A stretch of DNA of 64,000 bases, from assembly GCA_964625335.1 (NCBI GenBank), contig CAZVBE010000011.1, forward strand, positions 692 to 64,691, given 5' to 3'. This stretch comes from an uncultured Clostridium sp. (GTDB taxonomy: Bacteria > Bacillota > Clostridia > Ch29). The notes under the pieces were generated by a model. That model saw only the letters and a program-made list of their open reading frames with translations, was not told where the DNA came from and made no database searches. The number at the start of each line of letters is the position of its first letter. Within the stretch, counting starts at the first letter, position 1. Positions 1 to 64,000 of this stretch are shown here, piece by piece. The position numbers were made by a program, and so were the translations under genes.

Positions 1-1
1 C

Positions 2-1660
2 CAGGATGCTGTTAAGTTTCCGGATGTGGTTCACGCCATAAAGCCGGAACCGCACAATGAGATGCCCCAGGCCTCTGCGGCCCATGATACCTTTTGGGAT
101 TTTGTTGTCAGCACGCCAGAGACTGCTCATATGATTATATGGCTGCTCTCGGACAGGGCCATTCCCCGCAGCTTCCGCATGATGGAGGGGTTTGGAGTCA
201 ACACGTTCAGGTTTATTAACGACCAGGGCAAGGCGCGCTTTGTCAAGTTTCACTGGAAGCCCATGCTGGGGGTGCATTCCCTTGTCTGGGACGAGGCACA
301 GAAGCTGGCAGGCAAGGACCCTGACTATCACCGGCGGGATCTGTGGGAAGCTATTGAAATGGGCGAGTATCCAGAGTACGAGCTTGGAGTGCAGGTATTG
401 GAGGAAGAAGAGGAGTTCAGCTTCGGGTTTGATATCCTCGATCCTACCAAGTTCTGGCCGGAAGAAGAGATACCTGTCAGGCTTATTGGCAAGATGACTT
501 TAAACCGAAATGTAGACAATTTTTTTGCCGAAACCGAGCAGGTAGCTTTTTGTCCGGGTAATGTTGTACCGGGTATTGATTTTTCAAATGATCCCCTGTT
601 GCAGGGCAGGCTGTTCTCTTACCTCGACACCCAGCTTATCCGTCTGGGCGGGCCGAATTTTCATGAAATTCCAATCAACCGGCCGGTGTCTCCGGTACAC
701 AACAACCAGCGGGACGGTTACCACCGCATGACAATCGACAGCGGCAAGGTAAGTTATTTCCCGAATTCCCTCCAGGGGAACACTCCCCGGCCGGTACCGG
801 ATACAGAGAACGGATACATTCACCACGCCGAAAAGGTGGACGGACAGAAAGTACGCCAGCGAAGTAACAGCTTTAATGACCATTACAGCCAGGCAACCCT
901 TTTCTGGAACAGCATGTCGGAGCACGAGAAACAGCATATAGTAGAAGCTTTTCATTTCGAGGTCGGCAAGGTTAAAGACAAGCAGGTTAAGCAGAGGGTT
1001 GTGGACATGTTCAACAACGTGGACGGGCAGCTGGCAACCCGAATTGCTCAGGGTATCGGAGCAGCGGCGCCGGCGGCGCCCGGCGGGACCGGTATTACCG
1101 CTTCATCACCGGCGGTGAGCCAGGAGAACACCATCAGGGATGCAAGGACCAGAAAGGTTGCCATTCTGGCTGAAAACGGGTTTAATTTCACCGAGGTGGC
1201 TCAGGTGATGGACGCTTTGAAGGAAGCCGGAATACATGCGGAAATAATCAGCAAGGACCTGGGTATTAAAACAGGTGCCGACGGCCGGCAGCTGGAGGCG
1301 TCAAATAACTACATTACTGCCGGGTCAATTATGTACGATGCTGTGTATGTGCCGGGGGGGCAGCAGAGCGCAGCGAGCCTTGCGGCACAGGGTGATACGC
1401 TGCACTTTGTAAACGAGGCCTTTAGTCATGCGAAAGCAATTGGGGCAACCAATGAAGGGGTTGACCTGCTCGTTTCTTCACAGATTAAGGGGGTGGCACT
1501 GGCCGGAACCGACAACTATGGACAGCCTGTTACCGAACTGGGAGTGGTGACAATCCGAAACACATCGGATATGAACAGCTTCATCCGCGAATTCATAAAA
1601 GCCATAGTCCGGCACCGTCACTGGGCGCGCCAAAAACAGAAACAGGTGGTGCCCGCCTGA
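2..1660 (+). CDS. katE: Catalase HPII-like (large-subunit type, 5' partial; C-terminal DJ-1/PfpI-like domain)
   Basis: The reading frame is open from the window edge. Catalase motifs are present (FPDVVHAIKPEP, RLFSY, VNTFRF), and the roughly 160-aa C-terminal class-I GATase-like domain is typical of clade-2 catalases. A hairpin terminator follows. Confidence 0.9.
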   Translation, partial: QDAVKFPDVVHAIKPEPHNEMPQASAAHDTFWDFVVSTPETAHMIIWLLSDRAIPRSFRMMEGFGVNTFRFINDQGKARFVKFHWKPMLGVHSLVWDEAQKLAGKDPDYHRRDLWEAIEMGEYPEYELGVQVLEEEEEFSFGFDILDPTKFWPEEEIPVRLIGKMTLNRNVDNFFAETEQVAFCPGNVVPGIDFSNDPLLQGRLFSYLDTQLIRLGGPNFHEIPINRPVSPVHNNQRDGYHRMTIDSGKVSYFPNSLQGNTPRPVPDTENGYIHHAEKVDGQKVRQRSNSFNDHYSQATLFWNSMSEHEKQHIVEAFHFEVGKVKDKQVKQRVVDMFNNVDGQLATRIAQGIGAAAPAAPGGTGITASSPAVSQENTIRDARTRKVAILAENGFNFTEVAQVMDALKEAGIHAEIISKDLGIKTGADGRQLEASNNYITAGSIMYDAVYVPGGQQSAASLAAQGDTLHFVNEAFSHAKAIGATNEGVDLLVSSQIKGVALAGTDNYGQPVTELGVVTIRNTSDMNSFIREFIKAIVRHRHWARQKQKQVVPA

Positions 1661-1726
1661 TTAACATTATTTCAGCAGTCAGTCTGCCCGGGACTTTAAT
1701 CCCTTAACCTGTATCATACAGGGGCA

Positions 1727-1772
1727 GAAAAACCCTGAAACAGCCCGGAGCTGATTTCAGGGTTTTCCATTT
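1727..1772 (+). terminator. Rho-independent terminator after catalase
   Basis: The hairpin is ccctgaaacagcccggagctgatttcaggg followed by TTTTCC. Confidence 0.6.
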
Positions 1773-1903
1773 TTCAGACTGCAGATTATTTGCAGGAACA
1801 TATCCCCGGCCGTATAGAATATAACATATGAGGGTATTTATGATAAAATGAAAGAGAAAATAACCGGAGAAAGAGACAACGATGCCGGAATAAAAATGAA
1901 AAT

Positions 1904-2833
1904 TTGAGAAAAGGAGGGAGCGTTATACTGCAAACAATCAATAATGAAAACCAGGTACCGGCCCGGATGCCCAGAAACGATACTCTTAAGCTTATAGCAA
2001 TGGCAACGATGCTTATTGACCACATTGGCTATATGTTTTTTCCGCAGTACTTAATTTTCAGGTCGGTTGGAAGATTGGCGTTCCCTATATTTGCATATCA
2101 GCTGGCGGTTGGTTATGAGAAAACATCAAACTTAAAAAACTACGCGAAGAGGCTGTTTATATTCGGTCTCATATCCCAGATACCCTATTCGTTTTTTTCA
2201 CCGGAGCTTGAGTTTAAGCCCTTTAACCTGAATATAATGTTTACATTGCTGCTGGCATTGGGCGTTGTTTACCTGTACGACCTGGGCAGGGTAAAGCTGA
2301 AAGAATACAGGGAGAGTAAAGACATAAAAAAGGTGATTTATGGTGCGGGTATTCTGTTTGCAGCCTTTATTACAGTGATTTCTCCTGAAGTGCTGGAGAT
2401 TGTCTGTGAAGCCCGGCTGGATTATGGATTTTACGGACTATTGCTTGTCATGATATTTCATCTGTTTAAGGACAGCAAAGCCAGAACGGTTTTGAGTTAT
2501 ATTATACTATCCTTTATATACACCTATGTTTACGGTGCGAAGGTTTTATCGGCAAACTCCTTAAACTGGTTTGGGGAGCATTATGATATATGGGAAAGCC
2601 TTTCAAGCTTTGGCCTGGTGTGGCAAAATATAGTGTATTACAATAACGGATTAATCAGGCTTGAAGGATACTTCTTCCAGGCCAGAAGTATTTTTGCCCT
2701 GATACCCATATATCTGTCCGACAGTTTTATCGGCAGGATCAGACTTAACAAGTATACCGCATACTGGTTCTATCCTGTGCATATAGCTATCCTCGTATTA
2801 GCTGCCTGTTTATCAAGGGGGTTTCCCCGGTGA
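1904..2833 (+). CDS. TraX family membrane protein
   Basis: Multiple TM segments are present. The N-terminal signature LKLIAMATMLIDHIGYMFFP is characteristic of TraX-family proteins. The true start may be the ATG near 1967. Confidence 0.7.
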   Translation: MRKGGSVILQTINNENQVPARMPRNDTLKLIAMATMLIDHIGYMFFPQYLIFRSVGRLAFPIFAYQLAVGYEKTSNLKNYAKRLFIFGLISQIPYSFFSPELEFKPFNLNIMFTLLLALGVVYLYDLGRVKLKEYRESKDIKKVIYGAGILFAAFITVISPEVLEIVCEARLDYGFYGLLLVMIFHLFKDSKARTVLSYIILSFIYTYVYGAKVLSANSLNWFGEHYDIWESLSSFGLVWQNIVYYNNGLIRLEGYFFQARSIFALIPIYLSDSFIGRIRLNKYTAYWFYPVHIAILVLAACLSRGFPR

Positions 2834-2873
2834 CATCTGAATATCAACGGATTTATCCCCCTGGCAGCCTTTG

Positions 2874-3923
2874 TTATTTCTTTATTTCCCTCATCATGTT
2901 TTCGGCAAACAGTTTCGCTTCCTCCTCTATACCGGGAACGGCTGCTATTTCTCCCGGGTTGTTTGCAATAGCCATTATTGCGAAATAGGGGGGGAGTCTG
3001 AAGCTTTTGTTAATGTTCAGGGCGCCTATAAGCTGTCTGGCTATCGAATCGCTTCCCGAGTTGCCGGATACTATTACCGCAAACATAGTCTTGTCAAAAA
3101 ACTTCTTTCTCCTGTACAAAGCTGTGAGCCGGTTAATTACAGCCATAAGGTTTGCCGAAACCGAGTCGTTATAATTGGGGCATATCCATACCACCACGTC
3201 GGCCCTCTCAATTTCGGGCAGTATTTCCTCTGCCATCACTCCGCCGTAAAAACAGCTTTTTTGCCGGCTGTAGTGTTTACATGTCTTATAGGTGCATCCC
3301 TTGCAATCGAGTACCGTGCCGTTTTCCACATGCAGCTCTGCAATATCATCAAAGAACAGGTGTTTTTTTGTCATATTCCAGAGCATAAGGGTGTTTGACG
3401 TATTATGGGAGCTGGCATGGACAGCCAGTACCCTTGGTTTTTCTATTGTTGCAATATTATCCTGAAAAAGCCGTTCCCCCAGGTCCCGGCAAAGGCGGCT
3501 GCAAATCTCCTCAAGGGGCCGGTCGAGTTTTTTTTGCCAGGTCAGCAAGTTGGTAAGGCCTTCTGTTGCTTCAATAACCGGATTGCCGGGAAAACGGCAG
3601 CCCAAACGGTTTGCAAGAAAAATAATATTCTGCGCGGCACTTTTGGTAAAAAGGTCGTTGCTGCTGTGTATCAGGAGCGCTGCCGAGCAGCCCTGCAATG
3701 CATCCCTTCCCCTTTTGGACAGCTTGTCAAATAACTGCATAATGGGAATGCTAAATCCGGTCTGGTCGAGTTCTGCCGCAAACAGTATTTTTTTGCCCTG
3801 CAGGTCGGGAAGGCTGTCTGTACCGGTTAAGGTTCTTGCGGGAATACCGTCTGTAGCCGCTTTGACCATTACAGAGAGCCTATGGGACATAGGCCCGGGA
3901 GCAATAAGGTATACGGTTTTCAC
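2874..3923 (-). CDS. Flavodoxin-like / NADPH-dependent FMN reductase family iron-sulfur flavoprotein (two flavodoxin-like halves)
   Basis: The C-terminal half carries a Cys cluster (LDCKGCTYKTCKHY...C) and an FMN-reductase-like core typical of Isf-type flavoproteins. It overlaps the upstream gene by 4 bp (ATGA), giving an operon with 3920..5161 and 5175..10211. Confidence 0.6.
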   Translation of the reverse strand: MKTVYLIAPGPMSHRLSVMVKAATDGIPARTLTGTDSLPDLQGKKILFAAELDQTGFSIPIMQLFDKLSKRGRDALQGCSAALLIHSSNDLFTKSAAQNIIFLANRLGCRFPGNPVIEATEGLTNLLTWQKKLDRPLEEICSRLCRDLGERLFQDNIATIEKPRVLAVHASSHNTSNTLMLWNMTKKHLFFDDIAELHVENGTVLDCKGCTYKTCKHYSRQKSCFYGGVMAEEILPEIERADVVVWICPNYNDSVSANLMAVINRLTALYRRKKFFDKTMFAVIVSGNSGSDSIARQLIGALNINKSFRLPPYFAIMAIANNPGEIAAVPGIEEEAKLFAENMMREIKK

Positions 3924-5161
3924 AGCATTTCACCCAGCCTTTCGTAGGTTTTCTTAATCCTGTCATACAGAGGTGCGGGCAGATCAAGTGCTTCCACCTC
4001 TGTTCCCGAACCCAGCAGCCTGTTCCGGGAGCCCATATATACCCCGCCGATAAAGGTGGAACTGTAGTGCCACATGCCCTTTATCAGGGCTATAAGAGAC
4101 AGGCTGCCCGACGACAGGGCCGGTGCCACGTAGGGTTTATAACCCTCGCTGCGGACATACATATTGGCGTTACAGGCTTTTTCGGTAAGAAACAGCGACA
4201 GCTCCTCATTATAGTTTTTTATGCTGTCGGCGATAACAAGCCCTTCACCGTGGGGGCCAAAGGCCCTTCCTTCTTCGGAAAAATGGGCGCTTTCGGGAGA
4301 GCGCATGGCGAAATAGGCGGCCCGGGCATACATTACCCCCAGTCCGTAGCCCCTAATTTGTTCCGGAGCAAGTCCGCCAAAGTCTAAGCTGCCTTTGCTG
4401 TCGGTATTGCTCTCTGTAAAGGCTGTCTTGCATAACAAATCAACGGGATCCGAGACCACAGCAAAAACACCCTTGAAACCGGCCTCTCTGGCCTTTTTTG
4501 CGTAGGCGGCCACTATCGGTGAGTTGCCCTTAAGCTGCGCCATCCTGACATCCGCAGGGGCGCTTCCTACCGGCGGCACCCCCGCCGATATGCAAAAGAC
4601 AAACAGGTCGCAGTCAAAGACTTCATCCTCCTTTAGCATATAGACCGGCGGGCCGGCGACGCTGTTACCGGGGGCAAGTATCTGATTGGCTTCGTATTCC
4701 CATCTTTTCATATTGCTTAAGCTTCTGCTGTATATTCCAATGCCGGATATGCGGTTGCCCCCCAGCAGGCGCAGGCCGGTAAGCAGCATTCCGCCCACAT
4801 CTCCAAGCCCTGCTATGTTGACCCTCCATTTTCCCGGCAGGGCGCAGGCAGGTAGGTCACGCCAGTTCGGATATGTCGTATTTACCGATGTTACATTCCT
4901 TTTTTCTATGGCATCAAGCAGCCAGCCGGGCAGGTTGGAAGGCCCGTCTCTTCGTAACAGTATTTCTATTCCCTCTTTGTCCGGGAATGCCAGCGAGGGC
5001 CGGGATACACAAAAAGCTTTTCTGGAGCTTGACGGCTCCAGGCTGTTCAGGGTATAAACACTGCCCGTACAGTCCGATGCCCGGGCCTGGGATATTTCCT
5101 TTATCCCGGCGTATTTGTGTTTTGACACCAGGATTTTGCCCTGGCATTCATAATAGAACAT
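3920..5161 (-). CDS. L-lactate/malate dehydrogenase family protein with ~110-aa N-terminal extension
   Basis: It has a Rossmann GxGxxG (NIAGLGDVGGM), an NPVD-like motif (VVSDPVDLL) and a catalytic His region (FGPHGEGLVIADS, compare GEHGDS of LDH). Confidence 0.55.
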   Translation of the reverse strand: MFYYECQGKILVSKHKYAGIKEISQARASDCTGSVYTLNSLEPSSSRKAFCVSRPSLAFPDKEGIEILLRRDGPSNLPGWLLDAIEKRNVTSVNTTYPNWRDLPACALPGKWRVNIAGLGDVGGMLLTGLRLLGGNRISGIGIYSRSLSNMKRWEYEANQILAPGNSVAGPPVYMLKEDEVFDCDLFVFCISAGVPPVGSAPADVRMAQLKGNSPIVAAYAKKAREAGFKGVFAVVSDPVDLLCKTAFTESNTDSKGSLDFGGLAPEQIRGYGLGVMYARAAYFAMRSPESAHFSEEGRAFGPHGEGLVIADSIKNYNEELSLFLTEKACNANMYVRSEGYKPYVAPALSSGSLSLIALIKGMWHYSSTFIGGVYMGSRNRLLGSGTEVEALDLPAPLYDRIKKTYERLGEML

Positions 5162-5174
5162 GGGATTACCTCCG

Positions 5175-8100
5175 TCACTTAATTATGGTATGTTCAATGC
5201 GTTTTAACGCTTCCAGGTCATTAAGCAGGTAATGGGACGGATTTATGTTAATATCGTATCTTATATTGGGGCCGCGGTCGGGGCACCGGGGAGGGTTGAC
5301 CACTTCGCCCAAAAGGTCCAAAGTCAGACTACGTTCATTCATCACCTGGTATTCTTCCTCAAGGGCCGTCATTATATCAATGGAGTTATTGATACATGTT
5401 TCGGACAGCGCGAAAATTGACCTGTTGGATACATCGTTGATAAAGGTGGGGGAGGTATAGGGCAGGATCATATTTACCGAGGGTATAAGATTCCATTGGG
5501 GGTATATGCCCCTCCACAGGGTATCCCCGCCAAGGAAGGGATATAAGGCGCTTTCATAGAACCATGCCCGCAGCCTCGGAACAAAGTAGGCGCTGTCCAC
5601 ATCCCTGTTCTGGATATCCATTAGTTCCTTGCCCCGTCCGGACAGTATTCCTACTATGAATTTTTTAACCCTAATTCCCTCCCGCTTAAGTAAGGGATCG
5701 AGGGCTTTAAACCTGTAACCCTTATGCAGCAGATTGTCCACCAGTATTATTTGACGGTTGAAAGAGCGCAGCATTTTTATCTGGGTTTCCAAGTCCAGAT
5801 AATAGGGGAAGGGTCCAATTCTGAAGGATTTCATATGTGGCTGAAACAGCTTCTCGGTATGGAGGGATTTGGTCACCGTGTTTGGCACAATCTGATTGTT
5901 CAGGATAGTGCCAAAGGGAACGCACACAGAGGAGCCCAGCTTTCTGGGGACCGAAGGAACAGTATCCACTCCGTTTTCAGCGCAAATCTTTTTGGTGAGA
6001 TTTTGATTAAGCATTCCCATATCAAAGGACAGCAGCAGTTTCCCGGGGTACAGGCCGGAGAGGGCTCTTTGCAGCCTTTTCCTGGAACGGCAAACCGCCT
6101 GTTTTACATTGTCGTTATTCCTGAAGGATTCCTTAATTATCGTTGACACGTCCAGGTTAAGGGTGCAGGGGACGTTCATATCAACCAGGTATATGGGCTG
6201 GTGCTGATTGCCAAAATACAGCTTTTCAAACCCCTGCAGCTCAAGTACTTCTTCCACTGCCCGGGAAGAATAATCTTCAATGGTGTTTCTGAATACGGCA
6301 TAGTTGTAATCCTTTGCAAGGCAGTAGCAGAGGGTTTCGGTGAGAATTATCTGTTCAAGATTGTCATGGCCGCACTTTTGGTCGGTAAATATACCGTCTA
6401 TTACCACTATTCTGCCTACGGTATTATCCCTTATATACTCGGAGGCCATGTTGTTCTGGAACTCTTTGAAAAGCATGCTCAGACGCACCCAGTGAAATAG
6501 TGAAAAGCCCAGTATCCTGCCCCCGTTATTTTTTTCCTTAAGCAGCAAAACCCGGGGAGAGGACTTGTTTGAGAAGGCTGTAAGCTTTTTTTGCGCCTCC
6601 TTGCTGTCTGCAAACATTTGGGCAGAAAGTTTTTCAAGAAGTTCCTGCCTGGGGTTTTCAATAATTTCCATATCTATGGACACGGGGCTTACAGGGGCTT
6701 TGTACTGGGGCTCTCTCCTGTACAGGCCGCTCATGTATATATACTTCTGGGCCAGAGGGTCCACCAGCATTGATATATCCCTGTTTTGGTCAATATAGGT
6801 TCTGATTTGGGTTGAACTTATGTCTTCATATTGCGGAGGCAGTGACAGCGTTATTATCTCTCCTTCTATCCTGCCCATTTTTCTGTCCAGTTTTTTGTCG
6901 TCTTCTTCGGATGAAAGGGCGCTCCTTCTGTCAAATACTATGTGCGGGAAGGTGTGTATTGAATCCGGGCTTTTCTTATCCTTGTATCCTGAAGCGTGCA
7001 GTATCACATCGCTGCCTACGACTATGTATACTTCAGAGTTGGGGAAGCTTTCTCTTAGAGCCCGCAAATCCTCGGGATATGCAATATTTACGGGTATATC
7101 CTCGGGGTACAGGAATATACCGGGCTGATCGGCGATGGACATATTGATTATATTCCTGCGGGTAAGATTGGGCTGGGTTCTTTTGGACCATGAAAATTCA
7201 TCAATCGCAAGGAATACTTCAAAGCCAAGCCGGCGTATCTCCTTTGCAATCTCCTTGTGACCCAGCGAAAAGGGGTCAAAGGTACCCGGGAAAAAGGCTA
7301 TCTTTTGCGGGTGCTTAAGGTCTATGCTGCCGTAATGGAAGGTATAGGCGGATATGAACTTGTATATACTGTTTAACGCCGATGAATTGATAAACAGCAG
7401 CAGTTCACTGTCCCTGTTGTCCGGCAGCAGGGTCAGTATCTTTTTCGCGGTCCGCCTAAATATATGGTTTTTCTGCTCCATATCAAGGTATTCGGAGCCG
7501 TATATTTCCTTGCCAATTACACTGAAGGCAATCTGCCTGATCCGCTGGTCGTAATTGACCAGTCCGCCCAGTAAAATTCCCAGCATCTTGGCCAGCCTGC
7601 TCTCGTAAAACTCGTCGGCCTGGGGAAAAAGCTGCCTGTATTTAAGATAATAGGATAGGGTTATTCCTGCCGTTTTGAGTATGAGGGAGTTAATACCCAG
7701 TCCTGACTGTTTGGTTTTTTCAGTCAGGTAGTCGAGAATCTCGTCCAGCTCCACCGGCTGAAGGTAGAGTATCAACTGTCCCAGGTAATAAGGAATGTAC
7801 TTGGTGAACTGGTGGCCCTCAAGTTCCAGGGACCTGACCAGTTCCACCGCAATATCGTTTCTCTGCTCGAGGTTTAGGTGGGGGATTATGCGGATAAGCG
7901 CATCCCCTGCGCCAATACGCACATCTTCAACGGGGCTGACCTTTATAAGATTGCAAAAGTGCATGGCGGTATAAAAGGCGTTGTTCTTGTCATTGCTCAG
8001 GGTATGCTCCAGTAAAAGCTCCACCTGTATCTTTTTTGCAATCTTGCCGGTGGCAGTTTTAAGGTTGCTTAGAAAAATATCCGAAATACTGTCCAGGTCT

Positions 8101-10211
8101 TCACGGCAGTATGCATTGTACTTTTCGATTGTCGGGCGCCCAAGCCGAAGAAGCTGCGCTATCTTAAACTTAAGATAGTTTTCGGCAGGAAGGTCCGACC
8201 GGCTGGTATTCTGGGTTAACAGCTCTTTTAAACCTTGTGCCTGCCTGCAATCTGTTCCAAGGCTTAATATAAGGCTGCGGACAGCATCAAGGGCGGACAA
8301 ACGCAGACTGTTATCAGCTGAAAAAATTCTTTCAAGGGCGAAATCCGTCATTATTTCCAGCTGCTTTCTCTCGCAAGCGGCGGGGACGGATTTAAGCGTC
8401 TCCAGCAAATAGAATTGAGTCTGGAGTTCGGTTGCAGGGTATTTGGAATAGTACTTGCATAAAATCTCCGTATAACTATTTACCGTTTGCGGCTTGCATT
8501 GGGCAAAAAGGGAGGCTACCATTACGTTCAGACCGTATCCTATCCAGCTGCGATGAATGGGAATAATTTTATGGTCGGGGTCAATAAAGGCATCAAGATA
8601 CCTTTGCAGCAGCTGGCAGCTTGTAATGTCGGGAGTGTCCAGAACTGCATCCGGAGGCACTTCCTTGTGGTATTCCTCGTCAAAGGTTGCAATAAGCGTT
8701 CCTATCAGCTCGCTGCAGTGCCTTCTGATATCATCCTCCGGGTGGGTTAATTGCTCATACAAAAATTTTATGGTGATTAGTTTTTGTTTTTGCGTCAGAT
8801 AGGTGGAGTAGTCCTCGAATATGCGCAAATATTCCCGCAAGCTTTTCCAATTCTTTTCACTGCGGGCGGATTCCAGTATTGCGTTTAGTGAAAACTCGTT
8901 CCGAAGCCTGTACATGGTGTTAATGTTATGTCGTATTGACTGGTACTTTAAATTTTGTACCACCTGCTGCCCGTGCATCAGGGCATAATAACCCCTGGCC
9001 TTCGGGAGAGAGATTGGGGTATCCGCCCGGGTGTCGGGGTCTGTTCTTATACCCAGGCTTACCATATAGTCCTCAAAATCCTTGAGTTTTGCAAACACCT
9101 TTCTGTATCTCTTCTCCTTTTTATCATCCAGGTTATCCAGCTTCCCGAGTACTATATCAAAGGAATCCGCCAGGGAAAACATGTGCATCCTGCCCTTGTT
9201 TTTCCCGCAGGGGCTGGTTTTTACCCTGAAATCCGAATAGATGAGGATAAGGGATTCGAGGGACAGATTTTCGATTTCGAGGTCCCAGGTGGAATGATTT
9301 ATAGCAATATTTCTTATATATACAATACCGTGTTTTTTAAACCACTGGTCGGTATAATAATAGTGCAGGTAGGGGACTCTTTTCAGTTCGGCGCCTCTGC
9401 AGCCGTATTTTCCAATGTCGTGTCCTGCTGCGGCTCCCGAAACTCTTCCGAGGTCTGTAGGCAGCCCCAATTCCTTGAACTGACGAGCTATAAACAGGGA
9501 AAGGTAATGTACCCCGCATATATGGTCGAGGGTATTGTGACCCATAAGCTCTCCATTTAATTTCATCATTTCGTATATATATTCACTGTCAAAGGCTTTT
9601 AAGAAAAGCCGGTATTCATCAGGGTCTTCCAGCTCGGCCTGCTCACCCGGCGATAATGGTTCAAGGGGGTATTTGCTCTGCCAGGTGCCGTCATCCGAGG
9701 ATTGCTGCAGATTGCAAATTTTCCTGAGCATTTGCAGATACACGCTGCACGCACCGTCAAGGCTGTTGTTTAAGCTGGTTTCCAGCGCCTGGGGGAAGGA
9801 TTTGCCTATGGCATACTGGTATATGTATTCCAGCCAGTTGTCGGGGACGTCATTGCCGGCCAGTTCATTAAGCATATCCCTGCACAGCTCGAAGACTGCG
9901 CTGCAGCTGTAATCCCTGGTTTTGAGCATTTTGTCCATTTGTTTGACAAAGGAGGCTTTCTCAATATGTTTTTTTATGAACGCCCTGTTTATGGTATCGG
10001 GGTAGGCTTTTTTCAGCTCCAAAAGGGATGCGAAAAACTCTCTGTTAAGATCGGACAGCAAAGCGTTATCCATAGAAATACTCCTTTCTTTACCGGGACA
10101 GTTTTTATTCTCTCTTTGATTAGGGTTTTCTACACATAAGCGGCGTATTCCTCCACTGCAAAAAAAAGAATGGTCAGGAAAAAGCAGTGAAATGTGGAAA
10201 GGGAGTTTCAC
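5175..10211 (-). CDS. Giant 1678-aa multidomain protein: HD phosphohydrolase domain + helical (HEAT-like) repeats + HIGH-motif nucleotidyltransferase (NMNAT/NadD-like) + type I PRTase-like C-terminal domain
   Basis: The HD motif GAAAGHDIGKYG with the preceding HICGVH lies at about nt 9405-9440. The HIGH-motif nucleotidyltransferase signature KIAFFPGTFDPFSLGHKEIA lies at about nt 7270-7320. The PRPP-loop-like IILVDNLLHKGYRF...GIRVKKFIVGILSG lies at about nt 5700-5790. It is a single uninterrupted ORF with only a 14-nt gap to the downstream LDH-like gene. Confidence 0.6.
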   Translation of the reverse strand: MKLPFHISLLFPDHSFFCSGGIRRLCVENPNQRENKNCPGKERSISMDNALLSDLNREFFASLLELKKAYPDTINRAFIKKHIEKASFVKQMDKMLKTRDYSCSAVFELCRDMLNELAGNDVPDNWLEYIYQYAIGKSFPQALETSLNNSLDGACSVYLQMLRKICNLQQSSDDGTWQSKYPLEPLSPGEQAELEDPDEYRLFLKAFDSEYIYEMMKLNGELMGHNTLDHICGVHYLSLFIARQFKELGLPTDLGRVSGAAAGHDIGKYGCRGAELKRVPYLHYYYTDQWFKKHGIVYIRNIAINHSTWDLEIENLSLESLILIYSDFRVKTSPCGKNKGRMHMFSLADSFDIVLGKLDNLDDKKEKRYRKVFAKLKDFEDYMVSLGIRTDPDTRADTPISLPKARGYYALMHGQQVVQNLKYQSIRHNINTMYRLRNEFSLNAILESARSEKNWKSLREYLRIFEDYSTYLTQKQKLITIKFLYEQLTHPEDDIRRHCSELIGTLIATFDEEYHKEVPPDAVLDTPDITSCQLLQRYLDAFIDPDHKIIPIHRSWIGYGLNVMVASLFAQCKPQTVNSYTEILCKYYSKYPATELQTQFYLLETLKSVPAACERKQLEIMTDFALERIFSADNSLRLSALDAVRSLILSLGTDCRQAQGLKELLTQNTSRSDLPAENYLKFKIAQLLRLGRPTIEKYNAYCREDLDSISDIFLSNLKTATGKIAKKIQVELLLEHTLSNDKNNAFYTAMHFCNLIKVSPVEDVRIGAGDALIRIIPHLNLEQRNDIAVELVRSLELEGHQFTKYIPYYLGQLILYLQPVELDEILDYLTEKTKQSGLGINSLILKTAGITLSYYLKYRQLFPQADEFYESRLAKMLGILLGGLVNYDQRIRQIAFSVIGKEIYGSEYLDMEQKNHIFRRTAKKILTLLPDNRDSELLLFINSSALNSIYKFISAYTFHYGSIDLKHPQKIAFFPGTFDPFSLGHKEIAKEIRRLGFEVFLAIDEFSWSKRTQPNLTRRNIINMSIADQPGIFLYPEDIPVNIAYPEDLRALRESFPNSEVYIVVGSDVILHASGYKDKKSPDSIHTFPHIVFDRRSALSSEEDDKKLDRKMGRIEGEIITLSLPPQYEDISSTQIRTYIDQNRDISMLVDPLAQKYIYMSGLYRREPQYKAPVSPVSIDMEIIENPRQELLEKLSAQMFADSKEAQKKLTAFSNKSSPRVLLLKEKNNGGRILGFSLFHWVRLSMLFKEFQNNMASEYIRDNTVGRIVVIDGIFTDQKCGHDNLEQIILTETLCYCLAKDYNYAVFRNTIEDYSSRAVEEVLELQGFEKLYFGNQHQPIYLVDMNVPCTLNLDVSTIIKESFRNNDNVKQAVCRSRKRLQRALSGLYPGKLLLSFDMGMLNQNLTKKICAENGVDTVPSVPRKLGSSVCVPFGTILNNQIVPNTVTKSLHTEKLFQPHMKSFRIGPFPYYLDLETQIKMLRSFNRQIILVDNLLHKGYRFKALDPLLKREGIRVKKFIVGILSGRGKELMDIQNRDVDSAYFVPRLRAWFYESALYPFLGGDTLWRGIYPQWNLIPSVNMILPYTSPTFINDVSNRSIFALSETCINNSIDIMTALEEEYQVMNERSLTLDLLGEVVNPPRCPDRGPNIRYDININPSHYLLNDLEALKRIEHTIIK

Positions 10212-10456
10212 TTTTGCTTTTGCCTGCCAGTAGTGTCCGGTTATCCCCGGATTTTTTTGTATAAGCCAAAACGGGTTAACTCCACTTAAGGCTTTGTAAT
10301 ATCTGACGGTTTAAGGCCGCTTATGTTCCTGACCGAATTGGTATGCTCATAGGGTTGGGTGAAAAATCCGGTTAATCATGGTTAACGGTTTGGCAAAAAG
10401 AGTATAATATAACTATATGGAAAATTTATAACAAACCAATACAGAGGTGTAAGAAT

Positions 10457-11176
10457 ATGAAAAGCGGATACATAGTAATAGCGCTTGTTATAGCATTAGT
10501 AATAGCCTTGGCATATGTTTATATGAACCCTGCCGAAAATGGGGAAACCGGAGAAAACGGTAACGGATTACAGACCCCCCCGGAAGACCAAAACGACAGG
10601 GTTTCCCAGCAATTGGTTGAGATTTTTCCCGGAAGAACAGGTTACGAATGGTATTATTCAGGGTTTGCGGAATACAGCCATCACATGAGGCTGGATAATA
10701 TCTCGGGAAATACCGACACCCAGGAAATCCTGGTTTACGAGGTGTCCGGAGAGGTAGACGACCCTTCGGGCGGGGAAGGGCCGGGGGATTTCGGCCTTGA
10801 ACTGGAATACAGAATAACCTCGGACACTGTGACCGAGAGGATAATCCGCGGGGAAAAGCTTATCCATGTATTCGAGGAACTGCAGCTGTTAAGGCTGCCC
10901 CTTGAGGCCGGCAGCAGGTGGGAGCAGACGGTAAAAAGCGGCGAAGGGGAAGCTGACCTTACGGCCGAGATACTGTCGGCAGAAGCCGAGGAAGAGGAAG
11001 GCCCCATTGTCTACAGAGTGAGGTACACCGTTCCTATGGAGAATATGCCCGACGGGATTTACGTTGAGGAACGCGCATTTACCGAAGGGGTGGGTGTGAC
11101 TTACTATGCAAGGACCCTGGGCGAAGAGTACGATTTTATGTTTGAATATTTTATATTTGACCCTGACAAACAATGA
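10457..11176 (+). CDS. Hypothetical membrane-anchored acidic protein
   Basis: It has an N-terminal TM helix (IVIALVIALVIALAYVY), the remainder is acidic, and an RBS is present. It is transcribed divergently from the giant operon. Confidence 0.45.
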   Translation: MKSGYIVIALVIALVIALAYVYMNPAENGETGENGNGLQTPPEDQNDRVSQQLVEIFPGRTGYEWYYSGFAEYSHHMRLDNISGNTDTQEILVYEVSGEVDDPSGGEGPGDFGLELEYRITSDTVTERIIRGEKLIHVFEELQLLRLPLEAGSRWEQTVKSGEGEADLTAEILSAEAEEEEGPIVYRVRYTVPMENMPDGIYVEERAFTEGVGVTYYARTLGEEYDFMFEYFIFDPDKQ

Positions 11177-11238
11177 CATTACAAATAATGATATTGATTA
11201 TGACCGCGAAAACGGTTATAATAGTAGCACAATAAGAT

Positions 11239-11312
11239 GCGGATATAGCTCAGTGGCAGAGCACCGGCTTCCCAAGCCGGTAATGCGGGTTCGATTCCCG
11301 TTATCCGCTCCA
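11239..11312 (+). tRNA. tRNA-Gly (anticodon CCC)
   Basis: The cloverleaf was folded by hand. The anticodon stem CCGGC/GCCGG closes loop TTCCCAA, the T-arm is GGGTTCGATTCCC, and the 3' end is CCA. Confidence 0.8.
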
Positions 11313-11318
11313 TCTTTC

Positions 11319-11396
11319 GGGGCGATAGCTCAGTTGGGAGAGCGCTACCTTGACATGGTAGAGGTTTCGCAGGTTCGATCCCTGTTCGCCCCACCA
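11319..11396 (+). tRNA. tRNA-Val (anticodon GAC)
   Basis: The acceptor stem is GGGGCGA/TCGCCCC. The anticodon stem CTACC/GGTAG closes loop TTGACAT, the T-arm is AGGTTCGATCC, and CCA is encoded. It lies 6 nt after tRNA-Gly. Confidence 0.8.
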
Positions 11397-11526
11397 CATT
11401 CAGCTGTCATTGCAATAGGGAGAGGTTCTTCCCTGTTGCATTATTTTTTTTGATAAATTACATATTTTTCTAAAGGATTTCCCGGATCTTTGTTTAATTT
11501 TATAGTGTGGAACTTTTTTTCTTGCT

Positions 11527-12546
11527 TTGCTTAATTTTCTTCCGGAGGTAAAAATGAAGAAGGCAATTACCAAAACACAGGAAAACCATATAACCGTTGT
11601 GTTGATTTCTGACCCCGATAAGGGTGTGAAAAAAATACGTATCAGCAAAGTGCTTTTGAAATGCACCGCGCTGGTTGCAGCGGTATTTTTAACATATAGC
11701 GTTGCCCTGTCAACGGGTTACTTGTATTTGGACCAAAACCATAAAATCGCCCTTGACAGGATTGAATACCTGGAAAACGACAACGAGAGGCAGAGCATAG
11801 AAATAGCAGGCCTATATAATTATAGCGATACGGTAAAGAAAAAGATGGAGAACCTTATAGAATTTGACGGCGAAGTCAGAAGCATGGTTGGCCTCACAAG
11901 CGACAGCGATAAGAGGCTGGAGGAGTTTCAGGGTACGCTTATAGCATCCAGGGGCGGTGTCCAAAGGTTTGCCGGGGACGGAAGTGCGGAGTTTGCCGGG
12001 GTCAGAGTGCAACAGCCGGTAATGATGAGTTCGGTCAATCAATTGCAGTTGGCGGATTCAGTGCATGTGTTATCCAGCCAGATGGATGTTCAGCAGGAAC
12101 AGTTGGATAAGCTGTTAACCGACGTAGATGCCAGGCTCAAATACCTTGAAGCCAGGCCTTCCTTCCTGCCGGTATCCGGGACAATCACTTCCAGGTTTGG
12201 GGGCAGGAGGCATCCCTTCAGCAGGGCATACGACTTCCATGAAGCCGTAGATATCGCCGCCAAATCGGGTACTTCTATAAGGGCACCGGGGAAGGGAGTT
12301 GTGACCTTTTCGGGAAGGAAGAGCGGATACGGGAATATGGTGGTAATAAATCACGGATACGGCATCATAACCCGTTATGCACATAACAGTACCAACCTGG
12401 TGAAGGTGGGCGACAGGGTTTCAAAGGGACAGGTGATTGCCAGGGTAGGCAGCACCGGGGTTAGCACCGGCCCCCACGTTCACTTTGAGGTAGAAGTGAA
12501 CGGAAAGGCAGTGGACCCGATTAAGTTTGTGAACAGCAGCTCGTAG
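11527..12546 (+). CDS. M23 family peptidoglycan DD-metalloendopeptidase (N-terminal TM + coiled coil)
   Basis: The C-terminal LytM/M23 motifs are HEAVDIAA, YGNMVVINHGYG and GSTGVSTGPHVHFEV. Confidence 0.85.
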   Translation: MLNFLPEVKMKKAITKTQENHITVVLISDPDKGVKKIRISKVLLKCTALVAAVFLTYSVALSTGYLYLDQNHKIALDRIEYLENDNERQSIEIAGLYNYSDTVKKKMENLIEFDGEVRSMVGLTSDSDKRLEEFQGTLIASRGGVQRFAGDGSAEFAGVRVQQPVMMSSVNQLQLADSVHVLSSQMDVQQEQLDKLLTDVDARLKYLEARPSFLPVSGTITSRFGGRRHPFSRAYDFHEAVDIAAKSGTSIRAPGKGVVTFSGRKSGYGNMVVINHGYGIITRYAHNSTNLVKVGDRVSKGQVIARVGSTGVSTGPHVHFEVEVNGKAVDPIKFVNSSS

Positions 12547-12577
12547 GGCTGATATGGTTATTATAGACAGAGAGCGT

Positions 12578-12610
12578 TGAGTTCCGTAATAAACGGAGCT
12601 CTTTTTATTT
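12578..12610 (+). terminator. Rho-independent terminator after M23 peptidase gene
   Basis: The hairpin is gagttccgtaataaacggagctc followed by TTTTTATTT. Confidence 0.55.
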
Positions 12611-12628
12611 GTGATTCCATTAATTTCC

Positions 12629-12657
12629 CTTGACAATTATGCATATATGTTGCATAA
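12629..12657 (+). promoter_or_regulatory. Sigma-70-like promoter of T-box leader
   Basis: TTGACA is followed by a 17-nt spacer and then CATAAT. Confidence 0.5.
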
Positions 12658-12664
12658 TTGTCTT

Positions 12665-12905
12665 TAAAATATCTTTTGGCAAAGGCAGCGAAGGGAAACA
12701 GTACGCGAGAGCTAATTTTCAGAGAGCCGGTGGCAGGTGTGAACCGGCATGCGGCCCGCCGGAATCCGTCCCGGAGCCTTAGAAGTGAAAATTAAGTAGT
12801 TTCTAACGGTTGACCCCGTTAAAGGTCATGAGTTGCCGGCAAGCTAAAATTAGGTGGTACCACGTGGGTAAATACCCCCGTCCTATAAGGGACGGGGTTT
12901 TTTTG
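12665..12905 (+). ncRNA. T-box riboswitch leader (probably Ser-responsive) upstream of serC-like/serA
   Basis: The conserved T-box sequence AAATTAGGTGGTACCACG is at 12846-12864. It is followed by the terminator hairpin cccccgtcctataagggacgggg plus TTTTTTT at 12876-12905. The leader is about 240 nt. Confidence 0.8.
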
Positions 12906-12979
12906 TCCCCGATTGATAAGTTTTCGGATCAGGGACATCCAGAATATATACTTTTATAAAAAGGAAGGAAGCGATTGTT

Positions 12980-14128
12980 TTGAACAAGAGACTTATGACA
13001 CCGGGACCCACTCCTTTGCCTCCACAGGTAATAGAGGCTTTGGGGCAGCAGGTTTTGCACCACAGGACGAAGGAATATGCCGAAGTTTTTGAAAGGCTTA
13101 ACAGCGGCCTTAAATATGTTTTTGCCACCGATTATACGGTGGCCACCCTTACCGCCTCGGGCACCGGTGGAATGGAAGCCGCTGTCACCAACTGCTTTTG
13201 TCCGGGGGACAGGGTACTCCTTGTATCTTCAGGGGTGTTTTCGGAAAGGTTTTATGACATATGCCGGTGCATGGAACTTAAGGTGGAAAAGCTGGAAGTT
13301 CCGTGGGGGAAGGGCATTGGTGCACAGGAAGTGATGGCGCGGCTTGATAACGGCATAAAGGGGGTTATCGTCACCCATAATGAGACCTCAACCGCTGCCT
13401 GCAACGATATTGAGTCCATAGGCAAAGCCCTTGAGGGGACGGATGTTTTGTATATAGTGGATGCCGTCAGCTCCCTTGGGGGCATGGAGGTAAGGCCTGA
13501 AAAGTGGGGGATAGACATTGCGGTTACTTCCTCCCAGAAGGCTCTCATGTGCCCTCCCGGGCTTACCTTTCTGTCAATAAGCTCCAGGGCGATGGAAGCG
13601 GCGCGCAGAAACAAATCCCGCCGTCACTACTGGGACCTGTGCAAGGTGGTGGACTTTATGGGCAAACAACCTCCCCAGCACCCCTTTACCCCTGCGGTAA
13701 ACTTAGTCAGGGCTTCTCTTGAGGCGATTACGCTGATACAAAGGGAAGGGCTGGAAAACGTCTGGCGCAGGCATAGAAGGATGGGACATATGACCAGGAC
13801 GGGGGTTAAGGCGATGGGCCTTGGGCTGTTTGCCGGGGAAGGCAGCGCATCAGATACATTAACGGCGGTTAATGTTCCCGACGGTATAAATGCAGGCGAT
13901 ATTGTAAAGCGTATGGAGCAGGATTTCGGACTGGTTATTGCAGGGGGCAACAAAAACCTTAAGGGCAGGATAATAAGGATAGCCCATATGGGCTATATAT
14001 CCGAAAGGGATGTCCTGGATACCCTGCAGGGCCTTGAGCAGATTCTTATTGATTTGGGCTGTCCTGTCAATAGGGGCAGGGCATACACGGCGGCTAAACA
14101 AATAATTGACACAGGGGGCACAGTATAA
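12980..14128 (+). CDS. Class V aminotransferase (alanine-glyoxylate/serine-pyruvate aminotransferase family; likely phosphoserine aminotransferase role)
   Basis: It has the PLP-dependent class V fold and motifs, with the Schiff-base lysine region SSQKALMCPPG. It is directly followed by serA and preceded by a T-box. Confidence 0.8.
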   Translation: MNKRLMTPGPTPLPPQVIEALGQQVLHHRTKEYAEVFERLNSGLKYVFATDYTVATLTASGTGGMEAAVTNCFCPGDRVLLVSSGVFSERFYDICRCMELKVEKLEVPWGKGIGAQEVMARLDNGIKGVIVTHNETSTAACNDIESIGKALEGTDVLYIVDAVSSLGGMEVRPEKWGIDIAVTSSQKALMCPPGLTFLSISSRAMEAARRNKSRRHYWDLCKVVDFMGKQPPQHPFTPAVNLVRASLEAITLIQREGLENVWRRHRRMGHMTRTGVKAMGLGLFAGEGSASDTLTAVNVPDGINAGDIVKRMEQDFGLVIAGGNKNLKGRIIRIAHMGYISERDVLDTLQGLEQILIDLGCPVNRGRAYTAAKQIIDTGGTV

Positions 14129-15705
14129 TGAGGGTAATAGTAACTGAAAGGATTGCACAGACCGGAATAGATATACTCAAGAAAAAGGCGGATGTGGATG
14201 TAAGGCTTAAGATTGGAAGAGATGAACTGTTAAAAATAATAGAGGAATACCAGGGTATTATCGTGCGAAGTGCCACCATGGTGGACAGCGAACTGCTTGC
14301 AGCGGCCAAAAACCTGAAGGTTGTCGGCAGGGCGGGTAACGGTATAGACAATATAGACCTGGATGCGGCTACCCAGGCGGGGGTGGTTGTTGTTAATACT
14401 GCAGAAAGCAATTCGGTTTCCGCCGCAGAGCATACCATAGGCATGATGCTTGCGTCCTGTCGCAACACATGCAGCGCGAACCAGTATATTAAGTCGGGCA
14501 ACTGGGACCGCAGCCCGTTCAAAGGAAACGAACTGTACGGCAAGACGGTTGGCATAATAGGCCTTGGCAGGATTGGCGGACTGGTGGCTTCCAGGCTCCA
14601 GGCCTTTAATATGAAAACAATCGCCTATGACCCGTACATTCCCGGAGGCAGGTTTGAGCTTCTTGGGGTTGAAAAGATGGAAAAGCTGGAGGACTTGCTG
14701 GCCCGGGCGGATATAATTACCGTCCATACTCCCAAGACCGAGGAAACCATAGGTATGCTGGGGGATAAGGAATTTGAAATTATGAAGGACGGGGTGAGAC
14801 TTGTCAATTGCGCCAGGGGCGGCATTATCGGGGAAAAGGCGCTGCACAGGGCTCTTGAAAGCGGCAAGGCGGCCAGCGCAGCCCTTGATGTATTCGAACA
14901 GGAGCCCTGCCCGGACAATCCGCTGTTTAGCTTTGACAATACCGTTGTAACTCCCCATCTGGGTGCCGATACCTTGGAAGCACAGAACAAGGTGGGTATA
15001 AACATTGCAAACCAGGTGCTGGATGCCCTTGAGGGCAAGCTTGTTACAAACGCAGTCAATATGCCAAGCCTTCCGGACAAGGATATGGAATACTTGAAGC
15101 CTTACCTGCTGCTGGCGGAAAAGCTGGGCAGGCTTTACTACCAGCTGGAGAAAAGGCCCATAAGCAAAGTTGAGATTAAATACCGCGGCGGGATTGTGGA
15201 GCATAAGACAGGTCCCTTAACCCTTGCCTATCTTAAGGGCCTGCTTGAGCCGGTGGTAAAGGAAAGGGTTAACTATGTCAATGCAAAGCACCTGGCCAAG
15301 AGCAGGGGTATAAACGTGCTGGAGAGCCTGGACAGTAGCGCCAGCGAATATACAGACCTTATAGAGGTTAAGGTAAGCAACGGTCACAGCACCTTTACCA
15401 TGGCGGGGACTCTTTTCGGCATGAGGGAGCCCCGGATAGTGGAACTCAACGGTTATAAAATTGACATGGAACCGGCACCATACATGCTTCTAATAAGGAA
15501 CGAGGACAAGCCGGGGGTTATCGGCAGTATAGGTACCATTATGGGCGTAAGCAAAATAAACATTGCCACAATGAGGGTAAGCAGGAACTCAAAGGGAGGT
15601 AAGGCTCTTATGGTGCTGAATGTGGACGGTTTGGTGCCCAAGGATGTAATAGGCATGGTAAAGAAGGTGGATGGCATAACCGAAGTAAACTTTATAAAGC
15701 TGTAG
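14128..15705 (+). CDS. serA: D-3-phosphoglycerate dehydrogenase (with C-terminal ASB/ACT domains)
   Basis: It has the 2-hydroxyacid dehydrogenase NAD-binding motif GIIGLGRIGG and a catalytic His region. At 525 aa it has the long-form ACT tail. Confidence 0.9.
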   Translation: MRVIVTERIAQTGIDILKKKADVDVRLKIGRDELLKIIEEYQGIIVRSATMVDSELLAAAKNLKVVGRAGNGIDNIDLDAATQAGVVVVNTAESNSVSAAEHTIGMMLASCRNTCSANQYIKSGNWDRSPFKGNELYGKTVGIIGLGRIGGLVASRLQAFNMKTIAYDPYIPGGRFELLGVEKMEKLEDLLARADIITVHTPKTEETIGMLGDKEFEIMKDGVRLVNCARGGIIGEKALHRALESGKAASAALDVFEQEPCPDNPLFSFDNTVVTPHLGADTLEAQNKVGINIANQVLDALEGKLVTNAVNMPSLPDKDMEYLKPYLLLAEKLGRLYYQLEKRPISKVEIKYRGGIVEHKTGPLTLAYLKGLLEPVVKERVNYVNAKHLAKSRGINVLESLDSSASEYTDLIEVKVSNGHSTFTMAGTLFGMREPRIVELNGYKIDMEPAPYMLLIRNEDKPGVIGSIGTIMGVSKINIATMRVSRNSKGGKALMVLNVDGLVPKDVIGMVKKVDGITEVNFIKL

Positions 15706-15784
15706 TATATCTGGTATAATATAGTTGGATAAGCCGGATGAATGTATAATTTCAAGTATATGACTTTATAAAGAGGCGATAGGT

Positions 15785-16816
15785 ATGAAGGTCAGCGAAA
15801 TATATGACGGAGATTATGCCATAGTAGACGTGAGGTCGCCGGGTGAGTTCCAAAAAGGTTCGATACCCGGTGCCGTGAACATACCACTTTTTGACGATGA
15901 AGAGAGGGATTTAATTGGTACCCTGTACAAAAAAGAAGGTACAAGACAGGCAAAGAAACGGGGTATTGAAGTGGTATCGGCGAAGCTGGCGGATATCTAC
16001 GGGAAAATAGATTCAGAGGAGGAAAAGGGGAAGGAGATAGTGGTGTTCTGCTCAAGGGGAGGCATGCGGAGCGGGTCGATTGTCCGGCTGCTTGATTCCC
16101 TGGGGCACAGGGTGCATCAGCTTGAGGGCGGGTACAAGGAATACAGAAGATACGTTCTTGATAACCTGAATGCCTTGATTGATTCGAAAAAGGTTGTGGT
16201 TATCCACGGCAACACCGGAACGGGCAAGACAGAGCTGCTCAAAATATTGCGGGGGCAGGGCTTCCCGTCGGTGGACCTGGAGGATATGGCCAACAGCCGG
16301 GGCTCAATCTTTGGCACGGTTGGGCTTGGCCGGCCCCGGTATCAGAAGGCTTTTGAAGCATTGCTCTTTGAAAGGATAAGGGAAATTGACGGGGAATATA
16401 TTATAGTGGAGTCCGAAAGCCCAAGGGTAGGAAGGGTATACCTGCCCAATGCCCTGGTGGATAAAATGAGAACGGGGATCCATATACTGGTGGAGTGCAA
16501 AATGCAGCAGAGAATAAAAAGAATAGTCGATGAATACATAAGTATACAAAGGGATGATGTTCTGGAGGAAATAAGGGACTCGATAAACAGGCTCAAGGGA
16601 GAACTGGGCAAAAAGAAGGCAGATATACTTCTTGTACTGCTGGAGCAAGGGAATTACGAAAAGATTGTAAGTATTCTGCTGGCAGAGCATTATGACCCCA
16701 AATACTATCATTCCGAGAAAAATTATGACTATGTTTTAAAACTTGGAAGCGACAATGTGGAAGAATGCGCAGGAACTATTGCGGAGTTTCTTAACAGCCG
16801 GTTCAAAAAACATTAG
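15785..16816 (+). CDS. mnmH: tRNA 2-selenouridine(34) synthase
   Basis: The N-terminal rhodanese domain carries the active Cys (VVFCSRGGMRSG). It is followed by the P-loop GNTGTGKT. Confidence 0.85.
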   Translation: MKVSEIYDGDYAIVDVRSPGEFQKGSIPGAVNIPLFDDEERDLIGTLYKKEGTRQAKKRGIEVVSAKLADIYGKIDSEEEKGKEIVVFCSRGGMRSGSIVRLLDSLGHRVHQLEGGYKEYRRYVLDNLNALIDSKKVVVIHGNTGTGKTELLKILRGQGFPSVDLEDMANSRGSIFGTVGLGRPRYQKAFEALLFERIREIDGEYIIVESESPRVGRVYLPNALVDKMRTGIHILVECKMQQRIKRIVDEYISIQRDDVLEEIRDSINRLKGELGKKKADILLVLLEQGNYEKIVSILLAEHYDPKYYHSEKNYDYVLKLGSDNVEECAGTIAEFLNSRFKKH

Positions 16817-16858
16817 GGACGGTTCTTTTTGTTTCTACTAAATGTTGGGGGGGTATTA

Positions 16859-17359
16859 ATGAAGGGAATAAGGTTTTTGACCAGAACAGCTCTGCTTTTG
16901 GCACTGACGGCAGCATTTCAGATGATAAGGCCTCTGCTCTCGCTTCCTCCGATGGCATCCAATTTTATCGTTGGCAGCCTTGTCAATGCATCACTGGCGG
17001 CGGCGTCTGTCCTGGTAGGGGCATGGAGCGGGATAGTTATCAGTATTTTAGCGCCAATAATAGCCCTTTTTCAGCAGCACATTGTTTTTCCCTGGCTTGT
17101 GCCCATTATAGCCGGAGGCAATGCCGTCTATGTGCTTATATACGGCTGGTGGTACAGAAAGAACAAGCCTGTCGGAATAGCCCTGGCTTCGGGGCTCAAA
17201 TTCCTGCTTCTTTATTTTTTGGTAAGTACAGCGGTAAACATACTGGTTGTACCGCAGCCTGCGGCCGGCACCCTAAGCTTTATGTTTGGCTGGCCCCAGT
17301 TTGTAACGGCGGTGGCAGGCGGATTGGCCGCCCTGCCGGTAATAAGGAGATTGGATTAA
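16859..17359 (+). CDS. Small polytopic membrane protein (ECF-transporter S-component-like?)
   Basis: It has about 5 TM helices and an RBS GGGGGG upstream of ATG 16859. A terminator hairpin (ccggctggtgccgg plus T9) lies at 17368-17392. Confidence 0.45.
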   Translation: MKGIRFLTRTALLLALTAAFQMIRPLLSLPPMASNFIVGSLVNASLAAASVLVGAWSGIVISILAPIIALFQQHIVFPWLVPIIAGGNAVYVLIYGWWYRKNKPVGIALASGLKFLLLYFLVSTAVNILVVPQPAAGTLSFMFGWPQFVTAVAGGLAALPVIRRLD

Positions 17360-17537
17360 CGGATTCCGGCTGGTGCCGGATTTTTTTTTGTTTTGGGGAG
17401 AGAATAAATATAGCTCCGGAGAGAGCTGCGGCGAATAGAAGCAGACGTTGGTTTATGCAGATAAGGGTTGATGCGGAGGTGGTAATATTACAAGAAAGAT
17501 CGCCATTCAAAAAGGACTGGAGAATATTACACAGGAA

Positions 17538-17753
17538 GTGGTAAGGCATGGCTATCAGGTTACCGATATTGACGATACGGGAGATACAATAGATGCAATT
17601 ATTTATTCGGCTTCCCTTGGCAATAACGATTACCGGGCGGATTCCACCGATATTGAAACCGGAGGCAACAATAAGTTTGTTGCCATGATAAATGCCGATG
17701 AGAAATCGGTGGAAGAGATAATTTCCATGCTTGGCAGTATAAGAGGGTATTGA
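17538..17753 (+). CDS. Small acidic hypothetical protein (GTG start)
   Basis: It is a 71-codon ORF with an in-frame stop at 17469 and no upstream ATG. The coding call is weak. Confidence 0.25.
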   Translation: MVRHGYQVTDIDDTGDTIDAIIYSASLGNNDYRADSTDIETGGNNKFVAMINADEKSVEEIISMLGSIRGY

Positions 17754-17849
17754 TGTGTTGGCAGCAAAATAATATAATAAAGCTGGTATGTATAACAGGT
17801 GTCTTGTGACGGATGCCGGCTGCCGATAGTTTAATATTATGAATGACAA

Positions 17850-18075
17850 TGGATTGCAGGTGCCCCGATGGGGAGAATAGGGAACCGGGTGGAAATCCCG
17901 GGCGGACCCGCCACTGTAATGCTGAGCCTAACCTGAATGATGCCACTGGGTTTTTGTGCCCGGGAAGGTCCGGGAAGGGGCGATGAAGCGGAAGCCAGGA
18001 GACCTGCCTGCGATACCCATGCCGGTGGGTGACGGTAAAGCTCACAGTTCTGTTGAACTGTGGGCTTTTTGCTGT
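17850..18075 (+). ncRNA. Cobalamin (B12) riboswitch
   Basis: Conserved elements are present: GGTGCCCCGATGGGGA...GGAAACCCGGG..., the B12 box GAAGCCAGGAGACCTGCC, and a terminator hairpin cacagttctgttgaactgtgggc plus TTTTT. It lies immediately upstream of cobT. Confidence 0.8.
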
Positions 18076-18113
18076 GCAGGGATACAAACCAAACAATATA
18101 AGGAGGTTATTGG

Positions 18114-19166
18114 TTGATGAAATTATTGGATAAGGTGAATAAGGGTATCAGACCGCCTGACCGGGACAAGATGAAAGAGGCAAGGGAAAGGGTGGATAAC
18201 CTGACAAAACCCCTGGGCAGCCTTGGAAGGCTGGAGGAAATCGCCGTACGGCTCTGTGGTATAACAGGCACTTTGGAACCCGAGATGAGCAAAAAAACGC
18301 TAATAGTTATGGCGGCGGATAACGGGGTTTACTGCGAAGGGGTTGCTGCCTATCCCCAGCAGGTGACCTCATTAATAGCCAGGGGCATGGTGGATGGGAC
18401 CGCAGGGGTGGCAGTGTTTGCACGGATGCTGGACGTCAACGTTAGGGTGATTGATATTGGCATGAAGGAGGCCTTTGGCTGTCAGGGTATAGTAAACAAA
18501 AAAATAAAGCCGGGCACCGCCAATATGGCAGAAGGCCCGGCCATGACAAGGAGTGAGGCGGTACAGGCAATACGAACGGGTATTGAGGCGGTATTTGAGG
18601 CGGCAGCTTCGGGAAGCCAAATAATAGCCACCGGGGAGGTGGGCATAGGGAATACAACCTCCAGCAGCGCAGTACTGGCTTCTCTGGAAGGACTGGACCC
18701 CGCCCAAACCACCGGAAGGGGAGCGGGCCTTGACCAAAGCGGCCTTGCCGGTAAAATTAAGGTGGTAGAAAGGGCCATCAGGGAAAACAGGCCGGACGCC
18801 GGTGACGCAATAGATGTCATCAGCAAGGTGGGCGGCCTTGACATAGCCGGCATGGCAGGCATTTACCTGGGAGCTGCATATATGAGAATACCTGTGGTAA
18901 TAGACGGTTTTATTTCATCGGTGGCTGCTCTGGCAGCGGCAAGGATTAATCCCCTTTCGACCGGATATATGTTTCCTTCCCATCTTTCCGCCGAAAAGGG
19001 CGGGAGTATTGTATTGGAGCGTCTGGGTCTAAAGCCCTACCTGGATTTGGATATGAGGCTGGGAGAGGGCAGCGGCGCCGTATTGGCCCTTTATATAATC
19101 GAAGCGGCGGCCAGGGCGATTACCCAAATGAAAACCTTCGACGAAATAGGAATAAAAAAGGTATAA
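18114..19166 (+). CDS. cobT: Nicotinate-nucleotide--dimethylbenzimidazole phosphoribosyltransferase
   Basis: CobT signature regions are present (LTKPLGSLGRLEE, EVGIGNTT, GGLDIAGMAG). Confidence 0.9.
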   Translation: MMKLLDKVNKGIRPPDRDKMKEARERVDNLTKPLGSLGRLEEIAVRLCGITGTLEPEMSKKTLIVMAADNGVYCEGVAAYPQQVTSLIARGMVDGTAGVAVFARMLDVNVRVIDIGMKEAFGCQGIVNKKIKPGTANMAEGPAMTRSEAVQAIRTGIEAVFEAAASGSQIIATGEVGIGNTTSSSAVLASLEGLDPAQTTGRGAGLDQSGLAGKIKVVERAIRENRPDAGDAIDVISKVGGLDIAGMAGIYLGAAYMRIPVVIDGFISSVAALAAARINPLSTGYMFPSHLSAEKGGSIVLERLGLKPYLDLDMRLGEGSGAVLALYIIEAAARAITQMKTFDEIGIKKV

Positions 19167-19211
19167 TAAATATAAGCATAGAAAATTTTATATGCAAAGG
19201 AAGGTGCAGAC

Positions 19212-20963
19212 ATGAAGGTGCTGCTTACAACGCTGAATTCCAAATTCATTCATTCATCCCTTGCCCTTAGATACCTGATGGCGTATTGCAGGGACAAGCC
19301 CTATAACCTGGGGTTCAGGGAGTTTACCATAAACGATCCCATCCATACAATAACGGGGGAGATATACAGCGAGACCCCGGATATTGTCGCCTTCTCATGC
19401 TATATATGGAACATTACCGAAACACTGACACTTGCCCGCAGGATTAAACAGGTTAAGCGGGATACCGTTATTGTGCTCGGGGGGCCCGAGGTGTCCTACG
19501 ACGACTGTGCCCTGATGGAGCAGCATCCTTTTATTGATTTCATAGTGAGGGGAGAGGGGGAGGAGACCTTCAGGGAACTGCTGGAATACATTGTGGAAGG
19601 CAGAGGGCCAATAGATAATATCCGCGGGATAACCCACAGGTCCGCCGGCAGTGTTGTGAAAAACAAGGACAGGGAATTGATATGCGAACTTGATTCTATT
19701 CCTTTTCCCTATGGGTTTGACAGCGAACTTGAAAATAAAATAGTATACTATGAGGCATCGCGGGGCTGTCCCTTTCAGTGCCAGTACTGCCTTTCATCCA
19801 CCATTAAAGGAGTAAGGTTTTTTCCGGTTGAAAGGGTTAAAAAGGACCTGGACAGACTTATGGAACTTGGGGTAAAGCAGGTTAAGTTTGTGGACAGGAC
19901 ATTCAACTGCAACAGCAGCTTCTCCCGGGAAATATTTGGCCATTTGATTGAAAGGGGAGGCGATATAAATTTCCATTTTGAAATAACCGCCGACCTCCTG
20001 GATAAAGAACTCCTTAAGCTTCTTGATACCGCACCGCCGGGCCTTTTCCAGTTTGAGGTGGGCGTGCAGACCACCAACCCGCAGGTCTTGAAGGAAATAA
20101 GGAGAGATACCCGGCAGGAGGCGTTATTTCAAAACATAGGGGAGATTTCCAAGGGCAGAAATATCCATCAGCACCTTGACCTTATAGCAGGGCTGCCGGG
20201 GGAGGATATGGCCTCCTTTGCAAAGTCCTTTAACCATGTCTTTGGTTTGGCTCCGGATATGCTGCAGCTGGGGTTTCTGAAGCTGCTTAAAGGTTCGGGT
20301 ATAAGGGAGAGGGCACCGGAATACGGATATGTTTTTACAGCAGAGCCGCCCTATGAAGTCCTGGCCAATGATTGGATGGACTACGGGGATTTGCGCAGGT
20401 TAAAGCTTATCGAGCAGGTTTTGGAATACTACTATAACAGCCACGGTTTTGACAATACACTTAAATTTATACTATCCTGTTTTACCGGCGGCCCCTTTGA
20501 ATTTTTTAAGGACCTGTCCCGATACCTGGAGAATAAAGGGTTGCATCTTTTAAAGCACGGCCGCAGGGAGCTTTATTCGCTGCTTTATGATTACTGTGTG
20601 CACCGGTTACAAGCGCCGGAGGCGGCTGTTAATGAGCTGCTCAAACTGGATTTTCTGCTGACCGAAAGGGCCCTGAAGCTGCCGCCGCCGATTAACAGAA
20701 TAGAGACCCCGTTTTTCAAGCAAAGGTGCTTTGACTTCCTTGGCAGACCCGAAAATATTAGGTTTTATATTCCCGATTATGCGGAGCTTTCTCCAAAGCA
20801 AGTTTACAAGCTTGTACATTTTGAGGTTTTTGATTCCTGTATATGCGGGCATGTACCGGAAATTGAGAACAGGGACAATGAAAGGGAAGTAACCGTATTG
20901 TTTGATTACAGGAACAAAGACAGATTGAGACAAAAGGCCCGAATAATAATTGTGCAGCTTTGA
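19212..20963 (+). CDS. B12-binding domain-containing radical SAM protein (with DUF4080-like C-terminal region)
   Basis: An N-terminal B12-binding Rossmann region precedes the radical SAM cluster motif SRGCPFQCQYC. It sits downstream of the cobalamin riboswitch and cobT. Confidence 0.8.
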   Translation: MKVLLTTLNSKFIHSSLALRYLMAYCRDKPYNLGFREFTINDPIHTITGEIYSETPDIVAFSCYIWNITETLTLARRIKQVKRDTVIVLGGPEVSYDDCALMEQHPFIDFIVRGEGEETFRELLEYIVEGRGPIDNIRGITHRSAGSVVKNKDRELICELDSIPFPYGFDSELENKIVYYEASRGCPFQCQYCLSSTIKGVRFFPVERVKKDLDRLMELGVKQVKFVDRTFNCNSSFSREIFGHLIERGGDINFHFEITADLLDKELLKLLDTAPPGLFQFEVGVQTTNPQVLKEIRRDTRQEALFQNIGEISKGRNIHQHLDLIAGLPGEDMASFAKSFNHVFGLAPDMLQLGFLKLLKGSGIRERAPEYGYVFTAEPPYEVLANDWMDYGDLRRLKLIEQVLEYYYNSHGFDNTLKFILSCFTGGPFEFFKDLSRYLENKGLHLLKHGRRELYSLLYDYCVHRLQAPEAAVNELLKLDFLLTERALKLPPPINRIETPFFKQRCFDFLGRPENIRFYIPDYAELSPKQVYKLVHFEVFDSCICGHVPEIENRDNEREVTVLFDYRNKDRLRQKARIIIVQL

Positions 20964-21025
20964 AGGATATTTACAAGAAACGCAGAAATTATTAGGTCAT
21001 GGGGGAAAAAGGGGGATTCAGGAGG

Positions 21026-21964
21026 ATGAAGCATTCTGTACTTATAGTTGATGACAGCGGTTTTAATGTAAAAATACTAAAAAACCAATTGGAAGAATAC
21101 TATGAAGTAATTTCCACTACCGACCCTATGGATGCGGTTAGGGCAGCTGTTGAAAAAAAGCCAAGCATTATTCTTCTGGATGTAATGATGCCCGGGATGG
21201 ACGGGTACCAACTCTGTAAAATCCTTAAGGATGGTAAAGAAACAGCAAATATCCCGGTTGTTTTTCTTACCTCCAAAGGAAGAGTCCAGGATAAGGTTAC
21301 CGGATTAGAGGCCGGCGGGGACGATTACATAACAAAGCCCTATGAGTTAAGGGAGCTTTTGGCAAGATTAAATGTGCATATCAGGTTAAGGGAGGCTCAG
21401 GACCAGCTCAAACAGCTGTTGGAAGAGAAAAACCTGCTGATTGAGCAGCTTGAAAACCTGTCGCTGCATGATGGCCTGACCAATGTTCATAATAGAAGAT
21501 ATCTTGAAGAATACCTCGAAGGGGCCTTTGAGGAGTGTAAAAGATACGGGCTTGCTTTAACGGTTATTATAACGGATATTGACCACTTCAAAAGTGTTAA
21601 CGATACCTATGGACATCAGATAGGGGATGAAGTACTCAAAAAATTTACCAAAAGGCTTGAAGATAATATCAGAGGAGCGGATATGCTGGCGCGATATGGC
21701 GGGGAGGAATTTGTAGTAGTATTAAAAAACACGGATATAGATGGGGCGGTAGTACTTGCAGAAAAATTAAGGATGATTATAAAGGAGAAGCCCTTTGAAA
21801 TAGAGGGGCATCGTATAAGCCTTACAGTAAGTTTTGGCATTGCAGGGATGAAAGCCGGTAATTACTCGGATGCAGCGCAATTAATAAGGGATGCCGATAT
21901 GTATCTTTATAAAGCAAAGAATGAAGGCCGAAACAGGGTTGAATATGAAGGCAGGAAGGAGTAA
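21026..21964 (+). CDS. Response regulator receiver + GGDEF diguanylate cyclase (PleD-like)
   Basis: The REC domain has LIVDDS...LLDVMMPGMDG and the phospho-acceptor Asp. The GGDEF domain has the active-site motif RYGGEEFVVVL. Confidence 0.85.
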   Translation: MKHSVLIVDDSGFNVKILKNQLEEYYEVISTTDPMDAVRAAVEKKPSIILLDVMMPGMDGYQLCKILKDGKETANIPVVFLTSKGRVQDKVTGLEAGGDDYITKPYELRELLARLNVHIRLREAQDQLKQLLEEKNLLIEQLENLSLHDGLTNVHNRRYLEEYLEGAFEECKRYGLALTVIITDIDHFKSVNDTYGHQIGDEVLKKFTKRLEDNIRGADMLARYGGEEFVVVLKNTDIDGAVVLAEKLRMIIKEKPFEIEGHRISLTVSFGIAGMKAGNYSDAAQLIRDADMYLYKAKNEGRNRVEYEGRKE

Positions 21965-21978
21965 TATTTGACCCGACT

Positions 21979-22263
21979 ATGGGCAAGAATACCGGTAGCA
22001 CATTATATGAGGTGAATTGGATGGAGCTTTTGTGCCCGCTTTGCAATGGTCTGGAGAGGAAAGTAATTCTGTGTGAAGGATGCGGAAACTGCATGGAGGA
22101 TAAGGGAGCTATACAGGAATATTTAGATGACTACAGCCCCTATCTTGATCTGGAGATAACCCGCAGGGTGGATGGAGTTCCCGACGATCAGTGCCTGCAT
22201 ATATTTGGATGCGAAGCCTGCGGCTCTATAAAGAAAGTAGCCATTGGAATGATTGAATGCTAG
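21979..22263 (+). CDS. Small Cys-rich zinc-ribbon protein
   Basis: CxxC motifs are present (CPLCNG, CEGCGNC, CEACGS). The start may be ATG 22021. Confidence 0.45.
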   Translation: MGKNTGSTLYEVNWMELLCPLCNGLERKVILCEGCGNCMEDKGAIQEYLDDYSPYLDLEITRRVDGVPDDQCLHIFGCEACGSIKKVAIGMIEC

Positions 22264-22805
22264 GGAAATAAATGAAGGCCCATGATGATCTTCGCTCCGG
22301 CTGATGCACATCCCTACACACCTATATACAATCTTTCGACTGCATACAAGCGTTACGGAACATACACCAACCTTTGCTCGACTATTAAGAGTACCTAAGG
22401 AACCTATTGCAATCTCTCGACTGCAATAGGTCCCGGCAGTCAGTCATGCCTAAATTACTTCTGCAAATTTGGAACCCTTAATAGTCTTAACTCGAACATT
22501 ATACATCCTTTTCGACCATATACCAACAGTTGGGCTGGCATACAGCCTTGGAGGACATATAATGCTCTGCCCGCCGACCAATACCGAACCTTCTTGATCC
22601 GGTATTGATCTTTGGCCGAATATTATTGAGCCCTTTCGGACCCAATAACACTCTTGGCTCAACCATCATGGACCCTTCGCTATCTATTATGCGCAAGGGA
22701 ACAAAAATATATTCTGACCATTAATTGGCAATATGAACAGAGACCGCAGTGCCAGGCGGGGTGCAGCTTTGAACCTATGAAATAAATGGTTTTGGACTTT
22801 GACCT

Positions 22806-22850
22806 TGACATACGTCTTGCCTTGTTTTAATATATATATTGCAACGAAAA
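22806..22850 (+). promoter_or_regulatory. Sigma-70-like promoter for tRNA-Ala
   Basis: TTGACA, a 17-nt spacer and TAATAT lie about 10 nt upstream of the tRNA 5' end. Confidence 0.45.
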
Positions 22851-22858
22851 TTAAACGT

Positions 22859-22934
22859 GGGGATATGGCGAAGCTGGGATCGCGCCTGAATGGCATTCAG
22901 GAGGCCAGGGGTTCGAATCCCCTTATCTCCACCA
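22859..22934 (+). tRNA. tRNA-Ala (anticodon GGC)
   Basis: The 76-nt cloverleaf has a G3:U70 Ala identity pair. Anticodon loop ATGGCAT gives GGC, the T-arm is AGGGGTTCGAATCCCCT, and CCA is encoded. Confidence 0.85.
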
Positions 22935-23342
22935 AATAATCTACCATCTATTGATAAAAAATAATTTATCAGCAGGTGGTTTTATTTTTGCCCAAAAGCC
23001 CAGCAATAAAGCCGTTCCTGCTATTCTAGAGGATCGGCTTTAACATTTACTGGGGTCTATTTCGGCGGTCATAAGAAGTAACCTCTGAATTTACCTAGAA
23101 AGTTCACAGAGGTTATCGTTGAAAGTTAGCAGGGGTGTGCATATTTTGGGTCAATCGTTGAAAGATTGGATAATCGTTAGAAGATTGCTGATTTTAGCGA
23201 TCAGTTTGCCGTTTTTGCACCTAAAAAGTAATTACTATAGCAACTAAAAATATATGTAGAAAATAATTTAATATTAAAGTTGTAAAAATAATTACTTTAT
23301 GTTATAATAAATGCCATATTAAGGCAAAGGAGGAGTAACCAG

Positions 23343-23555
23343 TTGGTTGAGAAAAAAGCTAAATCAAAGATGCCAATGGAGCATCTCAACATTGCAGAGT
23401 TCAACCGTGGCCAATCCTCAAAGCTGATAAGAGGCCTGGTCGCAGATGACAAGACGGCGTTCATTCAAAAAAACGGTAAGCCTATCGCAGTTGTTATGTC
23501 CAATGCTCGCTATGAACGATTGCTAAAGAAGGGGGTCGATATCAATGAATATTAA
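23343..23555 (+). CDS. Phd/YefM-family antitoxin-like protein (orphan; TTG start) translationally coupled to hsdM
   Basis: The profile HLNIAEFNRGQSSKLIRGLVADDKTAFIQKNGKPIAVVMSNARYERLL matches Phd/YefM. An RBS AAGGAGGAG lies 7 nt upstream. The 3' end overlaps the hsdM start by 11 nt. Confidence 0.6.
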   Translation: MVEKKAKSKMPMEHLNIAEFNRGQSSKLIRGLVADDKTAFIQKNGKPIAVVMSNARYERLLKKGVDINEY

Positions 23556-25614
23556 CATATCCGAAAAATCCAACTTTATATGGAAAATAGCGGACTTGCT
23601 TCGCGGCGATTACAAGCAGAGCGAGTATGGTGATGTTATTTTGCCGTTTACCGTGCTTTGCCGTTTGGATAGCGTACTTGCTCCAACGAAAGATGCGGTT
23701 CTGGAGGTAAACAGAACCTGCAAATTTAAAAACAAGGCTCCGTTTTTAATGAAAGCAACAAAAACAGAGAGTGTGCCTGAAGGCTATAGGTTTTATAACG
23801 TCAGTGAATTCACTTTTGCCAAACTGAAAAACGATGCTACTAACATCGCGGATAATCTCACCGATTACATAAAGGGTTTCTCGGAGAATGCCCGGACGAT
23901 ATTGGAGTCTTTTGATATATACTCGCAGATTGCGCGGCTCGACAGGGCAAACTTGCTGTACCTTGTAATTTGTAAGTTTGTGGACGATATAGACCTACAC
24001 CCCGACCGCGTAAAAAATAATGAGATGGGTTATATTTTCGAGGAACTCATCCGCAAGTTTTCGGAAATGTCCAATGAAACCGCAGGTGAACACTTCACTC
24101 CGCGTGAGGTTATTCGCCTGATGGTATCTATGCTATTTAACCCAGATTTGGATAAAATTATTGACCCGGCGTTTATGGCGAAGCTGTACGACCCGGCAGC
24201 TGGAACGGGTGGGATGCTTTCGGCGGCAATAGAATATGCAGCAGAGCATTCTCCGTCAGCCATCATACGGGTTTACGGGCAAGAACTGAATGAGAAAACC
24301 TATGCCATATGTAAATCCGACACGATGATTAAAGGCGATGGCTACGAAAACATTCATCTCGGAAACAGTTTCACCGAGGATGCTTTGCCTATGGAGCGGT
24401 TTCACTATATGCTCTGCAATCCGCCGTTCGGCGTAGAATGGAAAAAGTATGAGAAGTTCATCCGCGATGAATCCGAGGACAAGGGCTTCGCCGGGCGTTT
24501 CGGCGCAGGACTGCCCCGCGTGTCAGACGGTTCATTGTTGTTTTTGCAACATATGATAAGCAAAATGATGGAATATGACCCCGAAGCCGATGGAGTCACC
24601 GGCTGCCGTCTAGGCATTGTCTTCAACGGCTCACCGCTCTTTACGGGCGATGCCGGAAGTGGTGAAAGCGAAATCCGCAAGTGGATTATTGAGAATGGCT
24701 GGCTCGAAACCATCATCGCACTCCCCGATCAGCTTTTCTATAACACGGGCATCTTAACCTATGTATGGATTGTGACGAATCGCAAAAAGGGCATACGAAA
24801 GGGCAAAATCCAGTTGATTGACGGCACGTCCTTTTTTGAGCGAATGAGGAAACCACTCGGCGAAAAGCGCAAGATGTTGAACGAAACCCACATCGCTGAA
24901 CTCACTAAAATCTACGGCAATTTTGTGGATGGTGAGTATTGCAAAATATTTGATGAGGATGACTTCGCCTACTGGAAGGTCACAGTGGAACGCCCGCTCC
25001 GGCTGAATTTTCAAGCCTCGCCGGAGCGCATTGAGCGTATCCGTGAGCAAACGGCGTTTGCCAACCTCGCCAAGAGCCGTAAACGCAAGGCGGAGGAAAT
25101 CGCTAAAGAAGTCGCTGAGGGTGTAAAGCAACAGGAAGCAATCCTCGCCGCCATCACCACGATTGACGGTTCCGTATTGTACAAGAACCGTGCCGAGTTC
25201 TCCAAGCTGCTCCAGAAGGCATTGAAAAAAGCGGGGCTTGATGTAAAAGCGCCTCTCATGAAAGCTATCCTTGCCGGACTGTCTGAGAAGGACGAAACCG
25301 CCGGAATTTGCACCGATGCCAAGGGGAATCCTGAACCTGATACAGATTTGCGCGACACCGAGCAAATACCATTCACAAGAATAGTGCCGGAAAAAGAAGC
25401 CATCGACGATTACATCGAGCGGGAGGTCAAACCTTATGCGCCCGATGCATGGGTGGATTATTCCAAAACAAAAAAAGGCTATGAAATCCCGTTCACGCGT
25501 CACTTCTATAAATATGAGGAACTCGGCGATTCCGAAGAAACCTTGCTTGAAATCCATTCGCTGGGTGAGCGGATTCAGTCAGGGATTAATCGGTTGTTTG
25601 CGGAGGAGGTGTGA
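23545..25614 (+). CDS. hsdM: Type I restriction-modification system methyltransferase subunit (N6-adenine)
   Basis: It has an HsdM N-terminal domain and a SAM-binding region DPAAGTGGML. The catalytic motif is LCNPPFGVEW. It is 689 aa long. Confidence 0.9.
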   Translation: MNINISEKSNFIWKIADLLRGDYKQSEYGDVILPFTVLCRLDSVLAPTKDAVLEVNRTCKFKNKAPFLMKATKTESVPEGYRFYNVSEFTFAKLKNDATNIADNLTDYIKGFSENARTILESFDIYSQIARLDRANLLYLVICKFVDDIDLHPDRVKNNEMGYIFEELIRKFSEMSNETAGEHFTPREVIRLMVSMLFNPDLDKIIDPAFMAKLYDPAAGTGGMLSAAIEYAAEHSPSAIIRVYGQELNEKTYAICKSDTMIKGDGYENIHLGNSFTEDALPMERFHYMLCNPPFGVEWKKYEKFIRDESEDKGFAGRFGAGLPRVSDGSLLFLQHMISKMMEYDPEADGVTGCRLGIVFNGSPLFTGDAGSGESEIRKWIIENGWLETIIALPDQLFYNTGILTYVWIVTNRKKGIRKGKIQLIDGTSFFERMRKPLGEKRKMLNETHIAELTKIYGNFVDGEYCKIFDEDDFAYWKVTVERPLRLNFQASPERIERIREQTAFANLAKSRKRKAEEIAKEVAEGVKQQEAILAAITTIDGSVLYKNRAEFSKLLQKALKKAGLDVKAPLMKAILAGLSEKDETAGICTDAKGNPEPDTDLRDTEQIPFTRIVPEKEAIDDYIEREVKPYAPDAWVDYSKTKKGYEIPFTRHFYKYEELGDSEETLLEIHSLGERIQSGINRLFAEEV

Positions 25615-26921
25615 GTGTGGATAACTGCAATCAGCGATATCCGTGGATTGGAGTAATACCAGCTTCTTGGGATATAGTTCGCATTAAGCATATAGTTGCT
25701 TCTGAACCAAATTCAATGGTGGATGGACCCTTCGGATCAGACCTCAAGAACGAAGAATACGTCTTAGATGGGGTTCCTATTATCCAATTAAACAACATTG
25801 GCATTGGTTACCACAATATCGAAAATCTGAAGTTTATTACAGAAGAAAAAGCCGACCAGTTAAGTCGGCATAGAATTTGGCCGGGTGATGTCGTTATGGC
25901 AAAAATGGCTGATCCGGTTGCGCGGGGGACCATTGTGTCTGATGTGTACCCCTGTTATATCATATCCGCAGATTGTGTGAGGATAAAATTATCAAATGCC
26001 TGTCTACCACAGTTTCTCGTTTATGCATTGAATTCTTTTGTTAAACACGAAGCAGAACTGTTGGCCACAGGTACAACCCGAACGAGAATCAACCTTGGCA
26101 TCGCAAAAAATCTGCATGTTGTTTTGCCTAACCTTGAAATTCAACAGACAATCGTGCAGCATCTCGACCGCCGAACCGCCGAAATTGACAGCTTACTCGC
26201 CGACCTGCACGCCCAAGCGAAGATGCTCGACCGCTACAAGCGGGAACTCATTGCCGATGTGGTTACAAGTGGTTTGGATAAAGCCGCACTACGAAAAGAT
26301 AGCGGCGCAGATTGGATTGGTAAAGTGCCGTCACATTGGGAAATGACCACGCTGCGAGCCTTCCTAAAAGCCGTGAGCGTTAAGAATAGTGTCGATTTAC
26401 CATTGCTCTCAGTCGAGCGTGAGAAAGGCGTTGTTGACCGTGAAACGGAAGGCTCGGAGAATAATCACAACCGCATTCCCGATGACTTAAGTAATTATAA
26501 GGTTGTTCGCACAGGGGATTTTGTTATGAACAAGATGAAGGCTTGGCGCGGATCCTATGGAGTTTCAAGATATGACGGAATCGTAAGCCCGGCGTACTTT
26601 GTGTTTGCCTTGAATTTCCCAAACCCAGCCTTCTTTAATTACGCAATACGAAGTACGAAGTATATTGGTTTTTTTGGACGGGATTCATACGGTATCCGTA
26701 CCGACCAGTGGGATTTCAAAATCGAGCGGATTAAGAATATACCCTTTGCAGTACCGCCAGTTGAAGAACAACAAGCAATAGTCGAGTATCTTGACGACAA
26801 AATCCCATTGATTGAAGGTTTAATCGCAGACATCAACGAGCAGATAGAAAAGCTGAAGCAATACCGCCAGATCATCATCCACGATGCGGTCACGGGTAAA
26901 ATTAAGGTAACGGAGGGATAG
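25611..26921 (+). CDS. hsdS: Type I restriction-modification system specificity subunit (two target recognition domains)
   Basis: It has duplicated TRD architecture with conserved central and C-terminal coiled-coil regions. A GTG start overlaps the hsdM stop (GTGA). Confidence 0.85.
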   Translation: MSVDNCNQRYPWIGVIPASWDIVRIKHIVASEPNSMVDGPFGSDLKNEEYVLDGVPIIQLNNIGIGYHNIENLKFITEEKADQLSRHRIWPGDVVMAKMADPVARGTIVSDVYPCYIISADCVRIKLSNACLPQFLVYALNSFVKHEAELLATGTTRTRINLGIAKNLHVVLPNLEIQQTIVQHLDRRTAEIDSLLADLHAQAKMLDRYKRELIADVVTSGLDKAALRKDSGADWIGKVPSHWEMTTLRAFLKAVSVKNSVDLPLLSVEREKGVVDRETEGSENNHNRIPDDLSNYKVVRTGDFVMNKMKAWRGSYGVSRYDGIVSPAYFVFALNFPNPAFFNYAIRSTKYIGFFGRDSYGIRTDQWDFKIERIKNIPFAVPPVEEQQAIVEYLDDKIPLIEGLIADINEQIEKLKQYRQIIIHDAVTGKIKVTEG

Positions 26922-26924
26922 GAA

Positions 26925-29900
26925 ATGACTATAGATACAAAAGAGCGAACCTTTGAACAGGAAATTGAATACTGGCTGACGAACGGTGCGAAAAAAAACG
27001 ACCGATACGTCAAGGGCAGTCCCTCCGCGTTTAGCCGTGAATTGGCGATGGATACAGGGGCGGTTATCGCTTTTGTGAAAGATTCACAGCCTAAAGCATG
27101 GGTGGATTTGGAAAAACGTCACGGCGCGGATGTGGAGCGGGAGTTTTTGAAGCGCTTGTGCGCCGAACTTGACAAGCGTGGGATGATTGATGTGCTTCGC
27201 CACGGAATCGTTGATCTTGGTGTGCCCATTCGGCTCGCCTATTTCAAGCCGGGAAGTGGTATGAACAAGAGCCTTTCGGATTTGTACGATAAAAACGTCC
27301 TCCAAATAACACGTCAGGTCAAATACAGTACCGCTAACGAAAACTCTATCGATACGGTCATCTTTCTGAACGGACTTCCGATTATTACCATTGAACTCAA
27401 GAACCCGCTCACGGGGCAGACATACAAAAACGCCATAGACCAGTATAAAAATGACCGCAACCCGCGTGAATTATTGCTCGCTTCCAAAAAGCGGGCTATC
27501 GTGCATTTCGCTGTGGATACCGAGGAAGTCTGGATGACAACGTGGCTTAAGAAGCTGGATACAGTTTTTCTCCCGTTCAACAAAGGCTACGACAAGGGAG
27601 CGGGCAACCCGCCTGTGAAGGGCGATTACCGCACCTCATACCTTTGGAAGGAAGTCATGCGGAAGGACAGCTTGCTCGACATCCTCCATCGCTTTGTCCA
27701 GCTAACAAAAGACGAGAAAACAGGTAAAGAGAAGCTGATATTCCCGCGCTATCACCAGTTGGACGCAGTGCGCGAGATCGTGGATGACGTTTTCAAAAAC
27801 GGGTCAGGCAAGAACTACCTTATACAACATTCAGCAGGTTCAGGCAAATCGAATTCTATAGCATGGCTCGCCCATCATCTGGCGAACCTGCACGATGCCA
27901 ACAACGAAGTGGTGTTCCATAGTATTATTGTAATTACTGACCGCCGTGTTCTCGACAAACAGCTTCAGCGAGACATCTACAATATGGAGCACAAGCCTGG
28001 CGTAGTTGTACGCGTCGATAAAAACTCGAAACAACTGACCACCGCTCTTGAAAAGGGAGAGAAAATCATCATCTGCACTTTGCAAAAATTCCCGTTTGTG
28101 GATGTGAAAAATGTGGCGACCGCCGGAAAGCGGTTTGCAATTATTGTTGACGAAGCGCACTCTTCCCAAACGGGCAAGGCGAGTGAGCGGCTTAAGGAGG
28201 TTCTCGCTGACATTTCCGCACAGGGCGAGGACGCCATCGAAAAAAAGCTCCACGAGTATGCCGTTGAGGAAGCGAAGGCCGAAGCGGAGGAAATGGATCC
28301 CGATGAGGAAATCGCGGCTGAAATGGCGGCGCATGGTCAGCAGGATAATCTTTCGTTTTTTGCGTTCACCGCTACGCCGAAGCAAAAAACGCTTGAGATA
28401 TTTGGAACAAAGACCGCCGCTGGAAAACCCGAACCGTTTCATCTTTATAGCATGAGACAGGCTATCGAGGAGGGGTTCATTTTCAACGTCCTCGAAAACT
28501 ATACGACATACGAGACCTACTTCCAAATCGGAAAGAAAATCGCCGATGACCCTGTCTATGGGAAAAGTCAGGCAAACAAGGCTCTTGGTAAGTATATGAG
28601 CTTGCACCCGCATAACCTCGCCCAAAAGACCGAGGTCATTGTGGAACATTTCCGCAGTCAGGTTCAGCACCGTATTGGCGGCAAAGCGAAAGCGATGCTC
28701 GTTACAGGATCGCGGCTCCATGCCGTTCGTTACTTTTTTGAGTTCCAAAAGTACATCAAAAAAATGGGCTACACGGACTTGGGTGTCTTGGTGGCATTTT
28801 CAGGCACGGTTAAAGACAATGTGACCGGAGAGTTTAAGGAATACACAGAAGCAAATCTGAACAAGTTTCCTGACACGGAAACGGTAGATAAATTCGCGAC
28901 CGGGGAATATCAGCTTCTGCTCGTCGCCGAGAAATACCAGACCGGATTTGACCAGCCGCTTCTGCACACAATGTATGTCGATAAGAAGCTGTCCGGCGTT
29001 AAGGCGGTTCAGACGCTCTCCCGCGTCAATCGAACCTGCCCCGGTAAAACGGAGACCTTTATATTGGACTTCGTCAACTCCCCGGAGGATATTGAGAAAG
29101 CGTTCCAGGATTACTATCAGGGAACCGGCGTAGCCGAGACAACCGACCCGAACACCATCTACGACATTAAAAATGTACTGGACAGCTTTATGCTATATAC
29201 GGACAGCGAGATTGATGCCTTCGCCAAGGTGTTCTTTAAGGAATCAAAGACGCAGGGCAACATCGACTTGGCAAAGCTGAACTCTTTCATTGACCCTGCC
29301 GTCGACCGTTACGAGGCATTGACCGAAGAACAGGATAAAATGGACTTCAAAGGCGCTCTCTCTAAGTTCATTCGCCTGTATTCATTCCTCACGCATATAA
29401 TCAGCCTTGGCGATGCGAACCTCCATAAATTCTATGCTTACGCTAAGTGCCTGATTCGCAAGCTGCCAAAAGATGGAGGAACACGCACACCGAGCCTTGA
29501 TAACGATGTGACACTTCAGTATTACCGTCTTCAGAGGGTATACGAGGGAACTATCAGTTTAGTAAAAGAGGACGGCGTGTTGTATGGCAAAACTTCCGGT
29601 ACGGGACTTCCTCTTGAAGATGAGCAAGAAAATCTCTCAGTGATTTTATCAAAACTCAATGAACGGCTCGGCACAAATTTCACTAACGAGGATAAGGTTC
29701 TTGAGCAGATAGTGGAGGATATGGCTACCATCGACGAATTAGTGCTACGTGCCAAGAATCCGCTTGACCTCTTCAAAATCATCTACGACAACACTATTAT
29801 GGATGTCGTTCTCAGCCGTATGACTAAGAACCAAGAATTTTGCGAGAGATACCTTGAGGACGAGGAGTTTCGTATAGAAATCGATAAAATACTTCTTCCC

Positions 29901-29930
29901 CTGGTACACGCTCGACTCTCAAAAATATAA
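26925..29930 (+). CDS. hsdR: Type I restriction enzyme endonuclease/helicase subunit
   Basis: An N-terminal nuclease region precedes SF2 helicase motifs (QHSAGSGKS, IVDEAHSS, TATP). It lies 4 nt after hsdS. Confidence 0.9.
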   Translation: MTIDTKERTFEQEIEYWLTNGAKKNDRYVKGSPSAFSRELAMDTGAVIAFVKDSQPKAWVDLEKRHGADVEREFLKRLCAELDKRGMIDVLRHGIVDLGVPIRLAYFKPGSGMNKSLSDLYDKNVLQITRQVKYSTANENSIDTVIFLNGLPIITIELKNPLTGQTYKNAIDQYKNDRNPRELLLASKKRAIVHFAVDTEEVWMTTWLKKLDTVFLPFNKGYDKGAGNPPVKGDYRTSYLWKEVMRKDSLLDILHRFVQLTKDEKTGKEKLIFPRYHQLDAVREIVDDVFKNGSGKNYLIQHSAGSGKSNSIAWLAHHLANLHDANNEVVFHSIIVITDRRVLDKQLQRDIYNMEHKPGVVVRVDKNSKQLTTALEKGEKIIICTLQKFPFVDVKNVATAGKRFAIIVDEAHSSQTGKASERLKEVLADISAQGEDAIEKKLHEYAVEEAKAEAEEMDPDEEIAAEMAAHGQQDNLSFFAFTATPKQKTLEIFGTKTAAGKPEPFHLYSMRQAIEEGFIFNVLENYTTYETYFQIGKKIADDPVYGKSQANKALGKYMSLHPHNLAQKTEVIVEHFRSQVQHRIGGKAKAMLVTGSRLHAVRYFFEFQKYIKKMGYTDLGVLVAFSGTVKDNVTGEFKEYTEANLNKFPDTETVDKFATGEYQLLLVAEKYQTGFDQPLLHTMYVDKKLSGVKAVQTLSRVNRTCPGKTETFILDFVNSPEDIEKAFQDYYQGTGVAETTDPNTIYDIKNVLDSFMLYTDSEIDAFAKVFFKESKTQGNIDLAKLNSFIDPAVDRYEALTEEQDKMDFKGALSKFIRLYSFLTHIISLGDANLHKFYAYAKCLIRKLPKDGGTRTPSLDNDVTLQYYRLQRVYEGTISLVKEDGVLYGKTSGTGLPLEDEQENLSVILSKLNERLGTNFTNEDKVLEQIVEDMATIDELVLRAKNPLDLFKIIYDNTIMDVVLSRMTKNQEFCERYLEDEEFRIEIDKILLPLVHARLSKI

Positions 29931-30010
29931 AGTAATCAGGCAAGAATGCGGCGGTAACCCAACCGTCGCTATTTTTTTAGGAAATAATGTATCAATATTA
30001 TAACAGGGCA

Positions 30011-30039
30011 TTGACAAACAAATTTGATCTGAGTATAAT
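30011..30039 (+). promoter_or_regulatory. Sigma-70-like promoter of XRE/ImmA operon
   Basis: TTGACA (30011-16), a 17-nt spacer and TATAAT (30034-39). An operator-like palindrome follows at 30046-30059. Confidence 0.55.
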
Positions 30040-30086
30040 GTAACTATGTTAGCGAACATATACACAAAATGAAAGGAGAGCCTATA

Positions 30087-30464
30087 ATGAACGAAAACGA
30101 GACTGCTTTCGGTAAATTCATAGAAGAAAGACGCAAGGCTCTGGGATTAACACTTAGGGGATTTGCGGCTGAACTGGATATTGCACCCGCTTATATGAGC
30201 GATATTGAAAAAGGGCGTCGATATCCCCCTGACAAGAAACTGGATGAAATCGCCCAAATCCTGAAACTGCAGGAGGAGGAAAAAGCCCATATGCTGGATT
30301 TGGCAGCACTGACCAAAACAAAGACCGTGTCCTCCGACCTTCCTGAATACATCATGGAGAAGGACTTAGCGCGAGTTGCCCTCCGTAGGGCGAAATCGGG
30401 AAACCTTTCGGACGAGGGCTGGCGGGAGGTCATCGAGCTAATTAACAAAAAAATTGGCGAGTGA
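30087..30464 (+). CDS. XRE-family helix-turn-helix transcriptional regulator (phage repressor-like)
   Basis: The HTH_3 region is LGLTLRGFAAELDIAPAYMSDIEKGRR. An RBS AAGGAGAG precedes ATG 30087. It is paired with the downstream ImmA/IrrE gene. Confidence 0.8.
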   Translation: MNENETAFGKFIEERRKALGLTLRGFAAELDIAPAYMSDIEKGRRYPPDKKLDEIAQILKLQEEEKAHMLDLAALTKTKTVSSDLPEYIMEKDLARVALRRAKSGNLSDEGWREVIELINKKIGE

Positions 30465-31174
30465 CCGCCGACGACAATTCCATGATTGGAGGGAACAGCT
30501 TGTATCACAACTATTCACCAGAACGGCTTGAGAAAAAAGCTGAGGAGATTCTCAAAATATATAAACAGGGGGAACTTCTTGTTACACCGCAGGCGATGGA
30601 TGTAGACCACTTTGCGGAATTTCACTTGGATGCAAAGATTGACTTCGCCAACCTATCTCAGGACAAAAAGACCCTAGGATGTACATGCTTCAACGATGGA
30701 GTATTGATGGTCTGGAATGACGACCGTACAAAACAATACCCGCTTGAGGTTGAAAAGGGTTATATATTTGTTGATAAAGAGATTCTTTGTAGTGAAGTTG
30801 AGGGTAGAGTCCGCTTTACTATCATCCACGAGTGTGCCCACCTTATTCTTCATCACCGTTTTTACTACCAGAAGCCAGGAAATGTAATACCGAAAATCCT
30901 ATGCGCCGTTTATCAAATTGAAGATGGTGCACGGAGATTGCCTATGACAGATGAGGAAGTGCGTGAATGGCAGGCGAATCGGCTGGCTGCTGCATTAATT
31001 ATGCCTGCCAAGACAGTGAGGATGATGATGGCTGAACGTTTGGGAGTAGCGGTTGACGCTCTCTCCCCTGTGTACCTGTCTGATTCCTGCATCAGGGAAA
31101 TGGCCGACATATATAATGTGTCCAAGTCTGCTATGTCGATACGGCTTGAAGATTTGAACTTGTTGCTCCATTAA
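30461..31174 (+). CDS. ImmA/IrrE family metallo-endopeptidase
   Basis: It has an HEXXH motif (IIHECAHLILHH) and forms the typical XRE-ImmA pair of prophage/ICE immunity modules. Confidence 0.8.
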   Translation: MTADDNSMIGGNSLYHNYSPERLEKKAEEILKIYKQGELLVTPQAMDVDHFAEFHLDAKIDFANLSQDKKTLGCTCFNDGVLMVWNDDRTKQYPLEVEKGYIFVDKEILCSEVEGRVRFTIIHECAHLILHHRFYYQKPGNVIPKILCAVYQIEDGARRLPMTDEEVREWQANRLAAALIMPAKTVRMMMAERLGVAVDALSPVYLSDSCIREMADIYNVSKSAMSIRLEDLNLLLH

Positions 31175-31269
31175 ATTCGGAGAATTCTAAACTTAAGGAT
31201 TCTCCATATATTTTACCCCGATGTTCGCAAGTTCGCTAACATAGACACAATAAGAACGGAGGTGTTCCT

Positions 31270-31488
31270 ATGCAAACAAATACGGTAAAGCTAATGAAGC
31301 CCTTCGGACATAAGTTTCAAAAAAAGCGATTACCCTGTCCAGCTTGTGGTTTCGGTCGGCTTATTGATGCTGAGCAGAATACACATTCAGAGTTGCACGT
31401 GATGGAAAAGAATGACCCCTGGAAAGCGGACTACTACACTAAATGCTATCACTGCAAAGCAGAAGTCGGATTGAGAAAAATTGAATAA
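31270..31488 (+). CDS. Small zinc-finger protein (phage early)
   Basis: It has a CxxC...H...C...CxxC arrangement (CPACGFG, CYHCKAE) and an RBS GGAGG. Confidence 0.5.
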   Translation: MQTNTVKLMKPFGHKFQKKRLPCPACGFGRLIDAEQNTHSELHVMEKNDPWKADYYTKCYHCKAEVGLRKIE

Positions 31489-31644
31489 CCACTGAGTACC
31501 TTGTACTGAGCACGACGCAAATGCCGCTATAAGCGGCAGAGATTAAATACGACGGACGAGCCTGACAAGTAGCTGTAAAGCTATGCGTTTAGGCTCGTTC
31601 TTTGCTTTGTAGTTGCTTGTTCAGGCTCCGAAAGGAGCCAAACA

Positions 31645-32034
31645 ATGAAAATCAATTACAAAGATGCAGACGGTAAAACCATTGAGTTGGAAGTATCCGA
31701 GGAAGTCGGAACCTTCTACTTGGAATCCGTGGCAGCAGAGAAGAGCAACGACCGGCGCAATAGCCGTCCTGACCGCCACACCCAATTAAGCACTTTTACC
31801 TATGAGGACGTGCGCTTCTTTTCTGACGGTACAGACTTACTTGCTGATCTTATGAGTTCTGAAGCAGTCAGCCATGCCATGTCGCAGCTTACAGAACGTC
31901 AGCAGTACCTTATTCAAAAGTGCTGTATTGAGGGCTGGTCATACACAGACCTCTACCTTTTCCTTTCAATAAGCGGACATGTAGTGACCGCTTATAGCGG
32001 TTCATTATCCACTAAAATTAAATCAGAAGCATAA
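31645..32034 (+). CDS. Hypothetical phage protein with sigma-70 region-4-like HTH
   Basis: ERQQYLIQKCCIEGWSYTDL resembles a sigma region-4/LuxR-type HTH. An RBS AAGGAG is present. Confidence 0.45.
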   Translation: MKINYKDADGKTIELEVSEEVGTFYLESVAAEKSNDRRNSRPDRHTQLSTFTYEDVRFFSDGTDLLADLMSSEAVSHAMSQLTERQQYLIQKCCIEGWSYTDLYLFLSISGHVVTAYSGSLSTKIKSEA

Positions 32035-32140
32035 GAAGTACTTTTTCTAAAAGACAGCCGAAAGGCTCCCGTTTAAAAAAAACGGCGAGTTTTTTGGCTG
32101 ATAGTTATGCCCTTTTCTCGCTGGAGAAAGGGGCTAATTT

Positions 32141-32641
32141 ATGCCAAAGAGTGACAATCAACAGCCAAAGATTCAGCACTACATCAAAATTGACGGAAAG
32201 AAAATCTATGTTACAGAAGAAGTCTACCGAGCTTACAAACGCCCGGCCTGGGCAGAACACAAGCGCAAAGAACGTGAGAAACGCTACATTATTAGTGATG
32301 GTAAAGGCAGAACAAAACGATGCACTGAAGATTGCAGTAAGTGTGGTAAACAGCGGACAGGCAGTGCTCTATCACTAGAAAGATTTAAAGAAGAAGGCTT
32401 TGAGATAACCGACCCCGTTGATATTGCCGAGCTTATTGCGGACAAGCTGCTTCTCGAAGAGCTGTATGCAGCATTAAAAGAACTGGACCCGGAAGAACAC
32501 TCCCTTATAGATGCGCTCTTCTTCAAAAACCGCACTGAGCGGGATTATGCCGCAGACATCGGCTTGAAACGTCAAAGTGTGAATAAGCGCAAGAAAATAA
32601 TCTTAGAAAAGCTGCGTGTGATTATAGAAACAAAAAAATAA
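32141..32641 (+). CDS. Sigma-70 family (region 4)-like phage transcriptional regulator
   Basis: The C-terminal ERDYAADIGLKRQSVNKRKKIILEKLR is sigma region 4.2-like. Confidence 0.5.
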   Translation: MPKSDNQQPKIQHYIKIDGKKIYVTEEVYRAYKRPAWAEHKRKEREKRYIISDGKGRTKRCTEDCSKCGKQRTGSALSLERFKEEGFEITDPVDIAELIADKLLLEELYAALKELDPEEHSLIDALFFKNRTERDYAADIGLKRQSVNKRKKIILEKLRVIIETKK

Positions 32642-32728
32642 AACTCCTTCCTTGGTTGCCAAACCTCCCCTTGCTGTCCTGTGGATGGTGAGGGGAGAAC
32701 AATTTCCCCCAGAAACGGAGGTAGCTAT

Positions 32729-32911
32729 ATGCAAACAAAGGCAAACAACACGGATGCAGAACTGCGAGATCCCGAGTTTAATGAAGAACTCGCCGGTATT
32801 CTCGCCGCAATAAGTGTTGTGTCAAAACGTCTCGCTAAGAAGCTGCTCGTACTTCAACAGCAAGACGTATCCAAGGGGGAAGGGGAGAAACCAGATGGGC
32901 AAGATGAGTGA
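32729..32911 (+). CDS. Small hypothetical phage protein
   Basis: An RBS GGAGG lies 8 nt upstream of ATG 32729. The longer ORF from 32681 is also possible. Confidence 0.35.
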   Translation: MQTKANNTDAELRDPEFNEELAGILAAISVVSKRLAKKLLVLQQQDVSKGEGEKPDGQDE

Positions 32912-33227
32912 ATTATCCATTGTGGTAACAGAACTGCGAAATGCTGCTCAAGCACTCATAAGTGCAGCAGACTCTCTCGCTGACTTATTTACCGGCAGCG
33001 GCGGTATCCAGGAAGAAGAACAGGCTGAGAGAGCATCTTCTCCGCCGGAAGAAAAGCCGCTCACACTAGAGGCCGTCAGAGCTATTCTTGCAGAGAAGTC
33101 CCGCAACGGCCACACCGCAGAGATTAAGGCTCTCCTGGAAAAGCATGGGGCAGAAAAGCTTAGCGAGATTGATCCGGCACAGTACCCTGCTCTACTTGCG
33201 GAAGCGGAGGAATTAGGGAATGGGTAA
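32894..33227 (+). CDS. Hypothetical phage protein
   Basis: An RBS GGGGAG lies upstream of ATG 32894. The sequence is helical and Ala/Glu-rich. Confidence 0.4.
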
Positions 33228-34341
33228 TCATGCACTTCTTTCTGCTTCCTCAAGCCACCGTTGGCTTAATTGCCCGCCTTCCGCAAGGCTATGCGAGCAG
33301 TATGAGGATAGGGGCAGCAATTACGCAGCCGAAGGAGCAGATGCCCATACCTTAGGTGAGTTCAAATTAAAAGCCGCTTTAGGCATAAAAGCTAAAGACC
33401 CCACCGTTGGCCTTACTTACTACAACGAGGAAATGGAAGAATGCGCTATCGGTTATGCAGCCTATATTCTAGAACTTTTAGAAAAGGCAAAGCAGGAATG
33501 CGCCGACCCAATGATCCTTATTGAACAGCGCCTTGATTTCTCCAAATATGTCGAAGGCGGCTTTGGCACCGGCGACTGCGTCATTATCGCCGATGGGGTT
33601 CTCCACATTGTGGATTATAAACATGGCCAAGGTGTTTTAGTGGAAGCGGAAAACAATCCACAGATGAAATTATATGCCTTGGGTGCATTAGAACTGTTCG
33701 ATGGCATCTACGATATCAACACAGTTTCTATGTCCGTCTACCAGCCCCGCAGGGACAACATCAGCACCCATACTGTTTTCAAAGAAAGCCTATACCAATG
33801 GGCGGATGAGGTTTTGAAGCCTACTGCTCATCTTGCCTACGCCGGGGAAGGTGAATTCAAATGCGGCGAGTGGTGCAGATTCTGCAAAGCGAAACATGAA
33901 TGCCGAGCCAGGGCCGAGTACAATATGGCACTTGCCCGCTATGACTTTAAACTGCCGCCGCTTTTGGAAGATGGAGACGTTGAAGCCATCCTCGGTAAAA
34001 TTGATGAACTGGTATCGTGGGCCTCTGACATCAAGGACTACGCCCTGCAAGCTGCTCTCGGCGGGAAACAGTGGCTCGGCTGGAAGTTAGTCGAAGGCAG
34101 GAGCAATCGCAGGTACACCAATGAAGATACTATCGCCAAGGTAGTACATGAGGCCGGTTATGATCCTTACGAGCGCAAGATAAAAGGCATTACCGTCATG
34201 GAAAAGACTCTCGGTAAAGCCAGATTTGCCGAACTGCTCGGTGGGCTTGTGGAGAAGCCAGAGGGCAAGCCAACCCTTGTGCCGGAGAGTGATAAACGAC
34301 CGGCTATAAATACCGCAATCAATGATTTCAAAGAAATTTAA
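33220..34341 (+). CDS. DUF2800 family PD-(D/E)XK nuclease (Cas4/RecB-like, phage replication/recombination module)
   Basis: The nuclease core is GDCVIIADGVLHIVDYKHGQG. A C-terminal Cys cluster (CGEWCRFCKAKHEC) is typical of DUF2800. It is followed by DUF2815 and PolA, as in many phages. Confidence 0.65.
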   Translation: MGNHALLSASSSHRWLNCPPSARLCEQYEDRGSNYAAEGADAHTLGEFKLKAALGIKAKDPTVGLTYYNEEMEECAIGYAAYILELLEKAKQECADPMILIEQRLDFSKYVEGGFGTGDCVIIADGVLHIVDYKHGQGVLVEAENNPQMKLYALGALELFDGIYDINTVSMSVYQPRRDNISTHTVFKESLYQWADEVLKPTAHLAYAGEGEFKCGEWCRFCKAKHECRARAEYNMALARYDFKLPPLLEDGDVEAILGKIDELVSWASDIKDYALQAALGGKQWLGWKLVEGRSNRRYTNEDTIAKVVHEAGYDPYERKIKGITVMEKTLGKARFAELLGGLVEKPEGKPTLVPESDKRPAINTAINDFKEI

Positions 34342-34353
34342 GGAGGAAAAATT

Positions 34354-34923
34354 ATGTCGAAAAAAGTCAACCAGAACCCTATGAAGGTTATTACAGGTCC
34401 CAATACGCGCTGGTCTTATACAAATGTATGGGAGGCAAAATCTATTAATGGGGGCACACCTAAATTTTCGGTATCCCTTATCATCCCTAAGTCCGACACT
34501 CAAACTTTAGCTAAAATCAAAGCCGCTATTGAAGCTGCTTACCGTGAGGGCGAATCAAAGCTAAAAGGAAATGGTAAAACTGTGCCTCCTCTAACCGCTA
34601 TTAAAACACCATTACGCGATGGAGATGCCGAAAGGCCGGATGACCCAGCTTACGCCAATGCCTATTTTATTAATGCTAACTCCGCTACTGCACCGGGCAT
34701 TGTTGATGCCGATCTTCAGCCTATCCTTGAACGTTCGGAAGTTTACAGCGGAGTATACGGCAGAGCCAGTATTAACCTATATGCATTCAATAGCAATGGC
34801 AATAAGGGGATTGCTTGCGGCCTTAATAATCTGCAAAAAATTCGTGATGGTGAACCCCTTGGTGGCAAGACCAGAGCGGAGGATGATTTTGACACCGACC
34901 CCGATGAGGACTTCCTTTCCTAA
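34354..34923 (+). CDS. DUF2815 family phage protein (ssDNA-binding-like)
   Basis: The conserved gene order DUF2800-DUF2815-PolA is present. The C-terminus is acidic (DDFDTDPDEDFLS), as in SSB tails. Confidence 0.6.
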   Translation: MSKKVNQNPMKVITGPNTRWSYTNVWEAKSINGGTPKFSVSLIIPKSDTQTLAKIKAAIEAAYREGESKLKGNGKTVPPLTAIKTPLRDGDAERPDDPAYANAYFINANSATAPGIVDADLQPILERSEVYSGVYGRASINLYAFNSNGNKGIACGLNNLQKIRDGEPLGGKTRAEDDFDTDPDEDFLS

Positions 34924-34990
34924 TTTACACTTACGGGCAGCGAGGCTTATCTTCGCTGCCCTAAATCTATTACAAGGAAAGGAGCGTTTA

Positions 34991-36928
34991 ATGAAAACAT
35001 TAGAAATTGATATTGAGACCTTCAGTAGTGTAAACCTTGCCAAGTCCGGCGTTTACCGTTATGTCGAGGCTGAGGATTTTGAGGTTTTATTATTTGCTTA
35101 CTCCGTTGATGGTGGCCAGGTTCAGGTGGTTGATCTTGCTTGCGGCGAAAAGCTGCCAGATAAAATTATAAACGCTCTTACTGATTTTGACGTAACAAAA
35201 TGGGCATTTAATGCCAATTTTGAACGAATCTGCCTGTCAAGATGGCTGGGCCTGACTACAGAGTATCTGGCCCCAAAATCTTGGCGATGCACCATGGTCT
35301 GGTCAGCCTATATGGGACTTCCCTTATCGTTAGAAGGTTTAGGCGCAGTATTAGGGCTGGAGAAACAAAAGCTGATAGAGGGCAAGGATTTAATTCGTTA
35401 CTTTTGCACTCCATGCAAACCCACTACTTCTAATGGTCAAAGAAATCGAAACCTGCCAATACATGATCAAGATAAGTGGTCGGCATTTAAAGTATATAAC
35501 CGCCGGGATGTGGAAGCTGAAATCTCCATTCAGGCGAAACTAGCGAGGTTTCCTGTGCCGGAGAGCATTTGGGATGAATACCATCTCGACCAGGAAATTA
35601 ATGACCGGGGTGTGGCTTTGGATTTGGAGTTTGTAAATCGCGCTATCGAAATAGATGAACGCTCCCGCTCTGAATTGCTAGAAAAAATGAAATCACTAAC
35701 TGCTCTTGATAACCCTAATTCTGTGCAGCAGTTAAAAGATTGGCTGGCTGACAATGGCCTAGAAACAGAAACTCTCGGCAAAAAAACTGTATCGGAGCTG
35801 CTTGCGACTGCAATAGAACCCCTTGGTGAGGTACTGTCACTCCGTCAACAATTGGCAAAATCATCGGTAAAGAAATATCAAGCAATGGAAAACGCTGTTT
35901 GTTCTGATGGTCGTGCTAGGGGAATGTTTCAATTTTATGGAGCAAATCGGACGGGTAGGTTCGCAGGGAGATTAATACAATTACAAAACCTGCCCCGCAA
36001 CCAAATCCCTGATCTTGCACAGGCGCGAAGTCTGGTGCGTTCCGGCAATTTTGCAGCTTTGGAAATGCTCTATGATTCCGTGCCGGAGGTATTGTCGGAG
36101 CTTATACGCACCTCTTTTATTCCCAAGGATGGCTGCAAATTCATCGTGGCGGATTTTTCTTCAATCGAGAGAATTGTTTTAGCTTGGCTTGCAAGTGAAA
36201 AATGGGTGCTTGATGCCTACAAAGCAAAAAAGGACTTATATATAGCCACGGCAAGCCAAATGTTCCAAGTGCCTATTGAGCAGATAGATAAAAAAGATCC
36301 ATTAAGACAAAAAGGTAAAGTGGCAGATTTAGCCTGTGGTTACGGCGGCTCAGTCGGAGCCTTAAAAGCAATGGGCGCTCTGGAGATGGGTTTAACTGAA
36401 GATGAGCTTAAGCCCCTGGTTAACTCTTGGCGCTCGGCTAACTCAAACATCGTGCGCTTTTGGTGGGATGTTGACCGGGCGGCAATAAAGGCAGTTAGGG
36501 ATCGGACTACAACTGAAACACACAATAGTCGCTTTTCCTATCAGAGCGGAATGCTCTTTATAACCCTACCCTCCGGCAGACGCCTTGCCTATGTAAAGCC
36601 GCGAATTGGAATTAACCAGTTTGGTTCAGATTGCGTGACTTACGAAGGTATCGGAGGAATGAAAAAATGGGAGCGGCTACAATCCTACGGTCCTAAATTT
36701 GTAGAGAATATCGTACAAGCTCTCAGTCGTGACCTCCTCTGCCATGCCATGCAGAATCTTCGGCATTTCCCTATTGTAATGCACATCCACGATGAAATTG
36801 TTATTGAAGCCGAAAACCAAATAACTACTGAAGATATTTGTCAAATAATGAGCCAACCCCCGTCCTGGGCGAAAGGGCTTTTATTGAGAGCGGACGGTTA
36901 TGAAACCAGCTTTTATAAAAAAGACTGA
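34991..36928 (+). CDS. Family A DNA polymerase (phage-type, 3'-5' exonuclease + polymerase domains)
   Basis: The Exo I motif is LEIDIETFS at the N-terminus. Pol A motifs are DFSSIERIVLAWL, KGKVADLACGYGGS and VMHIHDEIVIE. An RBS AAGGAG lies upstream of ATG 34991. The longer track ORF from 34619 overlaps DUF2815 and is rejected. Confidence 0.85.
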   Translation: MKTLEIDIETFSSVNLAKSGVYRYVEAEDFEVLLFAYSVDGGQVQVVDLACGEKLPDKIINALTDFDVTKWAFNANFERICLSRWLGLTTEYLAPKSWRCTMVWSAYMGLPLSLEGLGAVLGLEKQKLIEGKDLIRYFCTPCKPTTSNGQRNRNLPIHDQDKWSAFKVYNRRDVEAEISIQAKLARFPVPESIWDEYHLDQEINDRGVALDLEFVNRAIEIDERSRSELLEKMKSLTALDNPNSVQQLKDWLADNGLETETLGKKTVSELLATAIEPLGEVLSLRQQLAKSSVKKYQAMENAVCSDGRARGMFQFYGANRTGRFAGRLIQLQNLPRNQIPDLAQARSLVRSGNFAALEMLYDSVPEVLSELIRTSFIPKDGCKFIVADFSSIERIVLAWLASEKWVLDAYKAKKDLYIATASQMFQVPIEQIDKKDPLRQKGKVADLACGYGGSVGALKAMGALEMGLTEDELKPLVNSWRSANSNIVRFWWDVDRAAIKAVRDRTTTETHNSRFSYQSGMLFITLPSGRRLAYVKPRIGINQFGSDCVTYEGIGGMKKWERLQSYGPKFVENIVQALSRDLLCHAMQNLRHFPIVMHIHDEIVIEAENQITTEDICQIMSQPPSWAKGLLLRADGYETSFYKKD

Positions 36929-37009
36929 TTTTTTAGTTGCCAAACCTCTTTTACTGTCCTGTGGGTAGTAAGGGCTAAAGCCCCTAATAAATAAGAGGAG
37001 GCAAGTTTT

Positions 37010-37234
37010 ATGTTTTATGTAAAAGAAAAAATCAGCCCTACGGTTGATATAACCGTGGAGCTCCACGATGACAATGTATTTTGTATTTGCCCCGGCTGCG
37101 GGTGCGAGGTGGAGATTGACCTTGCAGAATTATTTAGCGATGGCGAAAGTGACCTCTACGGGACGGCTGTTTACTGCCCAAATTGCAGTAAATCAAAATT
37201 GGGGAGATACAAAAAAGTGGGGGCTGGCCTATGA
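37010..37234 (+). CDS. Small zinc-ribbon phage protein
   Basis: It has CPGCGCE...CPNC motifs and an RBS AGGAGG. Confidence 0.45.
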   Translation: MFYVKEKISPTVDITVELHDDNVFCICPGCGCEVEIDLAELFSDGESDLYGTAVYCPNCSKSKLGRYKKVGAGL

Positions 37235-37653
37235 GTATCAATAAGAAGAATTCCGAAGGCTACTATGATCCCACTCCCTATGAAGCTCTAACAAATGTTA
37301 TTAGGGAAGAAGAAGTAAAAAAGAAGTATCTTCCCCTTGTGTATATAGCTTCTCCTTATGCTGGTGACACAGAAAGAAACACGGAACGGGCCCGGGGATA
37401 CTGCAGGCTTGCTGTTAGCAAGGGGTGTATTCCCCTAGCGCCGCACCTGCATTATCCGCAATTTATGGATGATGAGGACAAGGAGGAACGGGAATTAGGA
37501 CTTAGCTTTGCCCTTATTCTTCTCGGCAAATGTGATGAATTATGGGCATTCGATAAAATTTCTCAGGGAATGGCACAGGAAATAGCCAAGGCAAAGAAAC
37601 GCGGCATGCCTATCAGATACTTCAACTATAAGTGCGAGGAGGTTACGGGATGA
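37231..37653 (+). CDS. DUF4406 (nucleoside 2-deoxyribosyltransferase-like) phage protein
   Basis: VYIASPYAGD...LAPHLHYPQFMDD...LGKCDELWAF is characteristic of DUF4406. Confidence 0.55.
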   Translation: MSINKKNSEGYYDPTPYEALTNVIREEEVKKKYLPLVYIASPYAGDTERNTERARGYCRLAVSKGCIPLAPHLHYPQFMDDEDKEERELGLSFALILLGKCDELWAFDKISQGMAQEIAKAKKRGMPIRYFNYKCEEVTG

Positions 37654-38312
37654 CTGAACTGATTGCTATCAACTACAAAAATGAAAAACCAACAGTCAGC
37701 GGACGTGAACTCCATTTGGCGCTGGGTGTTGAAACACGATATAACGATTGGTTTATAAGAATGAGTGATTACGGCTTTATACAAGGAAAAGACTATTACT
37801 CAATTTTGAGTAATAGGTCTGATGGGCTCCCAGGAAAGCAGCGGACCGACCATCAGCTTTCTATCCCGATGGCTAAGGAAATCTGTATGCTCCAACGTTC
37901 CGAAAAAGGTAAACAGTTCCGGCAATATTTTATATCAGTTGAAGAAGCATGGAATGACCCTGATGCTGTTATAGATCGTGCTCAAGCCATCCTTCGCAGA
38001 CGTGTGGAAGATGCCGAACGACGTATTTTCGGATTACTTGAAGAAAAAGAAAGTCTTGAAATTGCCCTTAATGAATCGCTTAAGTTCTACACGGTGGCTA
38101 AATACAACAAGGTATTCAAACAAAACTGGACTATGACCGAGTGTCAACGCATTGGAAAACAGCTATCGGCATTTTGCCGGGCCCGTGCTATAGAGATACG
38201 TCCTTGCGAAACTAACGATGAGCGCTTTGGCACAGTAAATAGTTACCCCCTCACTGCTTGGGATGACTTTTTAGGCGGCAGTAAAGCAAACCGGGGTGCC
38301 AGCCATGTATGA
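37650..38312 (+). CDS. Phage antirepressor-like protein (AntA/AntB-type N-terminal domain)
   Basis: The N-terminal VSGRELHLALGVETRYNDWFIRMSDYGFIQGKDY matches the Ant N-domain pattern. A coiled-coil C-terminal region follows. Confidence 0.5.
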   Translation: MTELIAINYKNEKPTVSGRELHLALGVETRYNDWFIRMSDYGFIQGKDYYSILSNRSDGLPGKQRTDHQLSIPMAKEICMLQRSEKGKQFRQYFISVEEAWNDPDAVIDRAQAILRRRVEDAERRIFGLLEEKESLEIALNESLKFYTVAKYNKVFKQNWTMTECQRIGKQLSAFCRARAIEIRPCETNDERFGTVNSYPLTAWDDFLGGSKANRGASHV

Positions 38313-40647
38313 ACTAAAAATAGCCTACGGCAATAGCCGCTTCGCTAAGAAATGGTCAAACAAGACCATTACCTTCGATGAGCTTTGCAAACGCCTAGAA
38401 AATACTGTCCGCACTTCTGAGACGGTGGAGGAATACCCCCATCTCCCCAAAAAAGAGCGGGACGGGGTCAAAGACAAAGGCGGCTTTGTCGGGGGCTGGC
38501 TTAAAAATGGCAGGCGCAAGCGGGAAATGGTGGAATGCCGCTCGATGCTGACCCTTGATGGGGATAAAGTTGCTAAGGATTTTGTCAGCCATTACGAAAG
38601 GGATAACAAATACACTTCCTGCCTCTACTCCACTCATGGGCATACACCGGAGGAACCAAGGCTTAGGATTATTATTCCCCTTACCCGGGACATAACTTCA
38701 GACGAATATGCAGCGATTACCCGGTACTATGCATCTGACTGGGAAATTGACCAGTTTGATGAATGTTCCTATAGACCCCATCAGTTAATGTACTGGCCTA
38801 CAACACCATCCAACGGCGAGTATATATTCAAACGATTTGATGGTAAGTGGCTAGACCCGGATAAATATTTGGCAGAGCACCCGAACTGGCGAGACTGCTC
38901 CCAGCTTCCCACTTCTTCACGGGAAAGTGCAGTAATCAGCCATGAAGTTAAACACCAAGCCGATCCACTCTCAAAGGATGGAATCATTGGAGCCTTTAAC
39001 AATGCCTACTATCCTATTCAAACTTTAATAGAGTCGGAACTCTCCGATATATATGAGCCTGCTGAAGGTGGACGCTACGGTTATATCCCCGCTGACAGCA
39101 CAGCGGGCGTGGTGGTTTATGACGATAAGTTTGTGTACTCAAATCATGCCAGCGATCCCGCATATGCGCAGCTCCTTAATGCCTTTGACTTATATCGAGT
39201 TCACCGCTTTGGGCATCTGGAGGAAACAAAAAGTGTAAAAGCAATGCTCGATTACGCCCTAAATGATGAAGCTGTGAAAAGATGGCTGGCAAAAAAGCGA
39301 ATGGAAAAAGCAAAAGAAGAATTTGACGCAGTTATCTCTAGTGATGATAATTGGCAATCGCAGCTGGAGGTCGAAAAGAATGGCAAGGTAAAGGACACCC
39401 TCGATAACCTGGTAATCATCTTGGACAATGACCCGAATGTGGCTGTCGTGGGTTATAACGAACTTAAAAGCAGCCTGGATTTTCTCGCCAAGCCTGTGTG
39501 GGAGCCTATTAAATACCCAAGCTGGACCGATAATGACACCTCCCAGCTGCGAGTTTATTTAAGCAATATTTATGGCATCTATTCGCCGAATAAGACCCAA
39601 GACGCGTTAAATATGGTGGCGGCGAAACGCAAACATCATCCCATTCGCAAATACTTAAACTCCCTACCCCCTTGGGATGGAGCTCCTCGGGTAGAAACAT
39701 TGCTCATTGACTACTTAGGCGCTGATGACACTGCCTACGTAAGGGCTGTGACCCGAAAAACCATTGTGGCAGCAGTGGCTCGGATTTTTATACCAGGCAT
39801 TAAATTTGACAGTGTGCTGGTGATGGATGGCCCCCAGGAAAAAGGTAAAAGCACCTTGTTTAATAGGCTTGCCGGTGATGAATGGTTTAATGATGGCCTT
39901 ACCCTTACGGATATGCAGGATAAAGCCGGTGCTGAAAAACTACAGGGGTACTGGATTTTAGAAATCGGCGAATTAACCGGAATGCGAAAATCGGATATCG
40001 ATAGTGTGAAATCCTTTATCAGCAGGCGTGATGATAAGTATCGAGCCAGCTATGGGCGTGTGGTGGAAAGCCATCCTCGCCAATCAATAATCGTGGCCAC
40101 GGTCAACAGCACAGGTGGGTTTCTACGGGACCCTACGGGCAACAGGCGATTCTGGCCCGTAAAAACTCCCGGCGGAACGAAAAAACACTCTTGGGACATT
40201 ACCGAAGAAGACGTAAAGCAGATATGGGCGGAAGCCCTAGTTATGTGGAAAAAAGGCGAGAAGCTATATCTGGAAGGTTCTGTTAAGGAGATTGCTGTAA
40301 GGGAACAAAATGCCGCGCTTGAAACCGACCCAAGAGAAGGAATGGTGCGTGATTACCTAGAGAGGCTTTTACCAGAGAATTGGGCTGATTACGATATCGG
40401 GGCAAGAAGGTCATTTTTACATGGGACTGACTTTGGAAAGCCTGAGGAAGGCACGGTTGAAAGAGAGTTTGTGAGTCCTATGGAAATATGGGCTGAATGT
40501 TACGGTAAGGACCCTTCTCTCATTAAAAAAGCGGACAGCTACGAAATTGGCGTAGTACTTCGGAAGCTGGGATGGATATCAACGGAATCGCGAAAGCGCA
40601 TACCGATTTATGGGCTGCAACGCATGTGGGAGCGTGACAAGAATTAA
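38305..40647 (+). CDS. Phage DNA primase-polymerase / VirE (D5-like) helicase fusion
   Basis: An N-terminal bifunctional prim-pol-like domain is joined to a C-terminal VirE/P-loop NTPase (VLVMDGPQEKGKSTL). Confidence 0.7.
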   Translation: MYELKIAYGNSRFAKKWSNKTITFDELCKRLENTVRTSETVEEYPHLPKKERDGVKDKGGFVGGWLKNGRRKREMVECRSMLTLDGDKVAKDFVSHYERDNKYTSCLYSTHGHTPEEPRLRIIIPLTRDITSDEYAAITRYYASDWEIDQFDECSYRPHQLMYWPTTPSNGEYIFKRFDGKWLDPDKYLAEHPNWRDCSQLPTSSRESAVISHEVKHQADPLSKDGIIGAFNNAYYPIQTLIESELSDIYEPAEGGRYGYIPADSTAGVVVYDDKFVYSNHASDPAYAQLLNAFDLYRVHRFGHLEETKSVKAMLDYALNDEAVKRWLAKKRMEKAKEEFDAVISSDDNWQSQLEVEKNGKVKDTLDNLVIILDNDPNVAVVGYNELKSSLDFLAKPVWEPIKYPSWTDNDTSQLRVYLSNIYGIYSPNKTQDALNMVAAKRKHHPIRKYLNSLPPWDGAPRVETLLIDYLGADDTAYVRAVTRKTIVAAVARIFIPGIKFDSVLVMDGPQEKGKSTLFNRLAGDEWFNDGLTLTDMQDKAGAEKLQGYWILEIGELTGMRKSDIDSVKSFISRRDDKYRASYGRVVESHPRQSIIVATVNSTGGFLRDPTGNRRFWPVKTPGGTKKHSWDITEEDVKQIWAEALVMWKKGEKLYLEGSVKEIAVREQNAALETDPREGMVRDYLERLLPENWADYDIGARRSFLHGTDFGKPEEGTVEREFVSPMEIWAECYGKDPSLIKKADSYEIGVVLRKLGWISTESRKRIPIYGLQRMWERDKN

Positions 40648-40649
40648 AA

Positions 40650-40850
40650 CTTGTCACAACCTTAAAAACCCACTAAGCATGGGGTTTAGAGGGTATAGTG
40701 TGACAACTGTGACAGGATTACCCTATATATATTGTGAGTTATTTACTATATACACTATAGGGTCTATAAGGGTCTATATGGCCTATGTATTATATATAGA
40801 AACCTTGTCACAGGTGTCACACTTGTCACAAATTATTGGAGGCGCTTATG
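40650..40850. repeat. Origin-like region: inverted TGTGACA/TGTCACA repeat clusters flanking an AT-rich core with direct GGGTCTATA repeats
   Basis: gtgtgacaactgtgacagg lies at about 40698-40716 and ttgtcacaggtgtcacacttgtcacaa at about 40803-40829. They flank tatatatattgtgagttatttactatatacactatagggtctataagggtctatatgg. Confidence 0.5.
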
Positions 40851-41138
40851 AGAGAAAAAGCATTAGAACGAAAACTGGCAAAGGCGATTAAAGCAGCGGG
40901 AGGAATTGCACCTAAGCTTATCTGCCCTGGATTTGACGGGATGCCCGACCGCCTTGTGCTTTTACCGGAAGGAAAAATAGCTTTTGTGGAAGTGAAAGCT
41001 CCGGGCATGAAACCCCGCCCACTACAAGAAGCAAGGCACGAGCTGCTGCGGCGGCTTGGCTTTAAGGTATATGTTTTAGCTGATGAAAAGCAAATACAAG
41101 AGATGATCTCTGAAATTTTGGGAGGTGATGCCAGATGA
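40848..41138 (+). CDS. VRR-NUC domain nuclease
   Basis: LICPGFDGMPDRLVLLPEGKIAFVEVKAPG matches the VRR-NUC PD-(D/E)XK signature. An RBS GGAGG is present. Confidence 0.65.
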   Translation: MREKALERKLAKAIKAAGGIAPKLICPGFDGMPDRLVLLPEGKIAFVEVKAPGMKPRPLQEARHELLRRLGFKVYVLADEKQIQEMISEILGGDAR

Positions 41139-42504
41139 AGTTCATACCACACGATTACCAGCGGTATGCAACCGGGTACATTGAAAAGAATCCGATTGCA
41201 GCGGTATTTTTGGATATGGGCTTAGGTTAGGAAAGACCGCCCTTACACTAACAGCTTTAAATAACCTTCTGTTTGACAGTTTTGAGATACACAAAATCCT
41301 GATTATAGCGCCTTTGCGGGTTGCCAGAGATACATGGCCTGCAGAAATAGAAAAATGGGATCACCTGCAGGGACTAATATATTCAGTTGCTGTTGGCACT
41401 GAAGCAGAGCGCAAGACGGCACTAATGAAAAAAGCAGATATTTACATCATTAATCGTGAAAACGTTAAATGGTTTGTGGAAGATAGCTCTCTCCCCTTTG
41501 ACTTTGACACTGTGATTGTAGACGAGCTCTCATCCTTTAAGAATCACCAAGCAAAACGTTTCCGGTCGCTGATGAAAGTCCGGCCCCGGGTCAAAAGAAT
41601 CATCGGTCTTACCGGCACACCGGCAAGTAATGGTCTGATGGACTTATGGGCTGAGTTTAGATTGCTGGACTTGGGCCAGAGGCTGGGGAGGTTTATCGGC
41701 AGATACCGAGAGGACTACTTTGTACCGGATAAACGAAACCAGCAGATAGTATTTTCCTACAAACCAAAACCCGGTGCGGAAGAAGCCATCTACCGGCTCA
41801 TTTCAGATATCACCATCAGCATGAAGGGTTCAGACTATCTTAAACTTCCGGATTTGGTTGCAAACGAAGTGCTAGTCAAACTTTCTGAAAAGGAAATGGA
41901 AACCCTTGATGCTATGAAGCGAGATTTAATAACAACCATCCAGGGCGAGGAAATTACAGCGGCAAATGCGGCAGCCTTATCGGGAAAGCTTCTGCAGATG
42001 GCTAATGGTGCAGTCTATGATGAGCAGGGCGCAGTGGTTCATATACACGACCGCAAGCTGGATGCTTTAGAGGATTTAATTGAAGCTGCCAATGGGAAGC
42101 CGGTTTTAATTGCTTACTGGTTTAAACATGATCTGGCCCGAATTAAGGAGCGATTTTGTGTTGAAGCCCTAGATAGCACTGATTCGATAAAAAGATGGAA
42201 TAACGGTGAAATCCCTGTAGCAGTCGCCCATCCTGCTTCAGCCGGTCATGGACTGAATCTGCAAACCGGCGGCTCTACCCTTATCTGGTTTGGGCTAACT
42301 TGGAGCCTGGAGCTTTACCAGCAAACCAATGCCCGGCTTTGGCGGCAAGGGCAAAAGGATACTGTGGTTATTCACCACTTAATAGCTAAAGGCACAATAG
42401 ATGAGCGAGTGATGAAGGCCCTTAGAAATAAAGATAATACCCAGGCAGCACTAATCGATGCGGTTAAAGCAACATTTAAGGAGGGGAAAACTTATGTGCA
42501 TTAA
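41138..42504 (+). pseudogene. SNF2-family (DEAD/DEAH-like) helicase disrupted by 5-bp tandem duplication in Walker A (GLGKT) codons
   Basis: The N-terminal 30 codons (MKFIPHDYQRY...DMGLG) end at TAG 41228-30. The rest of the helicase (KTALTLTAL...DEL S..., motif VI QTNARLWRQGQ) continues in the +1 frame. The sequence ggcTTAGGTTAGGaaagacc contains duplicated TTAGG at 41222-41231. Confidence 0.75.
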
Positions 42505-42727
42505 CTGTTTTGCTTATAAAAGTGGCCAATGTAAAATTCTTAAAACCATGGAATGCAAAAACAATACTTGTTCATTCTTTAAAACCAAGGAAGAGCAAGA
42601 AGAAAGTCTTAATAAAGCATACACCCGTCTTGCTTCCCTTGATAAAGCGACTCAACAAAATATTGCAGACACCTATTATGAAGGCAAATTCCCTTGGTTG
42701 AAAGTTGGTGATGCTGATGAATATTAA
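42494..42727 (+). CDS. Small Cys-rich hypothetical phage protein
   Basis: MCINCFAYKSGQCKILKTMECKNNTC. An RBS AAGGAGG precedes ATG 42494. Confidence 0.4.
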   Translation: MCINCFAYKSGQCKILKTMECKNNTCSFFKTKEEQEESLNKAYTRLASLDKATQQNIADTYYEGKFPWLKVGDADEY

Positions 42728-43136
42728 AACATATCTTAACCAAGCGTATCGCATCGACCAAAGAATTAACAGCAAGCTAGAGCAGGTGCATTCATTACGT
42801 GAATTAGCATCCAGAGCCACAGCTACTATCAGCGATGATCCCCCAAAGGAAACCAGAAATTATCATCGTATGGAAGATATCATCTGCAAAATCATGGATT
42901 TAGAATCAGAAATAAATGCCGATATTGGTAAGTTAGTTGATTTGAAACGTAAAATTGTAGAACTAATAAAAGCTGTTTCCAATCCGGAATACCAAACTAT
43001 ACTGGAGCTTCGCTACCTATGCTTTAAGACCTGGGAGCAAATTGCGGTGGACATGCATTACAGCATCCATCATTTATATAAGTTGCATAATGCTGCCTTG
43101 GATGTTTGCGCAGGGCTTATGAAGCATGATACCTAA
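42720..43136 (+). CDS. Phage late-transcription regulator (ArpU/RinA-like, sigma-70 region-4-like)
   Basis: It is about 140 aa with a C-terminal WEQIAVDMHYSIHHLYKLHNAAL HTH. It sits immediately upstream of the HNH-TerS packaging module, as ArpU/RinA genes do. Confidence 0.45.
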   Translation, partial: NIKTYLNQAYRIDQRINSKLEQVHSLRELASRATATISDDPPKETRNYHRMEDIICKIMDLESEINADIGKLVDLKRKIVELIKAVSNPEYQTILELRYLCFKTWEQIAVDMHYSIHHLYKLHNAALDVCAGLMKHDT

Positions 43137-43253
43137 AGACACTAAATGATACCTGCAACTTGTGGTATGATTATAATAGCGAAATAGAATATCCAAAAGC
43201 CTTCGTGGAGAAATCTGCGGGGGCTTTTCTTATATCGAGATTGAGGTGAGAAA

Positions 43254-43628
43254 ATGCCAAGAAAGCCTAAACGGCCTTGTTCTTATCCCGGCTGCCCTGA
43301 ACTGACTGATGATAGATATTGTGAGCAGCATCAGAGCTTAGTTAATAAACAATACAACAAATACCAGCGTGACCCTGAATCTAACAAACGTTACGGTCGT
43401 TCTTGGAAGCGGATCAGGGATAGATACATTAAAACCCATCCTCTCTGCGAAGAGTGCCAAAGGCAAGGCAGGCTTACCCCTGCCGAAGAAGTGCATCACA
43501 TCATTCCTTTAGCTAATGGTGGTGGTAATAATAAGGAAAATCTAATGTCTCTTTGCAAAAGCTGTCACTCCCGTATCACTGCCCAAAGCGGTGACCGGTG
43601 GGGGAGGTCAAATCTCTACACCTTTTAA
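43254..43628 (+). CDS. HNH endonuclease (terminase-associated)
   Basis: The HNH motif is CEECQRQGRLTPAEEVHHIIPLANGGGNNKENLMSLCKSCH. It precedes the small terminase gene. Confidence 0.85.
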   Translation: MPRKPKRPCSYPGCPELTDDRYCEQHQSLVNKQYNKYQRDPESNKRYGRSWKRIRDRYIKTHPLCEECQRQGRLTPAEEVHHIIPLANGGGNNKENLMSLCKSCHSRITAQSGDRWGRSNLYTF

Positions 43629-43703
43629 AGCGGACAGCGGCGGGGGGCTTCGCGTGAAAAAACGCAGTTTCAAAGGGAGGAATAGGGCTAGTGGAAAAGT
43701 GAG

Positions 43704-44264
43704 GTGTGGTCATTGGCAAAGGACGGTACCAACAGAGGCGGTGCTCGAACCGGAGCAGGAGCAAAAAAGAAGGCACTGGCCGAAAAAATAGCCGAAGGAA
43801 ATCCCGGCGGCAGGAAGTTAACGGTTATGGAATTTACAAATACAGCGGATCTCAAAGGCCAGGAAATGCCGGAGCCTAATAAAATGCTGGAAGCTATACA
43901 AAAGGATGGCAAGGCACTGGTGGCGGGAGAAATATATAAAGCTACATGGATATGGCTGGATGAACGTGGCTGTTCTTCTCTTGTTTCCCCTCAGCTTCTT
44001 GAACGTTATGCCATGAGCGTAGCCAGGTGGATTCAATGCGAAGAAGCTATTACTGAATATGGTTTTTTAGCAAAGCATCCGACGACAGGAAACGCCATTC
44101 AAAGCCCCTATGTGGCAATGGGGCAAAACTATATGACCCAGACTAACCGTTTATGGTATGAGATTTTTCAAATCGTTAGAGAAAATTGTGTCGGTGAATA
44201 CAAAGGTGTAAATCCTCAAGATGATGTAATGGAGCGTCTACTCAGTGCCCGGCGGGGCAAATAA
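43704..44264 (+). CDS. Phage terminase small subunit, P27 family
   Basis: The N-terminal AKKKALAEKIAEGNPGGRKL and the overall pattern match P27-family TerS. Confidence 0.7.
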   Translation: MWSLAKDGTNRGGARTGAGAKKKALAEKIAEGNPGGRKLTVMEFTNTADLKGQEMPEPNKMLEAIQKDGKALVAGEIYKATWIWLDERGCSSLVSPQLLERYAMSVARWIQCEEAITEYGFLAKHPTTGNAIQSPYVAMGQNYMTQTNRLWYEIFQIVRENCVGEYKGVNPQDDVMERLLSARRGK

Positions 44265-44295
44265 ATACAGCAAATTAAAAAGGCGGTAGAAAAAT

Positions 44296-45696
44296 ATGCG
44301 GATGGAAAAATTGAAGATTGAAAAGCTTATCCCCGCCGAACATAACCCACGTAAAGATTTAAAGCCCGGTGATAAAGAATATGAGAAGTTAAAACGCTCT
44401 ATTTCTGAATTTGGCTATGTGGAGCCTGTTATCTGGAATAAACAGACCGGCAATGTGGTTGGTGGCCATCAAAGATTAAAAGTTTTAATAGATTTAGGGC
44501 TGACTGAAGTGGACTGTGTAGTAGTTGACCTAGATGAAACTCGTGAAAAAGCTTTATGTATTGCCCTTAATAAGATTCAAGGTGACTGGGATGAAGATAA
44601 GCTGGCAAATCTCATGGCAGAATTTGATGCAACTGACTTTGATGTCTCTCTTACCGGTTTTGATGATCAGGAGATCAGTGAACTATTGGGGCTAAAGGAA
44701 GAAGTTATAGAAGATGATTTTGACGGAGAGGCTCCCATTGAACCCATAACTAAGCTGGGTGATATCTGGCTTTTGGGGCAACAGCGCTTGCTTTGTGGTG
44801 ATTGTACTAACATAGAAGCTGTGGAAAAATTAATGGCCGGGGATAAAGCTAACTGTGTTATTACTTCTCCTCCCTACGCCATGCAAAGAAAAGATGACTA
44901 TGGTGGCATCCCTCCTGATGATTACCCTGCTTGGTTTTTAAGGGTAGCTCAAAATGTCTATCGGGTGCTGGATGACAGCGGGTCCTTTTTTGTAAACATT
45001 AAAGAACATGTGGAAAAGGGTCAGCGTTCCCTCTATGTATTTAAGACCATAATCGCTATGGCGGAAGCTGGCTGGCGATATGTAGACCAGCTTATCTGGA
45101 CTAAAATAGGGCTTCCCGGCGGCTGGCCTAATCGTTTAAGAAATGATTTTGAACCGGTACACTTTTTTACGAAGAAAGAGGAAATCGACTGGATGGTACA
45201 GTTTGTGGAAGCTGACGAAGATAAACTCAAAACAATATCTGTGGATTTAGTAGATATGTATGAAGACATCTTCCACTTTACCCGGTCTGAGAAGATTAAA
45301 TTTAAGCCTCGGGATGTGGGAAAAGTATCAGCTAAAATTCGGGTTTCCAGTAAAAACAATAAATCTAAAGGCAGATCCGGCAACATCAGCGTCAGCGGCA
45401 AGTTTAAAAAAGGAATCGCCAGAGCAGGTAATGTGCTGCAGATTCCGGGCAATCAGGATTCACTGAAGCACTCGGCGGTATTTCCGGTTAAGCTCCCGGC
45501 CTTCTTTATTAAGCTGACCACCGACACCGGGGATATGGTATATGAACCTTTTGCTGGTTCCGGTACTACGCTTATGGCAGCTGAACAGCTAGGCCGCAAA
45601 TGTTGTGCTGTTGAGCTTTCACCGGCCTACTGTGATCTTATAGTAAAACGCTGGGAAAGCTTCACTGGCGAAACTGCTAGAAAGCTGGAGGTGTGA
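44296..45696 (+). CDS. ParB-like nuclease N-terminal domain fused to beta-class amino DNA methyltransferase
   Basis: The ParB N-domain is LIPAEHNPRKDL...GGHQRLKV. MTase motif IV is ITSPPYAM and motif I is EPFAGSGTT. Confidence 0.8.
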   Translation: MRMEKLKIEKLIPAEHNPRKDLKPGDKEYEKLKRSISEFGYVEPVIWNKQTGNVVGGHQRLKVLIDLGLTEVDCVVVDLDETREKALCIALNKIQGDWDEDKLANLMAEFDATDFDVSLTGFDDQEISELLGLKEEVIEDDFDGEAPIEPITKLGDIWLLGQQRLLCGDCTNIEAVEKLMAGDKANCVITSPPYAMQRKDDYGGIPPDDYPAWFLRVAQNVYRVLDDSGSFFVNIKEHVEKGQRSLYVFKTIIAMAEAGWRYVDQLIWTKIGLPGGWPNRLRNDFEPVHFFTKKEEIDWMVQFVEADEDKLKTISVDLVDMYEDIFHFTRSEKIKFKPRDVGKVSAKIRVSSKNNKSKGRSGNISVSGKFKKGIARAGNVLQIPGNQDSLKHSAVFPVKLPAFFIKLTTDTGDMVYEPFAGSGTTLMAAEQLGRKCCAVELSPAYCDLIVKRWESFTGETARKLEV

Positions 45697-45697
45697 A

Positions 45698-46948
45698 ATG
45701 GAAAACATAATGAAATTGGAGCGAATACCAATAGATAAACTTAAAGCGGCTGAGCATAACCCAAGAAAAGATTTAAAGCCCGGGGATCCGGAATATGAGA
45801 AGCTTAAGCGTTCTATTCAAACCTTCGGTTATGTTGAACCGGTTTTATGGAACAAAAGAACAGGCAATATTATAGGCGGCCATCAGCGATTTAAAGTATT
45901 GGTTGAACTAGGCCAAAAAGAAATTGATTGCGTTGTTGTGGATATGAATTTAGCTGATGAAAAGGCACTAAACATCGCTTTAAATAAAATAAGCGGTGAC
46001 TGGGACAAAGATAAACTGATGCTTTTAATTGCGGACTTGCAAGGTTCAGATTTTGATGTATCCCTTACTGGTTTTGATTCTATTGAACTGGATGCTCTTT
46101 TTAAGGATTCTCTTAGGGAAGGCATTAAAGAGGATGACTTTGATGTAGAAGCAGAGCTTAAAAAACCTGCAGTTACTAAACTTGGGGATCTATGGCTTTT
46201 AGGAAAGCATCGTCTTATTTGCGGCGATTCAACTAAAGCTGAAATCTTTGAACTTTTGATGGATGGAAAACGGGCAAACCTAACTGTAACTGACCCTCCA
46301 TATAATGTCAATTATGAAGGAACTGCTGGTAAAATTAAAAACGACAATATGGGAAATAAAGCATTCTATGATTTTTTGCTCGCGGCCTTTAAAAATATTG
46401 AAACAGCGATGGCAAAGGATGCTTCTATTTATGTTTTCCATGCCGATACCGAAGGATTAAATTTTCGTAAGGCATTTACCGATGCGGGTTTTTATCTTTC
46501 CGGCACTTGTATCTGGAAAAAGCAGTCGTTGGTGCTCGGGCGCTCCCCCTACCAGTGGCAGCATGAGCCGGTGCTCTTTGGCTGGAAAAAGTCTGGTAAG
46601 CACAACTGGTATGCGGACCGCAAACAGACCACCGTTTGGGAATTTGAAAAGCCGAAAAAGAATGCAGACCATCCTACGATGAAGCCGGTAGCATTGGTGG
46701 CTTACCCCATTTTAAATTCAAGCTTGACTAATTGCATCGTGCTTGACCCTTTTGGCGGTTCGGGCAGCACTTTAATTGCCTGTGAGCAGACAGATAGGAT
46801 TTGCCATATGATCGAGCTTGATGAAAAGTTCTGCGATGTCATTGTTAAGCGCTATATTGAGCAGGTAGGAAACGATGATGGTGTATTTCTTTTAAGAAAT
46901 GGTGTCGAATATAGGCATCAAGATGTTTCGGGCCCAGATACTGCTTAA
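45698..46948 (+). CDS. ParB-like nuclease N-terminal domain fused to beta-class amino DNA methyltransferase (paralog 2)
   Basis: The ParB N-domain has IDKLKAAEHNPRKDL...GGHQRFKV. Motif IV is TDPPYNVNY and motif I is DPFGGSGST. It begins 1 nt after the paralog-1 stop. Confidence 0.8.
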   Translation: MENIMKLERIPIDKLKAAEHNPRKDLKPGDPEYEKLKRSIQTFGYVEPVLWNKRTGNIIGGHQRFKVLVELGQKEIDCVVVDMNLADEKALNIALNKISGDWDKDKLMLLIADLQGSDFDVSLTGFDSIELDALFKDSLREGIKEDDFDVEAELKKPAVTKLGDLWLLGKHRLICGDSTKAEIFELLMDGKRANLTVTDPPYNVNYEGTAGKIKNDNMGNKAFYDFLLAAFKNIETAMAKDASIYVFHADTEGLNFRKAFTDAGFYLSGTCIWKKQSLVLGRSPYQWQHEPVLFGWKKSGKHNWYADRKQTTVWEFEKPKKNADHPTMKPVALVAYPILNSSLTNCIVLDPFGGSGSTLIACEQTDRICHMIELDEKFCDVIVKRYIEQVGNDDGVFLLRNGVEYRHQDVSGPDTA

Positions 46949-47045
46949 TTTGCATATTTTAAAGGATATTACTCACATACCACTTGCTATTTACAAACTA
47001 AAGAGTGATATATGTTACTACCAAACACGAAAGGTGGTATGAAAA

Positions 47046-47831
47046 ATGAGGATTGAATACAATGTGACCGGCACGAAACGAAAAGAGTTAGTCAATGCTG
47101 TTAGCCAGGTATTGAGCGCTCCATCAAAATACCTAGGTGCCCCTACTTTTGCTTATGAAGTGGGCGGTTACAACATTGACAAGAACGGGGTGCTTGAAGG
47201 CGAGGATAGTCCAGGGCTGGTTGCCGACCTTTTAGGATTGCACGATTTTAAAGCGGTTAGCGAAAAATATGATGCTCCGCTTCCGGAGGCAGAACCGATT
47301 CCAGAGGATGTGCAAATTTCATGTGAAGCGGAAGTCGGAGACAGAATTAGTCCTTATAAGGACTCTGGCGAACCTGTCTTATATGACCCAGCACAGCAAG
47401 AAACCGATTCTTTGACCATCGAAATGCCAAGGTCAGGATTTTCGGATTTAGCCCTTGAAAATTTAAAGCGAGTGGTAGAAAGCAAGGAAACACTCATTAA
47501 GAAGGCATTAGACACTGATTCCATTCCGGTCATCATTGGAGAAGAAAAGATTATTTTCCCTTGGTTTTACGGGGAGTACAGTTCTGATGAAGTCAAAGCC
47601 TATAGCAATTTTATTGCCGCCCTTTGCGAAATGGCCAGGACGCAGAAAAGGGTTAATGCCACTGAAAAGGATGTCAATAATGAAAAGTATGCTTTTCGGT
47701 GTTTCCTCCTTCGCCTTGGTTTTATTGGTCCGGAATACAAGAAAGAGCGCAAAGTTCTTTTATCAAAACTTTCCGGAAGCAGCGCTTTCAAAAATGGGCA
47801 ACCAGCCTATGGGGAGGCTAAATCCCGATGA
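47046..47831 (+). CDS. Hypothetical phage protein sharing a ~40-aa C-terminal module with the downstream amidoligase
   Basis: The C-terminal NEKYAFRCFLLRLGFIGPEYKKERKVLLSKLSGSSAFK aligns with the amidoligase C-terminal NEKFAMRTYLNRIGLIGEEFANCREHLTAALTGSAAWR. Confidence 0.5.
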   Translation: MRIEYNVTGTKRKELVNAVSQVLSAPSKYLGAPTFAYEVGGYNIDKNGVLEGEDSPGLVADLLGLHDFKAVSEKYDAPLPEAEPIPEDVQISCEAEVGDRISPYKDSGEPVLYDPAQQETDSLTIEMPRSGFSDLALENLKRVVESKETLIKKALDTDSIPVIIGEEKIIFPWFYGEYSSDEVKAYSNFIAALCEMARTQKRVNATEKDVNNEKYAFRCFLLRLGFIGPEYKKERKVLLSKLSGSSAFKNGQPAYGEAKSR

Positions 47832-48052
47832 AAGAAATACACCCCGAAATGCTAAAACAACTTAAGAGTTACTACCCATCAGGCACAAGGGTTGTTCTTG
47901 TCAAAATGGATGACCCCTATACTAAGCTGACGCCCGGCGAAAAAGGCACTGTTACCGGTGTGGATGATATGGGAACTATTCATGTAAACTGGGATTCTGG
48001 CAGCTCCTTGGGAGTGGCTTTTGGTGAAGATATGTGCCGGAAAATTGATTAA
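47828..48052 (+). CDS. DUF4314 domain protein
   Basis: YPSGTRVVLVKMDDPYTKLTPGEKGTVTGVDDMGTIHVNWDSGSSLGV matches the DUF4314 pattern. Confidence 0.55.
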   Translation: MKEIHPEMLKQLKSYYPSGTRVVLVKMDDPYTKLTPGEKGTVTGVDDMGTIHVNWDSGSSLGVAFGEDMCRKID

Positions 48053-48189
48053 TAAACTACACAAAAACGGCTAAAAAATTGTGTAAATTATCTCGGAATT
48101 ATCGGATAATTGCCTTGCTATATATGCCTTTTAGAGTGATATATATACATACCCCGAGGGGAATACACACTTTAAAAGGAGCGAGGAGC

Positions 48190-49090
48190 ATGCTAAAAGC
48201 GAGATACGGAATCGAGATTGAGTTTACAGGAATCACAAGAAGCCAGGCAGCAAAAATTGCAGCGGAACATCTTCAGGGCACATACAGCGAAGGCGGTACT
48301 TACTACGACATAAAAAAGGTTACAGCACCGGACGGCAGGGTTTGGAAGTTTATGAGCGACGGTAGCATCAACTACCAAAAGAAACAAGGCGGCAGAAAAG
48401 TTTCCGCAACAAGAGATTACAGCGTGGAACTGGTAAGCCCCATTCTAACCTACCGGGAGGACATTGAAGCCTTGCAGCAACTAGTAAGAAAGCTTCGGAA
48501 GGCCGCAGCCTTTACCAACAACAGCTGCGGAATTCACATTCACCTTGACGGGGTCGACCACACACCAAGAAGCATTAGAAACTTTGTCAACATCATCGCC
48601 AGCAAGAACGACCTTTTTTACAAGGCTTTAAAAATTGCACCACAGAGAATGAACTACTGCAAAAAAAATGGACAGCCTTTTGGTTGAAAAGCTAAACCGC
48701 AAAAAGCCAACAACCACGAGACAAATCGAGGACATTTGGTACGCAGGCTACAGCGAAAACCGAGGCACTCACTACCATAACAGCCGCTATCATTTCCTAA
48801 ACCTCCATAGCTTTTTCACCGGAAACCATACGGTAGAGCTTAGAGGCTTTAACAGCGAACTGCATGCCGGGAAAGTTAGAAGCTACATAGTTCTTGCCCT
48901 AGCCTTAAACAACCAAGCCTTAACGCAAAAATTCGCTTCAGCCAAAAAGCCCCAGGTTGAAAACGAAAAGTTCGCCATGAGAACCTACTTAAACAGAATC
49001 GGCCTTATCGGGGAAGAATTTGCAAACTGCAGAGAGCATTTGACAGCGGCTCTTACTGGCTCAGCAGCTTGGCGGTTTCGGGCAGCCTAA
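48190..49090 (+). pseudogene. Amidoligase (Amidoligase_2/GS-like) gene split by +1 frameshift at A8 homopolymer (48661-48668)
   Basis: The N-terminal half (GIEIEF..., SCGIHIHLDG) runs 48190-48687. The C-terminal half (THYHNSRYHFLNL...TVELRGFN) is in the next frame at 48668-49090. Removing one A restores a single roughly 300-aa ORF. Confidence 0.6.
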
Positions 49091-49121
49091 GCTGCCCTTT
49101 CGGGAAGGAGGATAAGAAGCT

Positions 49122-49565
49122 ATGAATAAGAAACTTTATATCGCCTACGGGTCAAACCTCAATCTACCCCAAATGGCGGGCAGATGCCCCACAGCGAAAG
49201 TTGTCGGGGTAAGTGAAATGACGGATTGGAGGCTTCTTTTTAGGGGCCCCCACGAGGGCGCTGTGGCCACAGTGGAGCCATTTAAAGGCGGTAGGGTTCC
49301 GGTGCTGGTGTGGGAAATAACTGCAGCGGATGAGGCGGCTTTAGACCGCTACGAAGGCTGGCCTTTCCTTTACCGCAAGGAAACAGTGAAGGTTAAGCTA
49401 AACGGAAAGGCTGTGGAAGCCATGGTCTATACTATGAATGAAGGTAGGCCTCTAGGAAAGCCAAGCTTATATTATTACTCAATTATCTTTGATGGCTATC
49501 AGGCTCAAGGCTTTGATGTGGAAATCCTGCGCCGAGCTACTGAAGCATTTGTGGAGGAGAAGTAA
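49122..49565 (+). CDS. Gamma-glutamyl cyclotransferase-like (AIG2/GGCT family) protein
   Basis: The N-terminal LYIAYGSNLNLPQMAGRCP and YEGWP...Y motifs match the GGCT/AIG2-like fold. It is adjacent to the amidoligase, as in phage amidoligase-GGCT cassettes. Confidence 0.7.
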   Translation: MNKKLYIAYGSNLNLPQMAGRCPTAKVVGVSEMTDWRLLFRGPHEGAVATVEPFKGGRVPVLVWEITAADEAALDRYEGWPFLYRKETVKVKLNGKAVEAMVYTMNEGRPLGKPSLYYYSIIFDGYQAQGFDVEILRRATEAFVEEK

Positions 49566-49639
49566 ACAAATACTGGCTATCAGGGATAGTGGCGCTACCA
49601 ATATGTTTGATGTAAGTAGAGTTCAAGGAGGCAAGGCAT

Positions 49640-49849
49640 ATGCAAAAAGGAGATATATTCAAAACAAAAGCCAGTGAGAAGTTTTACCAGATAGTGGGTC
49701 GCTGGGGAGGTAGCTTAGTATTAGCACCTTTTGATGAGGATGACGAGCAGGTTTTAGTTTATTCTGCTTCGGAACTTGAAGAACTAATTGCACTTGGACA
49801 TTTTGTGAAACTGCATCCGACCGGCATCAAAGCAAAAAACAAAAAGTAA
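49640..49849 (+). CDS. Small hypothetical phage protein
   Basis: An RBS AAGGAGG lies upstream. The ORF is 69 aa. Confidence 0.4.
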   Translation: MQKGDIFKTKASEKFYQIVGRWGGSLVLAPFDEDDEQVLVYSASELEELIALGHFVKLHPTGIKAKNKK

Positions 49850-49966
49850 ATCAATCTATAAATAAAACGCAAAATAAAGAGGGCTCCAAAACGGGGGTCC
49901 TTTTTTGTTGTAGGAAAGGAGGCGGCGGTTATTCGGAAACTAAAGAAATACACCCCAACTCGTTTT

Positions 49967-51526
49967 ATGTCGAAAGACTCAGTTTATAATAAGGATGCCG
50001 CCGACTATGCAGTTTCTTTTATACAGGCTCTAAATCATACCAAGGGGACATGGGCAGGAAAACCCTTTGAACTTATAGACTGGCAAGAGCGAATTGTGCG
50101 GGACTTATTTGGCATTTTAAAGCCTAATGGATATAGGCAGTTTAATACTGCTTATGTAGAGATCCCCAAAAAAATGGGGAAAAGCGAGCTCGCTGCAGCT
50201 ATTGCTCTCCTTCTTACTTGCGGTGATGGCGAAGAGCGGGCTGAAGTCTATGGCTGCGCTGCCGATCGAAACCAAGCCTCTATTGTTTTCAATGTAGCGG
50301 CAGACATGGTGAGAATGTGCCCGGCTCTGGCAAAGCGAGTAAAAATACTTGATTCTATGAAGAGGCTTATCTATCAGCCCACAGGCAGTGTATATCAGGT
50401 GCTTTCCGCCGATGTCAAAAACAAGCACGGCTTTAACACTCACGGGGTGGTATTTGATGAGCTTCATACCCAGCCTAATAGAAAGCTATATGACGTTATG
50501 ACCAAAGGTAGCGGAGATGCTCGGATGCAGCCTTTGTATTTTCTTATAACCACTGCGGGGGATAACCAAAATAGTATATGCTGGGAGGTACATCAAAAGG
50601 CAGTAGACATTATAAACGGGAGAAAAAATGATCCTACTTTCTACCCTGTCATTTACGGAGCCACCGTAGAGGATGACTGGACAGACCCAAAAGTGTGGAA
50701 AAAGGCAAACCCCTCTCTTGGAATTACAGTTACTATGGATAAGGTTAAAGCCGCTTTTGAGTCGGCAAAACAAAACCCTGCCGAAGAGAACAGCTTTAGG
50801 CAGCTCCGCCTTAACCAATGGGTAAAACAAGCTGTGCGCTGGATGCCGATGGATAAATGGGATGCCTGTGCATTTAATGTGGACCTGGAAGAACTAAAAG
50901 GCCGGGTTTGCTGTGGCGGGCTAGACCTTTCATCTTCTACTGACATTACAGCCTTCGTGCTAGTTTTCCCTCCGGTAGATGAGGACGATAAATACAGTAT
51001 CCTCCCGTATTTTTGGATTCCGGAGGAAACAATAGATCTTCGTGTCCGGCGGGATCATGTTAATTATGACTTGTGGGAGAGGCAGGGTTTTCTAAAAACT
51101 ACAGAAGGCAATGTTGTTCACTACGGCTTTATAGAATCTTTCATTGAAGAGTTAGGCTTAGACTATAACATTCGTGAAATTGCTTTTGATCGCTGGGGAG
51201 CTGTGCAAATGACCCAAAATCTTGAAGGCATGGGCTTTACTGTCGTTCCCTTCGGTCAAGGATTCAAAGATATGGGCCCTCCGACAAAAGAATTGATGAA
51301 ACTGACATTAGAGGAAAAGATAGCTCATGGTGGTCATCCGGTTCTGCGGTGGATGATGGACAACATTTATGTTAGAACTGACCCGGCGGGCAACATCAAG
51401 CCGGACAAAGAAAAAAGCACCGAGCGCATTGACGGTGCTGTGGCATTGATTATGGCCCTGGATAGGGCGGTTCGAAATGAGAACCGTGGAAGTATCTATG
51501 ATGGGCGGGGGATATTGATTTTATAA
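49967..51526 (+). CDS. Phage terminase large subunit (Terminase_1/PBSX-like)
   Basis: The ATPase Walker A region is EIPKKMGKSEL and Walker B is VVFDELH. A C-terminal RNaseH-like nuclease domain is present. Confidence 0.85.
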   Translation: MSKDSVYNKDAADYAVSFIQALNHTKGTWAGKPFELIDWQERIVRDLFGILKPNGYRQFNTAYVEIPKKMGKSELAAAIALLLTCGDGEERAEVYGCAADRNQASIVFNVAADMVRMCPALAKRVKILDSMKRLIYQPTGSVYQVLSADVKNKHGFNTHGVVFDELHTQPNRKLYDVMTKGSGDARMQPLYFLITTAGDNQNSICWEVHQKAVDIINGRKNDPTFYPVIYGATVEDDWTDPKVWKKANPSLGITVTMDKVKAAFESAKQNPAEENSFRQLRLNQWVKQAVRWMPMDKWDACAFNVDLEELKGRVCCGGLDLSSSTDITAFVLVFPPVDEDDKYSILPYFWIPEETIDLRVRRDHVNYDLWERQGFLKTTEGNVVHYGFIESFIEELGLDYNIREIAFDRWGAVQMTQNLEGMGFTVVPFGQGFKDMGPPTKELMKLTLEEKIAHGGHPVLRWMMDNIYVRTDPAGNIKPDKEKSTERIDGAVALIMALDRAVRNENRGSIYDGRGILIL

Positions 51527-51563
51527 GAGAAAAACAGCGCCTCTGGTTTTTATTAAAAACCTG

Positions 51564-51593
51564 TTGACAAGGAAATACTTTCTGGTTTATAAT
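51564..51593 (+). promoter_or_regulatory. Sigma-70-like promoter of moron cassette
   Basis: TTGACA (51564-69), an approximately 18-nt spacer and TATAAT (51588-93), about 40 nt upstream of ATG 51637. Confidence 0.5.
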
Positions 51594-51636
51594 AATAACC
51601 ACAAGGTTAATATTATAAATAAAGGAGGCGCATTTT

Positions 51637-51996
51637 ATGGCAAGCAGGGTAATTCAAATTTCTTTTAGTGACACAGAGTACGCACATTTGGAAGCTAAAG
51701 CTGAGGCTGAGGGAATGACAATAGCACTTTATATCAAGAACAAAGTACTGGAGGACACTGAATTTAAAAGGTGGTTTCGTGAACTCCTCGAGAGAGTTTC
51801 GCGTATTAAGCCGGGAACACCATTCAATATTAAAATGGTATTGTCCACTGATTGGGCAAGCATCGATCGGGGTGTTCGTCTTGCGATGGGGCGTGCATTC
51901 TACAATTATGTCGTTGCTGGGAAAGTTGAAGGAATTAGTCCTACTCATAAGGATAGCGCTAATGTTCAGTGGTATGAAGCTGGAGGTGCAGAGTAA
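51637..51996 (+). CDS. Moron gene 1: hypothetical protein (possible RHH/DNA-binding N-terminus)
   Basis: It is a 119-aa ORF with an RBS AAGGAGG. It appears AT-richer by eye than the flanking terminase and portal genes. Its stop overlaps the start of moron gene 2 (ATG at 51996). Confidence 0.5.
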   Translation: MASRVIQISFSDTEYAHLEAKAEAEGMTIALYIKNKVLEDTEFKRWFRELLERVSRIKPGTPFNIKMVLSTDWASIDRGVRLAMGRAFYNYVVAGKVEGISPTHKDSANVQWYEAGGAE

Positions 51997-52370
51997 TGTT
52001 GTACTCAGTAGATACCGGAAAATATGTTGAGAAACTTCCTCACAAAAAAGAATTTGATCGTTGGATGAAAAACCTCTCAGCTTCAGACTATCAAAATGTT
52101 ATTGATGCATTAAACCAGAAGGTGGATTTGAGCGATATTAATACATCAAGCTGGATTCCTGGAAATGACTGGACTGGGACGGTATACGAACCACTTTATC
52201 ATGCTTGTGGAAACAACAAAGATGCTTCCGGTTTGTTTTTCGGATTAATTCTCTTTGACTTATTGATGCGCAGAGAATACGCTGTGTGGGGTTTTGGGCG
52301 ATATGAAAAAGATGGCATTCCAATTCGAGGAACAACTTATTTCTTGCTAAATAACCCGCCAGCACGATAA
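51996..52370 (+). CDS. Moron gene 2: hypothetical protein
   Basis: It is a 124-aa ORF coupled to gene 1. An intrinsic terminator follows. Confidence 0.5.
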   Translation: MLYSVDTGKYVEKLPHKKEFDRWMKNLSASDYQNVIDALNQKVDLSDINTSSWIPGNDWTGTVYEPLYHACGNNKDASGLFFGLILFDLLMRREYAVWGFGRYEKDGIPIRGTTYFLLNNPPAR

Positions 52371-52387
52371 ACATAATAAACCACTGA

Positions 52388-52416
52388 ACCGCTTCGTGAG
52401 ATGAAGCGGTTTTTTC
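52388..52416 (+). terminator. Rho-independent terminator ending moron cassette
   Basis: The hairpin is accgcttcgtgagatgaagcggt followed by TTTTT. Confidence 0.7.
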
Positions 52417-52441
52417 ATGCCCAAAATTAGGAGGAACGCCT

Positions 52442-53653
52442 ATGAGAATACCCTTTTTATCAAGAATATTTCGTTCCCGGGCCAGTCCGGAGAACAGTCT
52501 CTGGGGGAGTGCCTACAGTTTTTTCTTTGGTACCACCCCCAGTGGTAAAACAGTCAATGAAAGAACGGCCATGCAGACCACAGCAGTTTATGCTTGCGTG
52601 AGAGTGTTGGCGGAGGCGATCGCCTCGCTGCCGCTTCATACCTACCAGTATACAGATAAAGGCAAGGAAAAAGCCCTGGACCATAACCTTTACTATCTTC
52701 TGCATAGCGAACCTAACCCTGAGATGACTTCATTTGTGTTCCGGGAAACACTGATGGGTCATCTTTTACTTTGGGGAAATGCCTATGCTCAGATTATTCG
52801 GGATGGCCGGGGGAAAGTGGTCGCACTATACCCGCTCCTACCGGACAAGATGACGGTGGATCGCACTGAAAGAGGGGAACTCTTTTACCTCTACAACAAG
52901 GAAGGGATTAATTATTCTCTGCGTAGTGATGAAGTCCTTCACATACCCGGTCTGGGTTTTGACGGGCTGGTGGGCTATTCCCCCATCGCTATGGCCAAGA
53001 ATGCCATCGGCATGGCCATTGCCACCGAGGAGTATGGGGCGAAGTTTTTTGCCAATGGGGCAAATCCCGGCGGCGTGTTGGAACATCCGGGTGTGGTCAA
53101 GGATCCCTCGAAAATTCGGGAGAGCTGGAATGCGGTATACCAGGGAAGCGGTAACGCCCACCGGATTGCGGTGCTGGAAGAAGGAATGAAATTTCAAAGT
53201 ATCGGCATCCCGCCGGAACAGGCTCAGTTTCTGGAAACCCGGAAATTTCAGCTGAATGAAATCGCCCGGATATTTCGGGTGCCGCCCCATATGGTGGGTG
53301 ACCTGGAACGATCAAGTTTCTCCAACATCGAACAGCAATCACTGGAGTTTGTCATGTACACGCTGGACCCGTGGGTGATCCGGTGGGAACAGGCCATTCA
53401 AAGAGCCTTGTTTTCAGCTACAGAGAAAAAAGCATATTTTGTGAAATTCAATGTAAATGGTCTGCTGCGGGGCGATTACCAGAGCCGGATGCAGGGTTAT
53501 GCAGTGGGTCGGCAAAACGGATGGCTCTCCGCTGATGATATTCGGGAACTGGAAGACATGAACAAGCTGCCGGAGGGCAGTGGCGGCAGTACCTATCTGG
53601 TGAACGGCAATATGGTGGATATTGGCCATGCAGGCACCTGGGTCAACAAATAG
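52442..53653 (+). CDS. Phage portal protein, HK97 family
   Basis: The conserved portal core GNAYAQII, GYSPIAMA and LNEIARIFRVPPHM is present. The gene order is TerL-portal-protease-capsid. Confidence 0.85.
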   Translation: MRIPFLSRIFRSRASPENSLWGSAYSFFFGTTPSGKTVNERTAMQTTAVYACVRVLAEAIASLPLHTYQYTDKGKEKALDHNLYYLLHSEPNPEMTSFVFRETLMGHLLLWGNAYAQIIRDGRGKVVALYPLLPDKMTVDRTERGELFYLYNKEGINYSLRSDEVLHIPGLGFDGLVGYSPIAMAKNAIGMAIATEEYGAKFFANGANPGGVLEHPGVVKDPSKIRESWNAVYQGSGNAHRIAVLEEGMKFQSIGIPPEQAQFLETRKFQLNEIARIFRVPPHMVGDLERSSFSNIEQQSLEFVMYTLDPWVIRWEQAIQRALFSATEKKAYFVKFNVNGLLRGDYQSRMQGYAVGRQNGWLSADDIRELEDMNKLPEGSGGSTYLVNGNMVDIGHAGTWVNK

Positions 53654-53676
53654 CAGATGGAACGGAGGGATAACGT

Positions 53677-54417
53677 GTGAAGAAACGATTTTGGAATTGG
53701 AGCGAAGATGAATCGGGCCGGATCCTATATCTGGACGGTTACATCGCAGAAGACAGCTGGTTTGACGATGACATTACCCCCAAGCAGTTCAAGGCCGAAC
53801 TGGACGGAGCCAGGGACAACCTAATCATCTTTTTAAATTCTCCGGGAGGTGACGTGTTTGCGGCCAGTCAGATCTATACCATGGTGAAGGAGTACCCCGG
53901 GAAAGTGACGGTCAAAATTGACGGGGTGGCGGCCAGTGCGGCGTCGGTGATCGCCATGGCTGCCGATGAAGTGTTCATGTCCCCGGTGGCCATGATGATG
54001 ATCCATAATCCAGCCACTGTGGTTTTCGGGGAAGTGACGGATCTGCAAAGCGGTATTGCCATGCTCTCTGAGGTAAAGGAAAGCATTGTGAACGCCTATG
54101 AGCAGAAAACAGGTTTACCCAGAAGCCGAATCTCCCACATGATGGATGCTGAAACCTGGATGAGTGCGGGGAAGGCGGTGGAACTGGGATTTGCCGATAA
54201 AGTGCTGTATGAAACAGAAATACCCACCATGGAGTCGCCCAGTGCGGCTTTTTTGTTTGACAAGGTAACGGTAACCAACGCCCTCATGAAAAAGCTGCCT
54301 CTGAAACAATCAGCAAAGAAGGCAGCGAGTGAAAAAACGGATGATGCCACACCCATCATTCAGCTGGAAAAGCGGCTGAACCTATTAAAAATTTACAATT
54401 GGAGGAATGAAAGATGA
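53677..54417 (+). CDS. Prohead (head maturation) protease, ClpP-like S14 family
   Basis: NSPGGDVFAASQIY, the Ser nucleophile region GVAASAASVIAMA and MMMIHNP are present. Confidence 0.85.
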   Translation: MKKRFWNWSEDESGRILYLDGYIAEDSWFDDDITPKQFKAELDGARDNLIIFLNSPGGDVFAASQIYTMVKEYPGKVTVKIDGVAASAASVIAMAADEVFMSPVAMMMIHNPATVVFGEVTDLQSGIAMLSEVKESIVNAYEQKTGLPRSRISHMMDAETWMSAGKAVELGFADKVLYETEIPTMESPSAAFLFDKVTVTNALMKKLPLKQSAKKAASEKTDDATPIIQLEKRLNLLKIYNWRNER

Positions 54418-55610
54418 GCAAGATTTTAGAACTGCGGGAAAAACGAGCGAAACTGTGGGAGGATACCAAGGCTTTTCTGGACAGCAAACGAACAGACAGC
54501 GGGTTGTTATCCGCAGAAGACACCGCCACCTATGAAAAAATGGAAGCGGATGTGGTGAGCCTGGGAAAGGAAATCGACCGCCTTGAGCGTCAGGCTGCCA
54601 TGGATCTGGAACTTTCCAGGCCTGTCAGTGCAGCGATTAAAACCACGCCGGGTGTCGCCCTGGAGGATGAGAAAAAAGGGCGGGCTTCCAATGAGTACCG
54701 GCAGGCTTTCTGGAAAGCCATGCGACACAAGAATCATTATGAGGTGCAGAACAGCCTGAGAATCGGTGAAGATACCGAAGGCGGCTATCTGGTCCCGGAC
54801 GAATTTGAACGAACCCTGATTGAAGCCCTGGAAGAAGAGAACATTTTCAGAACTCTGGCCAAAGTGATCACCACTTCCAGTGGTGACCGAAAGATCCCGG
54901 TAGTCGCTACGAAAGGCACCGCTGCCTGGGTGGATGAAGAAGCCCCCATTCCAGAGTCGGATGATACCTTTACTCAAGTTTCCATCGGAGCTTATAAACT
55001 GGCCACCCTGATCAAGGTATCGGAAGAACTCTTAAACGACAGCGTGTTTAATCTTGAAAGTTATATTGCCAAGGAATTTGCCAGACGGATTGGTGCCAAA
55101 GAAGAGGAAGCTTTCTTCACAGGGGACGGGGACGGAAAACCCACCGGGATTTTCAACGCCACCGGCGGTGCTGAAGTGGGAGTTACCGCTGCCTCCGCAA
55201 CCGCCATCACAGCGGATGAGCTGATGGACCTCTTTTATTCCCTGCGCTCTCCCTACCGCAAAAAAGCGGTGTTTGTCACGAACGACGGAACGATAAAAGC
55301 CATTCGGAAACTGAAAGACGGGAACGGTCAATATCTCTGGCAGCCTTCCATTGCAGCAGGCCAGCCGGACACCATTTTGAACCGTCCGGTGAAAACCTCT
55401 GCCTTTGTCCCCACCATTGAAGCGGCGGCTAAAACCATCGCGTTTGGAGACTTTGGTTACTATTGGGTGGCCGACCGGCAGGGCCGCTCCTTCCAGCGTC
55501 TGAACGAGCTCTTTGCAGTAACCGGACAGGTTGGCTTTAAAGGCACCCAACGGGTGGACGGCAAACTGATTCTGCCGGAAGCTATCAAAGTGCTGCAGCA
55601 GAAGGTGTAA
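54414..55610 (+). CDS. Major capsid protein, HK97 family (with N-terminal delta/scaffold-like coiled coil)
   Basis: An N-terminal coiled coil is followed by the HK97-fold core. It overlaps the protease stop by 4 nt. Confidence 0.85.
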   Translation: MSKILELREKRAKLWEDTKAFLDSKRTDSGLLSAEDTATYEKMEADVVSLGKEIDRLERQAAMDLELSRPVSAAIKTTPGVALEDEKKGRASNEYRQAFWKAMRHKNHYEVQNSLRIGEDTEGGYLVPDEFERTLIEALEEENIFRTLAKVITTSSGDRKIPVVATKGTAAWVDEEAPIPESDDTFTQVSIGAYKLATLIKVSEELLNDSVFNLESYIAKEFARRIGAKEEEAFFTGDGDGKPTGIFNATGGAEVGVTAASATAITADELMDLFYSLRSPYRKKAVFVTNDGTIKAIRKLKDGNGQYLWQPSIAAGQPDTILNRPVKTSAFVPTIEAAAKTIAFGDFGYYWVADRQGRSFQRLNELFAVTGQVGFKGTQRVDGKLILPEAIKVLQQKV

Positions 55611-55666
55611 CGAACAAAACTGGCGGGCAGTTGCAGATTGACTGCCCGTCCAATTAAGAAGGAGGG

Positions 55667-56362
55667 ATGATTCCTATGGGTTACAACACAAAGAACTACA
55701 CGGAGCAGGGCGGTGAAAAAACAGTAATTGGTGGAGAACTGAAAATAGGCAGCCAAGGAAAGGTTACTTTTGGTGGAACCACTATGAAGCCTGCTGCTTG
55801 TCAGCCAGATAGCACAGCCAGCACTGTTGCTGCCCTAAAAGATGAGGTCAATGCACTTCTGGCAAAACTGCAGGATGCCGGACTCATGGAAAGAGCCATG
55901 ATTGTGCTGGAAGAAGACAGTGAAACGGACAACAAAATCAATACACTGACCACTTACTCCAATGTGAGCAGTTTTTCTGATGCGTGGGTAACTGATGCCA
56001 TCATTATCTCAACAGAACTGATTCCGGCTGGTACTAAAGTGACCATAAATAATCCAGCTATTGGAGGAGAGCCTTACACCATCGAATCTCCAACACGTAT
56101 CCTCTGGCTAAGCGATGTTATCAAAGGGCAAAACGAAGCGGCTCCCACCCGGACTAAACTTAACGAGCACACCACCCAGGCCTTTGATTTTACCGTCAGT
56201 GGCCTGGCAGAAGAGTTAACCACCGACATGGAGTTTAAAGTGGTGATTTCTGATAAAGCAGACCTTGCAGGAACCCATCAAAGCGAGCAGGACTTTGGGG
56301 ATTATGTGATCCTCACTAAAAACACCTTGGCTGAAGTGACCTTTGCAGCAGAAGAAGACTAA
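55667..56362 (+). CDS. Hypothetical phage head-associated protein
   Basis: It sits between the capsid and connector genes and has an RBS AAGGAGG. It is acidic. Confidence 0.45.
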   Translation: MIPMGYNTKNYTEQGGEKTVIGGELKIGSQGKVTFGGTTMKPAACQPDSTASTVAALKDEVNALLAKLQDAGLMERAMIVLEEDSETDNKINTLTTYSNVSSFSDAWVTDAIIISTELIPAGTKVTINNPAIGGEPYTIESPTRILWLSDVIKGQNEAAPTRTKLNEHTTQAFDFTVSGLAEELTTDMEFKVVISDKADLAGTHQSEQDFGDYVILTKNTLAEVTFAAEED

Positions 56363-56391
56363 AATCAGTGTAGATGGAGGTGGGGGCAGTC

Positions 56392-56688
56392 ATGACCTTA
56401 GAAGAAGTGAAGTTGTACCTGCGTATTGACGGAAATGAGGAAGATGCCCTCATCATCCGTCTCATGGAAACAGCCCAGGAACTGTGTGAAAGTATCCTCC
56501 GGTATCCCTTAAGCGAACTGGAAATCGTCCCGCCGGTGGTGAACCAGGCCATGTTTTATGCGGTGGCCAACCTCTACGAAAAACGGGAAGGAACCCACCG
56601 TCATCTGAAAAATGACAGCAGCGGCATGGCAGAAACCCTGCAGGTGATGGCCTTGATCCTGGGGCCTTACCGAAAAGAAAGCTGGTGA
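56392..56688 (+). CDS. Phage gp6-like head-tail connector protein
   Basis: LEEVKLYLRIDGNEEDALIIRLMETAQELCESIL is typical of gp6-like connectors. Confidence 0.7.
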   Translation: MTLEEVKLYLRIDGNEEDALIIRLMETAQELCESILRYPLSELEIVPPVVNQAMFYAVANLYEKREGTHRHLKNDSSGMAETLQVMALILGPYRKESW

Positions 56689-56695
56689 TGCGGCC

Positions 56696-57022
56696 ATGGA
56701 AATTGGGGAACTGCGGCACCGCATTACACTGCAGGAACCGGAGACACTGGTCAGCGAGGGCGGGGTCGAGGAGACCTCATGGAAGGATGTGGCCACTGTC
56801 TGGGCTAAAGCGGAACACCTGCGGGGCCGGGAATACTATGCCGCTGCTGCCATCCAGGCAGAAAACACTGTCGTCTTCACCATCAGGTTTATGCCAGGCA
56901 TCCACACCCGGCACCGAATCCGGTTTCGGGATCAGTTCTATCACATCATGACCGTAGACAATGTGAAATACCAGAGACGTTATCTGGTTCTTCGAGCCCA
57001 GGAGGTGAGCCGGGGTGGCTAA
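56696..57022 (+). CDS. Phage head closure / head-tail adaptor protein
   Basis: ELRHRITLQ...VWAKAEHLRGREYYAAAAIQAENTVVFTIRF is typical of head-tail joining proteins. Confidence 0.7.
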   Translation: MEIGELRHRITLQEPETLVSEGGVEETSWKDVATVWAKAEHLRGREYYAAAAIQAENTVVFTIRFMPGIHTRHRIRFRDQFYHIMTVDNVKYQRRYLVLRAQEVSRGG

Positions 57023-57398
57023 GATTGAACTGGAAGGAATGCAGGAACTGCTGGACAATCTGCAACAGCTGGGTCAAAAAGCAACGCGTATTGAAAACCA
57101 GGCTCTGATCAAAGCGGCAGAACCCATCTTAACGGATGCCGTCCAGAACGCACCGGAAAAGACGGGGAAGGGGAAGCGGGGTTTAAAGATCAGCCGACCC
57201 CGGAAACAGGGGGAAGAGAAGTATGTCTTGGTGGGAATTGATCGGGGGGACATCTCCGAAATTTTCTATATGAAGTTCCACGAATTTGGTACTTCCAAGA
57301 TGAAAGCCCGCCCGTTCCTGGGACCGGCCTATGAAAAGAATAGAAACAAAGCTGTGGAGATTATCCGGGATGAGATAAGACGGGGGTTGAGGTTATGA
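57015..57398 (+). CDS. HK97 gp10 family phage protein
   Basis: The signature FHEFGTSKMKARPFLGPA is present. Confidence 0.7.
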   Translation: MAKIELEGMQELLDNLQQLGQKATRIENQALIKAAEPILTDAVQNAPEKTGKGKRGLKISRPRKQGEEKYVLVGIDRGDISEIFYMKFHEFGTSKMKARPFLGPAYEKNRNKAVEIIRDEIRRGLRL

Positions 57399-57721
57399 GT
57401 GTAAACACGAAGGTCATGGAAACGCTGTCGGATTTGGGCATTCCAGTCCGGTTTCAGCATTATTCCGGCACCGAAAGCCCCTATCTTACTTTTTTTAACT
57501 ACCTGGAAACGGGAGAACTTCATGCAGACGATGAGGAGCAACTCACCGGTGTTTACATTCAGCTGGATCTATGGAGTGAAGGGGATTATGCCGAACTGGT
57601 ATCCCAGATCCATCAGCGGATGACGGAAGCCGGGTTTCTTAGGCGAAGTTTTAATGATTTGTATGAGCCAAATACCAACATGCATCACAAGGTGATGCGC
57701 TATTACAAGGAGGTGGGCTAA
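57395..57721 (+). CDS. Putative tail terminator/tail-completion protein
   Basis: The assignment rests on position between gp10-like and the major tail gene and on size (108 aa). Confidence 0.45.
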   Translation: MSVNTKVMETLSDLGIPVRFQHYSGTESPYLTFFNYLETGELHADDEEQLTGVYIQLDLWSEGDYAELVSQIHQRMTEAGFLRRSFNDLYEPNTNMHHKVMRYYKEVG

Positions 57722-58276
57722 ATGCCACAGATAGGCCTTAAAAATATTCATTATGCGGTGTTAACAGAAGATACCGCCACGGAACTCAGTTATGAAAGCG
57801 TGAAAACCCTGACCGGTGCCATCATGGCCACCATTACCCCGACAGTGAATACCCAGGAACTCTATGCGGATGATCAGCTGTGGGAATCTGTCTCGGCTCT
57901 TGGCAAAATTGATGTGGAACTGGAAACAGCCGAGCTGCCGCTGGCAGCCCGGGCGGAGTTGACTGGCAGTACCTTAGGTCAGGACGGGGTCCTGGTGGAA
58001 AAAGTCTCCGATAAACCGCCCTACATCGCCCTGGGGTTTAAAAGCTTAAAATCCGATGGCAAGTACAGGTTTGTCTGGCTCTTAAAAGGTGTGGCGCAGC
58101 CGATCACTGAGGAGTATGCCACGAAAAAAGACAGCGTGGAGCACAAGACCCCGAAACTGACATTAACATTCATGCCTCGGATTAGAGACGGGGAATGGAA
58201 GCACACCGCCGATGAGGATGCCAACGACTTTGCCGGGGCGCTTACCTGGTTTAGCCAGGTACCCGTACCCACATGA
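57722..58276 (+). CDS. Phage major tail protein (phi13-like family)
   Basis: MPQIGLKNIHYAVLTEDTATELSYESVKTLTGAIMATITP is typical of this family. A TGA stop is followed in the same frame by a 77-codon open extension. Confidence 0.75.
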   Translation: MPQIGLKNIHYAVLTEDTATELSYESVKTLTGAIMATITPTVNTQELYADDQLWESVSALGKIDVELETAELPLAARAELTGSTLGQDGVLVEKVSDKPPYIALGFKSLKSDGKYRFVWLLKGVAQPITEEYATKKDSVEHKTPKLTLTFMPRIRDGEWKHTADEDANDFAGALTWFSQVPVPT

Positions 58277-58520
58277 AAAGAACCGCTCATCGCCTTGATT
58301 AGCGATGCCCAGAACCTACTGGATGGAGCCGTTGTGGGAACCGACCCGGGTGAATACCCGCAGAGTGCGGTGGATGATTTGGGTGACGCCATTACCGCTG
58401 CACAGACAGTGGCGGACGATGAGGACGCCAGCCAGGCTGCGGTGGATGCCGCTGTATCGGCACTGGCACTGGCCATCACTGACTTTGAAGAGTCGGTGAT
58501 TGAATAGGAGGGATAAACGG

Positions 58521-58820
58521 ATGGATTTAACCCTGCAAGTGAATGGTAAACCAAAAACCTATACCACCGGTTTTGTCAGCGCCCGGATGGTGCGGCAAAC
58601 TCTGGCCATGGCCAGGGGGATCAACTTTGAAGATTTGTCGCCGGAAGAACTGGACCAGCTGACGGATTATGTGGTAGAACTCTTTGGACGCCAGTTTACC
58701 CGGGATGAGCTGTATGACGGACTGGCCTCCCAGGAGCTCCTTCCCACCATCGAAGGATGCATTCAGGGTGTGGTGGGGACCTTGGGGCAGACCAGGAGTG
58801 ATGAGGGAAAAAACGGGTAG
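58521..58820 (+). CDS. Tail assembly chaperone (G-like)
   Basis: The assignment rests on position between the major tail and tape measure genes. It ends just after the GGGAAAA slippery heptamer. Confidence 0.7.
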   Translation: MDLTLQVNGKPKTYTTGFVSARMVRQTLAMARGINFEDLSPEELDQLTDYVVELFGRQFTRDELYDGLASQELLPTIEGCIQGVVGTLGQTRSDEGKNG

Positions 58821-58987
58821 CGGGGATCGTGACGGATCCCCAGGACTGGATCGATGAATTGTATCTGGGACTCTTAAAACAGGGATGGACTTTAAACGAC
58901 ATTGACACCATGGACATCGGTTATTACCTCCATCTTGTGAAAAAGGCTCAGGACAGAGAAACCGCATATATCGATGAAATCCTGTAA
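58521..58987 (+). CDS. Tail assembly chaperone G-T fusion via programmed -1 ribosomal frameshift
   Basis: The slippery heptamer G_GGA_AAA lies at 58805-58811. The -1 frame is blocked upstream by TGA TGA and open downstream through ...DIDTMDIGYYLHLVKKAQDRETAYIDEIL* (stop 58985-87). Confidence 0.65.
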
Positions 58988-59039
58988 CACCCAAAAAGGG
59001 GTGTTTTTTTATGCCGGAAAACGAGGGAGGTGACGGGCG

Positions 59040-62021
59040 ATGTCAGATGTAGGGCAGTTAAATGTGCGGGTGGGGATGGACAGCAGCGGGTTTCAAAACG
59101 GGGTCTCCAACTTAAACCGGGAGATGAAAAGAGTCCAGTCGGAGTTTCAACTGGCATCCTCTGAGCTGGGCAAACACGGCTCCGCTCTGGATGGGCTTCG
59201 CTTAAATTCCGACCGGTTAACACGTCAGACGGAACTGCAGCGCCAGAAAGTAGACGCATTGGAAGCCGCCCACCAGAAGTCGGTGGAAACCAAAGGCGCT
59301 GACGCCCGGGCTACGCAGGAACTGGAGATTAAGCTGAACAAAGCCAAAGCCACCTTAAACGGCATGGAGCAGGATTTAAAGAGCCTCAATCAGGAAATCG
59401 CCAAGCAGGAATCGGGCTGGTACAAACTGGGGAAAAGTCTGGAACCCATCGGCCAGAAGATGCAGGACATTGGCAAAGGGATGCAAAGTGTCGGCAAAGA
59501 CTTAACCCGCACTGTCACCCTTCCTTTAGTAGGCCTTGGCGCTGCCGCCATCAAAGTGGGGATGGATTTTGAAGCGGGCATGAGTGAAGTGGCGGCCATC
59601 AGCGGCGCTACAGGAGAAGAGTTTGAGAAATTATCGACTCTGGCCAAAGAGATGGGTGCCACCACCAAGTTCTCCGCCAGCCAATCGGCCGAAGCTATGA
59701 AATACATGGCCATGGCCGGCTGGGATACGTCCCAGATGCTGGACGGCCTGGATGGAATCATGATGCTGGCGGCGGCTTCCGGGGAAAGCCTGGCATCCGT
59801 TTCCGATATTGTCACCGACGCCCTGACCGCGTTTGGTATGTCGGCAGATCAGTCGGCTGATTTTGCTGATCTGTTGGCCAGCACCGCCAGCAGCGCCAAC
59901 GTCAATGTGGCCACCATGGGCGAGACTTTTAAATACGCAGCGCCCCTGTTCGGTGCTTTGGGTTACAGTGCAGAAGATGCGGCTTTGGCTATTGGTCTGA
60001 TGGGGAACGCCGGAATTAAAGGTTCCCAGGCAGGGACGGCACTAAGGGGAGCCCTCACCAGTCTGGCGGACCCTTCTGGTGATGCGGCGGTATTGCTGGA
60101 TGAACTGGGCATTTCCATTACTGATGCCAGCGGTGAGATGAAACCTTTTAAAGAAGTGATGGACGATCTAAGGAGTGCTTTTGCGGGTCTTGACGAATCC
60201 CAACAGGCGCAGGCTGCTTCCACCATCTTTGGTAGAAACGCCATGAGCGGGATGCTGGCCATCATCAATGCCAGTGATGATGATTATGCCAAACTCACGG
60301 AAGCAACCCGGGAATACAGCGGAGCGGCTAATGAGATGGCCGAGGTCATGGAAGACAATCTGCAGGGTCAGCTGACTAAGCTGAAATCTGCCCTGGAAGG
60401 GGTAGGGATCCAGATCTTTGAGATACTGGTTCCTCACTTAAACACCTTGGTGGCCGCCCTGATGAAAGCGGCAGAGTTCTTTGCCAAACTGCCGGAACCG
60501 GTGCAAACCCTCATCGTAGCCGCCGCAGGGCTTGCTGCAGCTCTTGGCCCTGTAATTTATATTCTGGGATCCATTGTGGCCAAAGCCGGTGTACTGGTCT
60601 CGGCGTTTTCCAAAATTGCTATCGCTATTGCCGGTAAAACAGCGGCGCTGGGTGGTGCGACGGCTGCTTCCGGGGCTTTGGTAGCGGCTAAAGGAGCCCT
60701 GGCGGCTGCTTTTGCTGCCTTGACCGCCCCCATCGCCCTGGTCGTAGCAGCTATTGTGGCTGTTATCAGCATAGGCTACCTGTTGATCAGGAACTGGGAC
60801 ACCATTAAAGAAGTGGGCGCGGCGGTATGGACAGGGCTGAAGGATGGGGTTTCAAGGGCTGTCAGTGGAATCGGCGAAGGGCTCACCCTGCTCAAAGACT
60901 GGTTTTCCGGTCTGCCCGCCAGGTTGTCTGCTGCCTTCCAAGCTGCCAGTGCCCATGTCGCCCAATGGGTCAGTTCGGTTCAGGAAGGTTTTGCTGAGGT
61001 AGTGACCCGGACGGGTGAAAAAGTGGTGGAGCTGGTGCAGTGGTTTCGCGAGCTTCCAGAACGGGTGGGAGTGTTTTTACTCAAACTCTTCTTTGAAGAC
61101 ATTCCTTACTATGTGGGCTATGGACTGGCTTCCATGGTCCAGTTGGTGCAGGAAGGCATCGAGGCGACGGTTCAGTGGTTTAGCGAACTACCGGAGAGGC
61201 TAAGTGCCTGGCTGGCCCAAACAGCTGAAAACATGGCACTGTGGTGGGAGACAGCAAAAGAAAACACCATCGAGACGGTGACGGCCATGATTCATCAAAC
61301 CGTTACCTTCTTCAGCGAATTGCCGGGTAAAGTTGGGCAGTGGCTGCAGAGCACCTTTGTAACGGTACGGGATAAAATGGCTGAAATTCGGTCGCGTATG
61401 GTGGAAAGCATCAAAGCGGCAGTTGCTGCAGTGATTGCTTTCTTCATGGAACTACCGGCAAAAGTGGGCCGGTGGTTGAGCCAAACCCGTCAACGGATCA
61501 TTGGGTTTGGAAGAGAAGCCTTGTCAGCAGCGAAAGAAGCCGGAAAAAGCATCGTCAAAGGCATCATGGATGAAGTGCTGGGGATACCCGGGAGGGTTGC
61601 CACAACCCTTAGAAATATCGGGACAACGATTCGCAATGCGGCCAGCAGCCTCTGGAGCAGCGCCAAAAATGCCGGTGCTTCGTTAACTTCCGGTTGGCAG
61701 GCTGGTATGGGGGAACGGTCCCCTTCCTATATTGAACGGTCCATGAGCCGGATTGTGGGATACATGGACGATTCCGTGAGCACCCTGGGCCGACAGTTTC
61801 AGGCGTTGGACAATTTCTCAGCTAATCCCACCCTGAGCATGGTGCCCGCCCTGGCTTATGCAGGAGGCAGCAGTGGATTCACTCAACGTCGGGAAACAAT
61901 GGACCAACCGCTGATTAGTCCCATTACCATTGAACACATGCATGTTAGGGATGATTCCGATATTGAAAAAATCGCTGTTCGCTTGCATGAATTGCAACGC
62001 AAACGCAGCAGGGGGGTGTAG
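59040..62021 (+). CDS. Phage tail tape measure protein
   Basis: It is 993 aa with an N-terminal coiled coil, the central TMP core domain (AAISGATGEEFEKLSTLAKEMGATTKFSASQ...) and a hydrophobic/Ala-Gly-rich segment. Confidence 0.85.
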   Translation: MSDVGQLNVRVGMDSSGFQNGVSNLNREMKRVQSEFQLASSELGKHGSALDGLRLNSDRLTRQTELQRQKVDALEAAHQKSVETKGADARATQELEIKLNKAKATLNGMEQDLKSLNQEIAKQESGWYKLGKSLEPIGQKMQDIGKGMQSVGKDLTRTVTLPLVGLGAAAIKVGMDFEAGMSEVAAISGATGEEFEKLSTLAKEMGATTKFSASQSAEAMKYMAMAGWDTSQMLDGLDGIMMLAAASGESLASVSDIVTDALTAFGMSADQSADFADLLASTASSANVNVATMGETFKYAAPLFGALGYSAEDAALAIGLMGNAGIKGSQAGTALRGALTSLADPSGDAAVLLDELGISITDASGEMKPFKEVMDDLRSAFAGLDESQQAQAASTIFGRNAMSGMLAIINASDDDYAKLTEATREYSGAANEMAEVMEDNLQGQLTKLKSALEGVGIQIFEILVPHLNTLVAALMKAAEFFAKLPEPVQTLIVAAAGLAAALGPVIYILGSIVAKAGVLVSAFSKIAIAIAGKTAALGGATAASGALVAAKGALAAAFAALTAPIALVVAAIVAVISIGYLLIRNWDTIKEVGAAVWTGLKDGVSRAVSGIGEGLTLLKDWFSGLPARLSAAFQAASAHVAQWVSSVQEGFAEVVTRTGEKVVELVQWFRELPERVGVFLLKLFFEDIPYYVGYGLASMVQLVQEGIEATVQWFSELPERLSAWLAQTAENMALWWETAKENTIETVTAMIHQTVTFFSELPGKVGQWLQSTFVTVRDKMAEIRSRMVESIKAAVAAVIAFFMELPAKVGRWLSQTRQRIIGFGREALSAAKEAGKSIVKGIMDEVLGIPGRVATTLRNIGTTIRNAASSLWSSAKNAGASLTSGWQAGMGERSPSYIERSMSRIVGYMDDSVSTLGRQFQALDNFSANPTLSMVPALAYAGGSSGFTQRRETMDQPLISPITIEHMHVRDDSDIEKIAVRLHELQRKRSRGV

Positions 62022-62416
62022 TGATGAGCGGGCACATTCTATTTACTTTCAAGGATGTCCCTGTTACCACAGCAGTGGCGGACATCCTGATTTCCGGCAT
62101 TAAACGCCCCTTGCGCCCGGCGGTCCAGCGACGCAAAGTTGAAATTCCCGGCCGGAACGGAGCCTGGGATTTTGGCCCCGGAGCCAGGCGGGATTTTGAG
62201 ATAGAAGTGGACTTTACCATTAAGGCGGTTGATACAGGCAGCCTTATGAACAAAATGCGCAGCCTAGCGGATTTTCTGGACGGGAAAGGCCCGCTGGTTT
62301 TCAGCGATGATCCGACAAAGGTTTATCAGGCTCAGGTGCTGCAGATCATCGTCCCGGAACGGGGTGTGTTTTCTGTTATCCGGTCGGGGACCATTGTGTT
62401 TGAATGTGATGCGTAA
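62021..62416 (+). CDS. Small phage tail protein (distal tail protein N-domain-like)
   Basis: It lies immediately after the TMP with overlapping stop and start. Confidence 0.45.
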   Translation: MMSGHILFTFKDVPVTTAVADILISGIKRPLRPAVQRRKVEIPGRNGAWDFGPGARRDFEIEVDFTIKAVDTGSLMNKMRSLADFLDGKGPLVFSDDPTKVYQAQVLQIIVPERGVFSVIRSGTIVFECDA

Positions 62417-62422
62417 AAGGGG

Positions 62423-62872
62423 GTGATTCCATTGGCTAATGCACTGTATGACAAAGGAAGGAATAAGTTCTTGCGGGGCGAGATCTCCTGGAATAATGAT
62501 GTCATCGATGTAGCGCTGGTGAACCTGAATGTGGATGAAGGTGGTTACAGTCCGGATCTGGCTAACGACGAGTTTTTCAGCGATATACCGGGGACAGCAA
62601 GAGTGGCCGTATTATCCGATAATGTACAACGAGAAACTGAGCTGGTGAATAAAACCACTGAAAACGGAGTGGCTGATGCAGCCAATGCGGTGTTTGAGGA
62701 AGTTGAAGGAGCGTTGATCGGCGCCATTGTGATCTTTAAACGGGGTGCAACCGATGAAGCATCGCCGCTTATCGCCTTTAAGGACACAGCCCTGGTATTG
62801 CCTGTGGAACCAGATGGCCGTGATATCACTATCAGTTGGAATGATGGCCCGAATAAAATTTTCAAGCTATAG
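62423..62872 (+). CDS. Hypothetical phage tail protein
   Basis: The assignment rests on position in the tail module. Confidence 0.4.
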   Translation: MIPLANALYDKGRNKFLRGEISWNNDVIDVALVNLNVDEGGYSPDLANDEFFSDIPGTARVAVLSDNVQRETELVNKTTENGVADAANAVFEEVEGALIGAIVIFKRGATDEASPLIAFKDTALVLPVEPDGRDITISWNDGPNKIFKL

Positions 62873-62883
62873 GGGGTGAGAAC

Positions 62884-64000
62884 ATGGCGAGGATTTTCCA
62901 GGACGGTTTCGAGACAGGTCGGCCTATGTTGCCAGGTGTAGGAGGGAATTTCGGTGTGTGGCTTGGCAGTCTGTGGCAGTCTAATCAAGATTCTGCTAGC
63001 CTTATGTCGCGGCATATTGGGGTACAGTCGGATATAGCTCGCGGTGCCAGATATGCGCTTGAAATGTATAAATCAACAACTAGCAATTATAGGCTGCAAA
63101 TTTTTAGAGATCTAGAACAAAATTTAGCTGACCATTACGGTAGAGTTGAATTTTATATTAAATTTGCGGATACCGCTCCAGGCAATAAATTTTCCATACT
63201 GCAATTGCGTGATGACACTTACGATAATATCGCAGGCAGTGTCTGGGTGGAAAAAGAAGCCGAATATATGAACATGTATCTTGATATTGGCGGTGTTCAA
63301 GTGGCTGAATGTGCGCAGGCGTTTATGTGTGATACTTGGGTAAGACTGGAGTGGCGGTTATCAGTAGATAATACTTCCGGTGTGTTTGAAGTCAGACGCA
63401 ATGGTGATACCCTACTATTGTTTGAAGGAGACACTGACCCTAACGGTACAGGGCATGTGAAGTATTTAAGCTTAGGCACAACCGATTCTAATGCTACGTT
63501 TGTTATGTATTATGACGATGTTGCCGTGAACGATATTACCGGAGAAATGAATAATTCGTGGCCAGGCCGAGGGAATATCATATATTTGCCTCCAAGAGCA
63601 GCTGGTGAGCATGCTGAATGGATACCCTCTGAACAGTCAGCCAATTTTTCCAAACACTTTGTAAAAAATATTATCTACTCCTCTTGTGAGTCACTTACCA
63701 GCTATCCTCCCGGAAATGCTTTTAATGAAGACAGCGGCAATTATTGGCGGCCGGTAGGTTATGCCAATGAATGGATTGGCTTTGAACTCTTATCATCCGC
63801 GGTTATAACTAGATTGTGGATAGGTGGGCAGACGACAAGCTACTCACCAGAGAATATTAGAATTGAAGGTTCTCATGACGGCGAGTCGTGGGATATCCTG
63901 GCAGAGGAGTATTTTGATAATAACGGGCAGTTCCACGAGTATGATTTTATAAATAGCACCGCTTATAAGTTTTATCGCCTGTATATTATCAGCGCTCACA
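62884..64000 (+). CDS. Phage tail/receptor-binding protein, 3' partial, with lectin-like N-region and F5/8 type C (discoidin) domain
   Basis: The frame is open from ATG 62884 to the window end (372 codons, hand-translated). The C-terminal visible part (IRIEGSHDGESWDILAEEYF...YKFYRLYI) is discoidin-like. GC appears noticeably lower by eye than the neighbouring TMP. Confidence 0.6.
   Translation, partial: MARIFQDGFETGRPMLPGVGGNFGVWLGSLWQSNQDSASLMSRHIGVQSDIARGARYALEMYKSTTSNYRLQIFRDLEQNLADHYGRVEFYIKFADTAPGNKFSILQLRDDTYDNIAGSVWVEKEAEYMNMYLDIGGVQVAECAQAFMCDTWVRLEWRLSVDNTSGVFEVRRNGDTLLLFEGDTDPNGTGHVKYLSLGTTDSNATFVMYYDDVAVNDITGEMNNSWPGRGNIIYLPPRAAGEHAEWIPSEQSANFSKHFVKNIIYSSCESLTSYPPGNAFNEDSGNYWRPVGYANEWIGFELLSSAVITRLWIGGQTTSYSPENIRIEGSHDGESWDILAEEYFDNNGQFHEYDFINSTAYKFYRLYIISAH

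Follow-up and report, generated by a model that had tools for sequence, protein, structure and literature searches.

A three-gene operon of anaerobic bacteria that probably makes or controls a dinucleotide

What task could call for an HD phosphohydrolase, a nucleotidyltransferase and a phosphoribosyltransferase (PRTase)-like domain within a single chain, encoded next to a lactate dehydrogenase (LDH)-like protein and an Isf-like flavoprotein? The question is raised by three genes in a 64,000-nucleotide stretch of DNA from an uncultured Clostridium sp. (GCA_964625335.1 CAZVBE010000011.1:692-64691), referred to here as the window. From the domains that these genes encode we infer that the operon probably makes or controls a dinucleotide. 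A previous, sequence-only reading recognised in this set of domains no described pathway, and this still stands, as no curated family, PADLOC model, riboswitch or publication accounts for it. Databases name the giant protein only "cytidyltransferase", "NaMN adenylyltransferase" or "NadD", and homologues of the LDH-like protein carry only the names "lactate dehydrogenase" or "hypothetical". For all three proteins, the only curated NCBIfam or Pfam cut-offs passed were those of the generic CTP_transf_like and of FMN_red. A literature search found no paper accounting for the operon, which appears to be unstudied.

Gene layout and distribution of the operon

All three open reading frames lie on the minus strand (5175..10211, 3920..5161 and 2874..3923), exactly where the sequence-only reading had placed them, and all coordinates below refer to that strand. 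The first comprises 1678 codons if counted from a GTG, and this figure had been taken as the length of the giant protein. Its start is most likely the ATG at 10073, which gives a product of 1,632 aa. An AAGGAG Shine-Dalgarno sequence occurs at 10081-10086, ahead of this ATG, a recorded protein of 1632 aa (P0001) is 100% identical to the giant protein, and its homologues span 1620-1657 aa; the first 46 codons of the longer frame (10074..10211) are therefore a 5' leader, and the giant gene with its stop codon occupies 5175..10073.

The LDH-like gene (3920..5161, 413 aa) follows after a spacer, CGGAGGTAATCCC (5162..5174), which contains GGAGG as the Shine-Dalgarno sequence of that gene and measures 13 nt, not the 14 nt given earlier. 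The flavoprotein gene (2874..3923, 349 aa) begins with a GTG that overlaps the preceding stop codon by 4 nt (GTGA), as had been described. The three genes are translationally coupled.

The operon is retained by many anaerobic bacteria. Across Clostridia and Atribacterota, 55 of the 61 loci that could be assessed carry the three genes side by side, and two more have an insertion; loss of this neighbourhood in related genomes had been named as a possible refutation, and the neighbourhood is conserved. Such recurrence is far beyond chance: about 216 clusters (50% identity) match the C-terminal half of the giant protein at E<=1e-30. In one lineage (L047) the LDH-like and Isf-like genes are fused into a single 807-aa open reading frame, and variants of the giant gene that lack the HD domain, found in some lineages, still precede both partner genes. 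Beyond these three, no conserved neighbour gene was found across the loci compared. A nitrogen-assimilation island (amtB and a three-piece glutamate synthase) interrupts the operon in two lineages, sigma-54 activator genes lie immediately upstream in two lineages, and a divergent version (L071) adjoins an AlaX-like tRNA-editing gene.

Modules of the giant protein

The single frame had been described as a combination of four parts. The motifs then quoted are all present, but the protein contains six modules, including a GNAT-fold domain that had been missed: an N-terminal helical region, an HD phosphohydrolase domain, a HEAT-like solenoid, a NadD/NMNAT-like nucleotidyltransferase, the degenerate GNAT-fold domain and a type-I PRTase-like domain. 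The first (residues 1-150; 9624..10073) is all-helical in the AlphaFold2 model m705885bee265 and has no consistent match in Pfam or NCBIfam.

The HD-superfamily domain (residues ~151-345; 9039..9623) carries the signature HICGVH...GHDIGKYG, which the sequence-only reading had pointed out and which is invariant across 36-70 diverse relatives. Its motifs are H184..GVH, GHDIGK (217-222), HYYY (237-240), NHS.WDLE (259-266) and D281FR, and each of the metal-binding residues H184, H218-D219, H237, H260 and D281 is kept in all, or in at least 90%, of 36 diverse sequences. The Pfam HD model finds 29 of 36 relatives (best E 1.1e-6) but gives the window protein 13.6 bits, short of its cut-off of 22. Among NCBIfam models, the HD segments match the DVU_1551-family NTP transferase in 34/36 cases, TIGR00295 in 27/36 and YqeK (TIGR00488) in 1/36; the domain is nearer to the HD domains of the first two families than to YqeK.

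Residues ~370-915 (7329..8966) form a HEAT/ARM-like alpha-solenoid of helix pairs in the AlphaFold2 model (pLDDT 87), with Foldseek matches to SF3B1, karyopherin-beta and CAND1 (E 7e-6 to 5e-4). The helical repeats proposed from the sequence (~600 aa in that reading) are borne out by the model over some 550 aa. The solenoid is not basic, its median pI across the family being ~6.2.

The nucleotidyltransferase domain (residues ~920-1125; 6699..7316) contains the motifs PGTFDPFSLGH (929-939), DEFSWSK (958-964), GSD (1020-1022) and ISSTQIR (1085-1091). In the first of these, of the (H/T)xGH type, the initial position is Ser in 54 and Thr in 16 of 70 sequences, and 69/70 have the final His; in the C-terminal ISSTxxR motif, S1086 and R1091 are kept in 70/70. 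The best sequence and structure matches are all NadD/NMNAT and the fold is that of NadD, so that the assignment to NadD/NMNAT-like HIGH nucleotidyltransferases is upheld. Pfam CTP_transf_like, matched in this domain, is the giant protein's sole hit above a curated cut-off, and the NadD equivalog models score well below theirs (NF000840, 51.3 bits against 150; TIGR00482, 45.3 against 112). The domain shares with NadD/NMNAT enzymes the HIGH-superfamily fold and the ISSTxxR motif; it differs in being embedded in a 1632-aa protein, in its identity of only ~20%, in the Ser or Thr that replaces the first His of HxGH, and in an invariant DEFSWSK where NadD has its PPHK substrate loop.

A NadD-type nucleotidyltransferase together with an HD phosphohydrolase recalls two known arrangements, the NadD-YqeK fusion (NCBIfam PRK07152) and the paired genes nadD and yqeK. 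In the giant protein, however, the order is reversed, with HD at the N-terminal side and the two domains ~700 residues apart. PRK07152 is matched at positions 1-186 of 361 only, that is, in its NadD half, and this match, along with the single YqeK hit among 36 HD segments, rules out the known fusion, an identity that had been put forward as a possible refutation.

The domain that follows (residues ~1133-1345; 6039..6677) has a GNAT fold of degenerate type. The acyl-CoA pyrophosphate-binding loop Q/RxxGxG/A (motif A) is absent, the equivalent segment being NLEQIILTE, without a Gly loop; no acetyltransferase Pfam match occurs in any of 36 members. It is the least conserved module of the protein.

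The C-terminal domain (residues ~1346-1632; 5178..6038) resembles type-I (purine-type) PRTases, as the sequence-only reading proposed. Its PRPP-loop-like segment, IILVDNLLHKGYR (residues 1442-1454), is accompanied by conserved VPNTVTK.LHTEK and YPF.GGD motifs. Pfam Pribosyltran weakly matches 23 of 36 relatives (best E 5.4e-6), the window protein itself being unmatched, and weak NCBIfam matches were obtained to APRT (29/36, best E 5e-5), archaeal HPT (21/36), HGPRT (19/36) and PyrR (11/36); weak PDB profile matches to HGPRT, PRPP synthetase and OPRT fall at the PRPP loop. Like APRT, HGPRT and PyrR, the domain shows a hydrophobic strand, an acidic pair and a helix (ILVDD...) that align with the loops of HGPRT, PRPP synthetase and OPRT. 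The strand before the Asp is invariant, and the acidic pair is conserved as D1446 (70/70) and D1447 (68/70). The Asn noticed earlier in place of the usual Asp is indeed present in the window protein (VDN), but it is peculiar to its lineage. A strongly conserved PNTVTK.LHTEK loop lies where purine PRTases have their catalytic flexible loop. Unlike type-I PRTases, the domain spans ~290 aa with long insertions and has a conserved K-G-x-R (KGYR) in place of the phosphate-binding TGxT, and no member of the family reaches a curated cut-off. The AlphaFold2 model of this region has a pLDDT of ~85-95 over much of its length, with dips to ~60-75.

The dehydrogenase and flavoprotein partners

The assignment of the second gene to the LDH/malate dehydrogenase superfamily, with an extension of ~110 aa at the N-terminus of its product, was confirmed by profile alignment with LDHs in the PDB. 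Like L-lactate and malate dehydrogenases (Ldh_1), the protein has a Rossmann GxGxxG motif, here GLGDVGG, and invariant R206, R280 and H304 equivalent to Arg109, Arg171 and His195 (residue-level alignment with 4q3n). The His195-Asp168 dyad is not preserved, an invariant Met277 standing at the position of Asp168. Further departures from Ldh_1 are SDPVD where LDHs have SNPVD (Asp for Asn140), a Pro-rich substrate loop that is two residues longer and lacks Gln102 or Arg102, and the extension itself, which occurs in some lineages only. Ldh_1_N reaches 22.1 bits against a cut-off of 27, Ldh_1_C is unmatched in Pfam, and NCBIfam cut-offs are also missed.

The third gene encodes the flavodoxin-like protein with a Cys cluster that had been described from the sequence. 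An N-terminal domain (1-160) precedes an FMN_red domain (163-316; Pfam E 1.5e-19, 70.5 bits against a cut-off of 24), which was found in 34/34 relatives and in which four Cys residues (C207-x2-C210-x4-C215-x8-C224) are invariant (56/56). The protein had no sequence match in the PDB. This compact motif, ~45 residues into the domain, lies where Isf, an FMN_red-family protein of methanogens and clostridia, carries its cluster. The spacing in Isf is CX2CX2CX4-7C, whereas the putative [4Fe-4S] motif of the operon protein reads CX2CX4CX8C, and the additional N-terminal domain of ~160 aa distinguishes it further.

Possible functions of the operon

The likeliest scheme, which we put forward tentatively, is that the PRTase-like and then the NadD-like domain build an adenine dinucleotide. 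The operon would be a self-contained module of nucleotide metabolism, in which the PRTase-like domain would convert PRPP and a base or other nucleophile into a 5'-phosphoribosyl mononucleotide, and the NadD/NMNAT-like domain would join this to ATP to yield an X-adenine dinucleotide; the two-step logic would be that of NAD synthesis, but with a purine-type PRTase. The HD domain, dispensable in some lineages, may act on the product or a precursor by cleaving a phosphoester or pyrophosphate bond, and so serve turnover, proofreading or maturation. The solenoid could act as a scaffold for the catalytic domains and perhaps also for both partner proteins, while those partners, the LDH-like enzyme and the Isf-like FMN/Fe-S protein, may work as a redox pair in making, modifying or using either the base or the dinucleotide. 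The first suggestion, that the operon makes or turns over an NAD-like dinucleotide or a nucleotide signal, is consistent with the conserved PRTase-like, NadD-like and HD motifs. In favour of dinucleotide synthesis, the nucleotidyltransferase and PRTase-like domains occur together in every architectural variant, even in the forms of 1,050-1,300 aa from which the HD module or the greater part of the GNAT domain is missing. Several points count against it: the NadD equivalog, HD, Pribosyltran and Ldh_1_N scores fall below cut-off; Ser or Thr replaces the first His of HxGH; KGYR replaces TGxT, and VDN is found in the window protein; NadD and GNAT structures fill the best 50-60 matches of the fold searches, with no PRTase among these; and a PRTase-like domain need not be an enzyme, those of PyrR and PurR serving as sensors. 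The scheme gives the GNAT-fold domain no role, and a 550-aa solenoid is hard to place in a small-molecule pathway. Some genomes also hold a second giant-gene copy without partner genes (L029), a further point against it.

It is rather unlikely, on our estimate, that the giant protein is instead a bifunctional controller of a second messenger or alarmone. Its NadD-like domain would make, and its HD domain degrade, a dinucleotide or dinucleoside polyphosphate, on the model of RelA/SpoT or of paired NadD and YqeK. Sensing might fall to the PRTase-like domain (PRPP or a nucleotide) and to the GNAT fold (an acyl-CoA-like ligand), and the redox pair might report the redox state. In RelA/SpoT and GlnD a single chain holds an HD domain and a transferase of nucleotidyl or pyrophosphoryl groups, and the giant protein likewise joins an HD hydrolase to a nucleotidyltransferase, both with conserved catalytic residues, which might suggest paired synthesis and breakdown. 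A poorly conserved GNAT fold without its acyl-CoA loop is what a ligand-binding or regulatory module would look like, and the PyrR-type matches (11/36) and the upstream sigma-54 activators point the same way. However, the transferases of RelA/SpoT and GlnD have a Pol-beta fold, whereas that of the giant protein is HIGH/Rossmann-like, and it has no TGS or ACT domain. Several complete variants lack HD yet keep the triad, so the invariant core does not consist of opposed synthesis and hydrolysis; YqeK is matched by only one of 36 members; and the PRTase-like loops are conserved so strongly that catalysis is suggested over sensing.

Less probable still is a specialised enzyme of NAD(P) salvage or homeostasis, in which a true NaMN/NMN adenylyltransferase would be assisted by extra domains that phosphoribosylate nicotinate or nicotinamide and trim products, with NAD(P)H-linked partners. 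The best nucleotidyltransferase matches, all NadD/NMNAT and including the NMNAT-specific ISSTxxR, and the adjoining Rossmann dehydrogenase gene would agree with this. Against it are the NadD equivalog score of 51 against 150 bits, the replacement of the PPHK loop, and the two giant-gene copies of some genomes. Moreover, the matched fold is type-I and purine-like, whereas the nicotinate, nicotinamide and quinolinate PRTases known so far are type II. No canonical nadD was found within the DNA stretches examined.

We consider it doubtful that the giant protein modifies macromolecules, its solenoid docking a protein or RNA, possibly the LDH-like or Isf-like partner, for adenylylation by the nucleotidyltransferase and removal by HD in the manner of GlnE/GlnD. 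A HEAT-like solenoid of this size is typical of protein-protein scaffolds, and the amtB-glutamate synthase island and the AlaX-like neighbour could be read likewise, but each of these neighbourhood clues is confined to one or two lineages. The substrates of NadD-like enzymes of the HIGH superfamily are small molecules, and we know of no protein-AMPylating member among these enzymes; the solenoid is not basic, and a catalytic-looking PRTase domain would be left without explanation. An anti-phage defence system is excluded by the lack of any match to PADLOC models for all three proteins.

Regions upstream of the operon resemble ordinary sigma-A promoters, no riboswitch was found there, and 10040-10470 gave no Rfam match. 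Such promoters without a riboswitch, together with the absence of a defence match, suggest that the operon belongs to housekeeping metabolism.

Operon layout and gene neighbourhood

The operon lies on the minus strand at 5175..10211, 3920..5161 and 2874..3923, where the sequence-only reading had placed it, and encodes in this order a giant multidomain protein, an LDH-like dehydrogenase and an FMN_red flavoprotein. The giant protein had been given 1678 aa, the length of the mechanical reading frame from GTG 10211. The gene product is instead almost certainly 1632 aa from ATG 10073, because AAGGAG occurs upstream of this codon at 10081-10086, a database protein with 100% identity has 1632 aa, and the best 120 homologues have 1620-1657 aa. 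The spacer between the TGA of the giant gene and the ATG of the LDH-like gene, earlier counted as 14 nt, is 13 nt (CGGAGGTAATCCC), and the 4-nt overlap that follows was read correctly, the stop of the LDH-like gene sharing GTGA with the GTG start of the flavoprotein gene. Within the operon no intrinsic terminator is conspicuous, and no riboswitch or leader was detected upstream by Rfam, either at gathering score or at E<=1. Upstream sites for Rex, TnrA/GlnR, sigma-54, NiaR-like regulators, cre, CodY, Fur and NrtR were not enriched over shuffles in 68 loci.

Neighbourhood conservation, which the earlier reading had left to be checked, was examined in 77 loci, one genome per species, drawn from numerous clostridial families and from eight or more MAGs of Atribacterota. 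Among the 61 loci with enough downstream DNA to be assessed, 55 carried the contiguous triad in the same gene order, two had it interrupted by an insertion of about 5.4 kb, two missed the flavoprotein gene, and two showed the giant gene alone. One of these solitary genes (L029, Marinisporobacter balticus) is a second paralogue, a complete triad being present elsewhere in the genome (L081); Crassaminicella thermophila also has two paralogues of the giant gene (P0016/P0091). The triad occurs in cultured hosts as well, for example in the complete genome of Clostridium formicaceticum. In a Peptococcaceae MAG (L047:14917-17340) the LDH-like protein and the flavoprotein are joined in one 807-aa ORF by an Ala/Glu-rich linker, a natural fusion of the partner proteins unless it stems from an assembly error.

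Clustering of all flanking ORFs revealed no other conserved neighbour of the triad; the commonest family, an ABC ATPase, was found in 13 loci only, at varying positions. An insertion between the giant and LDH-like genes (L005:14966-20169, L006:7918-13236) contains amtB, encoding an ammonium transporter, on the opposite strand, together with a three-piece archaeal-type glutamate synthase (GATase_2, Glu_synthase with Fer4, and GXGXG). In two Eubacterium/Ihubacter-type loci (L052:7749-9830, L068:7559-9763) a gene for a sigma-54 enhancer-binding protein runs up to the giant gene's start or overlaps it, and regulators similar to sigma-54 activators lie less than 10 kb from the giant gene in six more. 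A 342-aa RlmN-like radical SAM protein is encoded downstream of the operon, in the same orientation and about 2.5 kb past the end of the giant gene, in seven loci (L015, L017, L020, L021, L026, L028, L042), most of them labelled Atribacterota or Candidatus Atribacteria; of these, L021 has no flavoprotein gene. At a single locus (L084:13884-18088) the triad is directly followed by genes for two proteins that resemble 2-hydroxyacyl-CoA dehydratase activases, one of 976 aa (BcrAD_BadFG/DUF2229) and one of 423 aa (DUF2229). All these lineage-specific neighbours are too sporadic to be given weight. The 348-aa product of a downstream gene in L071 was considered as a divergent LDH-like protein and rejected (hhalign probability 0.8%).

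Two records deserve separate mention. In the MAG locus L060:4713-7071 the giant gene is fragmented across frames and the end of the LDH-like gene is garbled, so that this copy of the giant gene could be a pseudogene or the result of assembly errors. L055, a record named Lutibacter sp. B2 after a genus of Bacteroidota, holds a triad of typical clostridial kind (53% identity); it probably reflects contamination by a foreign contig or an assembly under the wrong label.

Around the operon of the window, a divergent 239-aa gene without Pfam match (10457-11176) is conserved beside it only in the closest five or six relatives, and is followed by tRNA-Gly(CCC) and tRNA-Val(GAC) side by side (11239-11396). 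On its 3' side the operon is flanked by a TraX-family gene (1904-2833) and then by the gene for a large catalase whose C-terminal domain is of the DJ-1/PfpI type, truncated by the window edge (26-1660); both are conserved in the closest relatives only.

Architecture of the giant protein

Only the middle of the giant protein is recognised by curated libraries. Pfam CTP_transf_like matches with an E value of 1.5e-9 at residues 973-1138 of the 1678-aa ORF, equivalent to 927-1092 of the 1632-aa protein, and several NCBIfam NadD equivalogs match with E down to 1e-13, scoring 51 bits against cut-offs of 112-315. The nucleotidyltransferase domain has a NadD-like fold and a predicted NadD-like action but fails the curated NadD cut-offs. 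The public names "cytidyltransferase" and "NadD" for the giant protein are almost certainly misleading. Profile searches of the PDB with the whole protein and its N- and C-terminal parts retrieved NadD and PPAT, and weakly the HD-domain structures 1xx7 and 4mcw and HGPRT.

Two AlphaFold2 models, each built from a 45-sequence alignment, covered residues 1-930 (pLDDT 87, pTM 0.84) and 905-1632 (pLDDT 82, pTM 0.83). The N-terminal model is helical throughout except for one hairpin, and the fold matches listed for it were HEAT/ARM solenoids only (SF3B1, karyopherins, CAND1), with no HD fold among them; those listed for the C-terminal model were NadD and GNAT only, with no PRTase fold. Since these families saturated the listed matches, 36 diverse relatives were scanned domain by domain at lax thresholds. 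Within the N-terminal 350 residues, Pfam HD was found in 29 of the 36 (best E 1.1e-6), the NCBIfam DVU_1551-family NTP transferase in 34 and TIGR00295 in 27. The YqeK model matched only one relative and PRK07152 only with its NadD half, and the known NadD-YqeK fusion was rejected as the identity of the protein. The C-terminal 288 residues matched, at the same lax thresholds, Pfam Pribosyltran in 23/36 relatives (best E 5.4e-6) and the NCBIfam models for adenine PRTase (29/36), archaeal HPT (21/36), HGPRT (19/36) and PyrR (11/36), and in PDB profile alignments ILVDDLLHKGYR falls on the PRPP loop of HGPRT, of PRPP synthetase and of OPRT. An acetyltransferase match was obtained for the GNAT-fold segment in none of the 36; unlike GNAT acyltransferases it has no Q/RxxGxG/A cofactor loop, and conservation is lower here than anywhere else in the protein.

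The protein is thus divided into an N-helical region (residues 1-150), an HD domain (151-345), a solenoid (about 370-915), a NadD-like nucleotidyltransferase (920-1125), a degenerate GNAT fold (1133-1345) and a type-I PRTase-like domain (1346-1632). The earlier remark that this domain set fits no described pathway is supported, as regards both the architecture and its unrecognised status. A full-text search of the literature, of incomplete coverage, found no description of the giant-protein family or of the triad.

Conservation of catalytic residues was judged on 70 sequences with identity down to 33%. Invariant or nearly so are H184, H218-D219, H237, H260 and D281 of the HD domain; G930, F932-D933-P934-F935, H939, DEFSWSK, G1020-x-D1022, S1086-S1087 and R1091 of the nucleotidyltransferase; and D1446, K1451-G1452, R1454, PNTVTK.LHTEK and YPF.GGD of the PRTase-like domain. 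The Asn noticed earlier in the PRPP loop, in place of its second acidic residue, is indeed present in the window, and is an oddity of its lineage, as 68 of the 70 sequences have Asp there.

Partner proteins and the invariant core

The 413-aa dehydrogenase belongs to the LDH/MDH superfamily, with scores below threshold, and its homologues bear only the public names "lactate dehydrogenase" or "hypothetical". When the family profile was aligned to solved LDHs, a GLGDVGG motif was found and Arg109, Arg171 and His195 corresponded to R206, R280 and H304. Unlike LDH/MDH enzymes, it lacks the defining Asp168, the position being occupied by an invariant Met277, and SDPVD replaces SNPVD. Clostridiaceae-like and Atribacterota versions carry the N-terminal extension of about 110 aa, which is absent from the versions of about 324 aa of Lachnospiraceae and Anaerovoracaceae. 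The 349-aa flavoprotein begins with a domain without family assignment and continues with an FMN_red domain (E 1.5e-19) that bears an invariant C207-x2-C210-x4-C215-x8-C224 motif, by which it resembles Isf-type Fe-S flavoproteins; a profile search of the PDB found no sequence relatives of it.

A search with the C-terminal half of the giant protein against 1.84 billion representative proteins gave 216 clusters at E<=1e-30, most members having 1550-1680 aa. Some apparently complete relatives of 1050-1310 aa lack the N-helical region and HD domain, and in a few the GNAT domain is largely missing too. Three such HD-less variants, of 1079-1266 aa and apparently complete, were studied in context (L084:8001-13855, L085:731-6250, L086:129-5113); in two of them the solenoid is shorter or the GNAT domain reduced as well. 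An overlapping LDH-like gene follows in all three, with an FMN_red gene after it in L084 and L085; in L086 the contig stops within the next gene, for which there is no Pfam call. The HD module is therefore accessory, and the invariant core consists of the solenoid, the nucleotidyltransferase, the PRTase-like domain and the redox pair.

Possible functions

Known relatives of the NMNAT-like adenylyltransferase adenylylate the product of a PRTase. The obligate pairing of PRTase-like and NMNAT-like domains with preserved active-site motifs suggests, tentatively but as the best-supported reading, a two-step assembly line for an adenine dinucleotide. The PRTase-like domain would convert a base and PRPP to a mononucleotide, which the NMNAT-like domain would join with ATP; the HD domain might hydrolyse the dinucleotide or its precursor, the solenoid would serve as scaffold, and the LDH-like and Isf-like couple may make, modify or use a redox-active part. 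From its sequence the operon is classified as putative PRTase plus NMNAT-type dinucleotide synthesis of undescribed architecture with dedicated redox partners. It is a doubtful further step that the triad makes and uses an undescribed dinucleotide, a non-NAD redox cofactor or signal that a purine-type PRTase and an NMNAT-like adenylyltransferase would build, in strictly anaerobic Clostridia and Atribacterota, with the aberrant LDH-like protein (Asp168 to Met) and the Isf-like protein as dedicated redox partners. Family HMMs found no canonical nadD or stand-alone PRTase in the window and 86 fetched loci.

The giant protein might alternatively make and break a nucleotide signal, carrying sensor domains for its control; this unlikely proposal is weakened by the variants without HD module. 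That it is a specialised NAD salvage enzyme seems quite improbable: the NadD scores are sub-threshold, the NadD substrate loop is replaced, and the PRTase-like domain is type-I, not type-II. A macromolecule-modifying machine docking its target on the solenoid is very unlikely; the solenoid is not basic, which leaves an RNA-binding role for it unsupported. No PADLOC model matches, and an anti-phage defence system was rejected.

A protein of this size and cost, with catalytic residues that do not vary, is encoded in hundreds of sequence clusters from many genera of anaerobes, among them lineages of the gut, rumen, sediment and subsurface. Should the PRTase-to-adenylyltransferase reading prove true, the operon would mark a previously unrecognised branch of nucleotide or cofactor metabolism, equipped with a dehydrogenase and an Fe-S flavoprotein of its own. 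Should it prove wrong, the operon would remain a clearly delimited object of study, comprising a six-module enzyme, two partners and natural HD-less and fused variants.

Elsewhere in the window, a T-box leader (12679-12888, 121 bits) lies upstream of an Aminotran_5 gene (12980-14128) and a phosphoglycerate dehydrogenase-like gene (14128-15705), which look like a serine-biosynthesis operon. A cobalamin riboswitch (17841-18025, 123 bits) precedes a CobT-like DBI_PRT gene (18114-19166) and a gene for a B12-binding radical SAM protein (19212-20963), and a tRNA-Ala(GGC) is found at 22859-22934.

Follow-up and report, generated by a model that had tools for sequence, protein, structure and literature searches.

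A one-base insertion in the amidoligase gene of a Clostridium prophage cassette and a probable degenerate amidoligase paralogue beside it

Introduction

Within the window, that is the whole stretch of 64,000 nucleotides from an uncultured Clostridium sp. that was analysed, an amidoligase gene lies in two reading frames that meet at a run of eight adenines (A8), and the product of a gene upstream, a 261-aa protein called p261 here, ends in a tail resembling that of the amidoligase. The question raised by this locus is whether the split is an error, a regulatory device or a lesion, and what the resemblance between the two proteins stands for. The reading favoured here, with a probability of about 0.7, is that a known accessory cassette in a prophage carries a ligase copy recently broken by a real, lineage-specific insertion, that p261 is an amidoligase-fold paralogue and most likely non-catalytic, and that the ligase and the neighbouring gamma-glutamyl cyclotransferase (GGCT) form a predicted write/erase pair.

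Composition and distribution of the cassette

The cassette lies in a prophage, with TerS and ParB-methyltransferase genes on one side and TerL on the other, a setting to which the host genes at 1-22 kb and the type I R-M system at 23.5-30 kb of the window also point. Its features are the following.

46983..47017, + strand: promoter-like element, copy 1, CTTGCTAT-N9-AAAGAGTGATATATGTTA, with 28 nt between its end and the start codon of p261
47046..47831, + strand: p261, 261-aa ORF, labelled 'virulence protein' by NCBI and 'amidoligase enzyme' in PHROG 2443; probable degenerate paralogue of the amidoligase
47403..47801, + strand: p261 residues 120-252, robust homology to amidoligase residues 112-298
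47652-47801, + strand: C-terminal tail of p261, about 50 aa, flagged by the earlier note
47828..48052, + strand: DUF4314 small protein, 74 aa (Pfam PF14192, E 1.5e-33)
48114..48148, + strand: promoter-like element, copy 2, CTTGCTAT-N9-TTAGAGTGATATATATAC, with 41 nt between its end and the start codon of the amidoligase
48190..48687, + strand: Amidoligase_2 gene, 5' part, 165-aa product
48661..48668, + strand: A8 homopolymer, one A longer than the A7 of close relatives (+1 A insertion)
48668..49090, + strand: Amidoligase_2 gene, 3' part, +1 frame, ATG start, family residues 160-299
48935-49084, + strand: amidoligase tail homologous to p261
49122..49565, + strand: gamma-glutamyl cyclotransferase (GGACT/AIG2-like), 147 aa, intact (Pfam PF06094 and PF13772; PHROG 2520)
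49640..49849, + strand: conserved 69-aa ORF between GGCT and TerL, kept in close relatives

The ORF positions given in an earlier note, made from the sequence alone, were all recovered, and its naming of the Amidoligase_2 and GGCT genes was right, both scoring above their Pfam cut-offs. For the intact GGCT ORF the score was 47.8 bits with PF06094 (cut-off 22.8), accompanied by matches to PF13772 and to PHROG 2520 (E 6.6e-44). The DUF4314 protein reached 115 bits with PF14192 (cut-off 27); its start codon and the p261 stop overlap in an ATGA, and nearly all of the 80 IMG/VR loci have it after p261. A literature search returned no paper mentioning it. No family match was obtained for the 69-aa ORF in Pfam and PHROG searches; it also occurs, at a different position, in loci L065 and L077. 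An apparent 376-nt insertion in the amidoligase of these two loci was rejected as an artefact, the neighbouring p261 tail having been joined to the match.

The order p261-DUF4314-amidoligase-GGCT-TerL was found in essentially all 80 viral loci of IMG/VR and in the isolated active phage TPDSL_ph1, and the amidoligase-GGCT pair is widespread, at 80-88% amino-acid identity, in hosts from Bacillus to Clostridia. In temperate tailed phages of Bacillota, this four-gene set is a conserved and common accessory cassette.

The arrangement of two amidoligases and a cyclotransferase has already been reported: in Terrisporobacter phage TPDSL_ph1 and in the C. clostridioforme LM41 prophages phi13-alpha and phi13-epsilon, two amidoligases followed by a gamma-glutamyl cyclotransferase were annotated. 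Their layout is that of the window (methyltransferase, p261 homologue of PHROG 2443, small ORF, amidoligase, GGCT), with proteins of about 41-43% identity to it, and the papers give the annotation only, the missing conserved catalytic-type residues of the first 'amidoligase' not being remarked upon. Iyer et al. 2009, as relayed by PMC11253131 and PMC11318856, described an Amidoligase_2 (PF12224) and AIG2/GGCT neighbourhood of Firmicutes phages, and the prophage in the window has these two enzyme families side by side as well. In the form so relayed, the function of that neighbourhood is a prediction (peptide or amino-acid ligation, for instance onto the cell wall) and its ligase, unlike that of the window, is not frameshifted. 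The earlier note had called the system known but uncharacterised; the arrangement is in the literature, and no assay was found there for any member of the phage amidoligase subfamily.

The amidoligase gene is interrupted by an inserted adenine

The A run comprises exactly eight bases (48661-48668). Ahead of it, the 5' ORF, preceded by a strong SD (AGGAG), encodes family residues 1-159, followed by six out-of-frame codons and a stop, ending at 48687. As the earlier note had proposed, deletion of one A reunites the frames: a 299-aa Amidoligase_2 ORF results, which could be aligned over its full length with more than 100 homologues, each likewise of exactly 299 aa, at 80-99% identity, and which scored 246.3 bits with PF12224 (cut-off 22) over residues 4-239. 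The ten family-invariant residues E9, E11, E80, H116, H118, H194, H196, R199, E216 and R218 are all kept in this conceptual translation. In the window itself, the domain is not encoded by one uninterrupted ORF, A8 shifting residues 160-299 to the +1 frame. An AlphaFold2 model of the amidoligase reached a pLDDT of 70 only, and a PDB sequence search gave no match for either the amidoligase or p261.

The same clone was recovered in JGI, Logan, ENA and NCBI-sourced assemblies. Five read-derived loci (L001-L005, their sources being two JGI metagenomes and three Logan assemblies of SRA runs), standing for 20 contigs that carry the exact p261 of the window and come from at least three sequencing projects, matched the window at 100% identity over stretches of 4.7-8.8 kb, and A8 and the split gene call were seen in each of the five. 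Every read-derived locus of the clone thus has A8 and none A7, in consensus assemblies in which minority A7 reads would stay hidden. Outside the clone, three close relatives (L006, L087 and L088, at 94%, 97.9% and 98.5% nucleotide identity respectively) carry A7 and an intact 299-aa ORF. The Lys-Lys site reads AAAAAG or AAGAAG in almost all of the 80 IMG/VR loci, with AAG interrupting the tract in about 76 of them and A7 present in a single one (L055). A full-length amidoligase gene was found in 102 of 107 loci, and the five short ones are copies of the clone of the window. All A8 carriers are a single clone, and the extra A is a genuine insertion (A7 to A8) specific to this lineage.

Truncation of the ligase at residue 159 would follow from this insertion. 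Three derived substitutions, C62Y, T94A and G106A, were seen in the allele of the window alone and in none of six intact alleles at least 98% identical. They fall on highly conserved positions, where C, T and G are found in 107, 92 and 108 of 110 homologues, respectively, hence in at least 84% each time; they are few in number and could be neutral or older than the frameshift. Over the whole gene, comparison with L006 gave four non-synonymous and three synonymous differences, against a dN/dS of about 0.06 for TerL and MT2 in the same comparison. As far as sequence comparison goes, the ligase gene thus shows signs of relaxed constraint.

Alternative readings of the split gene

The split could be a reversible phase-variation switch, slipped-strand A7/A8 changes keeping the ligase off in lysogens and turning it on again in a subpopulation. 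The presence of A7 at the same site in four close relatives indicates that the sub-clade has a mutable homopolymer, and a one-step reversion would bring back the frame. On the other hand, the wider family has not kept the tract, which is broken by AAG in most loci, no intact version of the allele of this clone was found among 15 billion proteins, A8 was uniform in the consensus assemblies of the clone, and the allele carries the additional substitutions at conserved residues described above. Such a switch is consequently considered unlikely.

Programmed recoding, by which full-length ligase would be made from A8 through +1 ribosomal frameshifting or transcriptional slippage, is less probable still. 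Re-pairing of the Lys codons in A8 is possible in every frame, long A runs are prone to polymerase slippage, and the downstream frame is indeed +1. Programmed frameshift sites, such as the +1 site of prfB, the -1 site of dnaX and the transcriptional slippage sites of IS elements, are however kept across orthologues, while the A8 site of the window is confined to one clone. No homologue needs a shift, the only loci among the 107 that are not intact being those five copies, and in the nearest relatives an A7 tract keeps the gene in frame. Searches at the cassette revealed neither a stimulatory structure nor an Rfam element. The programmed +1 frameshift entertained in the earlier note is therefore not supported, although an A8 tract permits low-level transcriptional or +1 ribosomal slippage, so that some full-length ligase could still arise.

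A sequencing or assembly error, with a true tract of A7 and an intact gene, was another option of that note, and homopolymers are error-prone on some platforms. Since independent assemblies of the clone from the four sources named above agree on A8, which 20 contigs carry and all five read loci show, while the same pipelines give A7 for L006, L087 and L088, this explanation is very unlikely. Least credible of all is a gene working as two reassembling polypeptides of 165 aa and about 140 aa: the in-frame ATG at 48668 corresponds to Met160 of the family protein, but no SD was found in the sequence preceding it, unlike the GGAGG-like sites at the other four genes, the break falls inside the conserved core, and among the 107 loci compared the split is unique to the lineage of the window.

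The preferred reading is hence a recent inactivating mutation of a prophage ligase gene, with a probable loss of function, and not a recoding device. In this the gene resembles homopolymer frameshift pseudogenes, where a one-base change in an A run likewise leaves two overlapping frames. A false lead is thereby removed, the split amidoligase being most probably a mutated copy of a known module and not a recoding signal, and the intact relatives (L088, L006 and phage TPDSL_ph1) would be better experimental starting points than the allele of the window.

p261 resembles a degenerate amidoligase

Searches with p261 gave no Pfam family at E<=0.1 and no NCBIfam match; PHROG 2443, which groups p261 and the amidoligase together, was matched with an E of 3e-61. 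The similarity of about 38 aa between the two tails that had been pointed out in the earlier note is real and longer than stated there. By BLASTP it covers 85 aa at 35% identity (E 4e-13), and alignment of the two families with hhalign gave an E of 4.6e-15 over 133 columns, extending with more diverse alignments to 1.7e-28 over 232 columns (p261 residues 2-253 against ligase residues 7-299), values far below the limit of E>1 at which the earlier note would have let the similarity go. Plain BLASTP alignments of intermediate p261-like proteins with the amidoligase spanned about 240 residues (E 1e-14 to 1e-16). For the N-terminal 80 residues of p261 alone, the E was 0.0035-0.03; with hhalign, this N-terminal value was 0.0035 when three p261-like sequences were left out of the diverse amidoligase alignment and 3.6e-9 when they were kept. 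An N-terminal T-G-x-x-R motif is common to both proteins.

At the sites invariant in the ligase, p261 shows E11 replaced by N, H116 by T, H118 by E, R127 by L, E216 by I and R218 by P; ligase E9 falls on a variable column of the p261 alignment, and the HYHxSRYH block at ligase residues 194-206 is deleted. Since none of the conserved acidic, His and Arg residues of the ligase is present in p261, the protein is most likely non-catalytic. Its AlphaFold2 model (pLDDT 89) has a disordered linker at residues 76-120. With Foldseek, the best-probability matches of this model in BFVD were phage amidoligases, but at E 0.07-0.2, and nothing was found in the PDB.

The earlier note had taken the shared tail for a common docking or substrate module, and an independent docking module gained separately by two unrelated proteins would agree with two observations: ligase residues 240-299 lie beyond residue 239, where the Pfam Amidoligase_2 model stops, and the tail is absent from Arthrobacter-phage amidoligases, which match over residues 5-233 only. 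The homology nevertheless runs upstream into the enzyme core, over 133-232 columns and up to the T-G-x-x-R motif, a profile search with the tail only returned short p261-type fragments and no other architecture, and the longer p261 relatives carry no other Pfam domain, so that a separately acquired module appears improbable. Because the homology spans most of both proteins, with the tail as its end, the docking proposal is too narrow, and p261 is, judged by these alignments, a degenerate paralogue of the amidoligase.

Some phages encode p261 without a ligase. Of the records in the phage collection, 24 had p261 only, 29 had both proteins and 18 the ligase only, and p261 is therefore not an obligate subunit of the ligase. 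Full-length homologues at 28-48% identity, labelled 'virulence-related protein' or 'virulence protein', are encoded by Streptococcus Javan phages, Erysipelothrix phi1605, Gardnerella vB_Gva_AB1 and Clostridium CWou-2020b, in the same slot as in the window, from a DNA methyltransferase to TerL, whereas these phages, unlike the window, have no detectable amidoligase or GGCT. The annotation can thus be refined: a very common phage protein labelled 'virulence protein' or 'amidoligase' would be a degenerate amidoligase paralogue that can occur without the ligase.

Proposed chemistry of the cassette

Amidoligase_2 proteins have the glutamine-synthetase-like fold of ATP-dependent carboxylate-amine ligases. 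Family membership suggests that the ligase would form an amide of the gamma-glutamyl type on a target with an amine and that the cyclotransferase would take the gamma-glutamyl group off as 5-oxoproline, the two enzymes then acting as a write/erase or protect/deprotect pair. In pupylation, the paralogues PafA and Dop, both glutamine-synthetase-like, act as ligase and as deamidase/depupylase, respectively. The cassette may be viewed as analogous in that an enzyme of the carboxylate-amine-ligase fold is encoded beside a diverged paralogue of presumably different role; Dop, however, keeps its active site and p261 does not, and, unlike in the pupylation system, neither a Pup-like tag nor proteasome genes are present. 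A paper on Klebsiella CfmP was set aside as irrelevant, the enzymes concerned being of the ATP-grasp type.

A conserved promoter-like element

The cassette consists of two units, p261 with DUF4314 and Amidoligase_2 with the GGACT-type cyclotransferase, with the same promoter-like element at the head of each. The 16-mer core of this element has two matches in the 64 kb of the window against 0.22 expected, and all 52 of the 52 unique sequences ahead of the amidoligase contain an exact copy of the 15-mer TTTAGAGTGATATAT; in many loci, p261 homologues too are preceded by this bipartite motif. A promoter/terminator scan and an Rfam search around the cassette found nothing, and a literature search on the motif returned nothing relevant.

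A wider proposal, tentative and rather doubtful, can be built on these observations. p261 would be a pseudo-enzyme, serving as scaffold, regulator or decoy through its retained core and three-helix tail, with or instead of the ligase. The units would be interchangeable cargo slots driven by the element; the element would be read by a phage-encoded sigma or ArpU/RinA-like factor and be common to phages of Bacillota and of Gardnerella, and A7/A8 would be a reversible off-switch of the ligase.

The element itself, about 31 nt long, almost invariant and bipartite (CTTGCTAT-N9-TTAGAGTGATATAT), was observed upstream of both paralogues and of many other accessory genes. It marks accessory-gene slots in many phages and may be the more useful by-product of the analysis.

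Gene layout and prophage setting of the amidoligase cassette

Five ORFs lie on the plus strand in the cassette region of the window.

ORFs of the cassette region (coordinates, strand, assignment)
47046-47831, +, p261, 261 aa (ORF call, PHROG 2443)
47828-48052, +, DUF4314 protein, 74 aa (PF14192, E 1.5e-33)
48190-48687, then 48668-49090, +, Amidoligase_2 gene in two frames (PF12224 once the frame is repaired)
49122-49565, +, GGACT/AIG2-type gamma-glutamyl cyclotransferase, GGCT (family match)
49640-49849, +, conserved 69-aa ORF

Host genes (catalase, SerC/SerA-like, radical SAM) fill the window's first 22 kb and a type I restriction-modification system comes next; therefore, the cassette-bearing element is a prophage in a Bacillota-type chromosome. 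This type I system (HsdM, HsdR; 23545-29930), located between the host genes and phage replication genes for a family A DNA polymerase and a VapE-like primase/helicase, could be cargo on the margin of the prophage. The cassette itself is preceded by an HNH gene, a small terminase gene and two ParB_N-N6_N4 DNA methyltransferase genes and followed by the large terminase (TerL) and portal genes. The methyltransferase genes are tandem paralogues (44296-46948; 466 and 416 aa), and the first is far more diverged from its counterpart in the related locus L006 (79% nucleotide identity) than the second (96%), suggesting module exchange.

The order p261-DUF4314-amidoligase-GGCT-TerL was found in essentially all 80 viral loci and, as in the window, in TPDSL_ph1, an active Terrisporobacter phage that has been isolated. 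As a phage module the cassette is known but uncharacterised: two prophage papers (PMC11253131, PMC11318856) describe "two amidoligases" beside a gamma-glutamyl cyclotransferase, and both cite Iyer et al. 2009, as represented there, for a predicted peptide ligation such as a superinfection-blocking modification of the cell wall. A literature search found no experimental work on this amidoligase subfamily. Judging from family membership, the ligase would use ATP to make a gamma-glutamyl-type amide, which the GGCT would remove as 5-oxoproline. The pairing of Amidoligase_2 with a GGCT reported in the earlier note was recovered (246 bits on PF12224; GGACT/AIG2-type GGCT). The observation made in that note stood as a whole and its interpretation in part, the frameshift and the shared tail being real and the proposals of recoding and of a docking module not being upheld.

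p261 is a paralogue of the amidoligase

By BLASTP, p261 and the repaired ligase align over 85 residues with 35% identity (E 4e-13), over twice the length of the homologous C-terminal tails of about 38 aa initially described, whose similarity is thus real and whose extent was set too short. The similarity reached further in the profile-profile comparison, where p261 120-252 aligns with ligase 112-298 (E 4.6e-15) and ligase residues of about 150-210 are missing from p261; with more diverse alignments, it spans 232 columns (p261 2-253, ligase 7-299; E 1.7e-28). The N-terminal 80 residues by themselves match weakly (E 0.0035-0.03), and the N-terminal regions of both proteins have in common an invariant T-G-x-x-R motif, a (D/N)-G motif and the same predicted succession of strands and helices. 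Between the ligase and three divergent p261-like proteins, plain BLASTP gives alignments of about 240 residues (E 1e-14 to 1e-16), and PHROG 2443 ("amidoligase enzyme") matches p261 and the ligase over the full length of each. The AlphaFold model of p261 has a pLDDT of 89 except in a disordered, acidic and proline-rich linker (residues 76-120); its highest-probability matches in BFVD are phage amidoligases with weak E-values, and a search against the PDB returned no match. Therefore, the BLASTP and profile alignments and PHROG 2443 identify p261 as a paralogue of the ligase and not as an unrelated protein with a borrowed module; since homology reaches 232 columns, paralogy with a degenerate amidoligase takes the place of the common docking module that the tails had suggested.

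The ligase-invariant residues of the type that contacts metal and ATP in ligases with the glutamine-synthetase fold (E9, E11, H116, H118, R127, the HYHxSRYH block, E216 and R218) are without exception replaced or deleted in p261, and from its sequence p261 is most likely non-catalytic. A profile search with the tail alone gave p261-type fragments and no further architecture; ligases of Bacillota phages have the tail, which is absent from those of Arthrobacter phages, whose matches end at residue 233. The p261 linker (47271-47405) is well conserved in homologues of >65% identity (PLPEAEPVPEDVQIPYEAALGGR.SPY.DYEEPP), pointing to a putative binding motif and not to a mere spacer. The p261 and DUF4314 genes of the window overlap by ATGA, and a 307-aa JGI protein (P0128, 15 member sequences) joins a p261 homologue in frame with the C-terminal half of DUF4314 (PF14192), a fusion apparently produced by a deletion.

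Among the matches listed, 29 GenBank phage records carry p261 and the ligase, 24 p261 only and 18 the ligase only, counts that are approximate as divergent homologues may escape the search. The p261-only phages include Streptococcus Javan phages, Erysipelothrix phi1605, Gardnerella vB_Gva_AB1 and a C. botulinum phage. Hence, the ligase is not an obligate companion of p261, nor p261 of the ligase. The 299-aa amidoligase stands out for its conservation among the tabulated homologues (80-88% amino-acid identity, always exactly 299 aa) across genomes labelled Bacillus cereus, Virgibacillus, Anaerocolumna, Clostridium, Acetobacterium, Ammonifex and Sedimentibacter.

The amidoligase frameshift is a clone-specific mutation

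The homopolymer at 48661-48668 consists of exactly eight A, the 3' frame being +1 relative to the 5' frame. As the earlier note had it, deletion of one A rejoins the two frames, giving a 299-aa protein (246 bits on PF12224) that aligns over its full length (100%), at 80-99% identity, with >100 database proteins, each exactly 299 aa long. The mutation behind the frameshift is real, is specific to the clone and lies in a homopolymer that is not conserved, and the A8 insertion is one mutational event, because all A8 carriers are one clone. Low-level slippage or reversion on the A8 tract is possible.

A sequencing or random assembly error, one of the options first raised, is very unlikely, since A8 and the truncated product recur across sources. 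The exact window p261 is encoded on 20 contigs; in the five loci read for the A tract (two from JGI metagenomes, three from assemblies of SRA runs), each matching the window at 100% identity over 4.7-8.8 kb, A8 was found in 5/5 and the amidoligase was called as 165 + 136 aa. Records of the 165-aa product come from NCBI, JGI, Logan and ENA, and the repaired 299-aa sequence of the window allele is absent among about 15 billion proteins.

A programmed +1 frameshift, also considered at the outset, was not supported, and the site is not a conserved recoding site. The nearest relatives, L006 (94% nucleotide identity), L087 (97.9%) and L088 (98.5%), have A7 and an intact ORF, and the tract itself is not conserved: in nearly all of 80 IMG/VR loci the Lys-Lys pair is AAAAAG or AAGAAG, and L055 is the only locus besides these three relatives with A7. 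The amidoligase is full length in 102 of 107 readable loci, the five short ones being the window clone only. No RNA family, terminator-like or promoter-like signal stands out in the site surroundings, and in the window no Shine-Dalgarno sequence precedes the ATG of the 3' ORF; GGAGG-like sites precede p261, DUF4314, amidoligase and GGCT.

Compared with six intact alleles, each at least 98% identical to it, the window allele alone carries C62Y, T94A and G106A, the ancestral residues being present in 107/110 (Cys62), 92/110 (Thr94) and 108/110 (Gly106) homologues. Relative to L006, the 5' half differs by 4 non-synonymous and 1 synonymous changes and the 3' half by 0 and 2, respectively, with a dN/dS of about 0.06 for TerL and the second methyltransferase. 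The 4 non-synonymous changes observed against an estimated 0.7 or so expected under family-level constraint are small counts, and this excess is suggestive of decay of the ligase allele. The simplest reading would be relaxed selection on an accessory unit in lysogens, the A7-to-A8 slip being a recent inactivating mutation.

L087 (JGI 3300001682 SAHD_10000319), a sister prophage 97.9% identical to window 44192-53087 and with an intact A7 amidoligase, has an independent one-base insertion in its GGCT (4932-5376; GAAAT[A]GACGG), giving 40 + 100 aa; the GGCT of another locus, L051, is likewise short (109 aa).

A conserved promoter-like element

Within the 137-nt spacer 5' of the amidoligase, one block is conserved to a far greater degree than neighbouring coding DNA, the 15-mer TTTAGAGTGATATAT being exact in 52/52 distinct amidoligase-upstream sequences.

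Copies of the conserved element
46983-47017, +, p261 copy (2 mismatches)
48114-48148, +, ligase copy

Its 16-mer core has 2 matches in the window versus 0.22 expected. A nearly invariant bipartite form, CTTGCTAT-N9-TTAGAGTGATATAT(GTA), occurs in loci L007-L103 and L104-L221, with >120 IMG/VR stretches among the matches listed carrying CTTGCTAT-N9-TTAGAGTGATATAT; in the loci read before the IMG/VR motif scan, the core 12-mer was on the gene's strand only. Among the matches listed, the element lies 20-60 nt 5' of start codons and precedes 45 p261-like genes, 24 amidoligases and 71 others, mostly for small proteins and including large serine recombinases. It is found in ligase-less phages too (L101-L103) and in phages of Streptococcus, Erysipelothrix and Gardnerella. 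The element, with a TTGCTA -35-like box and an TGATATAT extended -10-like box, is probably a promoter that a factor encoded by the phage acts on; because HNH has a DUF1492 gene on its upstream side, the element may be recognised by a phage-encoded sigma or ArpU/RinA-like factor. Searches of Rfam and the literature gave no match to the element.

A small hairpin lies directly 3' of the element (48149-48163) and at the homologous position in other loci, reading GCC-GAAA-GGC in most and CCCC-GA/AA-GGGG in the window, L007, L034 and L055, an apparently compensatory change. The p261 Shine-Dalgarno sequence is flanked by TACCG...CGGTA or TACCA...TGGTA pairing.
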